From: Escherichia phage mckay | Strand: one strand, 5' to 3' | Sequence record: NC_073073.1 | Length of the DNA stretch: 44,443 nucleotides | Shown here: one piece after another, positions 1 to 44,443 of the stretch | Numbering within the stretch: position 1 is the first letter of the stretch | Layout: each line of letters starts with the position of its first letter | Notes under the pieces: generated by a model | Told to the model about the DNA's origin: nothing | Databases searched by the model: none | Seen by the model: the letters and a program-made list of their open reading frames with translations, nothing else | Program-made: the position numbers and the translations under genes

Positions 1-288
1 GAAGATGACGACGATGAAGAAGCCGAAGACGAAAAACCCGCTAAGTCTAAAAAAGCGAAAGGCAAAGGCAAGAAAGATGCCGATCCGCTGGCAGAGATGC
101 GCGACGAAATCAAACAGTATGCCGCGATTATTGCCGGTGGTGATGACGACGACGCGAACGACGAATTCGACGACCTGCTGGAATCGTTCGAGATCAAATC
201 AATCGCCAAGCTGGAAGATGACGACGTCGAAGACTTCCACACAGAGTTGAAAGAAATCGTCGAAACCTATTTCGAACTGGAAGATTAA
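1..288 (+). CDS. Acidic early protein, C-terminal part (5' part at 44293-44443; gene crosses the window end)
   Basis: Frame 1 is open from base 1 to TAA at 286-288 and is in frame with the ORF starting at 44293 once the 13-bp end overlap is counted once. Product is rich in D/E runs with K-rich patches. Confidence 0.6.
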   Translation, partial: EDDDDEEAEDEKPAKSKKAKGKGKKDADPLAEMRDEIKQYAAIIAGGDDDDANDEFDDLLESFEIKSIAKLEDDDVEDFHTELKEIVETYFELED

Positions 289-296
289 TATATTCC

Positions 297-323
297 GGCC
301 CGCTAATCTGCGGGCCTCTTTTT
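297..323 (+). terminator. Rho-independent terminator-like hairpin after the first early gene
   Basis: GGCCCGC/GCGGGCC stem followed by TCTTTTT, directly after the stop at 286-288. Confidence 0.55.
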
Positions 324-336
324 AGAGGACGAGACA

Positions 337-588
337 ATGGCACGCTTCACGCTAATCGAGGCGGTGGACTCCCGCGACCAACGCCCTTATTATTGGCTAT
401 TCGAACGCATCGGCAACTTTCAGTCACGCGTTGCCGTAATAGATAAACGCCGCAATACTCCCGCGCAAATTAAGCGCACCACCTTTATCAATCCTGACTT
501 TTATATTTGGGCTGATTCCAATCTGGAATATGTTCGCTTCGCCGTTGCATCCGAAGCAAGAACAATTGACCGCTGGGAGACAAAATAA
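337..588 (+). CDS. Hypothetical early protein (83 aa)
   Basis: ORF with GAGGA-like RBS upstream of ATG 337; stop overlaps the next start (TAATG). Confidence 0.55.
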   Translation: MARFTLIEAVDSRDQRPYYWLFERIGNFQSRVAVIDKRRNTPAQIKRTTFINPDFYIWADSNLEYVRFAVASEARTIDRWETK

Positions 589-767
589 TGAAATTCTTCG
601 TCATGGCAACATGCCACGAATTAAACGATCACACTTCTTTTATTGTTGAAAACACCAACGCAAGCAATTGCTTTGTGGACGCGCAAAATGAAGTTAAGCG
701 CCGAGTCGAAAAAGCGGGCCTGGCTAATGTGAAATATGTAATTGTCCAGTTTACACGGGTGGAATAA
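588..767 (+). CDS. Hypothetical small protein (59 aa, below the ORF-track cutoff)
   Basis: Hand-translated MKFFVMATCHELNDH...QFTRVE; start overlaps the upstream stop and its stop overlaps ATG 767, suggesting translational coupling. Confidence 0.4.
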   Translation: MKFFVMATCHELNDHTSFIVENTNASNCFVDAQNEVKRRVEKAGLANVKYVIVQFTRVE

Positions 768-2164
768 TGGCGATTAAACCAAAACGTAAAACGCAATCCG
801 GTAGCAATACGGAACACTCATTACTCGGGCCATCCGGTGCTAAAAAATGGATGGGTTGCCCTGCCGCCCTGGTGGTAGAAAAAGATATCCCGAACGAATC
901 CGGGCAAGCGGCGATTAATGGTACGAGTATGCACACCGTATCTGAAGTCGTGCTCAACCGCATTATCGCCGGTGAGAAGCTGATAACCGCGAAGACGTAC
1001 AAAGGGTGTTACGTCGAGAACGAAGGTAAGGGGCCGGTAAAGGCGCACCCGAAAGCACCGAAAGGCGGCGTGCTGGTCAACGACGACATGGTGAAACAGT
1101 GCGACGCATACATCGACCACTGGCGACCGCTCCTCGAAGTGGCGGAGTTTGTTCAGCTTGAGATGCGCGCCGATCTTACCCGCGTCCTACACTCTGGCTT
1201 CGAGATCGACGGCAACCGGGTTAAGACGTTCGGTACTGCCGATATGGTCATGGTCATGAAGAAGACCGACGGCACGTACATGCTGATTGTTGGCGACCTG
1301 AAGACGGGACGGCATAAGGTCGAGGCGAAAGAAAACAAACAACTTATGTTGTACGCGCTCGGCCTGCTGCGCAAGCTGCAAACCATGTACGACATTACGA
1401 CCGTGCGCCTGGTCATCTTCCAGCCGTATTGCGGCGGGGCGTCAGAGTGGGATATCTCAGTGGAAGCGCTGGAGATATTCGCGAAGTTTGCGGCCAAGCG
1501 TGCTATCGCCGCGCTCGATGCATACGCCCGTGGCAAGAAGGGACTGACCCGCGCTGACTTCCGACCCAGCGTTGATGCGTGCCAGTGGTGTCGATTTGCG
1601 GACCAGTGTAGTCCCCGCGCTAAGGCTGCAATCGACACGATGGCCCCACCAACGGCAACAGACGAAGACCTGGCGGACGAAGCACTGAAGCCAACCGACT
1701 GCGAAGCCCGCAAAGCAGCACGACGTGCGAAGCGAGGCAAGAAAGAAGCGGCCCCCGGCGCTATGAGCGCGGCGGAACTGCGCAAGGCATATGAAGGTCT
1801 TGACGCAATGCGCCAGCACATCAAGGCTATCGAGTACGCGGTATTCAAGGCGGTCATGGCGGGAGATGGCGAATCGCTGGGCCTCAAGATGGTTGCCGGT
1901 AAGGAAGGGATTCGCAAGTGGGCAGACGAAAGCGAAGTGATTGAAATCTTCACGAAGGCCAGGATCAAGCGCGATGTGATGTACAAAGAAACATTGCTCA
2001 GTCCTACGGATGCCGAAAAGGTACTGAAGGACGAGAAGCCGAAAGTATGGGCGAAGCTGTGTGATAAAATCACGCGCGCACCGGCAAAACCGGTATTAGC
2101 ACCAATCGACGACCCGCGCCCTGCGTGGTCTGAAGCTACTGACGAGGACTTAAGCAATGAATAA
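767..2164 (+). CDS. DUF2800-type PD-(D/E)xK nuclease with Cas4-like cysteine cluster
   Basis: 465 aa; motifs GTADMV...VGDLKTG...QLMLYALG fit a PD-(D/E)xK core; one N-terminal Cys (WMGCPA) plus C-terminal CQWCRFADQC resemble Cas4/RecB-type Fe-S ligands; sits beside a DUF2815-like gene as in many phage replication modules. Confidence 0.7.
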   Translation: MAIKPKRKTQSGSNTEHSLLGPSGAKKWMGCPAALVVEKDIPNESGQAAINGTSMHTVSEVVLNRIIAGEKLITAKTYKGCYVENEGKGPVKAHPKAPKGGVLVNDDMVKQCDAYIDHWRPLLEVAEFVQLEMRADLTRVLHSGFEIDGNRVKTFGTADMVMVMKKTDGTYMLIVGDLKTGRHKVEAKENKQLMLYALGLLRKLQTMYDITTVRLVIFQPYCGGASEWDISVEALEIFAKFAAKRAIAALDAYARGKKGLTRADFRPSVDACQWCRFADQCSPRAKAAIDTMAPPTATDEDLADEALKPTDCEARKAARRAKRGKKEAAPGAMSAAELRKAYEGLDAMRQHIKAIEYAVFKAVMAGDGESLGLKMVAGKEGIRKWADESEVIEIFTKARIKRDVMYKETLLSPTDAEKVLKDEKPKVWAKLCDKITRAPAKPVLAPIDDPRPAWSEATDEDLSNE

Positions 2165-2399
2165 AGTATTTGCAATCTTATTGATGTTTGTTATCGGCGC
2201 GCTGGGCTTTATCCTGAATTGTGTGCAAGGCGTGTTAATGGTGGCGTGGATGGTTCGACATCCGACCCGCTGGCTGGATGACGGTTATAGCGAAGCTGCC
2301 GCCGATTGGGTGGAGAAGAACATCGACCGCCCGCCGTTAAGCTGGATCGAGAACGCCACCAACTACGTGACCAGAAATCTTTTTAATGAAAATGCTTGA
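2157..2399 (+). CDS. Small hydrophobic membrane protein (80 aa)
   Basis: ORF overlapping the upstream stop; N-terminal half is a hydrophobic helix (AILLMFVIGALGFIL). Confidence 0.5.
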   Translation: MNKVFAILLMFVIGALGFILNCVQGVLMVAWMVRHPTRWLDDGYSEAAADWVEKNIDRPPLSWIENATNYVTRNLFNENA

Positions 2400-2489
2400 C
2401 CGCTTAGGCGCAACCAAGTAGATTAGCAACCAAGCCGGACGGGGTGGCTTCCAATAACCCCGATACATGTGAAAATGAGGAATTGGAAA

Positions 2490-3272
2490 ATGGCTAAAGT
2501 CAACCTGAAAAATGTGCGCGTATGTTTCCTGAAAATTTGGGAACGTGATACCCCTAAACAGGATGGGCAAAAACCGGCATACCGTGCCGTGATTCTTCTT
2601 GATAAAGAAGATCCGCAGGTGGACAAAGTGGAAGAGGCAGCGCGCGCAGTGCTCACCGACAAGCTGAAGTCCGAGAAGAACGCCGATAAGTGGATGGACC
2701 GCCACTACGCCCAGGATTCGAAGGAATGCGCAGTTCGCGACGGTGACGAGCGCGACGAAGTGACCGAAGAATTCGAAGGCATGTTGTATATCAACGCCAA
2801 ATCGTTCAAACAGCCTATCATTCAAACGTCACTCGGCGAGAAGCAGACTGAACAAGGTCTGACCATCGACGGCGACGAGATTGAAGGCCAGGAGATCTAC
2901 TCCGGTTGTTATTGCAACGTGTCCCTTGATATTTGGGCATGGAACAATACCAACGGCAAGGGTCTCGGGGCTGGCTTGCTGGGTCTGCGATTCCGTGAAG
3001 ACGGCGAAGCCTTCGGAGGTGGCGGGTCTTCTTGCTCCGATGAAGACCTGGACAACGACGACGAAGACGAAGCACCGCGCAAGTCCAAAAAGTCAAAACG
3101 TCGTGATGTCGATGATGTAGATGACAAGCCGCGCAAGTCCAAGAAATCCAAGCGCCGCGATGACGACGACGATGAGGAAGATGAAAAACCTCGCAAACGT
3201 CGTAAGCCACGCGATGACGAAGATGAGGACGACGACGAAGACGAAGCGCCACGTAAACGTCGCCGCCGTTAA
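2490..3272 (+). CDS. DUF2815-type phage ssDNA-binding protein with repetitive charged C-terminal tail
   Basis: Start chosen at ATG 2490 (MAKVNLKNVRVCF..., GAGGA RBS upstream) rather than ORF-track 2469. N-terminal region resembles DUF2815 SSBs that pair with DUF2800; C-terminus is alternating acidic/basic repeats. Confidence 0.6.
   Translation: MAKVNLKNVRVCFLKIWERDTPKQDGQKPAYRAVILLDKEDPQVDKVEEAARAVLTDKLKSEKNADKWMDRHYAQDSKECAVRDGDERDEVTEEFEGMLYINAKSFKQPIIQTSLGEKQTEQGLTIDGDEIEGQEIYSGCYCNVSLDIWAWNNTNGKGLGAGLLGLRFREDGEAFGGGGSSCSDEDLDNDDEDEAPRKSKKSKRRDVDDVDDKPRKSKKSKRRDDDDDEEDEKPRKRRKPRDDEDEDDDEDEAPRKRRRR
3050..3272 (+). repeat. Imperfect in-frame tandem repeats encoding (D/E)n-APRKSKKSKRR blocks
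   Basis: Repeated gaagacgaagc(a/g)ccgcg(c/t)aa(g/a)... units visible by eye; translate to DEDEAPRKSKKSKRRD / DKPRKSKKSKRRD / EKPRKRRKPRD / DEAPRKRRRR. Confidence 0.6.
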
Positions 3273-3291
3273 GGGCAAAGCCCACTATTCA

Positions 3292-3316
3292 AGCCCGCTT
3301 AATGCGGGCTTTTTAA
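3292..3316 (+). terminator. Rho-independent terminator after the SSB gene
   Basis: AGCCCGC-ttaat-GCGGGCT hairpin followed by TTTTT. Confidence 0.6.
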
Positions 3317-3331
3317 TAGGACAATGAAAAA

Positions 3332-3502
3332 ATGCGTATTAAAGCCAGCGAAGTAAAAGTCGGAATGAAAGTATGGTCTAAGCTACTGGGGGAGTATTTC
3401 ACAGTTGCCGAGATTCGCAACAACGGCGAAGAGATTGCCCTGTCTGACGGCATCTTCTCCATGATCGGCAGCGCTGACGCCGTAGTGAGGATAAAGCAAT
3501 GA
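3332..3502 (+). CDS. Hypothetical small protein (56 aa, below the ORF-track cutoff)
   Basis: Hand-translated MRIKASEVKVGMKVWSKLLGEYF...; stop TGA overlaps the polymerase ATG (ATGA at 3499-3502). Confidence 0.4.
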   Translation: MRIKASEVKVGMKVWSKLLGEYFTVAEIRNNGEEIALSDGIFSMIGSADAVVRIKQ

Positions 3503-5790
3503 AAGACTTCGAACGCCTGTTTCTCGATACCGAGACATTTAGCGGGGTGGACCTGAAGAAAGTTGGGGCGTACGCCTACGCAGAGCACCCAACCACCGAG
3601 ATTATGATTTGCACATACGCCATCGACGAGGGCCGCGTGCAGACATGGGATGCCACTGAATCCCCAACAATGCCGCGTGAACTGCGCAAGGCGCTTCGCC
3701 AGGTATCCCGCAAGAAAGCAAAAATCGTGATGGCTAACGGCCTCCTGTTTGACCGCCTGGTTATCCGTGAGAAGTGGGGCATCGACCTGCCGGTAAGCCA
3801 GATCGAAGACACCATGATTATGGCCTTTCGCCACGCGCTGCCCGGTAGCCTAGATATGCAGTGCCAGGTGCTGGGCGTTGACGCAGAGCACGCGAAAGAT
3901 AAGGCAGGCAAGGCGCTGATTAAACGATTCTGTAAGCCCACCCCTAAGACCTACAAAATCCGCCGCTACACACGCGAGACGCACCCCGAAGAATGGGCCA
4001 AATTCTTGCGCTATGCCGCGCTGGATATTGTTGCCATGCGTGAAGTCTACTGGCGCATACCGGACTGGGGTAATACTCAGAAGGAAGATGAAATCCTGCT
4101 CATCGACCAGTTGATTAACGACCGCGGCTTCTACGTTGACGTTGATCTGGCGAACGCCGCGATCAAAGCGGTGCAGGCGCATAAGGAAGAATTGAAGGAA
4201 GAAGCCTGGGAGCGATTTGGTGGTAAACTGACAGGCAATGACTTCCTGCCAATCCTGCGTGATATCGCCCCGGCGTTCACAATCCACAACGCGCAGAAAT
4301 CCACACTTAACGACCTGCTTGAAGACCCGGACTTCCCCGACGAAGGCAAAGCGCTTATCGAAATGCGCCTCGGAGCGTCATCAACGGCATCGACTAAGTA
4401 CAATCCGCTCGTTAACGGCCTATCCGCAGATGGTCGCCGCCGTGGGTGTCTTCAGTATGGCGGCGCAAAGCGCACGCTACGCTGGGCCGGTAAAGGCTTC
4501 CAGCCTCAAAACCTGGCACGCGGCGAGTATAGCGACGACCACGAAGGGAAGATTAAGCGCCGCGAAGGCGAGAGCGACGTCTCGTTTTGGGTCCGGTCGC
4601 ACATGCTCACCAACGGCATCAACTCCCTGTTACGCGGGACCGCACACTGGGCGTATGACATATCGAAGCTGACTGCCTCGACCGTTCGCGGGTGCATTAT
4701 CCCAGCTAAGGGTAAGAAGTTTGTCGTCGCGGACTACTCCAACGTGGAAGGGCGCGGCCTTGCCTGGATCGCTGGCGAGAAAACCGCGCTAATGGTGTTT
4801 AAGGCCGGACGCGATATCTATTGTGAGACCGCCGGTAAGATGTTCGGCCTGGACCCGGACTACATTAAAGCCAACCGCAAGGACTTACGCCAGATCGGTA
4901 AGGCGTGCGAATTGGGACTGGGCTATGGTGGCGGCGTGGCAGCGTTCTTGCAGTTCGCTAAAAACCTGGGCCTCGACCTTTACACTATGGCGGACGTGAT
5001 GAAGGGCACGTTCCCGGATCACATTTGGGCGGCGGCGAAACGCGGCTATGAGTACGCCCGCATTAACGAAGCGAAACGCCCACCGAAGCCTGGCAAGAAG
5101 GACGAGCGACCGACTTACATACTGCCGAAAAACGTATGGCTGACTTGTGACGCCATCAAACGTATGTGGCGCGAGGCTCACCCGAAGACGGTCGCCTTTT
5201 GGGCCGAGCTTGAGGACGCGGTGTTATGTGCAATACGCAATCCTGGCAAAGCATACTGGGCGGGCGCGCACGTTCGCCCGGATGGCAGGAAAGCGCTCAA
5301 AATTGTTCGAACGAAGGCGAAGCACGACCCCACCTTTGACGAGGAGCGCGACGACCCGAACGCCGCGGGGTGGTGGTTGAAAATTGAGTTGCCGTCGGGG
5401 CGCATCATGAGCTACCCCGGCATCGCGCTGTCTGTCACTACCGAGATTGACGAAGACACCGGCAAGAAGCGCACCAGCACACGCATTAAATATCAGGGCG
5501 AGAATCAGACGACGCGCCAGTGGGGATTCCAGTATACCTACGGCGGCAAACTGACGGAGAACATCGTGCAGGCGTTGTGTCGCGATATTCTCGCATGGTC
5601 TATGCCTGGCGTTGAAGCTGCGGGCTATGAAATCGTTCTATCGGTGCATGATGAATTGATCACAGAAGTGCCGGACACCGACGACTACACGACCGAGGAG
5701 CTTTGCGCGCTGATGTGCGACCTGCCTGTATGGGCGAAAGGCTTCCCACTTGCCGCCGAAGGCGATTGTATGTATCGATACCGCAAGTAG
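3499..5790 (+). CDS. DNA polymerase, family A, with 3'-5' exonuclease domain
   Basis: 763 aa; exo motif FLDTETFS; Pol A motif A DYSNVEGR, motif B RQIGKACELGLGYGGG, motif C VHDEL. Confidence 0.9.
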   Translation: MKDFERLFLDTETFSGVDLKKVGAYAYAEHPTTEIMICTYAIDEGRVQTWDATESPTMPRELRKALRQVSRKKAKIVMANGLLFDRLVIREKWGIDLPVSQIEDTMIMAFRHALPGSLDMQCQVLGVDAEHAKDKAGKALIKRFCKPTPKTYKIRRYTRETHPEEWAKFLRYAALDIVAMREVYWRIPDWGNTQKEDEILLIDQLINDRGFYVDVDLANAAIKAVQAHKEELKEEAWERFGGKLTGNDFLPILRDIAPAFTIHNAQKSTLNDLLEDPDFPDEGKALIEMRLGASSTASTKYNPLVNGLSADGRRRGCLQYGGAKRTLRWAGKGFQPQNLARGEYSDDHEGKIKRREGESDVSFWVRSHMLTNGINSLLRGTAHWAYDISKLTASTVRGCIIPAKGKKFVVADYSNVEGRGLAWIAGEKTALMVFKAGRDIYCETAGKMFGLDPDYIKANRKDLRQIGKACELGLGYGGGVAAFLQFAKNLGLDLYTMADVMKGTFPDHIWAAAKRGYEYARINEAKRPPKPGKKDERPTYILPKNVWLTCDAIKRMWREAHPKTVAFWAELEDAVLCAIRNPGKAYWAGAHVRPDGRKALKIVRTKAKHDPTFDEERDDPNAAGWWLKIELPSGRIMSYPGIALSVTTEIDEDTGKKRTSTRIKYQGENQTTRQWGFQYTYGGKLTENIVQALCRDILAWSMPGVEAAGYEIVLSVHDELITEVPDTDDYTTEELCALMCDLPVWAKGFPLAAEGDCMYRYRK

Positions 5791-5857
5791 CGGAAATGTT
5801 GCTTTTAGCGGAAACGTCAGGCAATATTGTCTGGCGTTTTCTTTTTCGGGGGTGTAT

Positions 5858-6460
5858 ATGAAACATTGTGGGCGTTGTAATACGGATAAAGATGGGTCCG
5901 CTTTCAACAAGGGTCAGTCGTGGTGTGCCAAATGCATGGCGGCATATAAGAAAGAGAGACGGGATAAGGAAAGAGGAGCGCCGCCGCGTGTAGTATGGCG
6001 AGAGTATACCGGGGAGATCGTAACATGCCGTACGTGCGGTGAGCGCAAGCGGCTCACGCCGGAAAACTTCCGGCCCGGAAACCAGGCAAGCCAGTCTCAT
6101 ATTCGTAAAGAATGCCGGTCGTGCGCTAATAAGTCTCGCCGTGAGTACAACCACCGGACACCAGAGATCCGCGCTTACTATAAGCTCTTTCAGTACCGTA
6201 AGGCGGACGAAAGGAAGGGGCTAAACACCGACCTCACCACCGAGGACGTGCTACGCCTTACTTCTCTGCCATGCGCTTACTGCGGATCCACCGGCGACAA
6301 TGGCGCGGACCGACTCGACAATGCGGTAGGCCATACGAAAGATAACTGCGTACCGTGCTGCGTAGAGTGCAACATAGCCCGCGGGGACCGGTTTACCCCG
6401 GACGAAATGAGGAAGTTTATTGGGCCGGCCATTGCTGCTGTAAGGAAAAGCCGACAATGA
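5858..6460 (+). CDS. HNH endonuclease with two N-terminal zinc-ribbon modules
   Basis: Start taken at ATG 5858 (MKHCGRC...), in frame with the ORF-track ORF that begins inside the polymerase gene. C-terminal DRLDNAVGHTKDNCVPCCVECNIARGD fits the HNH His-Me finger; two CxxC-(14-25)-CxxC modules upstream. Confidence 0.7.
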   Translation: MKHCGRCNTDKDGSAFNKGQSWCAKCMAAYKKERRDKERGAPPRVVWREYTGEIVTCRTCGERKRLTPENFRPGNQASQSHIRKECRSCANKSRREYNHRTPEIRAYYKLFQYRKADERKGLNTDLTTEDVLRLTSLPCAYCGSTGDNGADRLDNAVGHTKDNCVPCCVECNIARGDRFTPDEMRKFIGPAIAAVRKSRQ

Positions 6461-6735
6461 CACCAGAGGGCAAGGTGCAGAGTCACCTGATGAAGCGGGT
6501 TAAAGAGGTTGGAGGATTCTGCCGAAAACTGGCATGGGAGGGGCGCGCGGGTGCGCCCGACCTGATTATTATCATCAACGGCAAAATAGTGTTTGTCGAA
6601 GTGAAGCGCCCCGGTGGAAAACCGAAGCCGCACCAGGTACGTGAACATGAGCGAATGGCCCGCCGCGGTGCTGACGTTCGCGTTATCGACAACATATCCG
6701 ACTGCGATTTATTGGTTGCTGAATTGGTCGCATAG
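6457..6735 (+). CDS. VRR-NUC domain nuclease
   Basis: Start at ATG 6457 overlapping the HNH stop; GAPDLIIIINGKIVFVEVKRPGGKP...REHE matches the VRR-NUC D...E.K core. Confidence 0.75.
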   Translation: MTPEGKVQSHLMKRVKEVGGFCRKLAWEGRAGAPDLIIIINGKIVFVEVKRPGGKPKPHQVREHERMARRGADVRVIDNISDCDLLVAELVA

Positions 6736-6775
6736 CGGTATAGTGTGCAGGTTGGCACTATCGAGGATTTTAGAA

Positions 6776-6949
6776 ATGATTGAAGAAAAACGTTGTAGTA
6801 ATTGCGGATGCATCAAGCCGCTATCCCAGTTCCACAAGTACACCGGCAAGACTGCGCGAAGTCCAGACGGACATCGGGCCGAGTGCAAGTCGTGCCGCAA
6901 TAAGAAAGAGCGCGAACGGCAGCGCCGCTATCGCGCAGAACAAGAATAA
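6776..6949 (+). CDS. Stand-alone zinc-ribbon protein (57 aa), paralogous to the HNH N-terminal modules
   Basis: Start at ATG 6776 (MIEEKRCSNCGC...); CxxC-x25-CxxC followed by a K/R-rich tail, same pattern as the HNH modules. Confidence 0.45.
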   Translation: MIEEKRCSNCGCIKPLSQFHKYTGKTARSPDGHRAECKSCRNKKERERQRRYRAEQE

Positions 6950-6956
6950 TCAATAC

Positions 6957-6980
6957 GGCGGGCTTGTCCCGCCATTTTTA
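6957..6980 (+). terminator. Rho-independent terminator-like hairpin
   Basis: GGCGGG-cttgt-CCCGCC stem followed by ATTTTTA. Confidence 0.5.
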
Positions 6981-6987
6981 GAGAGAC

Positions 6988-7212
6988 ATGACGATGAAAG
7001 AACACTACCGACTCACCAAGCTGGGTGAATGTAAACCGGGCGATCGCGTGTGGTTTATCGCGGGCATGAATTACCCGCTGCCGTTGACGGTGTGCTGGCA
7101 AAAATTTAAGAGCTTCCGGGCTACCGGTGTGCACGTTGGGCACGCCACCAACTACGACGCCACAAAGAGGAACTGGGATAGTGAAACTGAAGTCTGGAAA
7201 AAGGCGGAATAA
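6988..7212 (+). CDS. Hypothetical protein (74 aa)
   Basis: ORF between terminator and helicase gene; alternative start at 6994. Confidence 0.5.
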   Translation: MTMKEHYRLTKLGECKPGDRVWFIAGMNYPLPLTVCWQKFKSFRATGVHVGHATNYDATKRNWDSETEVWKKAE

Positions 7213-7216
7213 AGAG

Positions 7217-8641
7217 ATGGCACGATTCCGACGCCGCGAATATCAGAAGTTGATTACCGCGTTCATCCTCAAGCATAAGCGATGTAATATCTGGGCGACA
7301 ATGGGGTCGGGTAAAACCGGCGCGACAATGTGGGCGCTGAATAAAATGTTCCAGACGGGCATCCTGTCCCACCAGGAGGACCGCGTACTGGTTCTGGCCC
7401 CGCTGCGCGTTGCATCCGGCACCTGGCCCCCGGAGCAGGAGAAATGGCGGTTCTCATCCCTGCTGGTCGTAGACGGCACTGGACCAGAGAAGGACCGCAT
7501 AGCCGCGCTGGAGAGTAACGCTAACGTGGTTTGTGTTAACTACGATGTGGTTGAGTGGCTGGTCGACTATTACGGCGATGCGTGGCCCTTTACGGTCGTT
7601 GTTGCCGATGAATCGACTAAGCTGAAAGGCTATCGTAGCAAGCAGGGGAGCAAGCGCGCCCGCGCACTGGCCGCGATTGCACATAAACACGTCAAGCGAT
7701 GGATTAACCTTACCGGCACACCAGCGCCAAACGGGCTAAAAGACTTATGGGGTCAGACGTGGTTTGTCGACGGTGGCGAACGCCTCGGCAGTAGCTATAA
7801 GGCATTTACCGACCGCTGGTTTATTAGCAAGCCTGTTAAGCCTGGCAGCTTCACTATGCAGATCGCCCCGCTCAAGAACTCCGAGAAAGAAATACAACAA
7901 CGCCTGTCAGACGTATCCCTTACTGTTGACGCGGCTGAATACTTCGGGTGCGACAAGCCAATATATACGCCGGTTGTTGTGGACCTACCGAAGAAAGCCC
8001 GTAAGATTTACGACCAGTTTGAAAGCGAGCTATTTGCCGAACTGGAAAGCGGAACAGTGGAAGCGGCGAACGCCGCGGCGAAGACAATTAAGTGCCTTCA
8101 GCTTGCTTCCGGCGCGGTGTATAAGGTGGACGAAGACGGCGAACGGACCGACGAGTGGGTGAAGATTCACGACGCGAAGCTGGACGCGCTGGAAAGTATC
8201 GTGGAGGAGTTGAACGGAGCGCCGTTGCTCGTTGCGTACCAATACAAACATGACCTGGCACGTCTCAAGAAGAAATTTCCGCACGGCGTTGCGCTGGGTA
8301 AAGGTAAGCAGGGCAATAAGGATATGGAAGCGTGGAACAGAGGCGAGATCCCCATCATGTTTGCGCACCCGGCATCGGCGGGCCACGGCCTTAACTTGCA
8401 GGACGGCGGTCATCACCTGGCAATCTTCTCCGATACCTGGAACTTTGAGCACTTTTCGCAGATCGTTGAACGTATCGGGCCGGTTCGCCAGATGCAAGCA
8501 GGACACCCCCGTCCGGTATTCGTCTACATTATCCAGGCGCGCGGAACACTGGACGAACTGGTCGCCGAGCGTCGCGACAGTAAGCGGGATATTCAGGACG
8601 ACTTGATGGAATACATGAAAGCTAAAAAGGCGCGCAAATGA
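7217..8641 (+). CDS. SNF2-family (superfamily 2) DNA helicase
   Basis: Start at ATG 7217 (MARFRRREYQ); Walker A ATMGSGKTGA, DExx-type VVADESTKLK, C-terminal helicase region. Confidence 0.8.
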   Translation: MARFRRREYQKLITAFILKHKRCNIWATMGSGKTGATMWALNKMFQTGILSHQEDRVLVLAPLRVASGTWPPEQEKWRFSSLLVVDGTGPEKDRIAALESNANVVCVNYDVVEWLVDYYGDAWPFTVVVADESTKLKGYRSKQGSKRARALAAIAHKHVKRWINLTGTPAPNGLKDLWGQTWFVDGGERLGSSYKAFTDRWFISKPVKPGSFTMQIAPLKNSEKEIQQRLSDVSLTVDAAEYFGCDKPIYTPVVVDLPKKARKIYDQFESELFAELESGTVEAANAAAKTIKCLQLASGAVYKVDEDGERTDEWVKIHDAKLDALESIVEELNGAPLLVAYQYKHDLARLKKKFPHGVALGKGKQGNKDMEAWNRGEIPIMFAHPASAGHGLNLQDGGHHLAIFSDTWNFEHFSQIVERIGPVRQMQAGHPRPVFVYIIQARGTLDELVAERRDSKRDIQDDLMEYMKAKKARK

Positions 8642-9273
8642 TAATCTGGTCATTGTTTGACGGCAGCGGCTTGATGATTGAGCGTGCTGCCGAGATGGGG
8701 CATAAGTGCTACTGTTTTAACTACTCCGAAGCCGATCACGGGTCGTACCTTGACTACCGGATTTATGGTCGCGGAATCCGGTATCGCAATGAGTTTATCG
8801 ATCTGGACTTTGTAGACCGTGCGATGAATGGCGATTTCGGTACGCCGGATATCATCTATGCGTTCCCTCCGTGTACGGATCTGGCAGTTAGCGGCGCGCC
8901 AGCTTTCCCGCGCAAGCGTGCAAAAGACCCCGCCTTTCAGCTTAAGGCGGTGCGCACCGCGAAGATCGCCGCTTACCTGGGTGACTTCTTCGAAGTGCCA
9001 TATATGATTGAGAATCCGCGCAGTGTGCTTTCCACCCAGTGGCGTAAGCCGGACCACTCATTCGACCCGTGGGAGTATGGGGGATATCTGCCGGAGGATG
9101 ACGTACACCCGCTCTTCCCGGAATACATCAACGCCCGCGATTCATATCCGAAGCTGACCTGCTTATGGACCGGCAACGGCTTCCGTATGCCAGAGAAGAA
9201 ACCTGTTTTCGTTGAAAAGGGTACTCTAAGCAGTATAGTCGCCTCGGAGGCAAATCAGCCCGCACAAAATTAA
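8638..9273 (+). CDS. Compact cytosine-C5 methyltransferase-like protein (211 aa)
   Basis: SLFDGSG (motif I-like), FPPCTDLAVSG (PC motif IV-like) and MIENPRS (ENV motif VI-like), but too short to hold a normal target-recognition domain; start overlaps the helicase stop. Confidence 0.45.
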   Translation: MIIWSLFDGSGLMIERAAEMGHKCYCFNYSEADHGSYLDYRIYGRGIRYRNEFIDLDFVDRAMNGDFGTPDIIYAFPPCTDLAVSGAPAFPRKRAKDPAFQLKAVRTAKIAAYLGDFFEVPYMIENPRSVLSTQWRKPDHSFDPWEYGGYLPEDDVHPLFPEYINARDSYPKLTCLWTGNGFRMPEKKPVFVEKGTLSSIVASEANQPAQN

Positions 9274-9328
9274 TCCGGTCGCTCACCCCGCGCGGCTTCG
9301 CGATAGCGGTTAACGAGGAAAATTTAAA

Positions 9329-9652
9329 ATGAACGCTACATACGAAACCATTGATTTTTCGGTCGCAATGACTAACCAGCTATTCACCTACGACAGCAAA
9401 ACCGGCGTCATCCGTCTGAAGTCCACGGGCTGCAAAATCGGCAACATCAACACTGCAGATGGCGGAACACGTATCGAATGCAACGGCAAGACGCTGTCTG
9501 GCGCACGCGTGGCGTGGATTATTGAGACGGGCAATACAATCCCTCCAGGCTTCGCCGTTGTGTGCCGCCAGCGCACTCCAGGGCACTACGGCAACCGCAT
9601 AAGCAACCTTTACCTGGTAGACGTTGCACGCGACCCGAACTTTTATGCGTAA
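9329..9652 (+). CDS. HNH_3-like (homing-endonuclease-like) protein, possibly degenerate
   Basis: ARVAWIIETGNTIPPGFAVVCRQRTPGHYGNRISNLYLVDVARDPN resembles the HNH_3 pattern, but the usual metal-binding His before DNR is not obvious. Confidence 0.4.
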   Translation: MNATYETIDFSVAMTNQLFTYDSKTGVIRLKSTGCKIGNINTADGGTRIECNGKTLSGARVAWIIETGNTIPPGFAVVCRQRTPGHYGNRISNLYLVDVARDPNFYA

Positions 9653-9653
9653 A

Positions 9654-9685
9654 TTGGTTGCATAATCATATTGGTTGCATTATAT
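9654..9685 (+). promoter_or_regulatory. Tandem TTGGTTGCA motifs forming a sigma70-like promoter (TTGCAT-17-TATATT)
   Basis: TTGGTTGCA at 9654-9662 and 9671-9679; the first supplies TTGCAT, 17 bp later TATATT (9680-9685), upstream of the gene at 9734. Confidence 0.4.
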
Positions 9686-9733
9686 TGAGGGTGTCCGGTT
9701 GGGACGCCCTTTTTAATACCTGGAGACAACACG

Positions 9734-9976
9734 ATGCGATCATTATTTTTCGACTACGACGGCGACCTTCGATTTTGGGTGATACTCACCCTCATGTTTG
9801 CCGTTTGTATTTTCGTACCTACCGCGGCTATTTACTATACGGAACGCTATGAATGCAAGACCGTATATGCCGAGCAAACAGGCCGTAATACCCAATGGCG
9901 TTTCGGAACTTGCTGGGTCGAGAAAGACGGCAAATTTATTCCGCGCAAGGAAATCCGCACTACGGAGATTAAATAA
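9734..9976 (+). CDS. Small membrane protein (80 aa)
   Basis: GGAGA RBS; hydrophobic segment FWVILTLMFAVCIFVPTAAIYY. Confidence 0.5.
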   Translation: MRSLFFDYDGDLRFWVILTLMFAVCIFVPTAAIYYTERYECKTVYAEQTGRNTQWRFGTCWVEKDGKFIPRKEIRTTEIK

Positions 9977-10441
9977 ATGAAAATTTTACAAGAAGAGAAA
10001 AATTACTGGGCCGCGCAATGCCTCGAAGCCCGCGAGCAAGCCGAACGGGCGAACGCGCTGGCGGATACCTACCTGGCGAGCTATGAAGGCGAGGAGAAGG
10101 CGCGCAAGGAATTAGAGGAGCGCTTCGATCTGCTTTTCGAATTGATGGGGATTATGCAGCGCACCGGATATACAACCAGCGTTGCACTAAACCGCGTCAC
10201 GGCTGATGCGTTGCGGGAGCACTGTAAACGTGCGGAGGAGTACGTGCGCCCGAAGGGCCGCCAGTCTTCGATCGCCAGGAAAGACCTTGTGCTTATGGCG
10301 TGGCGCAACCCTACAAACGGCAGATTCTACCCGGACGCGCGCCCGCTTAGCGCCGAGGAATCAAAGCGCGTGCAACGCGTCATCAAAAAAGGCGATAAGA
10401 TCCCACTTTATGCGATAGACACCGACCATGACGAAGAATGA
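9977..10441 (+). CDS. Hypothetical protein (154 aa)
   Basis: ORF adjacent to the upstream stop; predicted coiled-coil N-terminus; no recognisable motif. Confidence 0.55.
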   Translation: MKILQEEKNYWAAQCLEAREQAERANALADTYLASYEGEEKARKELEERFDLLFELMGIMQRTGYTTSVALNRVTADALREHCKRAEEYVRPKGRQSSIARKDLVLMAWRNPTNGRFYPDARPLSAEESKRVQRVIKKGDKIPLYAIDTDHDEE

Positions 10442-10913
10442 GCAGAAGGATGGCTGGCGCACGCCGCCAGCTTTATTTAAACCGCTTCGTCGGAAGTACC
10501 GATTCCGTTACGATATGGCGGCAAGCGATGCAAACCACCTGCTACCGCGTTACTTCACGGAGGAGCACAGCGCGCTTGATGTGGACTGGTCCGAGTTGAA
10601 AGGGTGGAAGTGGTGCAATCCGCCGTATTCCGATCCGCTGCCGTGGGTAGAGTGCGCAGCGCACGGACGCAGGACGGTCATGCTGCTGAATCAGGACACG
10701 TCGACGAAGTGGGCGAAGCTGGCCCGGAAGACTGCAAACCTGATAATTCTTCTGGACTGGCGGATTAGATTCATTCACGCCGTCACCGGCGAAGTCGGGC
10801 CGAGCAATAACAAGTGCCAGCAATTGATAATCTTCGACGAAGCGCCACCCATCGGCAGCGCACAAATTGAAATAATGAGCGAAGGAGAACTCCTTGAATA
10901 TCTTAATCGTTGA
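10428..10913 (+). CDS. Phage Dam-type DNA N6-adenine methyltransferase
   Basis: WRTPPALF...RFRYDMAASDANHLLPRYFT...WCNPPYSD matches the phage Dam family with its NPPY motif. Confidence 0.8.
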   Translation: MTKNEQKDGWRTPPALFKPLRRKYRFRYDMAASDANHLLPRYFTEEHSALDVDWSELKGWKWCNPPYSDPLPWVECAAHGRRTVMLLNQDTSTKWAKLARKTANLIILLDWRIRFIHAVTGEVGPSNNKCQQLIIFDEAPPIGSAQIEIMSEGELLEYLNR

Positions 10914-11118
10914 CCGCGACCCCGCGGTCGTAGACCAAATGCAAAGAGACTACTGTATTGATCCGCGACGCAATCGTGTAGTACGCGCGTCTCGCCCCGA
11001 ATACATCCTGGGCCTTGACCTCACCGGTTGGCTTGTCATGACTCAGCGTTGCCATTTCGTGTGCAACTCCTTTACTGCGCGAAGCGCCCGTTACACCCTT
11101 ATTGAGAGTTTAAAATGA
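10894..11118 (+). CDS. Hypothetical protein (74 aa), TTG start
   Basis: ORF starts at TTG with GAAGGAG 6 nt upstream; overlaps the Dam 3' end. Confidence 0.4.
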   Translation: MNILIVDRDPAVVDQMQRDYCIDPRRNRVVRASRPEYILGLDLTGWLVMTQRCHFVCNSFTARSARYTLIESLK

Positions 11119-11585
11119 AATTACTGATTTGCGATTTGGATGGCGTTATTAACGGTTCAAGCGATGCGCGTGCCGACCTGGTGCCGGGGATAAAAACGAA
11201 ATCAACCTTTTGGGCAAAGTGGCACAAAGCGCACGTCCGCGAAGATCTGAACATGGATATGCTGCCGCTGCTGCGCATGTACAAAGAGCAAGGCTTCGAG
11301 ATCGCGTATCTGACCAACCGGCAGCGCGAATGTTGGGACACCACCGCCGAGCAATTGGAGGTCTTCCCCGTAGGTCGATTGTTCATGCGCCACATGCTGG
11401 ACGACACCCCGCCGCCAGAGTTTAAGGCGTGCGCCGTTTTCAAAATGGTCTGCTATGCGGACGTGTCGGAACTGGTCATCATTGAAGACTGTCCGAAGAA
11501 CATCGCGGCAATTCGTCGGGCGTGTGGTGATTTGGTCCCGAAAATTTACGCAATAAACGTTGCAAAATTCACTTGCAACCAATAG
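11115..11585 (+). CDS. HAD-superfamily phosphatase-like protein
   Basis: N-terminal MKLLICDLDGVI is the HAD motif I (DxD) signature. Confidence 0.5.
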   Translation: MKLLICDLDGVINGSSDARADLVPGIKTKSTFWAKWHKAHVREDLNMDMLPLLRMYKEQGFEIAYLTNRQRECWDTTAEQLEVFPVGRLFMRHMLDDTPPPEFKACAVFKMVCYADVSELVIIEDCPKNIAAIRRACGDLVPKIYAINVAKFTCNQ

Positions 11586-11602
11586 GTTGGTTGCACTATA
11601 GT
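11574..11602 (+). promoter_or_regulatory. Inverted repeat TGCAACCAA-tagg-TTGGTTGCA overlapping a TTGCAA-18-TATAGT promoter
   Basis: Perfect 9-bp inverted repeat with 4-bp spacer at 11574-11595, followed by TATAGT; upstream of the gene at 11649. Confidence 0.4.
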
Positions 11603-11648
11603 TAACGCGTCGGGAGGCAATACGGCCTCCCCTAAACAGGACCACATA

Positions 11649-12170
11649 ATGAAAGCATACGAATACTGCAAAAACGCCGCCACCACTATGGAACATCGCG
11701 GGAAAGAAAACGGCTATGACAACGCGAAAGAAGAACGCAGCGCTAAACAGATCGCTGCCGTGTTTAATGCGCTTACCGGTCGCGACCTGACCGAGCAAGA
11801 AGCCTGGACCTTCTTGATCTGCCTGAAGCTGGTGCGCCAGCACCGTAAGCACCAGGAAGATAATATCGTTGATTTGGTAGCGTACGCCGCATTGCTGGGC
11901 GAGTCGTACATGACCGTACACGACGAGATTCAGGTTGATACAACGGCAGCGCAATACGACAGCCTTAAAGGTTGGCCCATCGCCACCGCGGGGACGTGGC
12001 ATCCTTCGTCATCGGCAGGCAAGACGGTTAAAGCCGCTAATTTCGGCGTCGTAGACCAGGACGTCCAGCCTATGGTCGTGCTCACCGGCGAGGACGGATC
12101 GAAAATCCTCATGACGCCGGAAGATTTCCGCAACATGGAAAAAACACTGGTGACTGGCGCACTTAAATAA
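11649..12170 (+). CDS. Hypothetical protein (173 aa); N-terminus possibly dATP/dGTP diphosphohydrolase-N-like
   Basis: N-terminal ~80 aa loosely recall the small alpha-helical dGTP_diPhyd_N-type phage domain; weak, by eye only. Confidence 0.5.
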   Translation: MKAYEYCKNAATTMEHRGKENGYDNAKEERSAKQIAAVFNALTGRDLTEQEAWTFLICLKLVRQHRKHQEDNIVDLVAYAALLGESYMTVHDEIQVDTTAAQYDSLKGWPIATAGTWHPSSSAGKTVKAANFGVVDQDVQPMVVLTGEDGSKILMTPEDFRNMEKTLVTGALK

Positions 12171-12212
12171 TGCTAATAGCGGGCTTCGGCCCGCATCAAT
12201 GAGGACCACACG

Positions 12213-12788
12213 ATGTACGGCGAATACGAAATATCTGGTAAACAATTCCACCTGGCGGCAATGATCGCAAGCATCGAGTTTGACCAGTGGAGATACAAGT
12301 CTGACGCGTGCAAGCAAAGCCGTCTTGTCGGTGTGCTGGGCGAGATGTTTGCGGGCATGTACCTCGAGGGTCAGGCGGGCGGGCGTAGTTGTATCCCGCA
12401 AGGCTTGCTAATGCGTACGGGCCTGTTTAGCGCCAACACCATTGACCGCGGCGATATCATCATGGTAGGCAAGCGCAAGGTTAAGTCCGGTCCAGACTTC
12501 CGCGAGCATGTGATCGATGCCGTATGGACCTACGAGGTCAAGGCCACCAGCGGCATCCGTCGTGGGCTGGTTGAGGCACGTTGCGCTCGCGAATATCTGA
12601 CCCGTCGCGTTGCCGGTGTTATCCTGGTGGGCGTATCGTTCGGGCAACATAACGCGCACGGCGTGATTGAGGATATTGCGGAACCATACGTGATTGTGAA
12701 CGACTGGCCCCTGGTGGAAGTGGAAGGAAAGGAATATTACGAAAGCCCGCTGGTGCGGCGCAAAATGGACTGGGAAAACTCAAACTAA
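12213..12788 (+). CDS. Hypothetical protein (191 aa), last gene of the + strand unit
   Basis: GAGGA RBS; possible D...EVK nuclease-like motif (GDIIMVGKRK...WTYEVKAT), unverified. Confidence 0.5.
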   Translation: MYGEYEISGKQFHLAAMIASIEFDQWRYKSDACKQSRLVGVLGEMFAGMYLEGQAGGRSCIPQGLLMRTGLFSANTIDRGDIIMVGKRKVKSGPDFREHVIDAVWTYEVKATSGIRRGLVEARCAREYLTRRVAGVILVGVSFGQHNAHGVIEDIAEPYVIVNDWPLVEVEGKEYYESPLVRRKMDWENSN

Positions 12789-12789
12789 A

Positions 12790-12812
12790 AAAGGGGCCAC
12801 TCGGCCCCTTCT
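12790..12812. terminator. Bidirectional intrinsic terminator between the convergent + and - units
   Basis: AAAAAA-GGGGCC-actc-GGCCCC-TTCTCCTTATTT: perfect hairpin with an A-run on one side and a T-rich run on the other. Confidence 0.7.
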
Positions 12813-12814
12813 CC

Positions 12815-14091
12815 TTATTTACCTTCCAGCTTCTCCACTTTATGCAACAGGTGGACGAAGGCGGCACACAGATCCATTAACAGAACGTTACTATCCAAAG
12901 ACAGCACATCGTCGGTATACCCGATCTCCTTGCGGTCGACTACAACCTCATTCCCTTCCTCGTCAACCCCCTTGACGTCCTCATAAATGGCGTAACCCGG
13001 CAGCAAATGCACGTATTCCGGGTCAATCCTTGCCAGGTCCTGCGCGATAAGGCCGTATCGCTGTACGTCCGACTCCTTATACTTGAACATTGCCGGAAGC
13101 CATTGTCGAACTCGGTTGTAGCTTTCCTCGCCGTCAGTGTATTGGATTTCTTTTTTAAGGTCGCGGTCCGATAGCGGCGCTTTCTGGAACTCGTTAACCG
13201 AAGGGTTGCCGCTGTTACCACTAATCAGCCTTTGGTCTGGCATAAAGCGGAATAGCGCCTCGGAAACACCGTCCTTCCACGTATGAATCCGGTAGTCCGA
13301 CATTTGAGTGTTACGAGAGCGAACAATGCCTGCGCGCACCCAGTCGGCGTACCATTTGTGCATGGTGAAGCCTACCCAACTGTCAGCCCCATACGATACG
13401 TTAGACAGAACTAAGCCGTTTCTTTCGACGTCATTGAATACTAATGACTCCCCACCATTCAGACGTAATGTTGCGTGTTTAACGTTACTATCATCACCAA
13501 CGCCAAGATTAGCGCGTGCCGACGATTTATCTGCGACGTCTGCCAGGTTCTGCGACTTCTTCATGAATTGCGTAGGGTCGATCGCGTTTTTGAAGTCTTC
13601 GGCCTCATTGCGAAATCCTTGCGCTGCTGCTTCAGATGCCGCGGCTTGTTGTTGCAGGTTGCGCATTTCAACGGGGTCAACTTCCTTCAGCAATTGCGAC
13701 AGATAGCCCCACGACATGCCCTGCATAACTTGCCCGTTCGGCAGCGTTACCGTGACTTCTTCTTCGTCTCCGAAGATGGCACGCCAGTTGTTTTCGTCTG
13801 CGATCATCAAGCGCAACGCTTTCTGTGCCTGTACTGTTACGCCCATCGTTGCCAGCGACATGGTATCGCGCTTAACGCCATCCCACGCGAGGTCTGTTGC
13901 CGTGGGTCCGTCGAACGGCAGCACCAGCGTAAGCGCGGTGTCGCTTTCAACTGACGCGATAGCAACAGTGTATGGGACTTGCCCTACTACCAGCGTTAAG
14001 AAGTCGCCAGCGGTAAACGCGGTAAACGTCGTGCCTACCCCGACAACCTCCTTGCTGTTATTCGTTACGGATAGTGTACCCGCTGCCATAG
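12815..14091 (-). CDS. Tail fibre protein with C-terminal intramolecular chaperone (peptidase S74-like) domain
   Basis: Start taken at ATG 14091 (MAAGTLSV, GAGGA RBS) rather than ORF-track 14116. C-terminal LSDRDLKKEIQY...YGLIAQDLARIDPEYV matches the auto-cleaving chaperone domain of tail fibres/endosialidases. Confidence 0.7.
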
Positions 14092-14106
14092 CTGAATCCT
14101 CATAAA

Positions 14107-14138
14107 TTGGTTGCATTAATGGTTAAGCAGTGCAATAC
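14107..14138 (+). promoter_or_regulatory. TTGGTTGCA-containing promoter-like element (TTGCAT-17-AATACT)
   Basis: Motif at 14107-14115 in the divergent gap between the tail-fibre gene (-) and the lipoprotein gene (+). Confidence 0.35.
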
Positions 14139-14169
14139 TAAAACTAAACCAAATATAGGAGATGATACC

Positions 14170-14388
14170 ATGAAAACTTTAATTATGATTTGTGCGGTTC
14201 TTTTGTCCGGTTGTGCCGACATGCCGTCTAAAATCTGCGACGCAACATACATGAATAGTGGTATGGAGTATTCCGTCCAGGTGTTTGGGGTCGCCGACTT
14301 TAGCGGGCACAAAATGCTCGAGGCCGGGTATCCGTTCAACTTCCAGTATGTGTCGGTCGACCACTTCAAAAGCACCACCTGCGAATAA
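14170..14388 (+). CDS. Small lipoprotein (72 aa), moron on the opposite strand to the tail genes; Cor-like candidate
   Basis: Start at ATG 14170 (AGGAG RBS); signal peptide MKTLIMICAVLLSGC with lipobox LSGC; own promoter-like motif and terminator. Confidence 0.6.
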   Translation: MKTLIMICAVLLSGCADMPSKICDATYMNSGMEYSVQVFGVADFSGHKMLEAGYPFNFQYVSVDHFKSTTCE

Positions 14389-14410
14389 GCCCCTTTCGGG
14401 GCGTTTTATA
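14389..14410 (+). terminator. Rho-independent terminator after the lipoprotein gene
   Basis: GCCCC-tttc-GGGGC hairpin followed by GTTTTATA. Confidence 0.55.
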
Positions 14411-15077
14411 TCCCATCCACGTTAATTGCGGTCAGCGCAACGCCTGTGTTTTGATACCCTGCGATGCTCCCTGACCCAGCCTGCGTAGCGACCGCGTTAA
14501 TACGAGTGCCGCTTCCGTTGTCGTAAGCCCCGGCCCCTGCCGAGATCTGGATAATCTGCGGCTGCCCTTGTACAAAGATCTGGATCAGAGTGGCGCCCAT
14601 TAACATAGGTGATACCGCGTACTTACCCGGCAGCGTCTGGTCTATGTTTATCCCGCCGTTATTGCCGAAGCTGCCAACTGTGACTAAATCGGTGAGTACC
14701 TTGCTCTCGTTGGTGAGTATGCACGTCCCGCTGGCGTCCCAAATCGCGAAGCCCCATTTTGGCAGCGGTTGCGGGAATCGCGCGAATACGTACGCCGTGA
14801 CGGTAAAATGCGGGTTATTCTTACCCTGAATGCTTCCGCTAAATATAATCCGGTTACCTGATCGTGACGCCGCCAGGACGCAACGGTTATTCGACCGCAT
14901 AAACACCATCGCCGGATAGTTCGCGGGGATATCCACTGCGCCACTCGCGGTTTTATAATACGCCCCTGCGTCCACTGAGTTTGCCGACACCTTAGCATAG
15001 AGAACGAATGGCGTTGAGTTTGGCGTGACGAATGGGTTGCCGTTGTTGTTGTCAATTAATGCTCCGAAGTTTGCCAT
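14406..15077 (-). CDS. Hypothetical G/N/S-rich protein (223 aa), possibly tail-associated
   Basis: ORF between J and the tail-fibre gene; composition typical of beta-rich structural proteins; no specific motif. Confidence 0.5.
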   Translation of the reverse strand: MANFGALIDNNNGNPFVTPNSTPFVLYAKVSANSVDAGAYYKTASGAVDIPANYPAMVFMRSNNRCVLAASRSGNRIIFSGSIQGKNNPHFTVTAYVFARFPQPLPKWGFAIWDASGTCILTNESKVLTDLVTVGSFGNNGGINIDQTLPGKYAVSPMLMGATLIQIFVQGQPQIIQISAGAGAYDNGSGTRINAVATQAGSGSIAGYQNTGVALTAINVDGI

Positions 15078-15079
15078 TT

Positions 15080-15382
15080 TTACGCTTTCTCCACAAAAAC
15101 TACTACTTCACATTCTGATGCTGGGTAGTTTCCAATACCGACGCTGTTTGCGGCAGATACTGTTATCGTGTTCCCGCTGGCACGGATCGCCCGACCGACC
15201 GTAGTGCCGCCTACGTCCAGCGTAACCGCAAAACCTACTTTCATACCTGACGGAATATCGAACGTCCACGCCCCCGATGTTTGACCTTGTGCCAGTTTAA
15301 TAATTCCGACAACCGAAACGGGCTTTATCCCGTAGTTGTTTGGGCGCCCTTGCGCGTCCCATGTTGCGACACCGAAAGCCAT
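15080..15382 (-). CDS. Hypothetical protein (~100 aa) downstream of J
   Basis: Start taken at ATG 15382 (MAFGVATW, GTGAGG RBS) after a hairpin, rather than the ORF-track start at 15445 that overlaps J. Confidence 0.45.
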   Translation of the reverse strand: MAFGVATWDAQGRPNNYGIKPVSVVGIIKLAQGQTSGAWTFDIPSGMKVGFAVTLDVGGTTVGRAIRASGNTITVSAANSVGIGNYPASECEVVVFVEKA

Positions 15383-15390
15383 GCTATACC

Positions 15391-15416
15391 TCACTAAGAA
15401 AGGGGCCGAAGCCCCT
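15391..15416 (-). terminator. Terminator/attenuator-like hairpin after gene J
   Basis: On the - strand AGGGGC-ttcg-GCCCCT followed by TTCTT; GC stem with TTCG loop. Confidence 0.4.
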
Positions 15417-15419
15417 GTG

Positions 15420-18400
15420 TTACCAATAACCTGTGATTTCACCAATTTGCACGCGGAGCACGCCGTTTCCGTCCCTAACGCTGATTTGCGTGTTTGTCTG
15501 TTTCATCCCGCCACCGTTACCGGTTCCCAGGTTGATAAACGTTCCGTCTTTCCCTAAGCGCCAACCACGCGAGTAGCCGTCATAGTTATTCGATTGCAAC
15601 GTGTCCGTAATCTGCGCGAAGTTGATAGTCGCGTCTTTGATGCGTGCCGTGTCAATATACACCGCGCCGCCGTCTACGATAAACGCGGACGAAAGCGACC
15701 CGTTAGATGGGTGCATGATGTAGAACTGGTCCGCTTTGAATGCGATGCGGGATTTAACCGCGCCGCCTTCCGCCACGACGGAAAGCTGCATACCGGCATC
15801 ATAGTAAGTCCCGTTATACGTCACGCCCGCCTTAAGGCTGTACGTGGCGTTGCCACCAGCATGGTTAAACGTGGACGTCATCTTCTGCTCGATAGCTGCG
15901 GACTGCTGACCGAACTGTGCCGCGACCTGGGTCTTGTACTCCGCCAGCGCGCCCGCTACGTCTGCCGTTGCCGTTTGTACCTGCTGGATGGCAGCTTCCT
16001 GTTCCCCGAACTTAGCGGCAACAGTTTGCTGGTACTGGGCGAAGGCTTGCTCGTGCGTGCTTTGCGCTGTCTGCAACGTGTGGATCGCCGCTTCCGCATC
16101 GTCAAGTCGCGTGCCGATCAACGTCTCCAGTTGAGCGACCGCCTTGTGGGCGTCCGCCGCCACGTTATACGCCACCTTGATTTCCGCATAAATGCCCTTG
16201 TACTCGGCGCGGGCGTTGAACAATTGCTGCGCGTCGGTGAGCATCGCCTCGTAAATACCCTGCGGGATCGTGTCGATTGCTTCCTGGAAGCGTTTACCAT
16301 CCTCGGAAGTCAAGAACTCGTCATCAAGCCCCTTCATGTACTCGTCAACTTTGTCACTCACCTGCCCTTCAAACGGGGCCGACCAGTCCGACAGGTTGCC
16401 GATTTTATCCGCTACACGGGCGCGCAACTGCTGGTAAATTCCGAACTCCAGCGACGTTTGCGCATACTCCGCCCCCGGATATGGGACGTTGGTTAAGAAC
16501 TTCCATTCCGTTTCGCCCGTCTTGCGGACCTCAAGCTCGGTATACGAAATATCCGTCGCGGCGTTGTTGTGGTTCCACTTCCACAAAATTTGGTGAAGGC
16601 CCGAAATCGCGTTGGTGATGATAGGCGCGTTAAGCCCGCCGAGACGACCTTCCACCGGCGTGATAGCGGACGATACCCACGGGGACGAAATCTCGCCCAT
16701 ACCTATTGCGCGGACGCGTGCCTGGTAGTTACCGGAGAACACGTTAGGGATGTGTGCGCCATTCGACGCCGTGCGCGGGATATTCACCCAGTCGTTACCC
16801 CACTGGATTTCCATATTCTGCAGGCTAGTACGCCTCCACTGGATTTCATACACCACGGCATCTTTCACCGGCGGGAAAACAATATCCACGTTGGTGATTA
16901 GCTGGCCTTGCGATGAAATCTGCGACGGAGTTATAGTCACGGACTCCGGCCCCTTCATTACACCGTCTGGTACTTGCGTAAAGATTCCAGGGTCAAGGCG
17001 AGCGCCATTATCAACGGCATCATATTTGCTATCGTTGTACTCGATCCCGCGCACCGAGAAAGTGCTGGTAGAGTCGTCATATTCCAGGTCGGTGATGCGG
17101 AATTTCTGCAACTGGATATCGTTGCCATCCACGCAAAACGGTTGATCGGGGATCGGGTCGGCATCCAGTGCGGTTTTTAGCGTAACCTTGTTGCCGTTGA
17201 CGCTGGCGATCTCGCGAGTCTCCACATTACCGCTATCGGTGCGTACCAGGAATTTATCACCGGGGCGGAACGTGATTTCGCTGTCCGTGTTCAGCACAGT
17301 ACGCGTCCCCGGATCAGACAACAGACGTCCGCCGCGTGTCTCGAAGCCGCCAGAAATATTAGTATCCGCGATCGCGACTACGCTACCAGGAATAAAGAAT
17401 AACCCTTCCATGCCAACTTTAAAGCTAACTTGCTGGTCAAGCTGGTTGGAAATTAGCGCCCAGTGCCCGCGGCGTTGCGCTTCAGATTCACGCGTACAGC
17501 CGATCGCCGTAATATCGAGGCGGTTAATCTTATGGCGGCGCACCAGTTCGACGCGCTGGCCCGTTGCAATGGCGTCCTCGTAGTGGTTCTTCGGGTTGCC
17601 GTATGCTACCGCGAATGTTGAGTACCGAGTTTTCTGGCTTCCCGAGGCATAGTCGAATCGCCCATCAATGACCGAGGCGTTGGTGATAGTGTGCGACACC
17701 GCGGCGACCGGCTGGTCACTGACGATATTTAACATCTGATTGCCCCACCAGGTCATTCCGGCGAAGATGGCAGCCAAATCCTTAAGCACGGTCCAGGCGT
17801 CGGTCTGCGACTGAATGTACATATCATTCTTAAATCGGATCTCCCGCCCGCCGTTGCCGTCACTGACCAGCTGATCGCAGCGCTGCGCAATCTGGTAAAG
17901 CGCGTATCGGTTTAGCATTTGCGGTTTGATACGACGACCGAGGCCAAAGCGCTCAGTAATACAAATATCGTACCAGTGCCACGCAGGGTTATCCGTCCAT
18001 GCGCGTTTAAACGTGCCGTCCCAGTCCCCGGAATAAGTATGATTAATCGGGTCGTAGTTGTTCGGTATTAGAACTTTGCGGCCTTTGCACTTGATGGACA
18101 CGCGCGGGATGTTCTGGAACGCTTTGGCGTCGAACTCCACAAACAACAGCGCGGTTAGCGGGTAACGCAGGCGGGCGTCGATAATCTCAGTGATGGACTG
18201 CACCCGGATATCATTAACCACTTTCGCCGATGTGGAGTCTGCCGTTATGCGGTGCACCTCCACGCGCCAGCCGGTGTTAACGTTCGGAGGTAATTCGATG
18301 CGGTGGTCGCGCTCATACAGCGACATTGTTTTACCAACGGCGGCGAATCTGAACTCACGCGGGTCCGCGTTATCCGTATACACAACGATCTTATAGTCGA

Positions 18401-18839
18401 TGCGCCCGCCCACCAGGTCGCCATTATCTTCGTTAGTGTACAGGGCCGGAATGCCGATTCGAATGCGCACGGCGTCAAGACTGGTGTCATTAATCTGGCG
18501 CACCCACGGCGTGCCGTTTTCCAGTTTTACGCCGACAGATTGTTCACTTTCCACCGCTGAAAATCCGTGGATCACATCCTGGTGCTGTGTGCCCGGACGG
18601 AACTCCACGCGAGCGCCCGGGAAGTTTTCCGACAGGTCGGCGTTCTGGATCGGTGTTCCGTCCAGGTAGACGCGCTGCCGTAATTCGCTGGCGCTCGTAA
18701 TACTTTCGAACTCCCCTTCGCCCAGTGCGAGCAAGATGCGGATTTTAGCCAGCGAATGCAGGCTGTCTGGCGTCTCCTGTGGGGTGTGCTGTTTGCCGCC
18801 GCCGCCTTTATGGCCCGTGACGTCGTAGATAATCGTCAT
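15420..18839 (-). CDS. Tail tip / host-specificity protein (lambda gpJ-like)
   Basis: 1139 aa; position after I/K/L; N-terminal MTIIYDVTGHKGGGGK...ILLALGEGEFE typical of J-like central tail fibre proteins. Confidence 0.85.
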   Translation of the reverse strand: MTIIYDVTGHKGGGGKQHTPQETPDSLHSLAKIRILLALGEGEFESITSASELRQRVYLDGTPIQNADLSENFPGARVEFRPGTQHQDVIHGFSAVESEQSVGVKLENGTPWVRQINDTSLDAVRIRIGIPALYTNEDNGDLVGGRIDYKIVVYTDNADPREFRFAAVGKTMSLYERDHRIELPPNVNTGWRVEVHRITADSTSAKVVNDIRVQSITEIIDARLRYPLTALLFVEFDAKAFQNIPRVSIKCKGRKVLIPNNYDPINHTYSGDWDGTFKRAWTDNPAWHWYDICITERFGLGRRIKPQMLNRYALYQIAQRCDQLVSDGNGGREIRFKNDMYIQSQTDAWTVLKDLAAIFAGMTWWGNQMLNIVSDQPVAAVSHTITNASVIDGRFDYASGSQKTRYSTFAVAYGNPKNHYEDAIATGQRVELVRRHKINRLDITAIGCTRESEAQRRGHWALISNQLDQQVSFKVGMEGLFFIPGSVVAIADTNISGGFETRGGRLLSDPGTRTVLNTDSEITFRPGDKFLVRTDSGNVETREIASVNGNKVTLKTALDADPIPDQPFCVDGNDIQLQKFRITDLEYDDSTSTFSVRGIEYNDSKYDAVDNGARLDPGIFTQVPDGVMKGPESVTITPSQISSQGQLITNVDIVFPPVKDAVVYEIQWRRTSLQNMEIQWGNDWVNIPRTASNGAHIPNVFSGNYQARVRAIGMGEISSPWVSSAITPVEGRLGGLNAPIITNAISGLHQILWKWNHNNAATDISYTELEVRKTGETEWKFLTNVPYPGAEYAQTSLEFGIYQQLRARVADKIGNLSDWSAPFEGQVSDKVDEYMKGLDDEFLTSEDGKRFQEAIDTIPQGIYEAMLTDAQQLFNARAEYKGIYAEIKVAYNVAADAHKAVAQLETLIGTRLDDAEAAIHTLQTAQSTHEQAFAQYQQTVAAKFGEQEAAIQQVQTATADVAGALAEYKTQVAAQFGQQSAAIEQKMTSTFNHAGGNATYSLKAGVTYNGTYYDAGMQLSVVAEGGAVKSRIAFKADQFYIMHPSNGSLSSAFIVDGGAVYIDTARIKDATINFAQITDTLQSNNYDGYSRGWRLGKDGTFINLGTGNGGGMKQTNTQISVRDGNGVLRVQIGEITGYW

Positions 18840-19453
18840 TCGTTCAAGTCCTCGGTTACGATTCCGGCGGAAATAATAGCGCCGCCGATCTCACGCTCGC
18901 CCCATAATACACCAAGTGCCGTGCCTTGCGCGGTTGTGTTTACCGGTCCGCCGAACGCATACGACGCTTTGTTATCCACGTCCTGCCGTGTCTGCAATCC
19001 TTTCGGCTGTGGGGACAGCAATTGCATAGCACCGCCCAGCGCAAGCGACATGCCGAACGAAAATGTAGCCGTACCGATAGCGGCAGCGGTTGCAGCCGAA
19101 GCCCCGAAAGCGGCAGTAGCAAGTCCGCCAGTATAGAACGACGCCACTACAATCGCGACACCCGCCAGCAATTGGCCCAATCCTCTTTTTGCGCCAGTCA
19201 TAACCGGCGCGATGGTAACGACGCGGTTGCCGTGAAACTCGCCTAGCTCATCGTAGCCGGTCATTGTGTGGTTGCCTTTGCGCACCTTGAACATAATGTT
19301 GTCCAGGTGTGCCGACATTAAAAAGTCTTGTAGCCCTGGCAACTTCACACACAAGCCGGTGATGCCTTCGCCCGGTGTGAAGCAGTCCAGCTTATGCACT
19401 TTACCGAATCGACGCCCTAATACGCCGTACAATTTAAACGTTGTCATTGCCAT
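18836..19453 (-). CDS. Tail assembly protein (lambda gpI-like)
   Basis: 205 aa; position between K and J; G/A-rich hydrophobic C-terminal half; stop overlaps J start (ATGA). Confidence 0.7.
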   Translation of the reverse strand: MAMTTFKLYGVLGRRFGKVHKLDCFTPGEGITGLCVKLPGLQDFLMSAHLDNIMFKVRKGNHTMTGYDELGEFHGNRVVTIAPVMTGAKRGLGQLLAGVAIVVASFYTGGLATAAFGASAATAAAIGTATFSFGMSLALGGAMQLLSPQPKGLQTRQDVDNKASYAFGGPVNTTAQGTALGVLWGEREIGGAIISAGIVTEDLNE

Positions 19454-20184
19454 TCTGTGATATTCCCCGGTAGGTCTTTATGACGTACCCATTTAACCAC
19501 ATTGTCGCGGAAAAATCCTGACCGGAAGGGTATCACACTCGACAGACTGCCGTAGATATGGTGTAGAAGTTGGTTGCCCGGAAGAAATATCCCGGCATGG
19601 TTAGGTACTGGCGCGCTGATTTGCATAATTACCATTGCCCCCGGCGTATTTTCCTCACACTCCCTGAAGCCCGCGCCGTACCAATTATCCATATACAGAT
19701 TCTCGCCTGTCTCCCACCAGTTATACGGCACGCGGAAGTCAGGCAGGCTTACTCCCTGCTTTTTGTGCCAGTCCATGACGAGGCCGTAACAATCCGTAAT
19801 TCCGAGAACAAATCGACGCCCCACCAGCGGAGGATCTTCAGGGTCGATCTCGATAAAGTCGCCATATTCGTTAGTGATGGCCCAGACTACGCCGCTGCCG
19901 TTGCATCCGTTAACGTCGCCCAGTGATGGGGTAAGCTCTCGCTGGCCTGGGTGCGAGTGGACTACGCGCACGACGTCGCCCATATCCTCCGCATCCATCC
20001 AGGCCATATCACTAATCGTGAACGCGTCTTTGCGTGAGCGCACGCCGGTAGGGTCTTCGAATACGTTCGTGCACGGGACGAATACTTGCTTACGTCCCAC
20101 CATGACGACCAACCCACAGGCTTCTTCCGGCAGACATGCCGCAACGTGCGCGGCGATATCGCTTTTAACCTTTTTCGTTAACAT
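19444..20184 (-). CDS. Tail assembly protein (lambda gpK-like; JAB/MPN plus NlpC/P60 domains)
   Basis: HSHP (JAMM-like) motif in the N-terminal half and DCYGLV...H (NlpC/P60-like Cys-His) in the C-terminal half. Confidence 0.8.
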   Translation of the reverse strand: MLTKKVKSDIAAHVAACLPEEACGLVVMVGRKQVFVPCTNVFEDPTGVRSRKDAFTISDMAWMDAEDMGDVVRVVHSHPGQRELTPSLGDVNGCNGSGVVWAITNEYGDFIEIDPEDPPLVGRRFVLGITDCYGLVMDWHKKQGVSLPDFRVPYNWWETGENLYMDNWYGAGFRECEENTPGAMVIMQISAPVPNHAGIFLPGNQLLHHIYGSLSSVIPFRSGFFRDNVVKWVRHKDLPGNITEWQ

Positions 20185-20186
20185 GG

Positions 20187-20975
20187 CTACCCCTTAATCA
20201 ATTTGGACCCTGGAAAACCACCGAAGTCCAGCACCGCAGCTTTCGGGTCGGCAAGCCCCTGACCAAAACGAAGATAACAATCTGACAAACAGCCACCGCA
20301 TCTGTCCATATTCATTGCGATGACTTCGTTTCCGCGTTCGTCGTAATACTTGATGCCTGGCTGCGCAAGGTTCCAAGTGCAACCGTCCCCGCTGGCGTAC
20401 TTCCCGTTGAGCGCCCATTCGCACATGTTCATGATTTGGCGACGTGGAACGACCTGCCCTTCCATATCCGCAGGTGAGGATAGTGCGAAGGTGATTTGCT
20501 TGCCCGGATTGCGCCCGACCTGCGAGTCGATGTAATACTCCTGGACTCGTTTCTGCGTCGGGTCTGGGTCTGTCCCGTTGTCCAGGAACTTCGCGAACGT
20601 ATCGATTATTTCAACCTTCGCGCCCAGTAGCTGGTCGTGGTTCAGCGACAGCCGGGTGATTATGCCGCCAATATCGACAATGGTCAGCTGCGGTTCCGCT
20701 GCCGTTGACGTGGAGAAGTTGAGGCCGGACAAATCAAAGGGCCAAAATTCGAACTCCTGCCCGCCGAAGAAGATGGATTTAGGCTTCAGCTTGTCCTCGT
20801 CACCCCCAGCGGCAGCAATATCCTCGGCAGTGTGCGGAATAAAGCAGTAGTGGAAATAGTGATGGCCCGCGCCGATCGCGCCGTCGCCTGGTTCCACGTC
20901 CTGCGCGTCAATATGAATCAGGCGAACGCGACCCGATGGGTCAAAGCGCGTCGCCTCACGATATAATTTATTCAT
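20187..20975 (-). CDS. Minor tail protein (lambda gpL-like) with C-terminal cysteine cluster
   Basis: 262 aa; C-terminal CGGCLSDC cysteine cluster as in gpL Fe-S proteins; position between M and K. Confidence 0.75.
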   Translation of the reverse strand: MNKLYREATRFDPSGRVRLIHIDAQDVEPGDGAIGAGHHYFHYCFIPHTAEDIAAAGGDEDKLKPKSIFFGGQEFEFWPFDLSGLNFSTSTAAEPQLTIVDIGGIITRLSLNHDQLLGAKVEIIDTFAKFLDNGTDPDPTQKRVQEYYIDSQVGRNPGKQITFALSSPADMEGQVVPRRQIMNMCEWALNGKYASGDGCTWNLAQPGIKYYDERGNEVIAMNMDRCGGCLSDCYLRFGQGLADPKAAVLDFGGFPGSKLIKG

Positions 20976-21571
20976 CTTACAAATCCGATAGCAGTTTTAA
21001 GGGTGGCGGATACCGTTGCCGTGTAGTGCCCGTTGTCCGTGTACGACAAGCTCGAACGCTCGACCACGAATAAACCTGTTTCGCCATCCGGCGCGGTGAC
21101 GACAAACGGCTTGACGAAGTGCCCGCGAAGGAAGTTGTAAACTAGTTTGGGGTTGCACCACCTGTCGGTAGTCAGTCCTATGAATTGCACGGGGAACTGT
21201 TTCGTTTCGGCGTTCGGGCCGTCCGCGATGTTCTGTCCATAGCCATTACCGAATTGCAATTCCTCCGACCGGAAAGCTAACTGAACGTCGCCGCCGCCCT
21301 GCAATTGCATGTGCCAGTAATAGGGCCATTCATTTGACCGCGGGTCGTGTGCTTCGATTAGCTCATATACCGCACCGGATTTCGTTGGACCGGCCCAGTT
21401 ATCCGCCAGGGTGATGACGGTGTTAGAGTTGAATGCCGCAATTTTTCCGGTGTAGTCGTTGCCGTTGATGCGGGCGAATACGCGGACCTTCCCGACCTCG
21501 CTCAAGAACGCCGTCCCCGCGCCCGTGACGGTCTTACTTCCGTTCGTTAGAGTGATTGTACCTTGTGCCAT
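20972..21571 (-). CDS. Minor tail protein (lambda gpM-like C-terminal half) with extra N-terminal domain
   Basis: C-terminal half (FGNGYGQNIADGPNAETKQFPVQF...) resembles gpM; N-terminal MAQGTITLTNGSKTVTGAGTAF resembles the tail-fibre N-terminus. Confidence 0.6.
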   Translation of the reverse strand: MAQGTITLTNGSKTVTGAGTAFLSEVGKVRVFARINGNDYTGKIAAFNSNTVITLADNWAGPTKSGAVYELIEAHDPRSNEWPYYWHMQLQGGGDVQLAFRSEELQFGNGYGQNIADGPNAETKQFPVQFIGLTTDRWCNPKLVYNFLRGHFVKPFVVTAPDGETGLFVVERSSLSYTDNGHYTATVSATLKTAIGFVR

Positions 21572-21607
21572 GAAAAAGCCCCCACGTTGTATGTGAGGGC
21601 CATTTTA

Positions 21608-24250
21608 TCATCGTTTGTAAAGTACACCACCCGGTTTGGTCGCTTTCACAATCTCAGCCTTTACCGACTCGGTGATTTGCTTTCCGAACGCCTGCGCGGT
21701 GCGAGGGTCCGGTCCGCTAACACTGGTGTCCGTCTTACCGGTCCCCATGTTAACGTTGGTCGTTACAATCATCCCACCGCCCACACCGGCAGCGGCAACG
21801 CCCAGTTTCCCGTCTGGCCCGCGCTTCAGTGGCATGATGGCCTCGGGTCCGGCCTCACCCATCAATCCTGCGCCCTTAGCGAACGCCTGAACGCCATAAC
21901 TGAAAAAGGTAGGCTGGCTTACCACTTTCCCCGAATAGGCCGCCAGATTGCCTCCTGCGTACGCTCCGCCGTCCGCATTCTTAGTGAGGCCCGAGAAGAT
22001 AGCGCCGAACAATCCGTTTTTGCCGCCGTCGCCACCGAAAGCGCTAACGATCGACTTGAACGCCTGCGAGGTAGCCAGCTTGATTAACTCGCTCAGGATG
22101 GATTTGACCATATCCTTCGCGTTAATCTTGCCCGTCTCGAAAAATTCGTTCATCGTGTCCTGCATAGCGCTGAACGTGAATTTTGTGAGTGACGTCATCT
22201 GCGTATATCCGTTACCCATCTCATCCACGCTATCCTTAAGCCCGCGACTGAATCCATCCCATAGCGAGGCGTTAGCGCCGGTCTGCGCCTCCTGCACTTC
22301 CCGCAGCTTAGACACCGCCTTGTCTATATCGGTATCGTTAGCGCCAACCCTCTTCAGACGGTCGATTAGCTGCAATTCTTCGCGCAGGTTAGCCGCTTCG
22401 CGCGTAGACAGTGCGTAGCCCGCAGCGGTGGCTTTTATCTCGGCGTTCTGATTCTTGAGGAAAGCGTCGACCTGCGCGTGGGCTTTGATCTGCTTCTCTT
22501 TCGCATCCAGCAATTTGGCTTCTTCGACGATCTGCTCGCGGACTTCCTTCACGCGTCCAAATTCGACCATCTGCTGCTTTTCGGCTGCCGTTAGTGCTCT
22601 TTCTTTGCTCGCAGCGATTAACTGCTCATTATCCGCGATCAGCTTGTTTAGGGCCGCTTGAGCGCGTTGCGTGCGGGTCTGCGTCGATGCATTGGCTTCG
22701 ATCTGCTTGCCAGACTCACGAAGCTGGGCTAATTCGCTTCGCGCGACTTCCAGCATTTTCAGACCGGCATCGACTCGAATTGCCGCGGCCTTTTTCGGTG
22801 CGGGGTCTTTGTAGCGTTCGTTGACCTGCTTCACCGCCTCGGCTAGTTCTTTCTCGTTAATAACACCGCGCTTATTCAGCAAATTGAGGCGGGCGATCTC
22901 GTCGGCTCGCCGCTTCGCGTTGGTTGCGTACTCCTTCTCAAACGCGGCGCGGTCGCGGGCGGTGCGGTTTGCCTCCTCGTTCGCCTTTGCTGCTTCATCC
23001 GCGGCGCTGGCGCTGTCTCGCTCTGCACGGTTGCGCAGGGTGAGCGACGCCACTACCTTTTCCTGGGCGACCAGTTCGCTGTAAAGCATGTTAATACGCG
23101 CTTTCTGCGCTTCGGTCATCACCCCACCGGCAGCGTTTACCGCTTTCATCTCGGCATAGTACGCCGTGGTCATGCGCTGCAAGGACTCACGCGCTTTCAT
23201 CTCGGACTCATTCGAGGACTGCGCGCGGCCCACATCAAGGATTGCATCCCACATAGATTTAGCTGCCGATGTGACGACGTTCATCGAACGCTCAAGCGTA
23301 CCCATGTTGGACTTAATATCGTTGGTCATAGTGGTAAACGACGCTGCGGCTGTTTTGTTAGCCAGCGCGACCGCGTCTGTCTCGCGACCCATATCCACAA
23401 GCGACTGAACCTGCTGGATCTGCGCTTCGTTTACGACGTGATACTTATCTGCCAGTGCGCGCAAACCGCCTACTGGGTCAGTTGACAGCTTCGCTACCGC
23501 CGCGACAACATCTTCGATCGGCTGGCCCGACGTCTTTGCAAAGTCATTAACCACCTTTGCTAACCCGCCGAAATCCGCTCCGGCTTTAACCCCAGCCGCC
23601 GCCAGTGACTGAATTGTGTCACGCGTCTTGCGGAATGATCCGCCCATGCGCTCGGCGTTCTCGGATAGCACCAGGATCTGGTTTGCAGTGAGGCCGGAAA
23701 TGTTACCTGACAGCGCCAGCGTCTTGTTAAGCGCTGCGACCTGGTTCTCTGCGCGGGACGTAATTGCCACCCCTACGCCTAACGTTGCCGTTAGTGCTGC
23801 AATGCCGATCCCTACCGGACCGAGGACGCCCGCAACATAACGCAGCGTGTTACCAAATCCGCCGAACGCCCCAGTTAACTGCGGTAACTGCTGAAGCATA
23901 ACGCGGTGTACTGGCATCCCCATCTCAAGCGTAACTGCGATATCCTGTAACTGGAATGCGGCGTTACGCGAGGCAAAGCCCAGGTTTTTGGTCGACATGC
24001 CTAACCTGTTGGCAAGTCGCTCCTGTTTCGTCATGCCATCGGCTGCGCGCTGCGATTCAGTCGCCAGCTTTTCCATTCCGCCCGCGGCGTCACTCGTCAC
24101 CTTTTTGGATTTGCCGAGGGTGTCGTTTAATTTCTTAACCTTGTTTTCTGTGTTCTCGGATTTCTGTGCGAAGGAGTCCAGCACAGTATTCGCCGTTCTG
24201 ATTTGTGCAACATCAGCCTTTAGCGTGATGCCTGCTGCCTGATCTGCCAT
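21608..24250 (-). CDS. Tail tape measure protein
   Basis: 880 aa, alpha-helical A/Q/K/E-rich with central hydrophobic segments; follows the G/G-T chaperone gene. Confidence 0.85.
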   Translation of the reverse strand: MADQAAGITLKADVAQIRTANTVLDSFAQKSENTENKVKKLNDTLGKSKKVTSDAAGGMEKLATESQRAADGMTKQERLANRLGMSTKNLGFASRNAAFQLQDIAVTLEMGMPVHRVMLQQLPQLTGAFGGFGNTLRYVAGVLGPVGIGIAALTATLGVGVAITSRAENQVAALNKTLALSGNISGLTANQILVLSENAERMGGSFRKTRDTIQSLAAAGVKAGADFGGLAKVVNDFAKTSGQPIEDVVAAVAKLSTDPVGGLRALADKYHVVNEAQIQQVQSLVDMGRETDAVALANKTAAASFTTMTNDIKSNMGTLERSMNVVTSAAKSMWDAILDVGRAQSSNESEMKARESLQRMTTAYYAEMKAVNAAGGVMTEAQKARINMLYSELVAQEKVVASLTLRNRAERDSASAADEAAKANEEANRTARDRAAFEKEYATNAKRRADEIARLNLLNKRGVINEKELAEAVKQVNERYKDPAPKKAAAIRVDAGLKMLEVARSELAQLRESGKQIEANASTQTRTQRAQAALNKLIADNEQLIAASKERALTAAEKQQMVEFGRVKEVREQIVEEAKLLDAKEKQIKAHAQVDAFLKNQNAEIKATAAGYALSTREAANLREELQLIDRLKRVGANDTDIDKAVSKLREVQEAQTGANASLWDGFSRGLKDSVDEMGNGYTQMTSLTKFTFSAMQDTMNEFFETGKINAKDMVKSILSELIKLATSQAFKSIVSAFGGDGGKNGLFGAIFSGLTKNADGGAYAGGNLAAYSGKVVSQPTFFSYGVQAFAKGAGLMGEAGPEAIMPLKRGPDGKLGVAAAGVGGGMIVTTNVNMGTGKTDTSVSGPDPRTAQAFGKQITESVKAEIVKATKPGGVLYKR

Positions 24251-24314
24251 TATGCAGTCCCCTTTTTTATGCAGTTGCCGATTGATATTGTATCAGCGAT
24301 TTCAAAACAAACCT

Positions 24315-24487
24315 TATTCAGTCTCAGACGAGGGGGGCCATTGACCCCCGTCTAGTCTGAAAGACTGGGGTGCTGTCCCGCTGTCCCGATCGGCTGAAAA
24401 CCGCGGCAGCACTGGCGGGGACGGGGTGCTGTCCCGTTTTGTCCCGCCCCTTGTTTGTCCCGCTTTCTGTCCCGCTTACTTTATGCA
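24315..24487. repeat. Copy A of a ~175-bp noncoding element (imperfect hairpin plus TGTCCCGC iterons)
   Basis: ttattcagtctcagacgaggggggccaTtgacccccgtctagtctgaaagactggg and ggtgctgtcccgTtttgtcccgccccttgtttgtcccgctttCtgtcccgcttaCtttatgca recur nearly identically at 40963-41136. Confidence 0.7.
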
Positions 24488-24637
24488 ATAAAACTGCATA
24501 GGTATGCACATTTACAGGGCGTGACAAAACGGGACGTCCCGCCTGTCCCGCTTTGAGTTTATGCAATGAAAGTGATTAGATATGCGGTTTTACAGAGGCG
24601 GGACAAAACGGGACGTCCCGCCTGTCCCGCTTCATTA
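24480..24637. repeat. Two tandem ~79-bp direct repeats, each ending in the 12-bp palindrome CGGGACGTCCCG plus CCTGTCCCGCTT
   Basis: Palindrome at 24530-24541 and 24609-24620; each unit begins with tttatgcaat(a/g)aaa and contains ttacag(g/a)g. Confidence 0.65.
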
Positions 24638-24958
24638 TGCGGGGTTCTGCTGCGCCATCTCATCAAGCGCGATTCGTTCCATTAGCTTGATATCTTTAAA
24701 CGCGCGCTGCTCGTTTTCGATACCGTGCATCTTAAATAACCACTCCAGCACGCCGTAGTCGATGCCGTATGCGCCACCAAATCCGGTGCGCCATTGCGTG
24801 GAGCAATCTGTGAAGACTGCGACTACCTTCGCGTTGTCGGGCCATAGCGCAACAGGTGGACAAACATCTTCGGGGGCCGCACCCCATAAACTTGCGGCTA
24901 AATCTTCGGAGGGTGGCGGCGGGCCATAAAAGCGTCGCGCCGCCTCAATTAGTTTTTT
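24635..24958 (-). CDS. gpT-like extension reached by programmed -1 frameshift from the chaperone gene (G-T fusion)
   Basis: Slippery heptamer A_AAA_AAC (+ strand gtttttt, 24952-24958) lies just before the chaperone stop; the -1 frame is then open for ~105 codons to TAA at 24635-24637 and has no start codon of its own. Confidence 0.6.
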   Translation of the reverse strand, partial: KKLIEAARRFYGPPPPSEDLAASLWGAAPEDVCPPVALWPDNAKVVAVFTDCSTQWRTGFGGAYGIDYGVLEWLFKMHGIENEQRAFKDIKLMERIALDEMAQQNPA

Positions 24959-25311
24959 TCACGCAATCCCATCAGTTCGAGATAGTACGACGTGTGGAAC
25001 ACACCGAACGCGCGTGGGTAGTTGACCACCAGGCGGCGGACGTTCTCCGAGTTAAATTCGTCTGGCAGATTCCAGCCTTCCGCGACGTGCATGATGGCCT
25101 CGACCATAACGTTAAAGCCGTCCGGGTCATTGTCGTCATATTCCGACAGCTTTCGTTCGGTGTCCTGCATGGTTTGCGAAAATTCGTCGATCGGGCGGTG
25201 GCGGACGGTAAAAGTCATCTTGCCTGGTTCGTTCTCACCTGGGCGCGGGATCTCAATCGGCAGCTTAAAGGTCGGCTTAGGGTCAAGTGTAAAGAGTGGT
25301 GCTTTAGCCAT
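24949..25311 (-). CDS. Tail assembly chaperone (lambda gpG-like)
   Basis: Start taken at ATG 25311 (MAKAPLFTL, GGAG RBS) rather than the ORF-track TTG at 25326; sits between the major tail protein and tape measure genes with a slippery site at its 3' end. Confidence 0.7.
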   Translation of the reverse strand: MAKAPLFTLDPKPTFKLPIEIPRPGENEPGKMTFTVRHRPIDEFSQTMQDTERKLSEYDDNDPDGFNVMVEAIMHVAEGWNLPDEFNSENVRRLVVNYPRAFGVFHTSYYLELMGLREKN

Positions 25312-25326
25312 TGTAGTATTCTCCAA

Positions 25327-25350
25327 TAAAAAAGGGGCCGTGCTGGCCCC
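25327..25350 (-). terminator. Rho-independent terminator/attenuator after the major tail protein gene
   Basis: On the - strand GGGGCCAGCACGGCCCC hairpin followed by TTTTTTT. Confidence 0.6.
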
Positions 25351-25380
25351 ATATTAACACTCGCTATTTAAGCGACCAAA

Positions 25381-26106
25381 TCAAGACAATGCCTCGACCA
25401 GATCCTTACGGTAGATAACCATATCTGACTGCATGGTCAGAGTGGATTGTACCGTTTCCACGTTGTTTACTTCAGCGGACGGAATCTTCTGGAAAGATAC
25501 CTTAGCCGGGTAAATACGAATTTCACCTTTGCCGCTTGCTGCCGCTGGGTTAGTGAACTTGATCACAGTGGTTTTCTGTGTGTCGTCCAGGTCTTCCAGG
25601 ATTGGGCGGATCGGGTCTTCTTCGTCGTGGGTGAAAGTGTAAGTCTGTACCAACGGGTTTTTCGTGGTGTTAAGACTGATTGCGGTGTTCACCTGCAACG
25701 GCTGGAATGTAGTCGTCTGCTGGTCGCCACCAGACACGGCAACGTTAGTAATGAAAGGGAAGTCGATAAAGCCCGACACCTTCACCACTTCGCCCGGAGT
25801 GCCTACGCTGAAAGCGCCGGTCGGGTATTTTGTGACGTCTTCGGTGTCGAAGCGCGCCAGCGTAACGTCGTTGGTGTCCACTTTACCCACGATGAATGCG
25901 CGGTTAAGCGCTCGGACCCACGGGGTTTTAGTGAACATAACAACGTCGCCAACAACCAGACCATGCGAAGCCGCACAAGTAATTACGCAACCTTGCGTAA
26001 GGTCAGAGATTGATGCGGCGGCGTTGGTAGCTGCCGTAACAGCGATGCCGCTACCCAGTACGGACCCAATCTGGACGCTGGACCCGTTAGGAAGTTGATA
26101 ACCCAT
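25381..26106 (-). CDS. Major tail (tube) protein, putative
   Basis: 241 aa; position just upstream of the G/G-T chaperone; followed by a terminator, as is usual for abundant structural genes. Confidence 0.55.
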   Translation of the reverse strand: MGYQLPNGSSVQIGSVLGSGIAVTAATNAAASISDLTQGCVITCAASHGLVVGDVVMFTKTPWVRALNRAFIVGKVDTNDVTLARFDTEDVTKYPTGAFSVGTPGEVVKVSGFIDFPFITNVAVSGGDQQTTTFQPLQVNTAISLNTTKNPLVQTYTFTHDEEDPIRPILEDLDDTQKTTVIKFTNPAAASGKGEIRIYPAKVSFQKIPSAEVNNVETVQSTLTMQSDMVIYRKDLVEALS

Positions 26107-26166
26107 AATGACGCTCCTGTTTAGATATACGGATTAATGATACCGCACGCATAGAATTGCGCCAAA

Positions 26167-26589
26167 TCAGGCGCAACAGGTGTAGGGGACTGTGACCACG
26201 ATGCGGGCACGATCAACATCCTCAATCACCGAACTGGTGTATGGCGCGTCCTGAAGCTGGAACGCGGCACCGGTAAGTCTTACGGCCCGCCACTTATCAG
26301 ACGTCGCGATGGCGTCCGCCAGTTCGCTCGCGTACTGTGTGCCCGTGCCCGCGGGAAATACCACGGCGACCTGATACACGCCTGCATAGATCCGGCCCTT
26401 CTGCTGGAAGCCCACAAACTGGGTCGGGGCCGGAAGCAGATATGGTTCCAGGTAGACACCGCTGCCGTTTGCGTGGTCCCCTTGCACGTTCTCCCAGTTA
26501 ACAAGGATCGGTCGCTGGCTGGTGCTCAGGCTTACCGATAAATCTTCTACCACGCGGTTAAGCGCCTTGCGGATTAGAGTATTGCTCAT
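26167..26589 (-). CDS. Tail completion / tail terminator-like protein, putative
   Basis: 140 aa; position between the head-tail joining genes and the major tail protein gene; call is by position only. Confidence 0.45.
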   Translation of the reverse strand: MSNTLIRKALNRVVEDLSVSLSTSQRPILVNWENVQGDHANGSGVYLEPYLLPAPTQFVGFQQKGRIYAGVYQVAVVFPAGTGTQYASELADAIATSDKWRAVRLTGAAFQLQDAPYTSSVIEDVDRARIVVTVPYTCCA

Positions 26590-27182
26590 TATTTCACCTT
26601 CGAATTGATTTCTGCCGCTACGACGCGAACAATCCCCGCGGGCGCTTGTTTACTCCAGCCATACTCAAGTCGCTGCGCGTATGGCACGTTGTTAGTAAAC
26701 CAGATCGACCCGTATTCACTGGAATCGTAATGTGCCAGCACTTCACGCCCAGCGGCTAATGTTGCCGTTCCGGCCTTGTCAACGCGGTCAATAGCGCCAA
26801 CAGCCGGGCGGTCGAACGTCACCTGCCAGTTTCCCCGGAAGCGTCCGCCGGTGTAATTCTTCGCGGCCCAGCCACGCTGGCGGAACGTGACGTTGCCGTT
26901 TTTAGTTTTGAATGAGATAAGCACACTGGCGTGCTTCTTCTGCCCGCGCTTCAGTTTGCCGCCATTCTTGCGGCGCTGTGCAGCGTTCACCTTGTTTGCG
27001 TGCTGGCGGGCCATCGCATAAGCCCGGTTAATCTTCCACCGCTTCGGGTCGCCCACCGGCGAGAACTCAATAAGGCGTCCGAGTATTTGCATCCCGTACG
27101 CCCGCACCGCCTTATCGTTGTTCTCCTTCGTCTTATCCACCCACGTAGCAATAGTGGCGGCGAATGAGTAGACTTCAGCCAC
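26589..27182 (-). CDS. Head-tail joining protein (HK97 gp10-like), putative, GTG start
   Basis: 197 aa; GGRFRGNWQVTF recalls the gp10-family motif; GTG start with GAGGGG RBS. Confidence 0.5.
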   Translation of the reverse strand: MAEVYSFAATIATWVDKTKENNDKAVRAYGMQILGRLIEFSPVGDPKRWKINRAYAMARQHANKVNAAQRRKNGGKLKRGQKKHASVLISFKTKNGNVTFRQRGWAAKNYTGGRFRGNWQVTFDRPAVGAIDRVDKAGTATLAAGREVLAHYDSSEYGSIWFTNNVPYAQRLEYGWSKQAPAGIVRVVAAEINSKVK

Positions 27183-27183
27183 G

Positions 27184-27537
27184 TTAGCCCCTCAGCTGTA
27201 GTTGAAACAGCATGGTAGTGCCCGCCGGTTGCAGTGGGTTAGGGTTAACGACCCGGTAGTCAGTGCCGTCCAGGTTAACCAGGTCGCCCACCCGCAATTG
27301 CTCAACCGCCCGACATAAAAACTTCACATCACCGGCAACGATCCGCGTTCCGTCGATCTCGCTAGGCTTGTACTCCTCGCGAAGACCGATGACGTCAAAC
27401 GACGTTGGCGGGATTACCACTTCGTCGCCGTCTACACGGTCGACCGATCCCGGACGCGTAACCTTAACGGTCATGCCGAATTTTTTAATCAGCGGATTCA
27501 CTTTCCGCTTTAATCCTGCGTAATTAAAGCCCGCCAT
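27184..27537 (-). CDS. Hypothetical head-tail region protein (117 aa)
   Basis: Start taken at ATG 27537 (MAGFNYAGLKRK); in the ORF-track start the preceding 26 codons overlap the small ORF upstream. Confidence 0.45.
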   Translation of the reverse strand: MAGFNYAGLKRKVNPLIKKFGMTVKVTRPGSVDRVDGDEVVIPPTSFDVIGLREEYKPSEIDGTRIVAGDVKFLCRAVEQLRVGDLVNLDGTDYRVVNPNPLQPAGTTMLFQLQLRG

Positions 27538-27643
27538 CTTCTTCACTCTCCTGTGCCGGTGGTACTGGTTCTGGCTCCGGTTCTTGTTCCGGCGGCTGTT
27601 TAGTATTTGCAGCAATAATAGCCGCGAGTAATGCTGGATTCAT
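27524..27643 (-). CDS. Small Pro/Glu-rich ORF (39 aa), uncertain
   Basis: Hand-translated MNPALLAAIIAANTKQPPEQEPEPEPVPPAQESEEDGGL; AGGGGG RBS 5 nt upstream; stop overlaps the next start. Confidence 0.3.
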   Translation of the reverse strand: MNPALLAAIIAANTKQPPEQEPEPEPVPPAQESEEDGGL

Positions 27644-27644
27644 A

Positions 27645-28145
27645 TTACCCCCTGAATACGTCGAAATTGCCTGCGGCGTTGCCGCCAGAATCAACCCAGT
27701 GGCCTAACAAGCCACCCCACCACGGGAACGATACCCCGCTACCAATCGACGCCGGGTCATACTCCATCGTGATCGGGCCAACAGTTTCGCGGATAGTCTC
27801 CTTACCGCTGCCCACAGGAGAAATATCGACCTCGTCCGCCACCAACATCGCCAACCTGTAAACGGCTTGCTCAACGGCAACGGGGATTGATGCGAAGTCT
27901 ACGATTTGCCCCGCAGGCACTACTGCCAAAACTTCAGTGAGCGTGTCGCGCACCGGCTTACCGTCAGATGGGTAATTGATGCGGGGCCATGCGTCGATGC
28001 CTGTCTGGTCCGCTGGTTCTCCGATCCAGTTGATGCCGTTAAGGAAGTCATTAACGACGGTAAGGTGTCGCGTTGCATCGATCAGCGTGACTTCAACGCC
28101 TCGCGCGGCGGCATAATCAATAAAGGTTTGTGGGTCGCCATACAT
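27645..28145 (-). CDS. Head-tail adaptor / head completion protein, putative
   Basis: Start taken at ATG 28145 (MYGDPQTF, AGGAG RBS 8 nt upstream) rather than the ORF-track GTG at 28154; first gene after the capsid terminator. Confidence 0.45.
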   Translation of the reverse strand: MYGDPQTFIDYAAARGVEVTLIDATRHLTVVNDFLNGINWIGEPADQTGIDAWPRINYPSDGKPVRDTLTEVLAVVPAGQIVDFASIPVAVEQAVYRLAMLVADEVDISPVGSGKETIRETVGPITMEYDPASIGSGVSFPWWGGLLGHWVDSGGNAAGNFDVFRG

Positions 28146-28160
28146 TTCATTCACTCCTAT

Positions 28161-28184
28161 AAAAAAGGCGGGAATAAGCCCGCC
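28161..28184 (-). terminator. Rho-independent terminator/attenuator after the major capsid gene
   Basis: On the - strand GGCGGGCTTATTCCCGCC hairpin followed by TTTTTT. Confidence 0.6.
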
Positions 28185-28203
28185 CCTTTGGGATGTGCGC
28201 CTG

Positions 28204-29313
28204 TTAGGACGCTGTGGTCGCAGTCAGCGTAACCAGTACGCCCGCCGTTTCCTTGATGTGACGGGTCGGCACTGCCTGTGCGGCCTGTGCGGCCTGGGTC
28301 TTACGACGGCCTTTAGTATCGCCATCACCAACAGCGCCAACGTCCTGCACGGTTGCCGGTGCGTTGTCTACCTGGCCCTGGTCCAGTTCCCAGTTAGCGG
28401 AAGTGGTAATATCGTCCAGTTTGAACGAGCGAACACCTTCGATCGGAGTACGAGCGGACGCCTTCAGACGATAGCCTTTAACAGCCACGTTGAAGTCGAA
28501 CTCGCCCTGCCACCAGCGCTCAATGTTCTCGTTACCGCCTTTTTCTTGCGCCAGCATATCAAGGCCGTTGGTGGTAACTGCAACCGCGCCAGGGACCAGA
28601 CCCAGCATTTTACCAGCGCCCATTGCATCGGCAGCGGCATCGGAGATGATGAAACGGCGGCCCAGGCCATCGCCCATTACTTGCAGATCTCCGATCGCGA
28701 ATACCTGCTCGGCAGATGGAAGCGCCTGGTACGCAATGAAGTTTGCCCAGGTAACGCCGTCCATAAACCAGGATTTAATCAAAGACGCCTGGTCGCCGAA
28801 CTTGGAAGCCGCCAGCGGGAAGTCAGCCAGGGTCGGGAAGGTACGACCGCCAACGCCGTCAACGCGCGCCGGTTGGGTGTAGTTTGCCGCTGCGTTGCTT
28901 TCGATAGCCGCTTTACCCGCGCCGATACCAGCTTTCAGATAGTGCAGCATAATCGCTTGAGTTGCCTGTGCCGCAATCTCAGCCGCAACGCTGTTAACGT
29001 TGGTTTCGATTTTAGCCATCATGGCCTTCGTGATCGCAACCGGACCCACTTTAGCGGAAAGGTTTACCGAGTTGGTCAGCATACGCGCCAGCACTTTTGC
29101 GGTCGCCGGAGTACCGACAGGGGCGTAGGCGTTACGGTCGGTAACGAGGTTGGCGATCAAGCCTACGGACATTTTCTCAACAACATCCTTCAGCACTTCA
29201 CCAGTACCGAGAACAACAGCGCCATTTGCGGCAGCGTTGAAAACATTCAGGTTGTCGGGGATCATTTGCGTAACCGCGGTAACGAGTTTACGCTGGAACA
29301 CTGTTAAAGACAT
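28204..29313 (-). CDS. Major capsid protein, putative
   Basis: 369 aa; position after the scaffold gene and before a strong terminator; A/G/V-rich composition typical of capsid proteins. Confidence 0.65.
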   Translation of the reverse strand: MSLTVFQRKLVTAVTQMIPDNLNVFNAAANGAVVLGTGEVLKDVVEKMSVGLIANLVTDRNAYAPVGTPATAKVLARMLTNSVNLSAKVGPVAITKAMMAKIETNVNSVAAEIAAQATQAIMLHYLKAGIGAGKAAIESNAAANYTQPARVDGVGGRTFPTLADFPLAASKFGDQASLIKSWFMDGVTWANFIAYQALPSAEQVFAIGDLQVMGDGLGRRFIISDAAADAMGAGKMLGLVPGAVAVTTNGLDMLAQEKGGNENIERWWQGEFDFNVAVKGYRLKASARTPIEGVRSFKLDDITTSANWELDQGQVDNAPATVQDVGAVGDGDTKGRRKTQAAQAAQAVPTRHIKETAGVLVTLTATTAS

Positions 29314-29376
29314 ATCGAAATCCTTTGAGTTGTGAGCATTCGCCCAGTGACGTTAATGTTACCTTAGATTTACGCG

Positions 29377-29396
29377 CTCGCAAAATTGCCCGCTTT
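29377..29396 (-). other. GC-rich hairpin between scaffold and capsid genes
   Basis: TTGCCCGC-gaaa-GCGGGCAA perfect stem followed by TTTTG on the - strand; possible attenuator or mRNA processing/stability element. Confidence 0.3.
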
Positions 29397-29410
29397 CGCG
29401 GGCAATCTGC

Positions 29411-30115
29411 TTACTCGTCGTCGCCCATCTTAGCGATGATTTCACCTGCCTGTTTCGTAAGGTCAGTGATACCGAAGCTGTGGCCCATCGTGATTTTCGA
29501 CTTCACATCTTCGACAACCTGCGTCGGTTTGCTAGGCGCGCCACCCGCTGGCGTGCCAGCCAGGACGGATGCAAAATCGGCGTTATTACGGAACTCTTTT
29601 TCAAGCTCTTCCATAGTCAGCGCGGACGGTTTGCCATCCTGCAAGACACGCACTTTCAAGCTGCCGTCTTCGCCGTCTTCCAGCGTGAGGCGGTCCATTA
29701 CGTGGCGTTGCATGATGCCCGCATTCTTACCGAACAGCTTCGACGCCAGGTCTTTGGCAGCGCTGCCGATAGTAAGGTCGTGGATCTGCTTGCGGTAGGC
29801 TTCGATTTTCCCCGATGTGTCTGCTTCGTGTTTTGCAAACTTATCCTTCCAGGATTTATCGATCGCTTCGAGGTCGCCATTTTTGCGCGCAGCGGCTTCC
29901 TCTTTCTCTTTCGCAAGTCGCTCGGCTTCGGCGCGGCGTTCAGCTTCTGCTTTCTTCTCGCTCACCAGCTTCGCGTTGTTGTCTTTCAGACCCTTGATTT
30001 CCGCCTGTACTTCTTCTGCGGTCATGAAAGTTGATTTATACCCGTCGCCATCGGCAACAAAAAGCGCCTTCATACCTTCCGGCAACGCGTTATATTCTGC
30101 TTTAGTAAGTTTCAT
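29411..30115 (-). CDS. Head scaffolding protein, putative
   Basis: Start taken at ATG 30115 (MKLTKAEYNALPEG); acidic, coiled-coil-rich (AEAERRAEAERLAKEKEEAAARK); sits immediately upstream of the capsid gene. Confidence 0.6.
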   Translation of the reverse strand: MKLTKAEYNALPEGMKALFVADGDGYKSTFMTAEEVQAEIKGLKDNNAKLVSEKKAEAERRAEAERLAKEKEEAAARKNGDLEAIDKSWKDKFAKHEADTSGKIEAYRKQIHDLTIGSAAKDLASKLFGKNAGIMQRHVMDRLTLEDGEDGSLKVRVLQDGKPSALTMEELEKEFRNNADFASVLAGTPAGGAPSKPTQVVEDVKSKITMGHSFGITDLTKQAGEIIAKMGDDE

Positions 30116-30205
30116 GCTATCCCCCTGGGATTGTGGCAGAGCAGGCCACCCGCTCGACTTCACGCTTCTAATATTATCAGCGATAAAAATAATCGCAAAA
30201 TTCGC

Positions 30206-30250
30206 TTGCAATCCGCGTATTGGTTGCACTATATTGGTTGCACACCAACA
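30206..30250 (+). promoter_or_regulatory. Promoter-like element with tandem TTGGTTGCA (TTGCAA-18-TATATT) upstream of the + strand moron
   Basis: TTGGTTGCA at 30220-30228 and 30234-30242; the 22-mer ctatattggttgcacaccaaca (30229-30250) recurs in reverse complement at 40765-40786 upstream of a - strand gene. Confidence 0.45.
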
Positions 30251-30264
30251 ACTAGGACACACAA

Positions 30265-31029
30265 ATGAGACTGACGAAAGACATTAAAAACCAGATTCTG
30301 GCTAACATCCTGCGCGACCATGAAATCGCGACCGAAGCCAAATCCATCATGATGGACTCTCGCAACCTTGCGTACGCCATTACGCTGGACTGTATGCCGG
30401 AAGGCATTCGCACTTTCGCCGAGCTACTCGCGCGCATTAAATCAATCGGCGATGACCCGTCGCAGATGTACGGAGTACGCGTATACACCAACAAGGCGAC
30501 GTATAGTTATAACGCTGACCGCCCGTATGGTATCGGCCACGTTTATGACGCCACTTTCGAAATCAACGCCGGCGGAAACGTCCGTACCGTGTCATTGAGC
30601 GGAGACGGACACCGATTCCGAGTACATCGCGGATACTGGGAATATAAATACATGAATAAGCTGTCTCCCGATCTCGGCGATATTGTGCCAGGGTATGAGG
30701 AAATTTTGTTAGCGTCAGTGTGCGAAGTGGACGAGGATGGGAAAGCGCTGCCGATCTATAAGCCGCGCTGTCGTGCAGATTTCCCGGCAGATCATGACTT
30801 CTGCAAGCGCCTGGACCGTAACGACAAGGCCCGCCGCGAGTTGCGTGCTAAGTATGACGCGTTCAAACTAACTGTTACCGGCGTGCTGGATATGCACAAT
30901 ACCGATAAGAAGCTGATCAAGGCGTGGCCTGAAGTTGAACAGTTTATTCCATACCCGGATAAGCCGAAGTCCACGGCGGTGGCGCTGGACGTGAAGACGT
31001 TAAACGAAATCTGCGGTATTCCGCGTTAA
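30265..31029 (+). CDS. Hypothetical protein (254 aa); opposite-strand moron inside the head module
   Basis: Complete ORF with AGGA RBS, own promoter-like element upstream and a hairpin terminator downstream, transcribed against the late operon; no motif I can name. Confidence 0.6.
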   Translation: MRLTKDIKNQILANILRDHEIATEAKSIMMDSRNLAYAITLDCMPEGIRTFAELLARIKSIGDDPSQMYGVRVYTNKATYSYNADRPYGIGHVYDATFEINAGGNVRTVSLSGDGHRFRVHRGYWEYKYMNKLSPDLGDIVPGYEEILLASVCEVDEDGKALPIYKPRCRADFPADHDFCKRLDRNDKARRELRAKYDAFKLTVTGVLDMHNTDKKLIKAWPEVEQFIPYPDKPKSTAVALDVKTLNEICGIPR

Positions 31030-31034
31030 CAAAA

Positions 31035-31060
31035 GGGGGCCATTATGGCCCCCGAATTAT
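31035..31060. terminator. Bidirectional terminator hairpin
   Basis: GGGGGCC-atta-TGGCCCCC with T-rich tracts on both sides (TTTTGTT on the - strand, GAATTATTTT on the + strand). Confidence 0.55.
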
Positions 31061-31273
31061 TTTCTGCAACTCCAGCACTTGCGCCCTTAGCTTCGCGCCG
31101 CATTCCATATTTTTCACGTCAATCATCAAATCTTCGTCGGGATCCGCGGACGGGTTATCGAACTTGCACGGCGGTCGCAGTGCCGACTCCGTTAGCGGCA
31201 TCAACGGCACGTTGCTTGATCCGCACGCGCTCAGCATCAAAACTACAATCAGGGCGGTTAGGGCGCGTAACAT
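31043..31273 (-). CDS. Outer-membrane spanin (Rz1-like lipoprotein), putative
   Basis: Start taken at ATG 31273: MLRALTALIVVLMLSAC has signal peptide plus lipobox LSAC; short Pro-containing mature part; lies in a second frame overlapping the 3' half of the i-spanin gene. Confidence 0.55.
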   Translation of the reverse strand: MLRALTALIVVLMLSACGSSNVPLMPLTESALRPPCKFDNPSADPDEDLMIDVKNMECGAKLRAQVLELQKIIRGP

Positions 31274-31484
31274 ATTTAACAACCTCTTTCGTGATAGTCC
31301 GGTATTCTACGTCGCGGGCTTGTTCGGCCTGCACGGAGCGCTCAATAACTTTAGTTTGCTGCCGTTGGGCTTCTGCTTGCGCTTCTTGCGCTGCTCTCGC
31401 CTCAACGCCAGCGCGGTAGGAATCACCCAGCCAGAAGCCAACCGCCAGGCCGATAACCAGCCCAATCGCTGCATATTTAATCAC
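31155..31484 (-). CDS. Inner-membrane spanin (Rz-like), putative
   Basis: Start taken at GTG 31484 (GGGGGC RBS); N-terminal transmembrane helix IKYAAIGLVIGLAVGFWLG, then coiled-coil (RAAQEAQAEAQRQQ) and a C-terminal Cys; overlaps the o-spanin gene. Confidence 0.5.
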   Translation of the reverse strand: MIKYAAIGLVIGLAVGFWLGDSYRAGVEARAAQEAQAEAQRQQTKVIERSVQAEQARDVEYRTITKEVVKYVTRPNRPDCSFDAERVRIKQRAVDAANGVGTATAVQVR

Positions 31485-32580
31485 GCCATAGCCCCCGGTT
31501 TTTAAGCTGTGCAATAGTCATCAGTTCGCCGGAATCGGTGAACATCTTTGGCACTTTCACACCGCGCATAATCTGGTCGGCGCGTTGCACCCCGTATAAT
31601 TCTTCCAGGATATGGCGCGGCTGGCGCTGCACCCAGGAGAAGAAATCAGTCTGCGCGTCGACCTGCTCACTCAGCAACCGACCCGCGTCAGCCTTCAGTG
31701 CCGGACGCTTACCACTGGGCCAGTCTTCCATGCCCTTAACTTTCCACGTCTCCGTCGAACGGCAGCAATAATGCAGCTTGCCCGGACCAGCGCCATATTG
31801 TGATCCCGCCACCACTTTCCCGCCGCGTTTTCCTTTGGTGTCGGGAGTGACGTCAACAGGATAAAACAGGCGATCGCGTAGCTGGCACATAGGGGAAGTA
31901 TGAGTGTCCAATGTGGCCAACCATTGGCGACCTTCGAGAATATCGTCATTAGCTTTCACCATTAATTCGCGGGCGGTCGCCGCATAGTGGTTGACAGCGG
32001 ACTTAACAACGCTTGAGATTGCTTGCGCACTACGACCGCCGAGCGCGCGCCTCACGTCCGCGATAATTTCCATAGTCGGCTTGCCCTGGATGAATCCGGC
32101 GCGCACCTGATTGCCGATCTGCGTCCTTGTCCACTCTGAAAGTGAATCCGGCCATTGCATCATGGTGTTACCCTGGAACGGGTTTTTCATCGCAGTCGCT
32201 GCGATCTGCGCGCCTGTTACTACACCCACCACCTCGACCGCAGGTACGGCGACCACCGGCTGGATCACTGCCGTTAATGTGTCGGCGAGATAATCGGCCT
32301 CGATGTCGGCAAACTCCTGAAGGCTTTCAGCCAGCGCCTTAAACTCGGTGCGCAGTTCTGTTTTAACGGTCTTGTCGAGTTGCGTTAACAGTGTGGTAAG
32401 TGCCTTGTTGCTCATGGACTTTTTGCCATCAAGTAACTCGGTCAGCTTACCAAGTAAAGTGGGCCGGAACTTCTCCCACATAGCCAGCACCCTCCGCGCC
32501 TGATCATTGCTCAGGCGCTGGGTGAAGATGTGACGGCGAATCATTCGATCCGCCAAATGTTGATTAATTGTCTTCGCCAT
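31477..32580 (-). CDS. Head morphogenesis protein (Mu F / SPP1 gp7-like minor head protein)
   Basis: 367 aa; ATLDTHTSPMCQ...DG is the characteristic Mu F-like motif; follows the portal gene. Confidence 0.75.
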   Translation of the reverse strand: MAKTINQHLADRMIRRHIFTQRLSNDQARRVLAMWEKFRPTLLGKLTELLDGKKSMSNKALTTLLTQLDKTVKTELRTEFKALAESLQEFADIEADYLADTLTAVIQPVVAVPAVEVVGVVTGAQIAATAMKNPFQGNTMMQWPDSLSEWTRTQIGNQVRAGFIQGKPTMEIIADVRRALGGRSAQAISSVVKSAVNHYAATARELMVKANDDILEGRQWLATLDTHTSPMCQLRDRLFYPVDVTPDTKGKRGGKVVAGSQYGAGPGKLHYCCRSTETWKVKGMEDWPSGKRPALKADAGRLLSEQVDAQTDFFSWVQRQPRHILEELYGVQRADQIMRGVKVPKMFTDSGELMTIAQLKNRGLWRD

Positions 32581-34084
32581 TGTCCGCTACCTTGTCCGGG
32601 TCTTCTTTGGTAGATTCTACCGCATCAGGGGACATTTGAGGCAATGGATTCTGATTTCGCAATTCGTCTTCAACCTGCTCGACGGTTTGCGAGTCGTCGA
32701 TGACGCCCTGCGCCATCATCCACTTGATGAAGTCAGCCAGGCGGACCGTGCCAGTCTGCACCCCCGACATCATAGCGGTCATAAGCTGCGCATCAACCGT
32801 GATCTCGGTGTAGAACTTATTCAGCGTCACACGCTGGTCGGCGGTGTCTCCCGTGAATAGCTGGACGATTTGCAACGCGCGGTTGAAAGCCTTCTCAACG
32901 TTACCGGCAATAAGCGACAGGATACTGTTATCAGTCTGCGCATCGTAGGCCGCCTCGGTTGCCGTCTTAGGTGCGGTCCCCTTCTCTACTAGGGCCGCGC
33001 CAAGTTTAGCCATTTGCAGTTCGCGACGCTCACACAGTGCAACCGACAAGTTGCGCTCCTCGGCCTGAATCAGTTTAGCGTCCATGTTCTGGCCCAAGAT
33101 AACGCCCTTAGTCGCACCGAGAGCAATGCCGCCCTTCAGGTTCTTGTCAGCCCATGATTGAGTCAAGCCAGTTGCCACTAGGGTAGGCTGACCCACGATG
33201 TGCGCAATCTCGGCGACGTCCGCTTCGGCGTTGTAGTGCTTAATGTTGATGGATGCGATATCCGCCAGCGGAGCGGCGTCAGGCGTTGCGTTGTTGTCCA
33301 CCGCGCCACACCAGCAAAACGGAAGCTGTGTCAGCGCCTTACCGGCAGCATCCACCAGCGGCACAAGGTCGGTGCGGGTAAATCCACGCGGCAAGTCCAT
33401 TTGCACCTCGGATGTGTCCGCGTTATAAAACCAGCGGCGGGCGTGTGCCGCACCGTTAATCATGCGAAGCTCGGTCCAAATGGTTACTTCGTGGTTTGCG
33501 AAGTCGTCCGGGTCTTCGGTGCTGATTTCGTCCGTTTCCTTCAGCACGATTAGCGTGTCAACACCGTGGGTCTGCCGCCAGTTGATGATCTGTTCTGCCG
33601 TATACAGGCGGATAAGCGGGCGGTGTGTAGCCATCTCGGCGGCGGTCTGTGGCACTACGTTACCCAGTTCGTCAAAGTTAGCCTGGCGGTCGTAGTCCAC
33701 CATAAAGCCCGCACGGCCTGATTGCAGAACTTCAGACATAGCACCGCGCAGGAGTTGCGGCAGCGGCATGCCACTGCCGTCTACATCGTCAATCAGGTCA
33801 GCCATCGCCCCGGAAAGGTCCAGACTTACCGGTTTAGCAAAGGCAACGCCTAACAGCGCGTTAAGTGTGCGGGCGGTGGCGTTCAGGAATACAGCGCGTT
33901 GCTTATACGCCTTATATCGCGCCCGTGCTTTCGGGTCAGTATTGTCGCCACTGGCAGGATGAGGCAGGTACAAAGGGCCGCACGCCTTCACGGCGCGCTC
34001 CCCTGCTACACAATCGCGGATCATCTTCCACTCTGGCGCGATGCGCGCATAGAGCGGGTGCTGGTTGTCAACGTTAACGGTCAT
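32564..34084 (-). CDS. Portal protein
   Basis: 506 aa; immediately downstream of TerL in transcription order; N-terminal YARIAPEWKMIRDCVAGERAVK...YLP resembles DUF4055-type portals. Confidence 0.75.
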   Translation of the reverse strand: MTVNVDNQHPLYARIAPEWKMIRDCVAGERAVKACGPLYLPHPASGDNTDPKARARYKAYKQRAVFLNATARTLNALLGVAFAKPVSLDLSGAMADLIDDVDGSGMPLPQLLRGAMSEVLQSGRAGFMVDYDRQANFDELGNVVPQTAAEMATHRPLIRLYTAEQIINWRQTHGVDTLIVLKETDEISTEDPDDFANHEVTIWTELRMINGAAHARRWFYNADTSEVQMDLPRGFTRTDLVPLVDAAGKALTQLPFCWCGAVDNNATPDAAPLADIASINIKHYNAEADVAEIAHIVGQPTLVATGLTQSWADKNLKGGIALGATKGVILGQNMDAKLIQAEERNLSVALCERRELQMAKLGAALVEKGTAPKTATEAAYDAQTDNSILSLIAGNVEKAFNRALQIVQLFTGDTADQRVTLNKFYTEITVDAQLMTAMMSGVQTGTVRLADFIKWMMAQGVIDDSQTVEQVEDELRNQNPLPQMSPDAVESTKEDPDKVADNGEDN

Positions 34085-34094
34085 GGTCGTTTCC

Positions 34095-35480
34095 TTAGTA
34101 GAAGTCTACAGTTGGAACAACGGCGATTGGGCGAATCACTGGGAACAGGTGCGCAATTGGATAGCCCGCGGCATCGTTCATGTGGTCCACACCGGCGGTT
34201 TTATCCGGCTCGCCTTTCTTCAGGTCGTAAACCTGCTGTTCCAGACATTTCGCTAGTGTAGGGCATTTATCCAGGTTGACAAAATACTGGCGCACACCCT
34301 TCGAGTTGCACATCATCGTATTCATCGCGATCAATCGGTCTTTCACAGGTGGGTTAACGCTGTCGTATTCCACCTCGAAGCCCGCGTCTTCCAGTTGCGC
34401 AATATCGGACGACGATGCGTTAACAGTCTTACGAGACTTGCCACTGCTATCCGGGTAAACGACGACCCGACCGGCAGCACAATGATCGGGGTAGCGCTCC
34501 TCGATCGCCTCAATCATAGCCGGGGTGTCGAACAGGTCTACGAATTCATCCACTGCGTGAATCTCGTCGCGGAACTCCTTGTTTTCGGTGATGCGCTGCC
34601 GTCTGACGTACACGACCGCCGCCATCTTCGTGACGTTAAAGTCCATACCGATAATCAGCGTGTCGTCCGGTTGCACTTCTTCGGTGCTGGCGTTCTCCTC
34701 GCGGTTGAACATCTTGTACACCGCGCCCGACGTAAGGTTAACAAACAGGCCGTTCAGGTACGCATCAATCAGGTTAGCCGGGTACTGACTGCGCAGCGTG
34801 TCGATAAAGTCCGCCGGTAAATGGTGGTTGTCCGTGGTCTTCGCCCGGATCAAGCGTTTCTGGTTGTCTTTCTCCACCTCGAAAATTTGGTACATCGCCC
34901 GGTAGCCTTCAGGCGTTGACACGATGACAAACTGGCGGACGAAGCCAGCACGCAGACGACCGAGCAATTTGTGATATGCCGCCAGCGCGACGTCTTGCTT
35001 AGTAGTGTCGAATTCATCGGCAACAATCCACGCGGCGTTGACCCCGATCAGGCGGGTATAATTCTCCATTGATTCACAGATAACGCGGGTCCATTTGCCT
35101 TTCACCAGCACGTTATAGATCTTGTCCTGCTTATTGAACTTCCACCGGAATCCAGCCTCATCAAACGCCTTTTCCAATTCCGGGTACATGATTTTGACCA
35201 GGAGTGGAATAGTCGGTTCGGTCACAATGCCGTCATAACCAGGGTTAAGTGTCAGAAGCTGGATTACCTTACGGGCTGCGACCCACGACTTTCCACCACC
35301 GAAGCCGGAACACAGGCCGAGGATTTTAGTCTTCGTGTCACGCAGTAGTTCGACCTGGTGAGGAAGGCAATCAGGTTGGTAAAGGCGGACGGCCTGCGCA
35401 ACGCGTGTCGGTCGCGGCGGTCGGTTTCGCTTTGCGATCGCGCGTTCAAGGGCGCGATGTTCTGCCGCATAGTTACGCAT
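34095..35480 (-). CDS. Terminase large subunit
   Basis: 461 aa; Walker A GLCSGFGGGKS, Walker B-like VADEFD, C-terminal nuclease-like region; start overlaps the TerS stop. Confidence 0.9.
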   Translation of the reverse strand: MRNYAAEHRALERAIAKRNRPPRPTRVAQAVRLYQPDCLPHQVELLRDTKTKILGLCSGFGGGKSWVAARKVIQLLTLNPGYDGIVTEPTIPLLVKIMYPELEKAFDEAGFRWKFNKQDKIYNVLVKGKWTRVICESMENYTRLIGVNAAWIVADEFDTTKQDVALAAYHKLLGRLRAGFVRQFVIVSTPEGYRAMYQIFEVEKDNQKRLIRAKTTDNHHLPADFIDTLRSQYPANLIDAYLNGLFVNLTSGAVYKMFNREENASTEEVQPDDTLIIGMDFNVTKMAAVVYVRRQRITENKEFRDEIHAVDEFVDLFDTPAMIEAIEERYPDHCAAGRVVVYPDSSGKSRKTVNASSSDIAQLEDAGFEVEYDSVNPPVKDRLIAMNTMMCNSKGVRQYFVNLDKCPTLAKCLEQQVYDLKKGEPDKTAGVDHMNDAAGYPIAHLFPVIRPIAVVPTVDFY

Positions 35481-36030
35481 TAATCACCCTGGCCTTTGCC
35501 GGCAGGTTCCACTACGACGTCGCCGTTATCATCTTCGTCGTCATCCAGCGGCACATCGTCGCGGACTCCGTGGTTTGCTTTAAGCAGGAACGTAGCGAAG
35601 CCAGCCGCGATGGTCACGCCGCCAGCTTCCATCAGGAAAGTTTTCTGCAACTCCATAGCATCCGCCATCGCCTCGGCGAACTCCTCATGTGCTCGCGCCC
35701 AGCGATACAGGCAAGCTACGCCCACACCGATTTCCGCGGCAAATCGACCGAAGGTTGGCATTTTGTTGCGGGGGATTACTTGCGCAGCGCCTTTATCGGA
35801 GTAGTTGACCTGCCAGGCGTCGGCGTCGGCAAAATAGCGGCGAAGCTGGTCGCAGTAAACGGATCTGTAGTCAGTAGGGCGTCCACATTTGCCGCCTTTA
35901 CGGCGCTTGCCGTACTCGATTTCAGGTCCGAGATTGGTATGCTCGGTTTGCTCTCCTGGTTTACGGCGCGGGGTAACTGCTACTCGTCCGTCCAGTTTGG
36001 CGCGTCGGCCCTTAACTTTGATTTCTGCCA
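35480..36030 (-). CDS. Terminase small subunit, putative
   Basis: Start taken at ATG 36030 (MAEIKVKGRR); GRPTDYRSVYCDQ...PTFGRFAAEIGVGVACLYRWARAHEEFAEA resembles small-terminase HTH regions; acidic C-terminus; directly upstream of TerL. Confidence 0.6.
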
Positions 36031-36101
36031 TGATATATGCCCTTTTGTTCATATGCGCCGACCATCGGCAACATAGGAGACGGCCCTGCCATCTAAGGGG
36101 G

Positions 36102-36132
36102 ATTATAACAGGCACAAAAAAGCCCACCAAAT
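36102..36132 (-). promoter_or_regulatory. Sigma70-like promoter upstream of the terminase genes (perfect -10 TATAAT)
   Basis: On the - strand TTTGGT-17-TTATAAT, about 70 nt upstream of the TerS start. Confidence 0.35.
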
Positions 36133-36148
36133 CGGCAGGCTATGCGGT

Positions 36149-36361
36149 TTAAACGTCGCGCCCGTAGTATCGGGTTAACATGCTTTGTACTTCGCTTATC
36201 GCGCCTTCTGTGTAGCGTATTTGCGACAGTATCTCGATCCTCTCGTCCATCGACATTCCGACTGCCGCTGCCGTTCGTTCAAATCGGCGCAAGCCTTCGA
36301 GTTGTTTGCGTAGTTCTTTCAGGCGGGTGGCCTGCGTGCTCATGAATACTTGTCTGATCAT
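36149..36361 (-). CDS. Hypothetical small protein (70 aa)
   Basis: ORF whose start overlaps the upstream stop (ATGA). Confidence 0.5.
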   Translation of the reverse strand: MIRQVFMSTQATRLKELRKQLEGLRRFERTAAAVGMSMDERIEILSQIRYTEGAISEVQSMLTRYYGRDV

Positions 36362-37500
36362 TTCAACATTTCCGGGCTAATGGTTAAGCGCGCTACTTCT
36401 CCGTAGTTGGCGCTATAGGTGATGACGTTTGCGCTGCGACCGGACATCCAACCGCCACGACTGGCGTAGGCGTCTTTCGCTGCGAGCGTCCTGTGCTGTT
36501 CAACAATCATGTTGCGGGATTCAACAATCTTCTGGTGGTGCAAATGGCCTACGTGAGCGTAGCTGTATTCGCTCGACCCGAACGCCTGTCTGAATTTAGC
36601 GATCATAACCTGCTCGATAGCATCGAATCGCGCTTTGTGCCCGTGGTGGAAGAATAGAGTTGTCTTACCGTGCTGCACCATTTTGTAGACGTCCGGGGAC
36701 GTATCCACATCGACGCGCGGATCGTTCTCGTACAGAGTATTGAACATCTCAGCCAGCCAAATCATACCCGACTCGTCATGATTTCCCTGGACGATTAGCA
36801 GTTTGACTTTGTGGTGTTTTTGCAGCGCCAGTTCGACGACGTTGCGCACCATGCGAATCATGTAGCGGACCAACTTCTGGTATCGGGTATCTGCGTCCAG
36901 GATATGACCACTGGCTGGGGTGACGGCATCGAGGCTATCAAAATGCGCCATATCACCGAGGATATTGATTACGGCAGTTCCTGCGTCTGGTGCGCGGGCG
37001 AAGGCTTCGACAAACCAGCGGTAAAACAGGTCTTCGGCAATCGCCATATCCCAGTCTTCGCCAGTCTCCTCGCCCCAGGCCAACATGCCCAGGTGGAAGT
37101 CGGACACGGTATACAGGTTGAGCAAGTCGAGCGCCTTGATCGGTACTGGCGGGGCGTTTACTGGCGCTGCCGGTGTGATTTCGCTGTTCATACCCTCGAC
37201 AACAGCGCGCATAGCTTCGAGTTGGCGCTCCTTGTCCTGCTCGGTGATGACCCATGACATGACCTCCTCGCCATTGCCGCGCACCAGGGCGGAGACACGC
37301 TTAACGCCAAAACCATCGGCAACGCGCTTACGGATTACGGCATCGTTACCGTGACCAATACCTTTTTTCGATAGGCGGGCTTTGCGCATGTAGACATTTC
37401 GGAGGGATAGGCCGTACTTCTTCGCAATATCTTTCGATGTAGTGCCGGATTGCAACTCGGCGATCAATTGCTCGTCGGTGATTTTAGTTTGCGGGTGCAT
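36358..37500 (-). CDS. HTH-fused calcineurin-like metallophosphoesterase
   Basis: 380 aa; N-terminal HTH-like TSKDIAKKYGLSLRNVYMRKARL; metallophosphoesterase motifs DFHLG, GDMAHFD, GNHDE, HHGH, GHLHH in canonical order. Confidence 0.7.
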   Translation of the reverse strand: MHPQTKITDEQLIAELQSGTTSKDIAKKYGLSLRNVYMRKARLSKKGIGHGNDAVIRKRVADGFGVKRVSALVRGNGEEVMSWVITEQDKERQLEAMRAVVEGMNSEITPAAPVNAPPVPIKALDLLNLYTVSDFHLGMLAWGEETGEDWDMAIAEDLFYRWFVEAFARAPDAGTAVINILGDMAHFDSLDAVTPASGHILDADTRYQKLVRYMIRMVRNVVELALQKHHKVKLLIVQGNHDESGMIWLAEMFNTLYENDPRVDVDTSPDVYKMVQHGKTTLFFHHGHKARFDAIEQVMIAKFRQAFGSSEYSYAHVGHLHHQKIVESRNMIVEQHRTLAAKDAYASRGGWMSGRSANVITYSANYGEVARLTISPEMLK

Positions 37501-37705
37501 ATTAATTCACTTCCAGATTATGGGATCGAAGACAATATACCACTGTCCCTATGGCGGCGGGCTATAGCAATTCGCAAATAACCATACCGATGAATGCTGA
37601 GGCGGACCAGATCGCCAATACCCAAATATCATTACGTGCCATAGTGTAATACTCCTCTTGTTGATTGGTCGCAGTATGGTCAGATTGTTGGTTGCAAGTC
37701 AAGCA

Positions 37706-37731
37706 ATAAAAAGCCCGGATAGTTCCGGGCT
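37706..37731 (-). terminator. Rho-independent terminator after the lysis cassette
   Basis: On the - strand GCCCGGA-acta-TCCGGGC hairpin followed by TTTTTATT. Confidence 0.6.
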
Positions 37732-37738
37732 TGCGAGG

Positions 37739-37907
37739 TTAGGCCGCTGGGCCGGGTTCTTCCGGCGGTGGCGGGCTAGGCAGCTTCGCGTCGAATACCC
37801 CCGCATGACTGATAGTGTCAGCGATGATAGCGCGTGCGCCTGGGTCTTCGGTTTTAGCCAGCGCGGCGAGCGCGTCGGCGTTATGATCAAGAATGCTTTT
37901 TAACATA
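37739..37907 (-). CDS. Small Pro-rich protein (56 aa), function unknown
   Basis: Start taken at ATG 37907 (MLKSILDHNADAL..., GAGGGGA RBS); C-terminal PSPPPPEEPGP tract; no signal peptide or lipobox. Confidence 0.4.
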
Positions 37908-37922
37908 CGGTGTCCCCTCGTA

Positions 37923-38414
37923 TTATGCTGCGTTTCGCCCGATTCTCTCGGCAACGTCCCACTGCTTACCATCGAATAGCGCCTGTCTGCCGATTGCACG
38001 ACGGACAAGCCCCTTGAGCACTACCCCGCCTTGCTTGCGGAATTGTGGCAGTGTAGCCCGTACCTTCGCCCAGTCACCCAGGCGGATCGCATCGTCGAAA
38101 TCACCCGCGACGTCGTCCGGCATGATCGGACCTGGACCAGCATTGATAACCAGGTCCACCAGCGCGTCGAATTGCGCCTGATTGATGCTCGGGTGTGCGT
38201 ACTTGTTCACCCAGTTTTCGGCATACGCCACGTCGCGCTTGAGTAGCTCCAGTGCTTCCGCACGGGTAATGCTCCGCGGCGGATTAGTGCCGGTGTGACC
38301 ATAGCCCCAGGTATACAGGCCGCGGGCCTGCTCTTTCTTAGTCGCGAAATACGGCACTGGGCTGAATTGCTCCCATGCTGCCGTAAATCTTAGACCGTTG
38401 TCACTGAATCGCAT
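37923..38414 (-). CDS. Endolysin (phage lysozyme, GH24-like)
   Basis: 163 aa; N-terminal region with E...TWGYGHT(G) resembles the GH24 lysozyme signature; adjacent to holin-like genes. Confidence 0.7.
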   Translation of the reverse strand: MRFSDNGLRFTAAWEQFSPVPYFATKKEQARGLYTWGYGHTGTNPPRSITRAEALELLKRDVAYAENWVNKYAHPSINQAQFDALVDLVINAGPGPIMPDDVAGDFDDAIRLGDWAKVRATLPQFRKQGGVVLKGLVRRAIGRQALFDGKQWDVAERIGRNAA

Positions 38415-38646
38415 GCTTTACCCCATTCAAAACAGCATTACGCAGCGTGCGCAATGCAAACAGCCAGATTAACGCGGTCCAGGTGGTGTCTGATACGTCT
38501 CCTGTTTGCAACAATCCGATAACGCAGACCATCGCCGTTAGCAGATATAACACCCGGCCTAAAATGCCATCCTGGACGGACGGCGCATACACGTTAAACA
38601 GGGACGAAGCCCCTATGATAACAAACAACAGGACGGAGATAATCAT
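38401..38646 (-). CDS. Small membrane protein (holin/antiholin-like)
   Basis: 81 aa with two predicted TM helices; start overlaps the upstream holin stop (ATGA). Confidence 0.5.
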   Translation of the reverse strand: MIISVLLFVIIGASSLFNVYAPSVQDGILGRVLYLLTAMVCVIGLLQTGDVSDTTWTALIWLFALRTLRNAVLNGVKHAIQ

Positions 38647-38933
38647 TTTGCGCCCCCCGGAAGTCGGAACGACTCAATAGTCTCCCTGATCCGGGCGGCT
38701 ATTGGCATCCAGAAGATGGCAGTTACGAAGCCCAACCCGGCAACAGTGCGCTCGCCAGATAAGCCAGCCCACTCGGCAATAGCTGGCGCACCAAATATGG
38801 CACACAAGAAGCCGACCACGATATATAAAACGAAGTTTAGCGGCCCTTTCGTAGCCTCGCCATGAATGCGAGCGCCAACGAAGCCCCCCGCGAGACACGC
38901 GAGGGCGAATAGCCACTCGTTTAGCTTATCCAT
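38643..38933 (-). CDS. Holin, putative
   Basis: 96 aa; multiple hydrophobic helices with charged C-terminus; first gene of the lysis cassette. Confidence 0.55.
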   Translation of the reverse strand: MDKLNEWLFALACLAGGFVGARIHGEATKGPLNFVLYIVVGFLCAIFGAPAIAEWAGLSGERTVAGLGFVTAIFWMPIAARIRETIESFRLPGGAK

Positions 38934-38939
38934 AAAAAA

Positions 38940-38967
38940 GTCCCAGTAAGTTTTATCTCACTGGGAC
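38940..38967 (-). terminator. Terminator-like hairpin just upstream of the holin start
   Basis: On the - strand GTCCCAGT-gagataaaactt-ACTGGGAC followed by TTTTTT then the holin ATG. Confidence 0.45.
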
Positions 38968-38985
38968 TATATCACGCTTGCATAA

Positions 38986-39273
38986 TTAATCGAAAATAGA
39001 CCACTTGCCGACGCCTTTCCACTCCCATCCACTCGACCGGACGGCCTCGAATGTTCGCCCGCCTATCATATCCCGATACCACAGCCACCACATGCGCAAC
39101 CTGGTCGGGTGCTCCGTGATCCCGCGGCGCTTGTATACCTCGAACGTCATGCGGGTAATACTGGCGGCTTCCACTGCAGGCCATACGACGAACATCAGGA
39201 TGCCCAACAGCACCGCGGTAAGCAGGCATAGCCCGCAGATCAAACCAAACCAATAAATCACATCGTGTAGCAT
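38986..39273 (-). CDS. Small membrane protein (95 aa)
   Basis: Start taken at ATG 39273 (MLHDVIYWFGLICGL...); one strong TM segment. Confidence 0.45.
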   Translation of the reverse strand: MLHDVIYWFGLICGLCLLTAVLLGILMFVVWPAVEAASITRMTFEVYKRRGITEHPTRLRMWWLWYRDMIGGRTFEAVRSSGWEWKGVGKWSIFD

Positions 39274-39394
39274 CGAATTGCCCCTTCCGGTTTGCCAATA
39301 TGGCGCGCCCATGCACGCGCCACGAAGTAATTGCGAAACACCCGACCGCCTATCTCAAAGCGGTTGTGCATGAGCATATCACGGATAGACGCAC

Positions 39395-39955
39395 TCATTT
39401 CAGAATCACCGAGCGCGGGTCGATGGCCTTCATGCTGCCGTCTGGTTCGACACGGATAAACCCGACGCCGTAGCTCTTCGCGTCGTCGTTAGCCTGGCGA
39501 ACAGCATACTGCTTGTCAATCAGGTCGCGCATGGCGGCATTCATGCGCGCGTTAACCTGACTGGCATCGTATTTGGTATATGGGTGCTCCGTACGGGTAA
39601 GATCTTTCGCCACGACGCCAGGGCGCTTGAACTGCTTAAGCAAATAGTTCCGGCCTACGCGAGTGAAGTTAATTAAGCCTTCGGGCGGTACGACGCGCTG
39701 TGTATTGCGGCTTTGCAGTATAACGCTGACAGTACTAACGCGCTGGGCAACGAACAGTTTGCCGTCGTTGCTATCACGCAGCACATCCCCGACCCGCACG
39801 TCGTGATGCACAACCTGCAAATGTTTATGTAGGCCGGATTTCTTGTACCAGAATACGCGGTCGCTCGGCTCATGGTACATGCGCACATAGTTCGGCAGCA
39901 CTTCGATCGGGGTAAGGAATCGCCCATTATGTTTATTGCGGAATATCAGTTTCAT
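39395..39955 (-). CDS. Hypothetical protein (186 aa)
   Basis: ORF overlapping the upstream stop by 4 nt; no recognisable motif. Confidence 0.5.
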   Translation of the reverse strand: MKLIFRNKHNGRFLTPIEVLPNYVRMYHEPSDRVFWYKKSGLHKHLQVVHHDVRVGDVLRDSNDGKLFVAQRVSTVSVILQSRNTQRVVPPEGLINFTRVGRNYLLKQFKRPGVVAKDLTRTEHPYTKYDASQVNARMNAAMRDLIDKQYAVRQANDDAKSYGVGFIRVEPDGSMKAIDPRSVILK

Positions 39956-40221
39956 TTCGCCAGTCTCCAGTGTTTGCCTACCCGCTCAACGGCGGGCTTC
40001 CGGCGTAATGTAATACGGATCCCCATTGGTTGCAAGGAGGTCCGCACCCTGAAATCGTGTTGTGCTGCGAACTGGTGCAAGTAGCTAGTCTGCGTCAACG
40101 GCTTCACGTCATCGCGATAGCTCCAGAATATAGATTCGCCCTCAACCGCATTCTTAGCCCATATTCGTATGCAATGCAGGGGAATATGCCACGAAAGCTG
40201 TTTGGCGCGCCTACGGCTCAT
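39952..40221 (-). CDS. Hypothetical basic protein (89 aa)
   Basis: ATG 40221 with AAGAGG RBS; Arg-rich. Confidence 0.45.
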   Translation of the reverse strand: MSRRRAKQLSWHIPLHCIRIWAKNAVEGESIFWSYRDDVKPLTQTSYLHQFAAQHDFRVRTSLQPMGIRITLRRKPAVERVGKHWRLAK

Positions 40222-40230
40222 TTTGGCCTC

Positions 40231-40557
40231 TTATTTCGCAAGCTGGGCGAATAGTTCGCGCTGGGCTTTAATCCGGGCGACGTTTGTCACTGCCGTCTCG
40301 CCGATCCCGAAGCGATACGCCAGGCGCTCACGGGCAAATGCCAGCGCGTAGTCCTGGATGGCGTTCGCCAACGGCTGGATCTCCGCCATCGTGTCGAAGC
40401 GGCGCTCCAGCATACAGGCGATGGCCTGCTGCGTGACGCGAACAATGGACCACGCTGCCGATAGTCTTTCGACCGCTTCCGCTCCTTCACCGGCGAACTC
40501 TGCCGCCTCTTGTGCCGCCGCCATAGCCATTGCGTAATTCCAGATAATCGCTTTCAT
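40231..40557 (-). CDS. Hypothetical protein (108 aa)
   Basis: Ala-rich helical ORF; start overlaps the upstream stop. Confidence 0.5.
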   Translation of the reverse strand: MKAIIWNYAMAMAAAQEAAEFAGEGAEAVERLSAAWSIVRVTQQAIACMLERRFDTMAEIQPLANAIQDYALAFARERLAYRFGIGETAVTNVARIKAQRELFAQLAK

Positions 40558-40751
40558 TGTTCAGTCCTCTTCGTGATAGTTACGCTGTCCAGGAATTGCA
40601 GCAATGCCTCTTGCGCCTTTACCCGCAATCCGGCGTAGTGGCGCGATTTCTTAATGTTGCCGACCATGTACGCTGCGCGTGCTTGCAAATCAGCTTTGTT
40701 CTCGGCCTCAATCAGTTCTAACAGTTCGTCGACCAGGTCTTCGTGTTCCAT
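40554..40751 (-). CDS. Hypothetical small acidic protein (65 aa)
   Basis: Start taken at ATG 40751 (MEHEDLVDELLELIEAENK), which sits ~20 nt downstream of the conserved TATATTGGTTGCACACCAAC element. Confidence 0.45.
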   Translation of the reverse strand: MEHEDLVDELLELIEAENKADLQARAAYMVGNIKKSRHYAGLRVKAQEALLQFLDSVTITKRTEQ

Positions 40752-40764
40752 TGTTCGGTCCTCA

Positions 40765-40820
40765 TGTTGGTGTGCAACCAATATAGCAAGGTGCCAGGCT
40801 GAATGCAACCAATATCAAAC
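40765..40820 (-). promoter_or_regulatory. Promoter-like element for the leftward middle genes (TTGCAT-17-TATATT with TTGGTTGCA motifs)
   Basis: On the - strand ATTGGTTGCAT...TATATTGGTTGCACACCAAC, the same arrangement and near-identical sequence as upstream of the + strand moron at 30229-30250. Confidence 0.45.
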
Positions 40821-40962
40821 ATGCGCATGAAAAAGTTGATCGCTATCTGCTGCAGCTGCAAACTGCATTTTTCACTCAGCATAATACAACTCGCATTGGT
40901 TGCCTAGTTCATCAACGACCGCAATTCACATCATGTTGCCGTGTATTATGCAATCCCGGATT

Positions 40963-41136
40963 TTATTCAGTCTCAGACGAGGGGGGCCACTGACCCCCGT
41001 CTAGTCTGAAAGACTGGGCTTTGTCCCGCCTGTCCCGCCCCTCTGGAAGCCGCGCCATCCGGGCGGGACATGGGGTGCTGTCCCGCTTTGTCCCGCCCCT
41101 TGTTTGTCCCGCTTTTTGTCCCGCTTAGTTTATGCA
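40963..41136. repeat. Copy B of the ~175-bp hairpin-plus-TGTCCCGC-iteron element, next to the primase gene
   Basis: Near-identical to 24315-24487; holds about six TGTCCCGC iterons at roughly 10-13 bp spacing plus an inverted GCGGGACA. Confidence 0.7.
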
Positions 41137-41169
41137 GTTTTAGTGCATAACTATTCATTATATTCACAC

Positions 41170-41284
41170 TACACGGCAACCAATACGACCAGATAAAAAC
41201 ACCTAAAATGGCAACCAATGCGCGCAAAATTTAATCTTTTAGCAATAGGGGAATCCCCACATCGGCAACCAATACGCGCAAAAT
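41170..41284. repeat. Tandem direct repeats: 3x GCAACCAAT and 2x CGCGCAAAATTTAATCTTT
   Basis: GCAACCAAT at 41176, 41211, 41265; CGCGCAAAATTTAATCTTT at 41221-41239 and 41275-41293 (the second copy runs 9 bp past the feature end into the primase stop region); lies between the primase stop and copy B. Confidence 0.55.
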
Positions 41285-43549
41285 TTAATCTTTCAGGTCG
41301 TCATCGGTCGCCGAAAGCGTGATGGGTATACTCGTTTTGATGACGATATTCGACGACCCATAGATGGCCCCGGTGTGCGGATCTGTATAAAAACCAAGTA
41401 CGCCGCGCTCAACCATATCGTCGATTGCCTTCGTCGATGTGCCACCTTTTGCCAATCCCGCCTGGCGGACAATTGCCGATTTACTGAATCCGGTATGGTC
41501 CGGGTTTTCTTCCATCAGTTTTTCCAGCGCCGCATAAAGCACTTTCTCTTTTTCGTTGCGCGGTCCTGCGGCATTCTCCTCCTTAACTGCGGCCTTGCCC
41601 GCGGCCTTCGCCTGTTCGATGGCGAACGGTGCCAGGGCGACCGGTACGAGATACAGGGTCTCGTCGCGCGGCGTGGATGCGATCGGCTTGACGTCCCAAC
41701 CGGCAACGACGTCACCGAAGTCTGGCCCGGTGCTGGTGGACTGGTGTGCTTCGAACGCTTCGGACTTGCGGAGATCAACCTTAACCTTGCACTTGAGCAG
41801 GACGAATCCGCGCGGCGCTTGCTTGATGCCGTTACGTGCCTTTTCGTGATACAGGTTCAATTGGCCTGGCTGGTTGTCGTCAGGCTGTTCCAGGAAGAAC
41901 GCAGAATCGACAGCACCATGCAGCGCGCCGGACCCACGGGGAGATCTGCTGCCGTTTGCACCTTTCGCTGGGTGGTGGATGACGCCCGCACTGCCGCCTG
42001 TGTTTTCCGCAATGGCCTTCAGCGCTTTGACCACTTCGCCCATATCGCTGGCGTTGTTCTCGTCGAACGGTTTAGCATCGGCGGACCGCAACGCAACAGT
42101 CTGGTTGAGTGAGTCGAACGCCACCAGGCCAACCGGTTCGCCGTTGGCGGTGCGGTTGATAAAGCTGATAACTTCACGCAAGCCCGACTTGCTGGTGATA
42201 TCCCAGCCGCGTGATTGCAGGTCGATAATGTGCAGCTTGTCCAGGTCGTGCTCATATTTGATCTGCAGTGCTTCCTTACGCTGGTTGGAGGCTTCTCCGC
42301 CTTCCGCATCGAAATAGAAACAATGAGACTGGACGACCTTCGCACCGCCGAACGGAATACCCGCGGCAACCGCACCCATTTGACCCAGCACGTAGAACGA
42401 TTTACCGATGTTCGATTCGCCAGCCATATACCAGGTCGATTTAAAGTTAATCAGGCCTTCGATGATCGGGTCGTGTTTACTGAATAGTGCGACCGGTTCG
42501 TTATCCAGGTCAGCGTCGGTACATACGCCGTACTCGTCGCCGTCTCCGACCGCATCAACAATGTGGTCATATAAGGATTCGACTTCCTCGTCGTCCAGAC
42601 CTGGCAGGATGGCGGCGATTTGCTTACGCGACATGTTGTGCGGCTCGACGTTCAGGTGGTCCGGTATCCCGATAAGACGTAGCGCCAGGTGCTGGTGTCT
42701 GTTCAGTTCCGAGCAACACTCGTTGCCGGTATGCATACACTTGAAACGGATCTCGCCATCCTTGACCATGATAGCCGTCGACCCTTCGCCGCTGTGCAGA
42801 TGTTCGTTAGGACACGGCACTTCATAACCACGACCGGACGACAGCGGTTCGAATCCTGCCTGGAAGCACCAGTCCAGAATGCCGTCCGCCACGCCGTCAT
42901 CGCCCTGGGTCAGTTCGCGTCGTACTTCCTCTTTTTCCACTCCCAGCTTATCAGCCAGGCGAAGCAGACGACGGACGCGGGCACGTTTGCCGTAGTGACA
43001 CTTAACAACCGATTGCTGGTGAGGCAGGTACATAAGGCGGTTTGTGTCTTTCGTGCAATCATCGAAGTCCACATCTGACAGGCCCAGTTGGTGTAATAGT
43101 GCATACTGTACGCGGCCCAGGTCTTCCGCCGGTACAGGCTTATCGGTGAGCACCAGGAAACGGGCGCAACGCGTGCCGCCCTTCAGCGGGTGGCGGTCGC
43201 CGGTGGTGGTGTGAAATACATGTTCCAGTCCCGCGTCGATGAACGCCTTACGGCAGCGGCGCAGGGTGCGGGTGTCGGTGCGGTCAATATCAAAGAACAG
43301 GATCGAGCGGTCCACCGCACTGGTCTTGCGGCGTAAGCCGTCACTGGTATAAGCCACAATGCCATCGGCCTTACGCTTGCGGCGCGCATACTCCGCTTTA
43401 TCTTCCGTCTTGTTGATATGCACCGAGGATATTTCTTTCGCATCATTGATAAATTCGAAAAACTCTTCGGTAGTCATCCGGAAGTTTTCCGCCCTGGCTT
43501 TTTCGCCTTTTTTAGCGGGTCGTGTTACAGCGAATTTAATTAAGCTCAT
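41285..43549 (-). CDS. DNA primase-helicase (primase-polymerase-like N-terminus, RecA/DnaB-like ATPase, C-terminal wHTH-like)
   Basis: 754 aa; N-terminal ILFFDIDRTD (DxD) with CPNEHLH...C...C zinc-binding-like region; central Walker A GESNIGKS; adjacent to iteron-like repeats. Confidence 0.7.
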   Translation of the reverse strand: MSLIKFAVTRPAKKGEKARAENFRMTTEEFFEFINDAKEISSVHINKTEDKAEYARRKRKADGIVAYTSDGLRRKTSAVDRSILFFDIDRTDTRTLRRCRKAFIDAGLEHVFHTTTGDRHPLKGGTRCARFLVLTDKPVPAEDLGRVQYALLHQLGLSDVDFDDCTKDTNRLMYLPHQQSVVKCHYGKRARVRRLLRLADKLGVEKEEVRRELTQGDDGVADGILDWCFQAGFEPLSSGRGYEVPCPNEHLHSGEGSTAIMVKDGEIRFKCMHTGNECCSELNRHQHLALRLIGIPDHLNVEPHNMSRKQIAAILPGLDDEEVESLYDHIVDAVGDGDEYGVCTDADLDNEPVALFSKHDPIIEGLINFKSTWYMAGESNIGKSFYVLGQMGAVAAGIPFGGAKVVQSHCFYFDAEGGEASNQRKEALQIKYEHDLDKLHIIDLQSRGWDITSKSGLREVISFINRTANGEPVGLVAFDSLNQTVALRSADAKPFDENNASDMGEVVKALKAIAENTGGSAGVIHHPAKGANGSRSPRGSGALHGAVDSAFFLEQPDDNQPGQLNLYHEKARNGIKQAPRGFVLLKCKVKVDLRKSEAFEAHQSTSTGPDFGDVVAGWDVKPIASTPRDETLYLVPVALAPFAIEQAKAAGKAAVKEENAAGPRNEKEKVLYAALEKLMEENPDHTGFSKSAIVRQAGLAKGGTSTKAIDDMVERGVLGFYTDPHTGAIYGSSNIVIKTSIPITLSATDDDLKD

Positions 43550-43559
43550 TGCCGTTGCC

Positions 43560-43889
43560 TTACTTAGAAGTTTTATTATTGCGTACCCAGGAGCGCACTG
43601 TGCTCTGATTAATTCCGGTCAACTCGGCAATCATCGCCCAGGATTTGCCCTCGGCGCGCAAACGGATAACCTGTTTTTTGTATTCTTCCATTTCTTCATT
43701 GTGCTTTTGCAGCTTGCTTGCTGCCGTGCCGTTGAGCAATTCCAGCCTGGCGCGTAATTCTTTTTCGGTAAGTCGCAGACGTTCGATTTCAAATAGCACC
43801 GCACCCACGGCATCGGTATACGCCCAAGACCGGCTTGTCTCACTGCAAACAGTCTTAGTTAACATTTCGATTGCGTCGTCGATATTCAT
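43560..43889 (-). CDS. HTH DNA-binding protein, putative transcriptional regulator
   Basis: 109 aa; C-terminal HTH-like GKSWAMIAELTGINQSTVRSWVRNN; first gene of the leftward unit, immediately downstream of a palindrome. Confidence 0.55.
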   Translation of the reverse strand: MNIDDAIEMLTKTVCSETSRSWAYTDAVGAVLFEIERLRLTEKELRARLELLNGTAASKLQKHNEEMEEYKKQVIRLRAEGKSWAMIAELTGINQSTVRSWVRNNKTSK

Positions 43890-43902
43890 TTTTCTGTCTC
43901 CG

Positions 43903-43919
43903 GTTGGTTAATGACCAAC
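43903..43919. promoter_or_regulatory. Operator-like palindrome GTTGGT-taatg-ACCAAC beside the regulator gene start
   Basis: Perfect 6-bp inverted repeat with 5-bp spacer, ~14 nt upstream of the regulator ATG; a TTGACA-17-TAGTTT promoter-like pair lies just upstream on the - strand. Confidence 0.4.
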
Positions 43920-43962
43920 GAAACTACACCTAAAACCGCAGGGTGTCAACTTCTTTGGAATA

Positions 43963-44055
43963 TTGAAACGGGCGCGCACGCGTGTAATAATACTCCCGTC
44001 TCATTGTCTCTTATTGGTTAGCGCCGTCGCATTTTGCTTCGGCGCTTTTTTTTTT
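43963..44055 (+). ncRNA. Candidate small RNA (promoter TTGAAA-16-TAATAA, ~60 nt transcript, strong intrinsic terminator)
   Basis: -35 TTGAAA (43963-43968) and -10 TAATAA (43985-43990) flank the palindrome CACGCGTG; GCGCCG...CGGCGC hairpin (44021-44045) followed by ten T (44046-44055); no ORF in between. Confidence 0.3.
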
Positions 44056-44066
44056 GAAATTAGTTG

Positions 44067-44096
44067 TTGACACCCATCCTGCAACCAATCTATTAT
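44067..44096 (+). promoter_or_regulatory. Early rightward promoter (TTGACA-18-TATTAT)
   Basis: Consensus -35 TTGACA at 44067-44072, 18-bp spacer containing GCAACCAAT, -10 TATTAT at 44091-44096; ~200 nt upstream of the first + strand gene. Confidence 0.5.
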
Positions 44097-44292
44097 TCAC
44101 CCCGTCGACAGGATGCAGGACGCAAACTGGAGAGGGGCAACGCAGGGGCCGGATCGAAGTGTCAGGATTCCCAACCGTGATTATATAACCCGGTCCACTA
44201 CCCGAACGGGAGAACGCGCAACCGGGCAATATGTTAAGGCCACCGACGAAGTTAACTGCCGACACCTAAACTTAACCAATCGGAGATATACC

Positions 44293-44443
44293 ATGTTTGA
44301 GCAAATCGTAAACCTGATCACTCGCGGCGTAGTAGCACTGGAAACCATCGCTAAGCATTATGAAACCGTTGGCGCTGCCGTTGGTAAACAGGAAGATAAG
44401 AAGCCGTCTAAGGCGAAAAAAGAAGTCGTAGAAGATGACGACG
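44293..44443 (+). CDS. Acidic early protein, N-terminal part (continues at 1-288 across the window end)
   Basis: ATG 44293 with GGAGA RBS; open to the window end and in frame with 1-288 through the 13-bp overlap. Confidence 0.6.
   Translation, partial: MFEQIVNLITRGVVALETIAKHYETVGAAVGKQEDKKPSKAKKEVVEDDD

Follow-up and report, generated by a model that had tools for sequence, protein, structure and literature searches.

The locus considered here raises the question of whether two small overlapping genes of the minus strand, located among the head genes of Escherichia phage mckay and apart from the holin and endolysin genes, encode the spanins of this phage. The analysed stretch of sequence record NC_073073.1 comprises 44,443 nucleotides and is hereinafter referred to as the window. 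It belongs to a Dhillonvirus and is approximately 94% identical to phages McMelon and Gluttony. The 2.4-kb neighbourhood of the two genes matches 156 phage records, including 135 with at least 80% coverage and mostly 90–95% identity, nearly all of which are Escherichia/Dhillonvirus phages. In the records of phages Bas84 and Gluttony, the same two ORFs are labelled i-spanin/Rz-like spanin. It is very probable that the two genes constitute the i-spanin/o-spanin pair of an HK578-group (Dhillonvirus) coliphage, namely an overlapped two-component spanin of the “Jersey” family, as judged from homology and topology signals. According to Kongari et al. (2018, PMC6139136), this family comprises the spanins of phages Jersey, SETP3/SETP7, K1G/K1ind, EP23, HK578, JL1 and SO-1, HK578 being listed in both the i-spanin and the o-spanin families. 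The literature examined contained no experimental work on the Jersey spanins. For this phage group, existing records already catalogue both the pair and its distance from the holin and endolysin genes, so that the finding is correct but ordinary.

The i-spanin gene (31484..31155, minus strand) starts with GTG and encodes a protein of 109 aa, which was characterised by its open reading frame, hydropathy, a PHROG match and homology to a protein of phage K1ind1. For residues 1–19 (VIKYAAIGLVIGLAVGFWL), the Kyte-Doolittle hydropathy averages 2.02. The membrane helix, located at approximately residues 4–20 and preceded by Lys3, is kept in all eight Dhillonvirus genomes whose spanin regions were aligned as the conservation sample (78–94% nucleotide identity). 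Hydropathy analysis revealed no second hydrophobic stretch in the protein. A single N-terminal transmembrane domain and a short positively charged cytoplasmic end are those of a type II membrane protein with the N-in/C-out orientation. The membrane helix is followed by a long charged segment rich in Ala, Gln and Glu, the linker TRPNRPDC containing Cys80 and a second short segment. The AF2 single-sequence model, which is of low confidence (pLDDT 65.5), contains helices at residues 4–72 and 84–97 with a linker at residues 73–83, and this helix-linker-helix arrangement agrees with the short Jersey i-spanin subfamily described in PMC6139136. The first-pass annotation had proposed an Rz-like ORF with an N-terminal transmembrane helix, which is borne out by the hydropathy of the N-terminus and the match to phrog_2536, and a C-terminal cysteine, which proved to be residue 80 of 109, within the linker that separates the predicted helices.

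The i-spanin matches phrog_2536, “Rz-like spanin” (6.3e-36), and is 41% identical to gp06 of phage K1ind1 by BLASTP (E = 7e-15), the periplasmic cysteine being conserved. A tblastn search with this protein found 665 phage records; the matches listed include Dhillonvirus, Jerseyvirus (with SETP7) and Kagunavirus phages, and several are annotated as spanins. The identity to the HK578 counterpart was 92.7% by tblastn. With its GTG, the i-spanin gene overlaps the end of the preceding head-morphogenesis gene, including the stop codon (8 nt, GTGATTAA), an arrangement that hints at translational coupling between the two. A GGGGG Shine-Dalgarno-like run is located 7 nt 5′ of the GTG, within the 3′ end of the head-morphogenesis gene (31492..31496, minus strand). 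An alternative TTG start at position 31514, which would give a protein of 119 aa, was dropped in favour of the GTG at 31484 because the latter has the Shine-Dalgarno-like site, is conserved in eight of eight genomes and serves as the start codon in the database entries of Bas84 and HK578. The length of the i-spanin varies within the genus: four of the eight genomes encode the 109-aa form and the other four a form of 102 aa, the variable C-terminus corresponding to window positions 31155–31175 (minus strand). As the final seven residues of the 109-aa form are not conserved, the exact interacting C-terminus of the protein is uncertain.

The o-spanin gene (31273..31043, minus strand) starts with ATG and encodes 76 aa; it was found with a lipobox scan, PHROG matches and homology to K1ind1. 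Its N-terminus reads MLRALTALIVVLMLSAC followed by GSS and contains the lipobox L-S-A-C, with Cys17 as the predicted lipidation site. Arg3 in the n-region and a hydrophobic core of 2.99 complete a signal of the signal peptidase II type. Gly, rather than Asp, at position +2 predicts sorting of the protein to the outer membrane. The lipobox is retained in all eight Dhillonvirus genomes as L[ST]AC or MSAC. Two conserved cysteines, Cys36 and Cys58, are present in the mature protein of 60 aa, and its C-terminal segment reads KLRAQVLELQKII. Together with Cys80 of the i-spanin, both cysteines are invariant in the eight genomes and are aligned with cysteines of the K1ind1 proteins. The Shine-Dalgarno sequence AAGAGG (31283..31288, minus strand), which lies within the coding sequence of the i-spanin and 9 nt 5′ of the o-spanin ATG, is also kept in eight of eight genomes. 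A TTG start at position 31282 was considered and dropped, the ATG at 31273 being positioned 9 nt after AAGAGG. The protein matches two “Rz-like spanin” families, phrog_5672 (1.1e-26) and phrog_1267 (1.7e-11), and is 50% identical to K1ind1 gp07 by BLASTP (E = 1e-15), with both cysteines aligned. A Pfam scan of both spanin proteins gave no match above the threshold; the λ-type Rz/Rz1 models miss this family, whereas PHROGs detects it.

The coding sequence of the o-spanin ends within a hairpin resembling a bidirectional intrinsic terminator (31035..31053, both strands), which has eight base pairs, including seven G-C pairs, and a T-run on each strand. The hairpin, GGGGGCCA-UAA-UGGCCCCC, carries the o-spanin TAA stop codon in its loop, and one of its arms is formed by the last three o-spanin codons (R-G-P). 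It folds with energies of -18.8 and -18.2 kcal/mol (z = -2.7 and -2.45). The outermost pair has undergone a compensatory change from G-C to A-U in three of the eight genomes, and the HK578 record annotates terminators at the same place. The initial suggestion that the 3′ end of the o-spanin gene also forms a bidirectional terminator thus agrees with the position of the stop codon in the loop and the T-runs of both strands. The hairpin is common to the spanin transcript (minus strand) and to the convergent Nmad5 gene (plus strand). The latter (30265–31029; 254 aa, PF18757, 9.2e-55) separates the spanin pair from the scaffold gene. In phage HK578, a different reverse-strand gene of 423 nt is found at this position, so the slot looks like a variable cargo slot. 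A paper published in 2025 reported that phages evade the Tmn defence system through single K-to-E changes in Dhillonvirus nmad5, namely K216E in a short form and K296E in a long form. In the mckay Nmad5 protein, residues 215 and 216 of its own numbering are both Lys.

Immediately upstream of the i-spanin gene lies the head-morphogenesis gene (Mu F/SPP1 gp7-like; 31477..32580, minus strand; phrog_241, 3e-117), and according to the ORF map the spanins close the terS-terL-portal-head morphogenesis run. The placement of the pair between the head-morphogenesis and scaffold genes, proposed in the first-pass annotation, agrees with this map. The same annotation placed the pair about 6.5 kb from a holin/endolysin cassette at 37923–38933; the measured distance between the spanin pair and the endolysin gene is 6439 nt, occupied by the exonuclease, terS, terL, portal and head-morphogenesis genes, and the cassette was confirmed by PHROG and Pfam as two holin-like genes and an endolysin gene. 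All three genes of the cassette are on the minus strand: a holin-like gene of 96 aa (38643..38933; phrog_2359, holin, 9.6e-32), a second holin-like gene of 81 aa (38401..38646; phrog_2508, holin, 6.3e-27), possibly an antiholin partner of the first, and the endolysin gene encoding a phage lysozyme of 163 aa (37923..38414; PF00959, 3.7e-20; phrog_7, 8.5e-37). No N-terminal membrane or SAR segment is visible in the endolysin sequence. The lysis genes do not form the classical contiguous holin-endolysin-spanin cassette of the λ SRRzRz1 kind. A second spanin near the endolysin, two-component or unimolecular, was sought and discarded, as the ORFs downstream of 37923 are without a lipobox. For a small ORF just past the endolysin terminator (37562–37702, minus strand), which ends with a hydrophobic sequence (…MARNDIWVLAIWSASAFIGMVICELL), PHROG gave no match; the ORF may encode a small membrane protein or be no gene at all.

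Three further terminator-like hairpins are located on the minus strand: before the holins (38968–38939), after the endolysin (37732–37711) and before terS (36141–36121). They consist of 9–12 base pairs followed by T-runs and lie in intergenic gaps. Since they bracket the holin-holin-endolysin genes and precede terS, their arrangement suggests that the lysis cassette is a transcription unit separate from the one ending with the spanins. From the strong minus-strand hairpins at four places, we infer that the spanin genes would be the last cistrons of a unit extending from terS to the head-morphogenesis gene. This assignment, like the coupled start of the i-spanin, draws on consensus scans, which were used qualitatively only, as the total counts of promoters and terminators were no higher than in shuffled sequence.

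The two genes share 119 nt (31155..31273, minus strand), the o-spanin frame being shifted by +1 against that of the i-spanin and running 112 nt beyond the i-spanin stop codon; the overlap shrinks to 98 nt in relatives with a 102-aa i-spanin. An out-of-frame lipoprotein ORF with the lipobox LSAC had been claimed previously, and it is this reading frame that could be disputed. It might be supposed that only the i-spanin-like ORF is real and that the lipoprotein ORF is a chance frame, its downstream part being non-coding terminator sequence. The uneven annotation of the o-spanin speaks for this supposition: the call is only 159 nt in the Gluttony record (L002, 2345–2503) and only 144 nt in the SETP7 record (L003, 6291–6434), both without the lipobox, and the HK578 record (L008) has no o-spanin annotated. 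Absent or short calls of this gene are, however, a known annotation artefact, considering the 196 unannotated o-spanins reported in PMC6139136. The full lipobox-bearing ORF was found in the DNA of Gluttony and HK578, and the scan did not recover such an ORF in SETP7. Both ORFs are intact in all eight Dhillonvirus genomes, down to 78% nucleotide identity, with the start codons, ribosome-binding sites, lipobox cysteine and all three periplasmic cysteines present in each. The codon-position pattern is frame-specific as well. Within the part belonging to the i-spanin only, the variability is 0.264 at the third position of the i-frame versus 0.101 and 0.065 elsewhere; the part belonging to the o-spanin only shows 0.291 at the third position of the o-frame versus 0.120 and 0.036, and in the shared 98 nt the variability is flattened (0.133, 0.067 and 0.156). 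The first part is therefore coding in the i-frame and the second in the o-frame, and the shared stretch is constrained in both. Throughout the last 21 nt of the 109-aa i-spanin coding sequence the variability follows the o-frame only, and this tail of seven codons evolves as if selection acted solely on the o-spanin frame, which fits the existence of 102-aa i-spanins in half of the genomes. With the strong PHROG matches and the K1ind1 homology added, a chance origin of the o-frame appears extremely improbable. The scarcity of lipobox ORFs points the same way, since scanning all six frames of the 44-kb window for lipoboxes yielded only five distinct candidate ORFs (six start-codon variants); this scarcity, the conservation in eight genomes and the frame-specific pattern indicate that the pair is more than a product of chance.

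The only other credible lipoprotein among these lipobox candidates is a Cor homologue of 72 aa (MKTLIMICAVLLSGC...; 14170..14388, plus strand), which matches Cor superinfection-exclusion proteins (phrog_1119, 4.1e-27) and is encoded on the strand opposite to the spanins, between the tail-fibre gene (12815–14116) and a membrane-associated “moron” gene (14406–15077). Phage lipoproteins such as Cor act in exclusion, and the presence of one in mckay would suit another view of the overlapping genes, in which both products are genuine envelope proteins with a role outside lysis, in superinfection exclusion or receptor masking, or serve as accessory factors of head assembly. The location of the genes within the head block, 6.4 kb from the holin and endolysin genes, is in keeping with such a role, and the papers examined describe no experiment linking the family to lysis. 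Nevertheless, all the family matches obtained are to spanins and none to head or exclusion proteins; head-protein homology had been named at the outset as an observation that would overturn the spanin assignment, and no similarity of either protein to head proteins was detected with Pfam or PHROG. A type II membrane protein whose gene overlaps, in the +1 frame, that of an outer-membrane lipoprotein, together with conserved periplasmic cysteines, is the signature by which PMC6139136 defines spanins. A non-lysis function would also leave a phage of a Gram-negative host without any spanin candidate. Moreover, distant homologues are encoded directly after the endolysin and holin genes in the head-gene region of Vibrio phage pYD38-A (Roufvirus; L005, 6203–7337), where the i-spanin has 126 aa and the overlapped o-spanin, unannotated in the record, has 81 aa and the lipobox ISGC. 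We consider a role outside lysis very unlikely, and the spanin identity proposed originally is upheld by the PHROG spanin families, the K1ind1 homology, the membrane helix, the lipobox and the +1 overlap.

The reading frames, targeting signals and homology of the spanin pair, the constraint in two frames and the conserved hairpin and synteny are the observations to which the λ Rz/Rz1 paradigm may be applied by analogy. The N-terminal helix of the i-spanin would anchor the protein in the inner membrane, with a mostly helical domain projecting into the periplasm. After export and attachment of lipid to Cys17, the o-spanin, which has Gly at +2, would come to lie in the inner leaflet of the outer membrane. 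Binding of the i-spanin to the o-spanin through their C-terminal parts would give a complex spanning the periplasm through the peptidoglycan mesh, and Cys80 of the i-spanin and Cys36 and Cys58 of the o-spanin probably form intermolecular disulfides and covalent dimers. After release of the soluble lysozyme-type endolysin by the two holin-like proteins and degradation of the wall, the freed spanin complexes would move, collapse and fuse the inner and outer membranes, removing the last barrier to phage release. As for expression, the o-spanin may be translated from its own internal AAGAGG site and the i-spanin by coupling to the upstream stop codon, and the spanin transcript would end at the hairpin that doubles as the coding sequence of the o-spanin C-terminus.

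The separation of the spanins from the remaining lysis genes has parallels in related phages. In SETP7 (Jerseyvirus) and K1ind1 (Kagunavirus), the spanins are likewise located between the head-morphogenesis and scaffold genes, and K1ind1 has the same layout as mckay, with the holin-holin-endolysin genes upstream of the terminase. The separation was explicitly stated in the genome announcement of the related phage Schulenberg (2019, PMC6763661). As pYD38-A possesses the endolysin, holin and homologous spanins between the head-morphogenesis and capsid genes, the slot may once have held the whole cassette. One could tentatively suppose that the head-module slot is the ancestral home of the lysis cassette in this siphophage lineage and that Dhillonvirus and at least Kagunavirus K1ind1 (Guernseyvirinae) moved the holin and endolysin genes upstream of the terminase, the spanins staying behind as terminal cistrons of the packaging/head operon, a scenario that we regard as conceivable but rather unlikely. 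If it were true, the supply of spanins would be tied to virion-gene expression and not to the holin clock. Part of the same scenario is that the C-terminus of the Dhillonvirus o-spanin (R/K-G-P) would also be constrained by the RNA terminator it encodes.

The consequences of these findings are limited mainly to correct annotation. The set of lysis genes in mckay is complete, in that the phage encodes a two-component spanin besides the two holin-like proteins and the soluble lysozyme. The o-spanin gene, often missed or truncated by automatic pipelines, is real and extends in full over 31273..31043. The conserved split between the holin/endolysin genes and the spanins means that searches for spanins should reach beyond the neighbourhood of the endolysin, as already argued in the spanin literature.

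Comparison with the known spanin systems shows several levels of similarity. Like the mckay pair, λ Rz/Rz1 consists of an inner-membrane protein of type II topology and a small lipoprotein of the outer membrane that is encoded in the +1 frame, and the periplasmic domain of the former is helical, as the low-confidence model predicts for mckay; both components have periplasmic cysteines, and the role in the last step of lysis is presumed to be the same. However, λ Rz1 is fully embedded in Rz, within the S-R-Rz cassette, whereas the mckay o-spanin extends past the i-spanin and the pair is placed 6.4 kb away; there is also no similarity at the level of Pfam models. The original description of the pair as the classic Rz/Rz1 overlapped architecture is thus right as to the overlap, which is of the kind found in P2 LysB/LysC, and mistaken as to Rz/Rz1, the λ genes being embedded. 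In phage P2, as in mckay, the o-spanin gene begins inside the i-spanin gene and runs past its end, but LysB/LysC are encoded within the lysis cassette and belong to a different sequence family in PMC6139136.

The T4 genes PseT.3/PseT.2 provide the classical precedent for spanin genes unlinked to the holin and endolysin genes (PMC6139136). The T4 o-spanin is, like that of mckay, comparatively long and has a predicted C-terminal helix. Unlike the mckay pair, the T4 spanins are of the “separated” architecture and of an unrelated family, and the lysis genes of T4 are scattered in general. The closest resemblance is to the Jersey family itself, where the same +1-overlapped pair with one cysteine in the i-spanin and two in the o-spanin is encountered. 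The conserved o-spanin cysteines are spaced 22 residues apart in both cases (alignment positions 45 and 67 in PMC6139136), and the short helix-linker-helix i-spanin of mckay, as represented by the low-confidence model, matches the two-helix subfamily extending from EP23 to SO-1. The surroundings vary, since in Dhillonvirus the spanin pair is followed by a reverse-oriented cargo gene and the bidirectional terminator, whereas in SETP7 and K1ind1 it is followed directly by the scaffold gene. Between the Jersey family and the mckay pair there is no difference of kind.

Follow-up and report, generated by a model that had tools for sequence, protein, structure and literature searches.

The window, that is, the whole stretch of DNA analysed here, comprises 44,443 nucleotides of Escherichia phage mckay (NC_073073.1), a Dhillonvirus-like E. 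coli siphophage whose DNA is 90-94% identical to that of 130 records in a megablast search. A gene of its minus strand encodes a protein composed of an N-terminal HTH segment and a metallophosphoesterase (MPE) domain (Table 1). A GGAAG sequence resembling a Shine-Dalgarno motif precedes the gene, whose G+C content is 0.542, compared with 0.545 for the window. Its boundaries match exactly those given in a first-pass annotation of the DNA, which had also correctly located it between the lysis cassette and the TerS/TerL genes; the strand was omitted there. Two intrinsic-terminator-like hairpins delimit a small unit consisting of a candidate 26-aa ORF, the MPE gene and a translationally coupled 70-aa ORF. 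The 26-aa ORF, possibly the first of this putative unit, is not annotated in the genome of phage slur05, and the 70-aa ORF was confined to Dhillonvirus-like loci among the 261 loci analysed.

Table 1 Features of the HTH-MPE gene, its product and its surroundings in the window
Feature	Position	Strand	Residues	Remarks
Two holin-like genes	38401-38933	minus		Upstream of MPE gene
Endolysin gene	37923-38414	minus		PHROG 7; upstream of MPE gene
Small lysis-associated ORF		minus		PHROG 11068; upstream of MPE gene
Intrinsic-terminator-like hairpin and U-tract	37711..37732	minus		Between lysis cassette and MPE unit; -16.4 kcal/mol, z = -4.06, 0/200 shuffles as stable
Candidate gene of 26-aa hydrophobic peptide (MARNDIWVLAIWSASAFIGMVICELL)	37562..37642	minus		Shine-Dalgarno sequence GAGGAG 9 nt upstream
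HTH-MPE gene	36358..37500	minus		ATG-initiated ORF, 380 codons/380 aa; AlphaFold pLDDT 92.9
Tri-helical HTH	37366..37476	minus	9-45	Recognition helix (33-45) Arg/Lys-rich
Family-specific beta-hairpin, then long helix	37180..37320	minus	64-88, 90-107	Delimited by secondary structure and conservation
Compact MPE catalytic domain	36361..37125	minus	126-380	Nothing C-terminal to it
MPE motif I, DFHLG			134-138	
MPE motif II, GDMAHFD			182-188	
Family-specific insert VTPxSGHxLDAD	36889..36924	minus	193-204	Between MPE motifs II and III
MPE motif III, GNHDE			239-243	
MPE motif IV, HHGH			285-288	
MPE motif V, GHLHH			318-322	
70-aa ORF	36149..36361	minus		PHROG 20931; ATG overlaps MPE stop codon (ATGA)
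Intrinsic-terminator-like hairpin and U-tract	36121..36141	minus		Between 70-aa ORF and TerS; -15.4 kcal/mol, z = -2.59
TerS gene	35480-36031	minus		If start is M34, as in phage slur05; downstream of MPE gene
TerL gene	34095-35480	minus		Downstream of MPE gene; portal gene next

The domain architecture was derived from a confident AlphaFold model (pTM 0.79), which was built with a 101-sequence alignment of homologues. The HTH-like segment noticed in the first-pass annotation is a real tri-helical HTH of the LuxR and sigma region 4 type, with the basic recognition helix found in LuxR/GerE, sigma-70 region 4 and resolvase HTHs. In the window protein itself it scores under the Pfam thresholds; the corresponding region of homologues passes the Sigma70_r4_2, GerE, HTH_1, HTH_8, HTH_23 and HTH_28 models, and two HTHs are present in longer relatives. 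A short helix (residues 53-58) is followed by the beta-hairpin, in which S70, G77 and W83 are conserved, and by the long helix, which is separated from the MPE domain by a linker of lower confidence. No PDB fold match covers the hairpin-helix part. Neither a C-terminal capping domain nor an OB-fold or polymerase-binding domain is present in the model. Conservation within the protein is lowest in the HTH, which is missing in the homologue of a Campylobacter phage; this homologue begins at the beta-hairpin, keeps the pattern STLY..G..LQWVK and scores 263 bits with the family HMM. For these reasons, the family core is the hairpin-helix, which is retained even in homologues lacking the HTH, together with the MPE domain, to which a swappable DNA-binding head is attached.

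All five MPE motifs reported in the first-pass annotation occur in the ORF, and the metal ligands D134, H136, D183, N240, H241, H286 and H321 do not vary among 101 homologues (31-81% identity), 96% of which also conserve H319 and 97% H186 of the GDMAH sequence. Within the family-specific insert, T194 is invariant and L201 and D202 occur in at least 94% of the sequences, and R206, just past the insert, is conserved in 91%; the insert may form a substrate-binding loop. Between the gene and its slur05 orthologue, which are 89.9% identical in nucleotides and 95.8% in amino acids, dN/dS is 0.05, with constraint across all three parts of the protein. Judged from its sequence, the MPE gene is a functional enzyme gene.

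Counterparts with 95-99% identity are found in about 147 phage records, and in near-identical records the protein is variously named hypothetical protein, calcineurin-like phosphoesterase, DNA repair exonuclease, HTH luxR-type domain protein or transcriptional regulator. Its match to PHROG 704 ("DNA repair exonuclease") is full-length (E=6.3e-161, residues 5-380 versus profile positions 2-390 of 390). A tblastn search revealed relatives in 2,075 phage records, T1 ORF16 included. Identity to the window protein is about 75% in Jerseyvirus-like Salmonella phages, 50% in a T7-like Pectobacterium phage, about 45% in Drexlerviridae (including T1 ORF16 and Webervirus), 45% in a Yersinia myovirus, 31-38% in Rhodobacter and Ruegeria siphophages, and about 30% in Vibrio, Campylobacter and N4-like Roseovarius phages. 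An exhaustive HMMER search yielded 4,683 clusters at 50% identity; almost all of their members measure 360-420 residues. The fusion and the position of the gene had been considered non-standard in the first-pass annotation, but the same architecture recurs throughout these records and clusters, and HTH-MPE belongs to the core genes of Dhillonvirus and Drexlerviridae. Homologues are also present in alpha-, beta-, gamma- and deltaproteobacterial genomes, where the surrounding terminase, endolysin, HNH, NinB and tail-chaperone genes identify them as parts of prophages. No Pfam model is dedicated to the family; the window protein stays below the gathering cut-offs of Metallophos (20.2 versus 21.5) and Metallophos_2 (22.7 versus 27), and a Metallophos match at E<0.01 was obtained for 25 of the 101 homologues. 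The family is a divergent one within the calcineurin-like metallophosphoesterase superfamily.

The HTH type, the name "transcriptional regulator" in some records and the position of the gene directly upstream of the TerS-TerL-portal late genes, with a terminator-like hairpin in between, would suit a transcription factor that controls, for instance, late or packaging genes and in which the MPE domain serves as a sensor or has a moonlighting activity. We regard this as very unlikely, as the HTH is the part that varies or, in the Campylobacter phage homologue, is lost, yet the catalytic residues are invariant. In addition, no operator-like repeats beyond chance-level short repeats were found near the MPE gene, and the gene resides among DNA-metabolism genes in T7-like and N4-like phages, which employ RNA polymerases of their own.

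The protein combines the five metal-ligand motifs of the calcineurin-like MPE superfamily (DxH, GD, GNH[DE], H, GHxH) with the MPE beta-sandwich fold. The signatures of PPP-type protein phosphatases such as lambda phosphatase and NinI (GDxHG/GDxVDRG/GNHE) and a close fold similarity to these enzymes were not found. With Foldseek, the MPE fold was recognized with a probability of 1.0 at low TM-scores of about 0.4, the top matches being Mre11, Rv0805 (like CpdA a class III cyclic-nucleotide phosphodiesterase) and PolD DP1. Structural comparison gave scores of 15.8 for PolD DP1, 15.1 for S. aureus SbcD, 15.0 for T. maritima Mre11, 13.8 for LpxH, 13.5 for MJ0936, 12.2 for Rv0805 and about 9 for PP5-type protein phosphatases. 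The fold is thus nearest to DP1, SbcD and Mre11; of the kinships considered in the first-pass annotation, that with SbcD/Mre11 came closest and that with the protein phosphatases was distant. When the profile of the MPE domain was searched against the PDB, Mre11/SbcD and the P. putida "Nuclease MPE" were the sole MPE matches (E 0.018-0.4), with the DxHLG, GDLLH, GNHD and GHxH motifs paired in the alignments; DFHLG and GDMAH of the window protein there correspond to SDWHLG and GDLLH in Thermotoga Mre11. Designed armadillo-repeat proteins returned from the PDB by a single-sequence search were discarded as spurious. The depositors' annotation of the updated T1 record mentions an HHpred match of 99% to SbcD (4LTY). 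The affinity to the nuclease clade is thus consistent but weak. An hhalign comparison of the family profile with the single E. coli SbcD sequence aligned motif III alone and was uninformative.

The first-pass annotation had proposed either a DNA-directed nuclease or phosphatase acting in packaging or end processing, or an enzyme degrading host signalling nucleotides. The first proposal is supported in so far as a DNA-directed enzyme is concerned: the nearest folds and the sequence-level PDB matches are those of nucleases, the DxHLG and GDxxH motifs are shared with Thermotoga Mre11, and the N-terminal HTHs are swappable or duplicated. From these features we infer that the substrate is DNA and the chemistry that of a nuclease. 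The second proposal, which corresponds to an anti-defence phosphodiesterase destroying the cyclic mono-, di- or oligonucleotides of immune signalling, found nothing in its favour, and we assign it a very small probability. A conserved, swappable DNA-binding HTH is of no obvious use on a small-molecule substrate, cyclic-nucleotide phosphodiesterases rank below nucleases in the structural comparison and are missing from the sequence-level PDB search, and none of the PADLOC defence models matched the MPE protein. Moreover, the gene is a core gene syntenic with DNA-metabolism genes and is not located in variable accessory regions.

The genomic context in other phages bears on the physiological role. 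In T1, the MPE gene follows genes for a helicase, a Holliday-junction resolvase and Dam, and an HNH gene and the lysis cassette come after it. In the T7-like phage PP99 (Gajwadongvirus), it is located between exonuclease/endonuclease VII genes and those of a HAD phosphatase, a dNMP kinase and a ligase. Webervirus has the order MPE, HAD phosphatase, dNMP kinase, lysis genes, and the Yersinia myovirus vB_YenM_281 the order lysis genes, MPE, HAD phosphatase, dNMP kinase, portal. The Campylobacter phage carries a resolvase gene, two small ORFs, a ligase gene and MPE, and in the N4-like Roseovarius phage the gene follows those of dCMP deaminase, dNTP pyrophosphohydrolase and ThyX. The usual home of the gene is therefore the end of the DNA-metabolism region, often abutting lysis or packaging genes. 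Adjacency to TerS in the window is a local version of this arrangement and provides no evidence for a packaging role.

This part of the first proposal, an accessory nuclease of packaging or the terminase which aids pac-site cleavage or end processing, could not be sustained and appears extremely improbable. T1-like phages including Webervirus, T7-like PP99, N4-like and Campylobacter phages keep the gene in early or middle DNA-metabolism clusters far from the terminase and other packaging genes, and in the window itself a terminator-like hairpin stands between the MPE unit and TerS. Because the gene is found elsewhere among replication, recombination and nucleotide-metabolism genes or lysis genes, it is not packaging-specific.

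Neighbouring genes were surveyed by gene calling and clustering in 258 loci representing 15 MPE lineages at 60% identity. The only position-fixed neighbours common to different lineages were a 162-aa protein at +1, which is a PNKP-type HAD phosphatase domain (PF25109, PHROG 415), and a 193-aa protein at +2, a dNMP kinase (PHROG 139). In two large metagenomic lineages, no neighbour reached a quarter of the loci, and the genes found there encode at least eight endolysin families, spanins, endonuclease VII, kinases, methyltransferases and TerS. A conserved small downstream partner was also considered and rejected, since the translationally coupled small ORFs present in many lineages are mutually unrelated, the 70-aa ORF of the window not being homologous to the small ORFs 3' of the MPE gene in other lineages. 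The MPE enzyme has no obligatory partner.

Webervirus, PP99 and vB_YenM_281 all carry the trio of HTH-MPE, HAD_PNKP phosphatase and P-loop kinase. Its recurrence could indicate an end-healing phosphoesterase which, together with a PNKP-type 3'-phosphatase, a kinase and a ligase, clears 3'-phosphates, 2',3'-cyclic phosphates or blocked termini from DNA or RNA cut by host nucleases. MPE-type end-healing domains are known from Clostridium thermocellum Pnkp and from the Pnkp proteins of mycobacteriophages Omega and Cjw1, and a ligase gene directly follows the trio in PP99 and precedes MPE in the Campylobacter phage. These partners are not located beside the MPE gene in the window or in T1, and we consider an end-healing function unlikely. 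A pangenome study of 2026 described exonuclease, holin, endolysin and spanin as a persistent module in 508 of 522 Drexlerviridae genomes; the genes most frequent next to the exonuclease in order of abundance were those of polynucleotide kinase and dNMP kinase, which the study read as serving nucleotide supply (PMC13164509).

In the interpretation that we prefer, and to which we give about an even chance, the HTH-MPE protein is a stand-alone, HTH-tethered DNA nuclease for phage DNA metabolism or host DNA breakdown. The N-terminal HTH would keep the enzyme on double-stranded DNA, the beta-hairpin and helix would connect it to the compact MPE domain, and the two-metal site (D134/H136, D183, N240/H241, H286, H319/H321) would cleave phosphodiester bonds in DNA. 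The enzyme would represent a binuclear metallo-nuclease of the Mre11/SbcD/DP1 structural type which functions without a Rad50/SbcC ATPase or a conserved partner and outside the packaging machinery. Its likeliest activities would be the degradation of host or unprotected DNA and the trimming of DNA ends or intermediates; phage replication and recombination would thereby be supplied with nucleotides and substrates. As a further and distinctly more tentative step, which we consider doubtful, PHROG 704 could constitute a distinct Rad50-independent class of Mre11-like enzymes, in which HTH and hairpin replace cap and ATPase and which destroy the host chromosome or unprotected DNA for nucleotide salvage in T1-, Dhillon- and Jersey-like and many other phages. 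If so, HAD phosphatase, dNMP kinase and the proximity of lysis genes would amount to a timed pathway from DNA via dNMP to dNTP.

The family is very large and occurs in the model phage T1 and in many therapy-candidate phages (4,683 clusters). If its members are partner-less, HTH-guided Mre11-like nucleases, they would represent a minimal design for such an enzyme and might account for host DNA degradation or the processing of replication intermediates by these phages. The older literature on T1 describes mutants with a defect in the degradation of host DNA. Work on an analogous mycobacteriophage enzyme suggests that such nucleases can decide phage success against host defences. Database and literature searches retrieved no solved structure and no biochemical or genetic experiment for any family member. 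CRISPRi-ART and phage Tn-seq essentiality screens contained nothing on Dhillonvirus, Drexlerviridae or phosphoesterase, and literature searches for T1 and SbcD, for Drexlerviridae and metallophosphoesterase, and for host DNA degradation by T1 yielded nothing functional. A paper on PUA-Cal-HAD retrieved in this course is unrelated to the HTH-MPE family.

As to known systems, the window gene is a member of PHROG 704, and nothing essential differs except the local context. The protein is 45% identical to T1 ORF16 (AAP49983.1) over residues 4-379, our family HMM scores the latter at 420 bits, and the members from T1, Dhillonvirus, Jerseyvirus and Webervirus have the same layout of HTH, beta-hairpin and helix, and MPE domain. 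The gene order in the window is lysis genes, MPE, TerS, whereas in Drexlerviridae it is MPE, optionally SH3, HNH or HAD phosphatase and dNMP kinase, and then lysis genes. The gene, its MPE nature and the HTH are already contained in public annotations and the family is catalogued; it is therefore counted as known and its interest as modest. The literature treats the family as the core "DNA repair exonuclease" of T1-like phages, and the proteins are so annotated in thousands of phages.

With Mre11, SbcD and T4 gp47, the window protein shares the DxHLG and GDxxH motifs of the aligned Thermotoga Mre11, but it lacks their capping domain and Rad50/SbcC-binding region. Its motifs III and IV are 46 residues apart, compared with about 100 in E. 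coli SbcD, and the insert between motifs II and III is specific to its own family. The family HMM gave 6.1 bits with T4 gp47 and 1.6 bits with E. coli SbcD, and the protein has no match to PHROG 100, which contains both. It falls outside the SbcD/gp47 family, and its PDB profile matches to this group are marginal (E 0.018-0.28). Genes for an SbcC/Rad50/gp46-like ATPase were found neither among the non-structural proteins of the window nor in the slur05 annotation, and no such neighbour is conserved across the 258 loci. The family may be a Rad50-independent, HTH-guided variant of the Mre11-like nucleases.

The MPE proteins of cluster-A mycobacteriophages (Bxb1 gp47, L5 gp54, A10ZJ24 gp48) form a separate sequence family, PHROG 221. 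Bxb1 gp47, which lacks the HTH and beta-hairpin of the window protein, scored 4.3 and 6.6 bits with two family HMMs built here; homology was not detectable by HMM and PHROG tests and was dismissed, leaving a functional analogue. Bxb1 gp47 doubles as directionality factor of a serine integrase (PMC1470463); no integrase is annotated in the Dhillonvirus relative slur05. For this mycobacteriophage protein, a role as DP1-like editing exonuclease (3'-5' proofreading) assisting the phage replicase has been proposed, and the same might be envisaged for HTH-MPE. However, DP1, the archaeal proofreading exonuclease, possesses an OB-fold and forms a complex with DP2 and PCNA, features that have no equivalent in the window protein, and a polymerase gene is not a conserved neighbour. 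This function is also weakened because T1, which uses the host replicase, keeps the gene with no DNA polymerase annotated in its non-structural part (24-48 kb), and we rate it as extremely unlikely. A precedent for the stand-alone nuclease proposed above is the ligase-associated P. putida MPE/PdeM (PDB 6NVO), which shows weak sequence matches to the window protein (E 0.4; TIGR04123, E 0.28) and, as envisaged here for HTH-MPE, is an MPE nuclease that dispenses with a Rad50 partner.

The HTH-fused metallophosphoesterase (MPE) gene and the 70-aa open reading frame that follows it are bounded by two intrinsic-terminator-like hairpins with U-tracts, whose 3' ends are alike (…GGGCTTTTT), and this arrangement suggests that the two genes form a unit transcribed separately from the lysis genes on one side and the terminase genes on the other. 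Although the mechanical call places the start of TerS at a TTG codon, the PHROG match and the orthologue of the Dhillonvirus relative slur05 indicate that the true start is M34 (position 36031), which leaves an intergenic region of 117 nt containing the nearer terminator-like hairpin.

Within the unit, an ATGA overlap couples translation of the 70-aa ORF to that of the MPE gene; judged by eye, the ORF encodes a helical or coiled-coil-like protein. Of the 261 loci analysed, only Dhillonvirus-like ones contained it; in other lineages the same position is taken by small coupled ORFs unrelated to it. Between the hairpin of the lysis cassette and the MPE gene, an unannotated gene for a hydrophobic peptide of 26 aa is possible, with a strong ribosome-binding site (GAGGAG) located 9 nt 5' of it; in its place, the mechanical ORF list contains a 46-aa ORF starting with TTG (37562-37702).

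Coordinates of the features discussed (comparison loci in their own numbering)
Feature	Position	Strand	Remark
TerS ORF, mechanical call	35480-36130	-	TTG start at 36130
Terminator-like hairpin with U-tract	36121-36141	-	boundary of MPE/70-aa unit
70-aa ORF	36149-36361	-	PHROG 20931
Possible 26-aa peptide gene	37562-37642	-	MARNDIWVLAIWSASAFIGMVICELL
Terminator-like hairpin with U-tract	37711-37732	-	other boundary of unit
154-aa ORF	9977-10441	+	full-length match to PHROG 10530
Three-gene block, L006	5159-6315		
Three-gene block, L007	5160-6226		
Three-gene block, L012	5220-6278		
'Putative recombination endonuclease', L009	3848-4801		T4-like Campylobacter phage F367_149
gp46 and gp47, L299	6876-7788		Bxb1, NC_002656

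Two public labels appear doubtful. PHROG 10530 is annotated 'DNA ligase', a label that may be unreliable for the ORF matching it in the window, since a ligase dependent on ATP or NAD would be expected to be longer than 154 aa. In the RefSeq record of Bxb1, gp46 is designated 'site-specific recombination directionality factor' and gp47 'metallo-phosphoesterase'; in the literature, the directionality factor is identified as gp47 (PMC1470463), and the record looks to contain an annotation slip.

The 'putative recombination endonuclease' of F367_149 is not of the gp47/SbcD type but a PHROG 704-type family member, with a family HMM score of 263 bits; it has no HTH, and no gp46-like gene adjoins its gene. 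Elsewhere, three genes form a conserved block, in which the HTH-MPE is accompanied by a PNKP-type HAD phosphatase that stands alone (PF25109) and by a dNMP kinase (PHROG 139). The block is common to the siphovirus Webervirus, the podovirus PP99 and the myovirus Yersinia vB_YenM_281, which implies that these three genes travel between phage types as a module.

Follow-up and report, generated by a model that had tools for sequence, protein, structure and literature searches.

In lambdoid phages, the ori carries iterons for the O protein, and iteron specificity changes between close relatives. Phage SPP1 has one origin-like site (oriR) in its replication module and a second (oriL) in the late region. 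In satellite phage P4, two sites, ori and crr, are reportedly bound by the alpha protein. The oriV of the IncQ plasmid RSF1010 combines iterons with the ssiA and ssiB hairpins (PMC8567376), the origin of pRN1 is a stem-loop just 3′ of the gene for an AEP-helicase-winged-helix protein (PMC4234260), and E. coli PICI origins consist of iteron sets beside pri-rep (PMC6092414). Judged by analogy, the primase-helicase of Escherichia phage mckay and the region that follows its gene resemble the P4, IncQ, pRN1 and PICI origin systems. Here, the window is the whole 44,443-nt mckay sequence, a complete Dhillonvirus (HK578/SO-1-like) genome with a GC content of ~0.545. Our search of the literature and sequence records found no experimentally mapped origin for Dhillonvirus. 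As the best reading, we regard it as moderately likely that region B (~40930–41275) is a replication origin and that region A (24251–24634) is a second origin or a cis-acting partner.

Composition of region B

The genome has a single primase-helicase gene, and region B starts where that gene stops, at its stop codon. The genes and elements of this part of the genome are as follows.

43560–43889, minus strand: gene for a 109-aa HTH_23 / sigma-70 region-4-like DNA-binding protein (Pfam matches), the first gene of the operon
41285–43549, minus strand: primase-helicase gene, 754 aa, stop codon at 41285–41287; AEP primase and zinc finger (aa 1–~345), RepA-type helicase (AAA_25, aa 357–531), C-terminal part with winged helix (aa ~664–734) and acidic tail DDDLKD
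41210–41242 and 41264–41296, minus strand: two 33-nt direct repeats, 54 bp apart, which include both CGCGCAAAATTTAATCTTT 19-mers
41265–41273, 41211–41219 and 41176–41184, minus strand: three ATTGGTTGCC sites, local copies of a dispersed 15-copy motif
41124–41274, no strand assigned: AT-rich, easily melted segment (from GC content and duplex stability), candidate unwinding element
41144–41156, minus strand: conserved 13-mer GAATAGTTATGCA, inside the AT-rich segment
41130–41136: inverted TGCATAA, inside the AT-rich segment
41022–41124, minus strand: iteron array, consensus RRGCGGGACARM on the coding strand, with six direct copies (41022, 41031, 41079, 41089, 41105, 41117) and one inverted copy (41063)
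40968–41016, no strand assigned: long imperfect GC-rich palindrome (hairpin) made of three nested palindromes
40934–40942, minus strand: ACGGCAACA, an element conserved across genera as ACGGCARCA, with the hairpin on one side and the promoter of the downstream operon on the other
40774–40813, minus strand: sigma-70-like promoter of the downstream operon, read from the sequence and made of two ATTGGTTGCA sites; −35 TTGCAT (40803–40808), 17-bp spacer, −10 TATATT (40780–40785)

An earlier note on this DNA had placed an origin between the primase stop (41285) and the first middle gene (40751), citing three copies of GCAACCAAT, two of CGCGCAAAATTTAATCTTT, about six of TGTCCCGC and an AT-rich stretch. 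All of these motifs are present, and both gene boundaries are confirmed in the sequence. The motifs, though, are of three different kinds. The iteron array, the AT-rich segment and a replication-initiation gene do adjoin one another, but of the four features cited in support, two do not belong to an origin.

The first kind is represented by TGTCCCGC, a true clustered iteron. It occurs 15 times in the genome, against 2.1 copies expected (0 of 100 shuffles reach 15), and all copies but one fall at two loci, 41022–41124 and 24374–24630. Core-to-core spacings in region B are 9, 33, 15, 10, 16 and 12 bp; copy number and order are kept in 15 relatives. The second kind is GCAACCAAT, which had been counted as an origin feature and is instead a genome-wide, promoter-associated motif. 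It too has 15 copies (0.62 expected; again 0 of 100 shuffles reach that number): three within 40963–41293 (41176, 41211, 41265), three more in the same intergenic region at 40774, 40805 and 40895 (inverted), and nine elsewhere in the genome. The ATTGGTTGCC copy at 41176 is invariant in 15 relatives. The third kind is the pair of CGCGCAAAATTTAATCTTT elements, present in exactly two copies (41221 and 41275) where none is expected. These lie within the 33-nt repeats, which span the final codons of the primase gene together with its stop and represent a 54-bp tandem duplication of the gene's 3′ end along with one ATTGGTTGCC site. Of 15 Dhillonvirus loci, six carry this duplication and nine do not; it is dispensable and not, as proposed earlier, an origin feature.

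Between 41100 and 41240, GC content falls to 0.33–0.38, and 41124–41274 ranks second to third among the least stable duplexes genome-wide, though not as the single least stable. Its 13-mer, GAATAGTTATGCA, is invariant in 15 Dhillonviruses and conserved in L018, L025, L027, L030 and SP-031. A GC-rich spacer separates the two sets of iterons, with the AT-rich segment placed laterally, an arrangement that speaks against the origin reading. Beyond the array, the hairpin at 40968–41016 folds as DNA with −13.4 and −14.1 kcal/mol on the two strands (z −2.5 and −3.1), and a hairpin occupies the same position in all relatives that have the module. This hairpin, the second TGTCCCGC cluster and the genome-wide spread of GCAACCAAT were absent from the earlier note. 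We also observed that TTATGCAC matches a DnaA box at eight of nine positions; its last two positions vary among relatives, and we treat it as a lead only.

The element ACGGCARCA is seen in mckay, L018, L025, L027, L030, SP-031 and eiAU. After it come the promoter and the next gene, whose ATG at 40751 is preceded by GAGGA. The arrangement of two ATTGGTTGCA sites as a promoter recurs at 9653/9670 and 30219/30233. Promoters that we recognize by eye, including the one at 40774–40813, score below the −35 threshold of a consensus promoter scanner. A sigma-54 reading of CTGGCACCTTGC near 40790 was dropped because its spacing misfits TGGCAC-N5-TTGC. GC skew and cumulative skew track only gene orientation and transcription, with no inflection at region A or B; because skew follows transcription, it is uninformative about the origin.

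Region A and comparison with relatives

The module is indeed present at the locus proposed for the origin, but it is not unique to that locus. A second copy lies between the tail-chaperone and tape-measure genes, from the stop of the tail-chaperone frameshift ORF (24635) to the tape-measure start (24250).

24251–24634, minus strand: region A, second copy of the iteron-plus-hairpin block, 16.6 kb from region B
24319–24367: hairpin of region A
24375–24473: seven-iteron core block, with spacings identical to those of region B
24512–24645: extra units, two of 79 bp with four GGGAC cores each

Seven exact copies of TGTCCCGC fall in the region A cluster (24374–24630). Across the ~173-bp block of iterons and hairpin, regions A and B are identical in 141 of 173 columns (81.5%), and the two hairpins alone in 55 of 56 bases; after the hairpin, region B continues with AATAAAAT and region A with AATAAGG. 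Region A has perfect palindromes and zero ATTGGTTGC sites. It is conserved in 14 Dhillonvirus loci, and in over 150 genomes of Dhillonvirus both regions keep their positions. The GenBank record of SO-1 already flags both repeat regions, with the equivalent of 24251–24634 entered as repeat_region 'region A'; we found no paper describing them in the literature. Several assemblies break inside regions A and B, which is explained by the A/B repeat itself.

The same order of elements (AT-rich 13-mer, iterons, hairpin, ACGGCARCA, promoter) recurs 3′ of the homologous gene in distant relatives. The module follows this gene in L025, L027, L030, SP-031 and eiAU, at 43–47% protein identity (37% for L030), and in L285–L287, at 67–70%; six lineages other than that of mckay have it there. 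Copy number, order and orientation of the iterons are kept while their sequence varies by lineage: GGGATAA, CCGACAG, GGGGATG and GGGGGAGA in some, GTGTGGCA (L286) or GGTGCCA (L287) at ~70% identity. This recurrence with lineage-specific iterons, together with the C-terminal winged helix of the protein, lends support to the origin reading of the earlier note that its own list of motifs did not supply. GC-rich relatives (L021–L028) encode the same protein, winged helix included, and lack the module directly after the gene, which also speaks against the origin reading. DNA searches for the module returned zero matches in E. coli genomes and plasmids. IMG/VR scans with 14-mers from foreign iterons returned unrelated contigs, with no L025 or L027 region A among the matches listed, and a tape-measure-based locus search returned close relatives only. 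An apparently short intergenic region of 137 bp in McMelon proved to be an annotation artefact; the full module is present.

Eiauvirus has its own lineage-specific A/B pair. In Dhillonvirus as in Eiauvirus, the blocks common to regions A and B are specific to the lineage, so one factor probably reads both. Cornellvirus lacks region A, and the second locus is therefore not essential to the system.

Which factor this might be is constrained by the turnover of the iterons. Their rapid change among phages of E. coli argues for phage-encoded specificity over a host factor. The 109-aa HTH protein was rejected as iteron binder because its HTH is invariant while the iterons change. That HTH is invariant in relatives with differing iterons but the same ATTGGTTGC motif, which makes the protein a candidate binder of ATTGGTTGC. 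In the primase-helicase, the C-terminal winged helix is predicted, and modelled with high confidence. It co-varies weakly with iteron type (S691/R/A, S733/G/A, GGT versus GGS). The putative recognition helix is almost identical in L285 and L287, whose iterons differ; L285 has the same iteron as mckay despite only 50–57% identity in the C-terminal region.

Proposed mechanism and competing explanations

If region B is an origin, we infer that it would work as follows. The early operon would supply the HTH protein and the primase-helicase. The GCGGGACA iterons would be occupied by a phage-specific DNA-binding module, for which the likeliest candidate is the primase-helicase's own C-terminal winged helix. 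The neighboring AT-rich segment with its GAATAGTTATGCA 13-mer would then melt, and the RepA-type helicase ring would load there. Upon unwinding, the long palindrome and inverted iteron pairs could fold as single-stranded hairpins, from which the AEP primase domain would start its first primers, while the acidic C-terminal tail may couple the protein to a phage T7-like SSB and polymerase. With the same iterons and hairpin, region A would bind the same factor, and could either initiate replication as a second origin or act together with region B, in the way that crr acts with ori in P4.

The main rival, possible though improbable, is that regions B and A are transcriptional control modules that punctuate a long same-direction transcription unit, with B where early genes give way to middle genes and A within the tail operon. 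On this view, the hairpin would be an attenuator or processing site, and a phage regulator bound to the iterons would control read-through or switch on the downstream promoter. Both regions do lie inside one 30-kb co-oriented gene block, and a terminator between the major tail/chaperone genes and the tape-measure gene is common in siphoviruses. The Dhillonvirus hairpin, however, has no U tract, and the scanner finds zero intrinsic terminators at 40968–41016 or 24319–24367 on either strand. In favor of this rival, region B has a sigma-70-like promoter together with operator-like ATTGGTTGCA sites found again at other promoters, and in L025 and L027 ACGGCARCA and CGGCAGCG lie directly upstream of clear TTGACA-17-TATTAT promoters; because promoter and operator-like sites are present, part of the conservation of region B is transcriptional. 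After region A, by contrast, the promoter scan finds no promoter-like site. The one inverted iteron per array and the perfect palindromes of region A fit binding to double-stranded DNA rather than an RNA signal, and the sole DNA-binding protein encoded nearby is the one whose HTH does not change with the iterons. Specificity that changes this quickly is typical of pairs of origin and initiator, and would be difficult to account for in the regulator of a lytic phage.

A packaging, partition or other DNA-organizing site, with arrays bound by a terminase small subunit or a ParB-like or nucleoid-like factor, is unlikely. Repeat arrays with direct and inverted copies at two distant loci would suit it, as would the assembly breaks within them, but these breaks have the cause given above, the terminase genes are near neither region, and the module is inherited with the primase-helicase gene across genera with differing structural modules.

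Still less likely are small RNA genes (for example a protein-sponge RNA, with GGGACA repeats ending at a hairpin) or a real small protein gene. GGA-containing repeats in one orientation followed by a stable hairpin recall the former. Some copies are inverted, however, the promoter scan finds no promoter ahead of the array, and there is no Rfam match beyond chance: zero across the whole genome window at the gathering threshold, and only sub-threshold eukaryotic matches (E 0.07–0.41) at a permissive one. ORFs of 80–84 codons span both regions and are entered as 'hypothetical protein' in the records of many relatives. We rejected those of mckay (40973–41227 and 24324–24566) as protein-coding: their variable columns are spread 40/32/28 over codon positions 1/2/3, with no coding signature, and the ORFs have no PHROG or Pfam family and are not kept in relatives with other iterons. 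This non-coding status, the lack of an Rfam family and the lack of a terminator-like U tract support reading the regions as DNA sites.

A selfish or neutral repeat, whether inserted in the manner of a MITE or left by chance duplication of a recombination scar, would account for two similar ~173-bp blocks but is highly implausible, given that both copies are position-fixed in Dhillonvirus, that Eiauvirus has a pair of its own, that E. coli genomes and plasmids contain no copies, and that neither terminal inverted repeats nor target duplications are seen.

Reading regions A and B as replication sites has consequences beyond this phage. In HK578, which is also a Dhillonvirus, this helicase-primase and the promoter of its operon are where escape from P2 OLD has been mapped, and OLD is triggered by lambda-origin hairpins (bioRxiv 10.64898/2026.07.10.737580); we count this in favor of the origin reading. 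The present locus offers a defined place to seek the hairpin signal that the HK578 escape implies. We tentatively suggest, as a rather doubtful extension, that one AEP-RepA-winged-helix polypeptide recognizes octamer iterons that evolve fast, at two loci separated by 16.6 kb, that the tail-operon locus is a second origin or a crr-like looping partner, and that the extruded hairpins are a replication-dependent signal for ABC-ATPase defenses (P2 OLD, perhaps Lamassu). If so, iteron swaps between close relatives would be driven by escape from competitors or defense. Few siphoviruses of E. coli are isolated as often as Dhillonviruses, which are included in the BASEL collection (PMC8594841). With a candidate origin placed to the base, a second locus and natural variants in which the iteron is swapped, the specificity between initiator and origin can be tested directly. 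There is also a practical side: in many GenBank records spurious genes are annotated across the two regions, where assemblies are also prone to break.

Comparison with known origin systems

Like the P4 system, that of mckay has primase, helicase and C-terminal winged helix in one polypeptide, and an octamer iteron that occurs in both orientations, direct and inverted, at two loci kilobases from each other; here the same seven-iteron block, with identical spacings, is found at both. In P4, alpha has another type of primase and an SF3 helicase, whereas the mckay protein has an AEP primase and a RepA-type (AAA_25) helicase, AAA_25 being the sole Pfam family found in it. P4 alpha was not among the matches of a PDB sequence search with the mckay protein. 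In mckay, 16.6 kb separate the loci, the second locus falls within the tail operon, the repeated block includes a long hairpin, and iteron binding is a prediction. The resemblance to P4 is functional and not homologous, and the mckay protein is not a member of the alpha family.

With RSF1010, mckay shares iterons, an AT-rich segment and hairpin-forming palindromic priming signals (candidate ones in mckay), as well as a RepA-type helicase and a RepB′-like primase; RepB′ is among the top structural matches of the AEP primase fold. RepA, RepB′ and RepC are separate proteins in RSF1010; in mckay they are fused, or the initiator is another protein. The mckay iterons are 8 bp long and irregularly spaced rather than 20-mers, one near-symmetric palindrome stands in place of separate ssiA and ssiB, and the module has no DNA similarity to any plasmid searched.

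In Sulfolobus pRN1 and Bordetella phage BIP-1, the origin stem-loop lies downstream of the replication-protein gene (PMC4234260), and mckay likewise has a large stem-loop immediately 3′ of that gene, an essential cis element in the known system. The operon also compares with that of pRN1, in that a small DNA-binding protein is encoded with an AEP primase-helicase-winged-helix protein. pRN1 differs in its SF3 helicase and lack of iterons; in mckay, an AT-rich block and an array of iterons come before the stem-loop. In SaPIs and E. coli PICIs, short iterons adjoin primase/helicase genes and related elements carry allelic iteron variants, as here. The PICI iteron sets flank an AT-rich center, whereas in mckay the center is GC-rich and the AT-rich part lateral, and the proteins are not homologous as far as compared.

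Iteron specificity differs between close relatives of mckay as it does among lambdoid phages, and regions B and A recall SPP1, with one site in the replication module and another in the late region. The lambda origin and SPP1 oriR, however, lie inside the initiator gene, and region B after it; the initiators are unrelated, and the helicase is either host DnaB (lambda) or a separate protein, G40P (SPP1).

Repeat elements beside the primase-helicase gene

The window (44,443 bp) is a whole Dhillonvirus genome. By megablast, 38000-44443 matched 178 phage records, nearly all of them from Escherichia Dhillonviruses at 90–93% identity, including SECphi4, TheodorHerzl, McMelon, HK578 and SO-1. The minus strand carries all genes around the candidate origin:

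43560..43889, minus strand: 109-aa HTH protein (HTH_23)
41285..43549, minus strand: primase-helicase, 754 aa
between the primase-helicase gene and the small genes: non-coding region, 533 bp
first start at 40751, minus strand: small genes

An earlier note proposed an origin here, and every motif position it gave is confirmed in the sequence. Three GCAACCAAT copies are present in the noted region; its "about six" TGTCCCGC iterons (short clustered repeats) number six direct plus one inverted in 41022-41124; the 19-mer CGCGCAAAATTTAATCTTT occurs exactly twice in the genome; and in the AT-rich stretch GC drops to 0.33–0.38 over 41100-41240. Nearest-neighbour energies rank 41124-41274 second to third among the genome's least stable duplexes. 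These motifs are, however, three different kinds of element. TGTCCCGC (15 genome copies, 2.1 expected) is a true clustered iteron. GCAACCAAT (15 copies, 0.62 expected) is dispersed and promoter-linked, a regulatory or promoter motif rather than an origin repeat. The 19-mer pair falls within a 54-bp tandem duplication of the primase gene's last codons, the stop codon and one ATTGGTTGCC site; this duplication is absent from 9 of 15 Dhillonvirus loci and is therefore dispensable.

On the sense strand GCAACCAAT reads ATTGGTTGC, which usually precedes transcription units by 24–200 nt. The TTGCA within it provides a -35-like hexamer, and at a spacing of 17–18 bp another copy overlaps a TATATT -10; at 11575 the motif forms a perfect palindrome.

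9653/9670, 30219/30233, 40805/40774, 14106: ATTGGTTGC in the -35-like/-10 arrangement
6711, 9653, 9670, 11575, 14106, 30219, 30233, 40025, 40774, 40805, 40895, 44081: ATTGGTTGC(A) sites, part of the 15 copies

ATTGGTTGC(A) looks like a phage regulator's operator or activator box, for which the 109-aa protein, whose invariant HTH correlates with the invariant ATTGGTTGC, is a candidate binder. Edwardsiella phage eiAU-183 is enriched in ATTGGTTGC(A) (20 copies, 0.7 expected), and Cornellvirus FSL SP-031 and the unclassified relative L030 carry CAGCCAAC as a variant. The least stable duplex genome-wide, 14055-14205 (GC 0.25–0.36), adjoins a ATTGGTTGCA site at 14106 and the start of the plus-strand ORF 14107..14388, which is embedded among minus-strand tail genes.

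A second copy in the tail operon

Between the tail-chaperone frameshift ORF and the tape-measure gene, 24374-24630 contains seven more exact TGTCCCGC copies. This second block (region A, 24251-24634) and the candidate origin block (region B, about 40930-41275) have a ~173-bp block in common, 81.5% identical overall. Its hairpin part matches at 55 of 56 bases, its four-iteron part is almost identical, and the spacings of the seven iterons are equal in both regions. Region A additionally holds two 79-bp units, each with four more cores.

40968-41016 (region B), 24319-24367 (region A): long imperfect palindrome (hairpin)

The hairpin has a DNA folding energy of about -13 to -14 kcal/mol (z-scores -2.5 to -3.1). 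No U tract follows it at either position, and the terminator scanner made no call there. ORFs of 84 codons (40973..41227, minus strand) and 80 codons (24324..24566, minus strand) span the iteron and hairpin blocks and are annotated "hypothetical protein" in many Dhillonvirus records. We rejected them as protein genes, given variable columns of 40/32/28 at codon positions 1/2/3; they have no family match and are not retained in relatives.

Directly after 24949..25326, the minus-strand frame 24635..24949 (104 codons, without a start codon) is near-identical to SO-1 gp16 and most likely extends the tail assembly chaperone through a frameshift. From there to the tape-measure gene run 385 bp of non-coding DNA, which is unusual. 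GC skew, which is dominated by transcription, is near zero for about 3 kb (24000-27000) that take in region A and the major tail gene, in otherwise steadily negative surroundings.

Conservation of the module and turnover of its iterons

Our strongest result is comparative, based on primase-helicase relatives drawn from IMG/VR, from GenBank phages and from metagenome contigs. In 15 Dhillonvirus loci region B retains its six direct cores and single inverted core, and in 14 region A retains about 10 direct and 4–5 inverted cores. Directly 3′ of the homologous gene, relatives with 37–47% protein identity (unclassified L025, L027 and L030, FSL SP-031, and Eiauvirus eiAU-183) have the same module in the same order on the coding strand:

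1, one or two copies of the 13-mer GAATAGTTATGCA
2, three to four direct iterons
3, one or two inverted iterons
4, spacer
5, two direct iterons
6, long hairpin
7, ACGGCARCA
8, sigma-70 promoter

The iterons of these relatives are lineage-specific: CCGACAG, GGGATAA, GGGGATG, GGGGGAGA and TCGCCCCG. Closer relatives (67–70% identity) retain the Dhillonvirus hairpin and ATTGGTTGC sites, with iterons GCGGGACA (L285), GTGTGGCA (L286) and GGTGCCA (L287). Such turnover among same-host phages points to a binding specificity that would be phage-encoded. The small upstream protein cannot set it, since its HTH is invariant across five phages with three different iterons. In the primase-helicase's predicted C-terminal winged helix (WH), a few positions vary with iteron type: 691, 733 and the residue at the start of helix 3. 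L285 and L287, however, have nearly identical helix 3 and different iterons.

In eiAU-183, regions A and B have their own common 52-nt block (88% identity); A and B therefore evolve in concert in two genera. Cornellvirus has no region A, the GC-rich relatives L021-L028 have no module right 3′ of the primase-helicase gene, and the module had no match in plasmids or E. coli genomes. About 1.5 kb downstream of that gene, L021 and L026 have AAGGCCC pairs and L028 six tandem CAGCATGG units, which may be equivalent sites.

The AT-rich element with GAATAGTTATGCA (41144-41156; FSL SP-031 13767-13808) is conserved at the nucleotide level across genera; Enterobacter phage phiEap-2 matches the 42-nt SP-031 stretch at 97.6% identity and Pantoea phage AH01 at 92%. 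TTATGCAC matches the DnaA box at 8/9 positions. A 27.6-kb metagenome contig (L289, contig of P0011) ends about 110 bp past the primase-helicase stop, and the eiAU-183 record has both its ends in its region A, where they overlap by 16 nt; assembly breaks appear to fall at the A/B repeat.

A candidate iteron-type origin

The best-supported reading is a candidate iteron-type origin beside its initiator gene. Iteron binding would melt the AT-rich 13-mer region next to the array, after which the RepA-type ring would load; the AEP primase would be guided by the palindrome once exposed. In Pfam the primase-helicase matches AAA_25 only (RSF1010 RepA-type helicase family). Its acidic C-terminal tail (41288-41305), DDDLKD here and DEDLEN, DDLGD and similar elsewhere, is conserved in all relatives. 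It is similar to the tails through which T7 gp4 and gp2.5 contact polymerase and SSB; genes for a gp2.5-like SSB and a Pol I-type polymerase are present in this phage. A 2026 preprint reports that HK578 is restricted by P2 OLD, which hairpins at the lambda origin trigger, and that escapers map to this helicase-primase and its operon promoter (bioRxiv 10.64898/2026.07.10.737580).

Besides the iterons, region B includes a promoter and operator-like sites, and both regions lie inside one long co-oriented transcription unit. For these reasons a transcriptional control module is the main rival, one that we regard as unlikely. Packaging or partition sites, a small RNA (an Rfam search gave no known RNA family) and a selfish repeat are less likely.

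The SO-1 record (2009) annotates both repeat regions, as "region A" and "region B", with a note beginning "possible ..."; we found no paper describing them in the literature searched. The kind of element is already known. New are the composite layout of iterons and hairpin, repeated once more within the tail operon, the predicted fused AEP-RepA-WH protein, the natural iteron swaps and the finding that the module is conserved across genera.

In P4, the alpha protein binds an octamer both at ori and at the distant crr. In pRN1, the origin is a stem-loop just 3′ of the AEP-helicase-WH gene, which shares an operon with a small DNA-binding protein gene (PMC4234260, which also summarizes P4). RSF1010 relies on iterons and RepA together with hairpins that serve RepB′ as priming signals (PMC8567376), and iteron sets adjoin pri-rep in E. 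coli PICIs (PMC6092414). All of these systems are comparable in their working to the origin proposed here.

Follow-up and report, generated by a model that had tools for sequence, protein, structure and literature searches.

Regulatory RNAs are, to our knowledge, well documented in temperate phages and prophages, and few are known in virulent coliphages. The c4 RNA of P1 and P7, the CI RNA of P4 and the CA RNA of N15 are encoded upstream of, and co-directionally with, the genes they control, and act through short imperfect complementarity over the ribosome-binding site of the first gene; these highly structured RNAs are cut from the leader of their target's own transcript (c4 by RNase P) and keep temperate-phage immunity. 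The trans-acting, Hfq-type small RNAs of enterobacterial prophages (such as DicF, IpeX and AgvB/AsxR) combine a sigma70 promoter, a single-stranded seed and a Rho-independent terminator with imperfect pairing to ribosome-binding sites. A third arrangement is that of P22 sar and lambda OOP, RNAs of ~70 nt with their own constitutive promoter and terminator, which are cis-antisense: they are transcribed from the strand opposite their target and are perfectly complementary to it, sar acting on the ribosome-binding site of ant. Finally, the 6S RNA of lambda arises at PR'-tR', where a strong constitutive promoter is followed within tens of nucleotides by an efficient terminator ahead of a co-directional operon; in Stx phages the short PR'-tR' product, StxS, acts as a small RNA.

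Phages of the genus Dhillonvirus are widely isolated, have served in the BASEL and SECphi defence-system screens and are being considered as therapeutic agents. Their gene regulation is, as far as we know, essentially unstudied, and the literature that we searched yielded no paper on transcription or small RNAs in Dhillonvirus or in its member HK578. Here we analyze a short segment of a Dhillonvirus control region, positions 43963-44055, which is likely an unannotated phage small-RNA gene and thus a regulator of a familiar kind. That it is a real, selected transcription unit making an RNA of ~55 nt is, we think, quite probable. Taken by itself, the claim that the predicted RNA acts by base-pairing to the initiation region of the first gene on either side is more tentative, somewhat short of an even chance; and for the combined reading, a self-contained gene for a small non-coding RNA of ~55 nt that would pair with both of these regions, we put the chances at about even.

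Judged by proposed action, the closest analogues would be P1/P7 c4 and the prophage Hfq-type small RNAs, yet the candidate is outside both families by sequence, processing and context. Like c4, it is upstream of and co-directional with an operon whose first ribosome-binding site it would cover. Unlike c4, CI and CA, it has its own promoter and terminator, an unstructured seed, a virulent phage as its setting and a second proposed target that is divergent; it lies upstream of the promoter of its target operon, and has no Rfam match, so that it does not conform to a processed immunity RNA of the c4 or CI type. A search of the whole window (the entire 44,443-nt stretch of DNA analyzed) against Rfam 15 returned no match at the gathering threshold, and relaxing the search to E<=10 for 43800-44443 yielded only weak matches driven by the terminator and nothing for C4. 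The best sub-threshold scores, 21 bits against a threshold of 79 for RsaE and 18 against 43 for ncS54, came from alignments mainly to the terminator. With DicF, IpeX and AgvB/AsxR the candidate shares a predicted promoter of its own, a conserved seed and a long U-tail; it differs from them in having no sequence or Rfam similarity, in residing in a virulent siphovirus and in that its proposed targets are the phage's own early genes and not those of the host. It resembles sar and OOP in being short, in having its own promoter and terminator, in lying in a regulatory region and in having the mRNA of neighboring genes as its proposed target. In contrast to those cis-antisense RNAs, nothing conserved lies opposite it (there is no conserved minus-strand gene under 43963-44055), and its complementarity to the proposed targets is partial, at 12-13 of 14-16 nt. 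With PR'-tR' it shares a promoter followed by a close terminator upstream of a co-directional operon, but that operon is early and has its own promoter, and no pause site was identified in the candidate.

Layout of the candidate unit

The window comprises all, or nearly all, of the genome of a Dhillonvirus, a virulent E. coli siphovirus; over positions 43400-44443 it shares 99.2% identity with Escherichia phage bob and 92-96% with HK578, SO-1, EP23 and SSL-2009a. The candidate unit sits in the one large divergent control region of this genome. To its left lie ~31 kb of genes, all on the minus strand, which begin at the control region with a gene for a 109-aa helix-turn-helix (HTH) protein (43560-43889) and continue through a helicase-primase gene to the lysis, packaging, head and tail genes; to its right is a plus-strand block of early genes, the first open reading frame (ORF) of which starts at 44294. 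The 109-aa protein carries an HTH_23 / sigma70 region-4-like domain.

The earlier note had described a sigma70-like promoter made of TTGAAA and an A/T-rich -10 element, and these elements are present as it described them. The -35 hexamer TTGAAA (43963-43968, plus strand) matches the consensus at 5/6 positions. For the -10 element the earlier proposal was TAATAA after a 16-bp spacer: the site is the same, but our scan gave a better score to AATAAT (43986-43991), for which the spacer is 17 bp and a TG stands one base before the hexamer, and this places the promoter in the extended -10 class (TGTAATAAT, 43983-43991, plus strand; 10/12). By these sequence criteria, including a spacing within 16-18 bp, it is a predicted sigma70 promoter of that class, and the GenBank record of HK578 likewise marks this promoter by consensus. 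Scanning both strands (88.9 kb of two-strand sequence) for sigma70 sites scoring at least 10/12 revealed only three: this promoter, the main rightward promoter 100 bp downstream and a site at 9212. Only the first of them carries the TG. Between the hexamers, a G+C-rich spacer (43969-43982, plus strand, as read from the sequence) is conserved among relatives and bears the palindrome CACGCGTG at 43977-43984, just as previously noted. Nothing in the comparison supports the palindrome as a regulatory site: HK578, the Ioannina clade (CGCGCGTG) and L013 (CACACGTG) have lost its symmetry, and in L016 the 2 bp beside it are missing. We therefore rejected CACGCGTG as an operator, for it is not conserved as a palindrome.

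Two further promoters flank the unit. A candidate leftward promoter, TTGACA-17-TAGTTT (43921-43949, minus strand), reads back to back with that of the small RNA, with 13 bp between the two -35 hexamers; its own -35 and that of the main promoter fall within the two arms of a 10-bp inverted repeat, and the HK578 GenBank record annotates the equivalent site. The main rightward promoter, TTGACA-18-TATTAT (44067-44096, plus strand), scores 11/12 as a sigma70 site and holds a copy of the genome-wide motif TGCAACCAAT in its spacer (44080-44089).

Transcription from the extended -10 promoter is predicted to yield an RNA of ~55 nt (43998-44053, plus strand), with a 5' end at G43998 and a 3' end within the T-run, both placed from the DNA. 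Its first 22 nt, the 'seed' GUCUCAUUGUCUCUUAUUGGUU (43998-44019, plus strand), are unpaired in both the MFE and the centroid structures, as are the 28 nt ahead of the hairpin in the predicted fold. The seed contains two GUCUC anti-Shine-Dalgarno motifs (43998-44002 and 44006-44010), which match in antisense the GGAGAC Shine-Dalgarno sequences frequent in this phage, and the seed region also carries AUUGGUUA at 44013-44020. The hairpin that follows, AGCGCCG-uc-GCA-uuu-UGC-uu-CGGCGCU (44020-44046, plus strand), pairs over 7 bp and, past a 2x2 internal loop, over another 3 bp capped by a 3-nt loop; it folds with a dG of -16.2 kcal/mol (z = -3.7), and none of 200 shuffles folded equally well. An automated terminator scan missed it because of the internal loop, and the CS16 and WF5505 records annotate it as a terminator. 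The ten T's expected downstream of the hairpin are there (44046-44055, plus strand), and the genome has just one other run of T>=7. On the transcribed strand an interrupted stem of ten pairs leads into T10, as in an intrinsic terminator; read on the minus strand, the hairpin is not followed by a T tract. Because both elements are so rare in this genome, the combination of promoter and terminator is far from chance. The layout of a 5' single strand followed by a terminator hairpin and U-tail is the usual one for a trans-acting base-pairing small RNA, and the conserved unpaired seed, set ahead of a terminator whose U-tail is long, matches the Hfq type.

The absence of an ORF between promoter and terminator, also part of the original description, held up: the predicted transcript (43998-44055) contains no plausible or usable ORF, and the sole plus-strand ORF nearby (43963-44070) starts within the -35 hexamer. 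The T-run does end 11 bp ahead of the main promoter's -35 (44055, with TTGACA at 44067). Together with the adjoining GAAATTAG (44056-44063) it spans about -57 to -38 of that promoter, which, by position, is where a UP element would be expected.

Conservation across Dhillonvirus

The 107-bp unit was found at full length in all 153 phage records matched (153/153), nearly all of them named E. coli or Shigella phages, and nothing else in the collection matches it; the adjacent 109-aa HTH gene likewise matches 153 records. No RNA feature appears at the unit among the annotations listed for these 153 records. If the unit is what we propose, each of the 153 Dhillonvirus-type records found encodes a regulator at the center of its early control region, and recognizing it would correct annotations there that are blank or give spurious 'hypothetical proteins'; the general impact would be modest, since the proposed mechanism is familiar.

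Aligning the locus from 24 relatives, which represent 20 distinct versions of the unit, revealed a pattern of constraint that follows the predicted transcript. The promoter from -35 to -10 has a mean pairwise difference of 0.037, the TTGAAA hexamer being unchanged in 23/24 relatives (TTGAAC in the remaining one) and the extended -10 being invariant in all 24. The six bases after the -10 (43992-43997, plus strand), a discriminator between it and the predicted start, vary in 6/6 columns with a mean difference of 0.27. The invariant block then starts exactly at the predicted +1, G43998, 7-8 nt past the -10, and from there on the sequence is nearly invariant across the genus. The 22-nt 5' segment is the most conserved intergenic stretch, with the lowest mean difference in the region (0.024), as compared to 0.098 for the hairpin, 0.10 for the main promoter region and 0.17-0.30 for the non-coding flanks. 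The RNA body is unchanged even where the neighboring HTH protein has fallen to 77% identity, in one clade, or to 49%, in HK578; in Opt212 a 5-nt duplication leaves the UUGUCUCUUAUUGGUUA core intact.

The hairpin is conserved as a structure, with 100% of its cells paired among the relatives and a T-run of 7-12 in every variant. In the most divergent group, the Ioannina clade (Ioannina, LM40P1, L016), three pairs are altered and pairing is kept: two are compensatory double changes, G-C to U-A and G-C to C-G, and the third, A-U to G-U, pairs only if the plus strand is the functional one. All three come from one lineage and so count as one or a few events.

Outside the genus, the unit was absent from the equivalent divergent regions of the three next relatives examined, Shemara, Smarc3 and phiEap-2, which have the same gene order and helicase-primases of 44-45% identity; their divergent regions measure 144-212 bp and have no such promoter-plus-terminator unit. 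The unit thus appears specific to Dhillonvirus. A pattern scan of metagenomes with TTGAAACGGN{8,14}TGTAATAAT proved too loose, giving 120 matches of which nearly all were chance and only 2 real, and an IMG/VR scan with a 17-mer returned mostly genomes already found, plus ~5 chance matches.

Complementarity to the flanking initiation regions

A repeat search matched 44005-44020 with a complementary stretch in the ribosome-binding region of the first rightward gene. The initiation region proposed as a target there (UUAACCAAUCGGAGAUAUACCAUG, 44272-44296, plus strand) has 14 nt of seed complementarity around the core UUAACCAAUCGGAGA (44272-44286), ahead of the ATG at 44294. The same 16 positions are also a direct repeat of the ribosome-binding-region DNA of the leftward 109-aa HTH gene, and the RNA would therefore be antisense to the leftward mRNA too; here the proposed target (UUAACCAACCGGAGACAGAAAAAUG, 43886-43911, minus strand) has the core UUAACCAACCGGAGA (minus strand of 43897-43911) and its ATG at 43889. 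At up to 2 mismatches, TAACCAAYNGGAGA has three copies in the genome, the two ribosome-binding sites and, in antisense, the seed, all within 400 bp.

Predicted energies set both sites apart from the background. The duplexes reach -18.7 to -20.0 kcal/mol for the rightward target and -20.3 to -22.5 kcal/mol for the leftward one, against -9.3 +/- 3.7 kcal/mol for all 30-nt windows. Cofolding with the whole RNA gave ddG values of -12.6 (rightward) and -16.2 (leftward), and 1.5% of random coding windows reach -12.6; of 1000 shuffled seeds, none paired equally well with the rightward site and two did so with the leftward site. Among the 59 initiation regions of phage bob, the leftward target ranks 2nd, and the rightward target 4th with a 30-nt seed or 3rd with the 22-nt seed. 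The predicted pairing is kept in 24/24 relatives, with energies between -13.8 and -20.5 at the rightward site and between -14.2 and -24.2 at the leftward one. On predicted energies, then, the seed is complementary to ribosome-binding sites in the manner of an Hfq-type small RNA. A genome-wide duplex scan with the 30-nt seed found several sites elsewhere that score better (-25 to -28), so our case for the targets depends on rank among initiation regions and on the motif count and not on raw genome-wide duplex energy.

Evolutionary comparison of seed and targets is less telling. The seed and the rightward target are invariant in 21/24 relatives, and no compensatory co-variation of seed and target was found among the 24. 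In the Ioannina clade both have changed and the predicted pairing with the rightward target weakens to about -14; the cognate pair there (-14.0) is no better than non-cognate ones (-14.4 and -16.3). A-to-G changes in the leftward target opposite a seed U would keep pairing, which constraint on the Shine-Dalgarno sequence explains equally well. In HK578 and CHD5UKE2 another gene, which lacks the motif, takes the leftward position, yet their seed is unchanged.

From these observations we infer the production, exact ends and targets of the RNA, and propose the following course of events. Host sigma70 RNA polymerase would start at the strong extended -10 promoter TTGAAA-17-TGTAATAAT, begin transcription near G43998 and stop at the intrinsic terminator (44020-44046 plus T10), releasing an RNA with a 22-nt unstructured, pyrimidine-rich 5' segment, a terminator hairpin and a U-tail. 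The 5' segment would pair with the initiation region of the first gene of each divergent early operon, that is, the rightward gene at 44294, joined in most of the genus by the leftward 109-aa HTH gene, and would cover the Shine-Dalgarno sequence together with the conserved UUAACCAAY immediately before it. Translation or stability of both target messages would fall as the RNA accumulated. The RNA may recognize a class of leaders and not two genes, because bob genes 33, 48 and 15 carry ACCAAY just ahead of their Shine-Dalgarno sequence; in wider windows the ribosome-binding regions of bob genes 33, 52, 48 and 15 score like the rightward target. A bolder version, which we regard as unlikely, makes the RNA a constitutive 'anti-leader' small RNA and a timing device of a virulent phage: its GUCUC and AUUGGUU would recognize a leader module of ACCAAY followed by a Shine-Dalgarno sequence, common to both divergent early operons and to bob genes 14, 15, 33 and 48, and the accumulating RNA would stop translation of the operon-leading genes alongside a switch at the DNA level through TGCAACCAAT.

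The similarity of the three copies may reflect DNA operators or an old duplication, and not RNA pairing. Were control exerted at the DNA level, the conserved body would be a protein-binding site and the short transcript a by-product, with the three TGTCTCnnnTTGGTTA copies as operators for a phage regulator such as the 109-aa HTH protein, at about +5 to +23 of the leftward and small promoters and once in the rightward leader. Their AACCAAT core, the one found in the seed/ribosome-binding-site motif, belongs to TGCAACCAAT, a 10-mer with 14 copies in intergenic and promoter regions of the genome against ~0.09 expected by chance; the domain in the first leftward gene product and the failure to find co-variation of seed and target at the RNA level point the same way. 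We nevertheless hold this explanation to be unlikely: the TGC of the abundant motif is missing from all three copies, the rightward one lies ~170 nt downstream of its promoter in most members, and the GGAGAC half of the leftward copy varies freely (CTGAGGGCA, CAGGAGACT, CCGGGGGCA) while the seed copy is unchanged, which fits a Shine-Dalgarno sequence and not a shared operator. It would also leave unexplained the strong promoter, the covariation and strand-specific G-U change of the hairpin, and the T-run. A purely architectural element, in which hairpin and T-run insulate the main promoter, the T-tract doubles as a UP element and the sequence of the RNA has no role, seems to us doubtful as well. 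The upstream promoter would then be incidental or would compete for RNA polymerase with the back-to-back leftward promoter, as the 13 bp between their -35 hexamers would allow; the position of the T-run and GAAATTAG suits this idea, and in distant relatives that lack the unit the corresponding position ahead of the -35 is also A/T-rich. Yet the genes upstream lie on the other strand for ~31 kb, leaving the unit's own transcription as the only strong rightward transcription to insulate against, and neither the conservation of the 22-nt segment (0.024 against 0.10 for the main promoter) nor its complementarity to both ribosome-binding sites is accounted for. The earlier note had left the choice between a short regulatory RNA and an insulating terminator. 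Comparative evidence favors the RNA, because the hexamers are invariant (with the one -35 exception), the discriminator is free to vary, the sequence from +1 onward is near-invariant and the hairpin changes are compensatory; a plain insulator could do without a strong, conserved promoter 30 nt ahead of it and without an unstructured 22-nt segment that does not vary. Roles as insulator and UP element could coexist with a regulatory RNA, and may be part of the truth.

Other explanations keep the transcript and give it a different purpose, or read the other strand. In an improbable one, the unit is the terminated leader of a second rightward promoter, comparable to lambda PR'-tR': the short RNA would be the default product until a phage factor permits read-through, and on the longer messages its 5' segment might block access to the first ribosome-binding site in cis. 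Such antitermination fits the order of elements, in which a constitutive promoter and a short terminated RNA precede a co-directional operon, and the possible operator TGCAACCAAT in the spacer of the main promoter means that the latter could be shut off later; but the downstream early operon has its own near-consensus promoter 11 bp past the terminator, the late structural genes run in the opposite direction and, on inspection, the first 20 transcribed bases contain no strong -10-like pause element. Proximity to the replication genes, and a promoter followed by an A/T tract, would suit a transcription-activated replication origin or primer RNA adjoining the helicase-primase operon, which we consider very improbable, for the repeat search found no iterons or repeated boxes at the unit, whereas iteron-like TGTCCCGC repeats occur at 41079-41126, in a large non-coding region just downstream of the helicase-primase gene; the RNA would moreover be pyrimidine-rich, which is unfavorable for a stable R-loop. 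Least credible of all is a small leftward gene, an ATG-started minus-strand ORF of 24 codons (44004-43930) with TAACCAATAAGAGA ahead of it as ribosome-binding site, even though the minus strand here resembles the two genuine initiation regions. Only 2 nt separate its AAGAGA from the ATG, most relatives have a 1-nt indel four codons in that shifts the frame and only some have a second indel ~30 nt on that restores it, the peptide is not conserved, there is no leftward promoter to its right and the G-U change in the hairpin fits the plus strand only. We rejected this ORF.

A putative structured leader beside the unit

Just downstream of the unit, and separate from it, the leader of the main promoter (~44103-44262) forms a feature with a different distribution. 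It is missing from some Dhillonviruses and occurs at 74-94% identity in intergenic gaps of unrelated siphophages, among them Drexlerviridae, Jilinvirus, Sortsnevirus and unclassified Serratia and Escherichia phages, in each of which it is co-oriented with its neighbors and, in most, preceded by a -10-like box. The genes downstream of it are mutually non-homologous, and it has no Rfam match. Compensatory changes fall in 13 of 35 predicted pairs, a count from only 10 sequences. On this modeled structure the leader looks like an undescribed structured phage RNA, and it may merit more attention than the 43963-44055 unit.

A candidate structured leader RNA downstream of the main rightward promoter

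Downstream of the main rightward promoter (TTGACA-18-TATTAT, 44067–44096, + strand) lies a conserved, structured leader RNA of ~150 nt (44103–44262, + strand), which we consider a candidate new phage non-coding RNA. Copies are present in other sequences, designated here L170 to L177, at the following positions in each sequence's own coordinates: L170, 1166–1367; L171, 1129–1370; L172, 1160–1421; L173, 329–570; L174, ~340–560; L175, 305–576; L176, 326–564; and L177, 348–574. The leader RNA has an invariant core, GGAGAGGrGCAACGCAGGGGC...GAUCGwAGUrUCAGGAUUCCCAACCGUGA, and aligning 10 sequences revealed compensatory changes in 13 of the 35 predicted pairs. The leader RNA had no match in Rfam: the whole window gave none at the gathering threshold, and at E ≤ 10 the only hits within 43800–44443 were weak and driven by the terminator.

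Some Dhillonviruses do not carry the leader RNA (YD-2008.s, Sloth, rolling and the Ioannina clade), and it also occurs in intergenic gaps of unrelated siphophages, including Drexlerviridae, Jilinvirus Arya, Sortsnevirus IME279, Serratia MQ-4 and Alux-21. Most of the copies in these unrelated phages have a -10-like box upstream, and the genes downstream of the copies share no homology when compared with each other. The leader RNA is possibly mobile. Exact matches to the core were also found in bacterial genomes, 12 in all, from a Streptomyces genome and MAGs unrelated to one another; this is about the number expected by chance (~17 matches, estimated for an 18-mer in 596 Gb).

Repeated elements at promoters and operon leaders

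Within the main rightward promoter, the spacer between the -35 and -10 hexamers holds one copy of a dispersed 10-mer, TGCAACCAAT (variants TGCAACCAAC and TGCACACCAAC), which occurs 14 times in the window as compared to a calculated chance expectation of ~0.09 copies: at 11574, 30239, 40773, 40804 and 44080 on the + strand, and at 9662, 9679, 11595, 14115, 30228, 30242, 37696, 40034 and 40776 on the - strand. Read against the ORF list, these copies fall in intergenic or promoter regions, often as pairs or inverted pairs, and often with a TATAGT/TATGAT-like box directly 3'. The 10-mer likely serves a phage regulator as an operator or as part of its target promoters, perhaps for an early-to-late switch.

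A perfect 10-bp inverted repeat, GGGTGTCAAC / GTTGACACCC (43941–43950 and 44066–44075), flanks the predicted small-RNA unit; both divergent main promoters have their -35 TTGACA inside this repeat, one in each arm. Several operon-leading genes have a TTGGT-N5-6-ACCAA type of inverted repeat just 5' of their Shine-Dalgarno sequence (43905–43919 in the - strand leader; also the 30234 and 40767 regions). In Shemara and phiEap-2, which are distant relatives, an ACCAAC-N6-GGAGA arrangement also precedes the gene that leads the equivalent operon, which suggests an old leader module.

The leftward operon begins with a gene (43560–43889, - strand) for a 109-aa protein, variously named in GenBank as a Gam nuclease inhibitor, transposase or resolvase. 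Its sole domain is a C-terminal HTH (HTH_23, sigma70 region 4-like); the protein probably regulates transcription, and the names in the database look like errors copied from record to record.

Iteron-like repeats and a second T-run hairpin

Immediately downstream of the helicase-primase gene, a long non-coding stretch contains iteron-like tandem repeats of TGTCCCGCTTTT (3.8 copies, 41079–41126), a candidate replication origin. The same GTCCCGC/GCGGGAC words recur within a 79-bp unit present in 2.1 copies at 24467–24632. Finally, a strong hairpin (dG -19.1) followed by a run of at least seven T lies at 24913–24959 (+ strand), inside the leftward late-gene block; apart from the one in the predicted small-RNA terminator, this is the only T run of that length in the genome. 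The element may terminate antisense transcription, or it may work in both directions.
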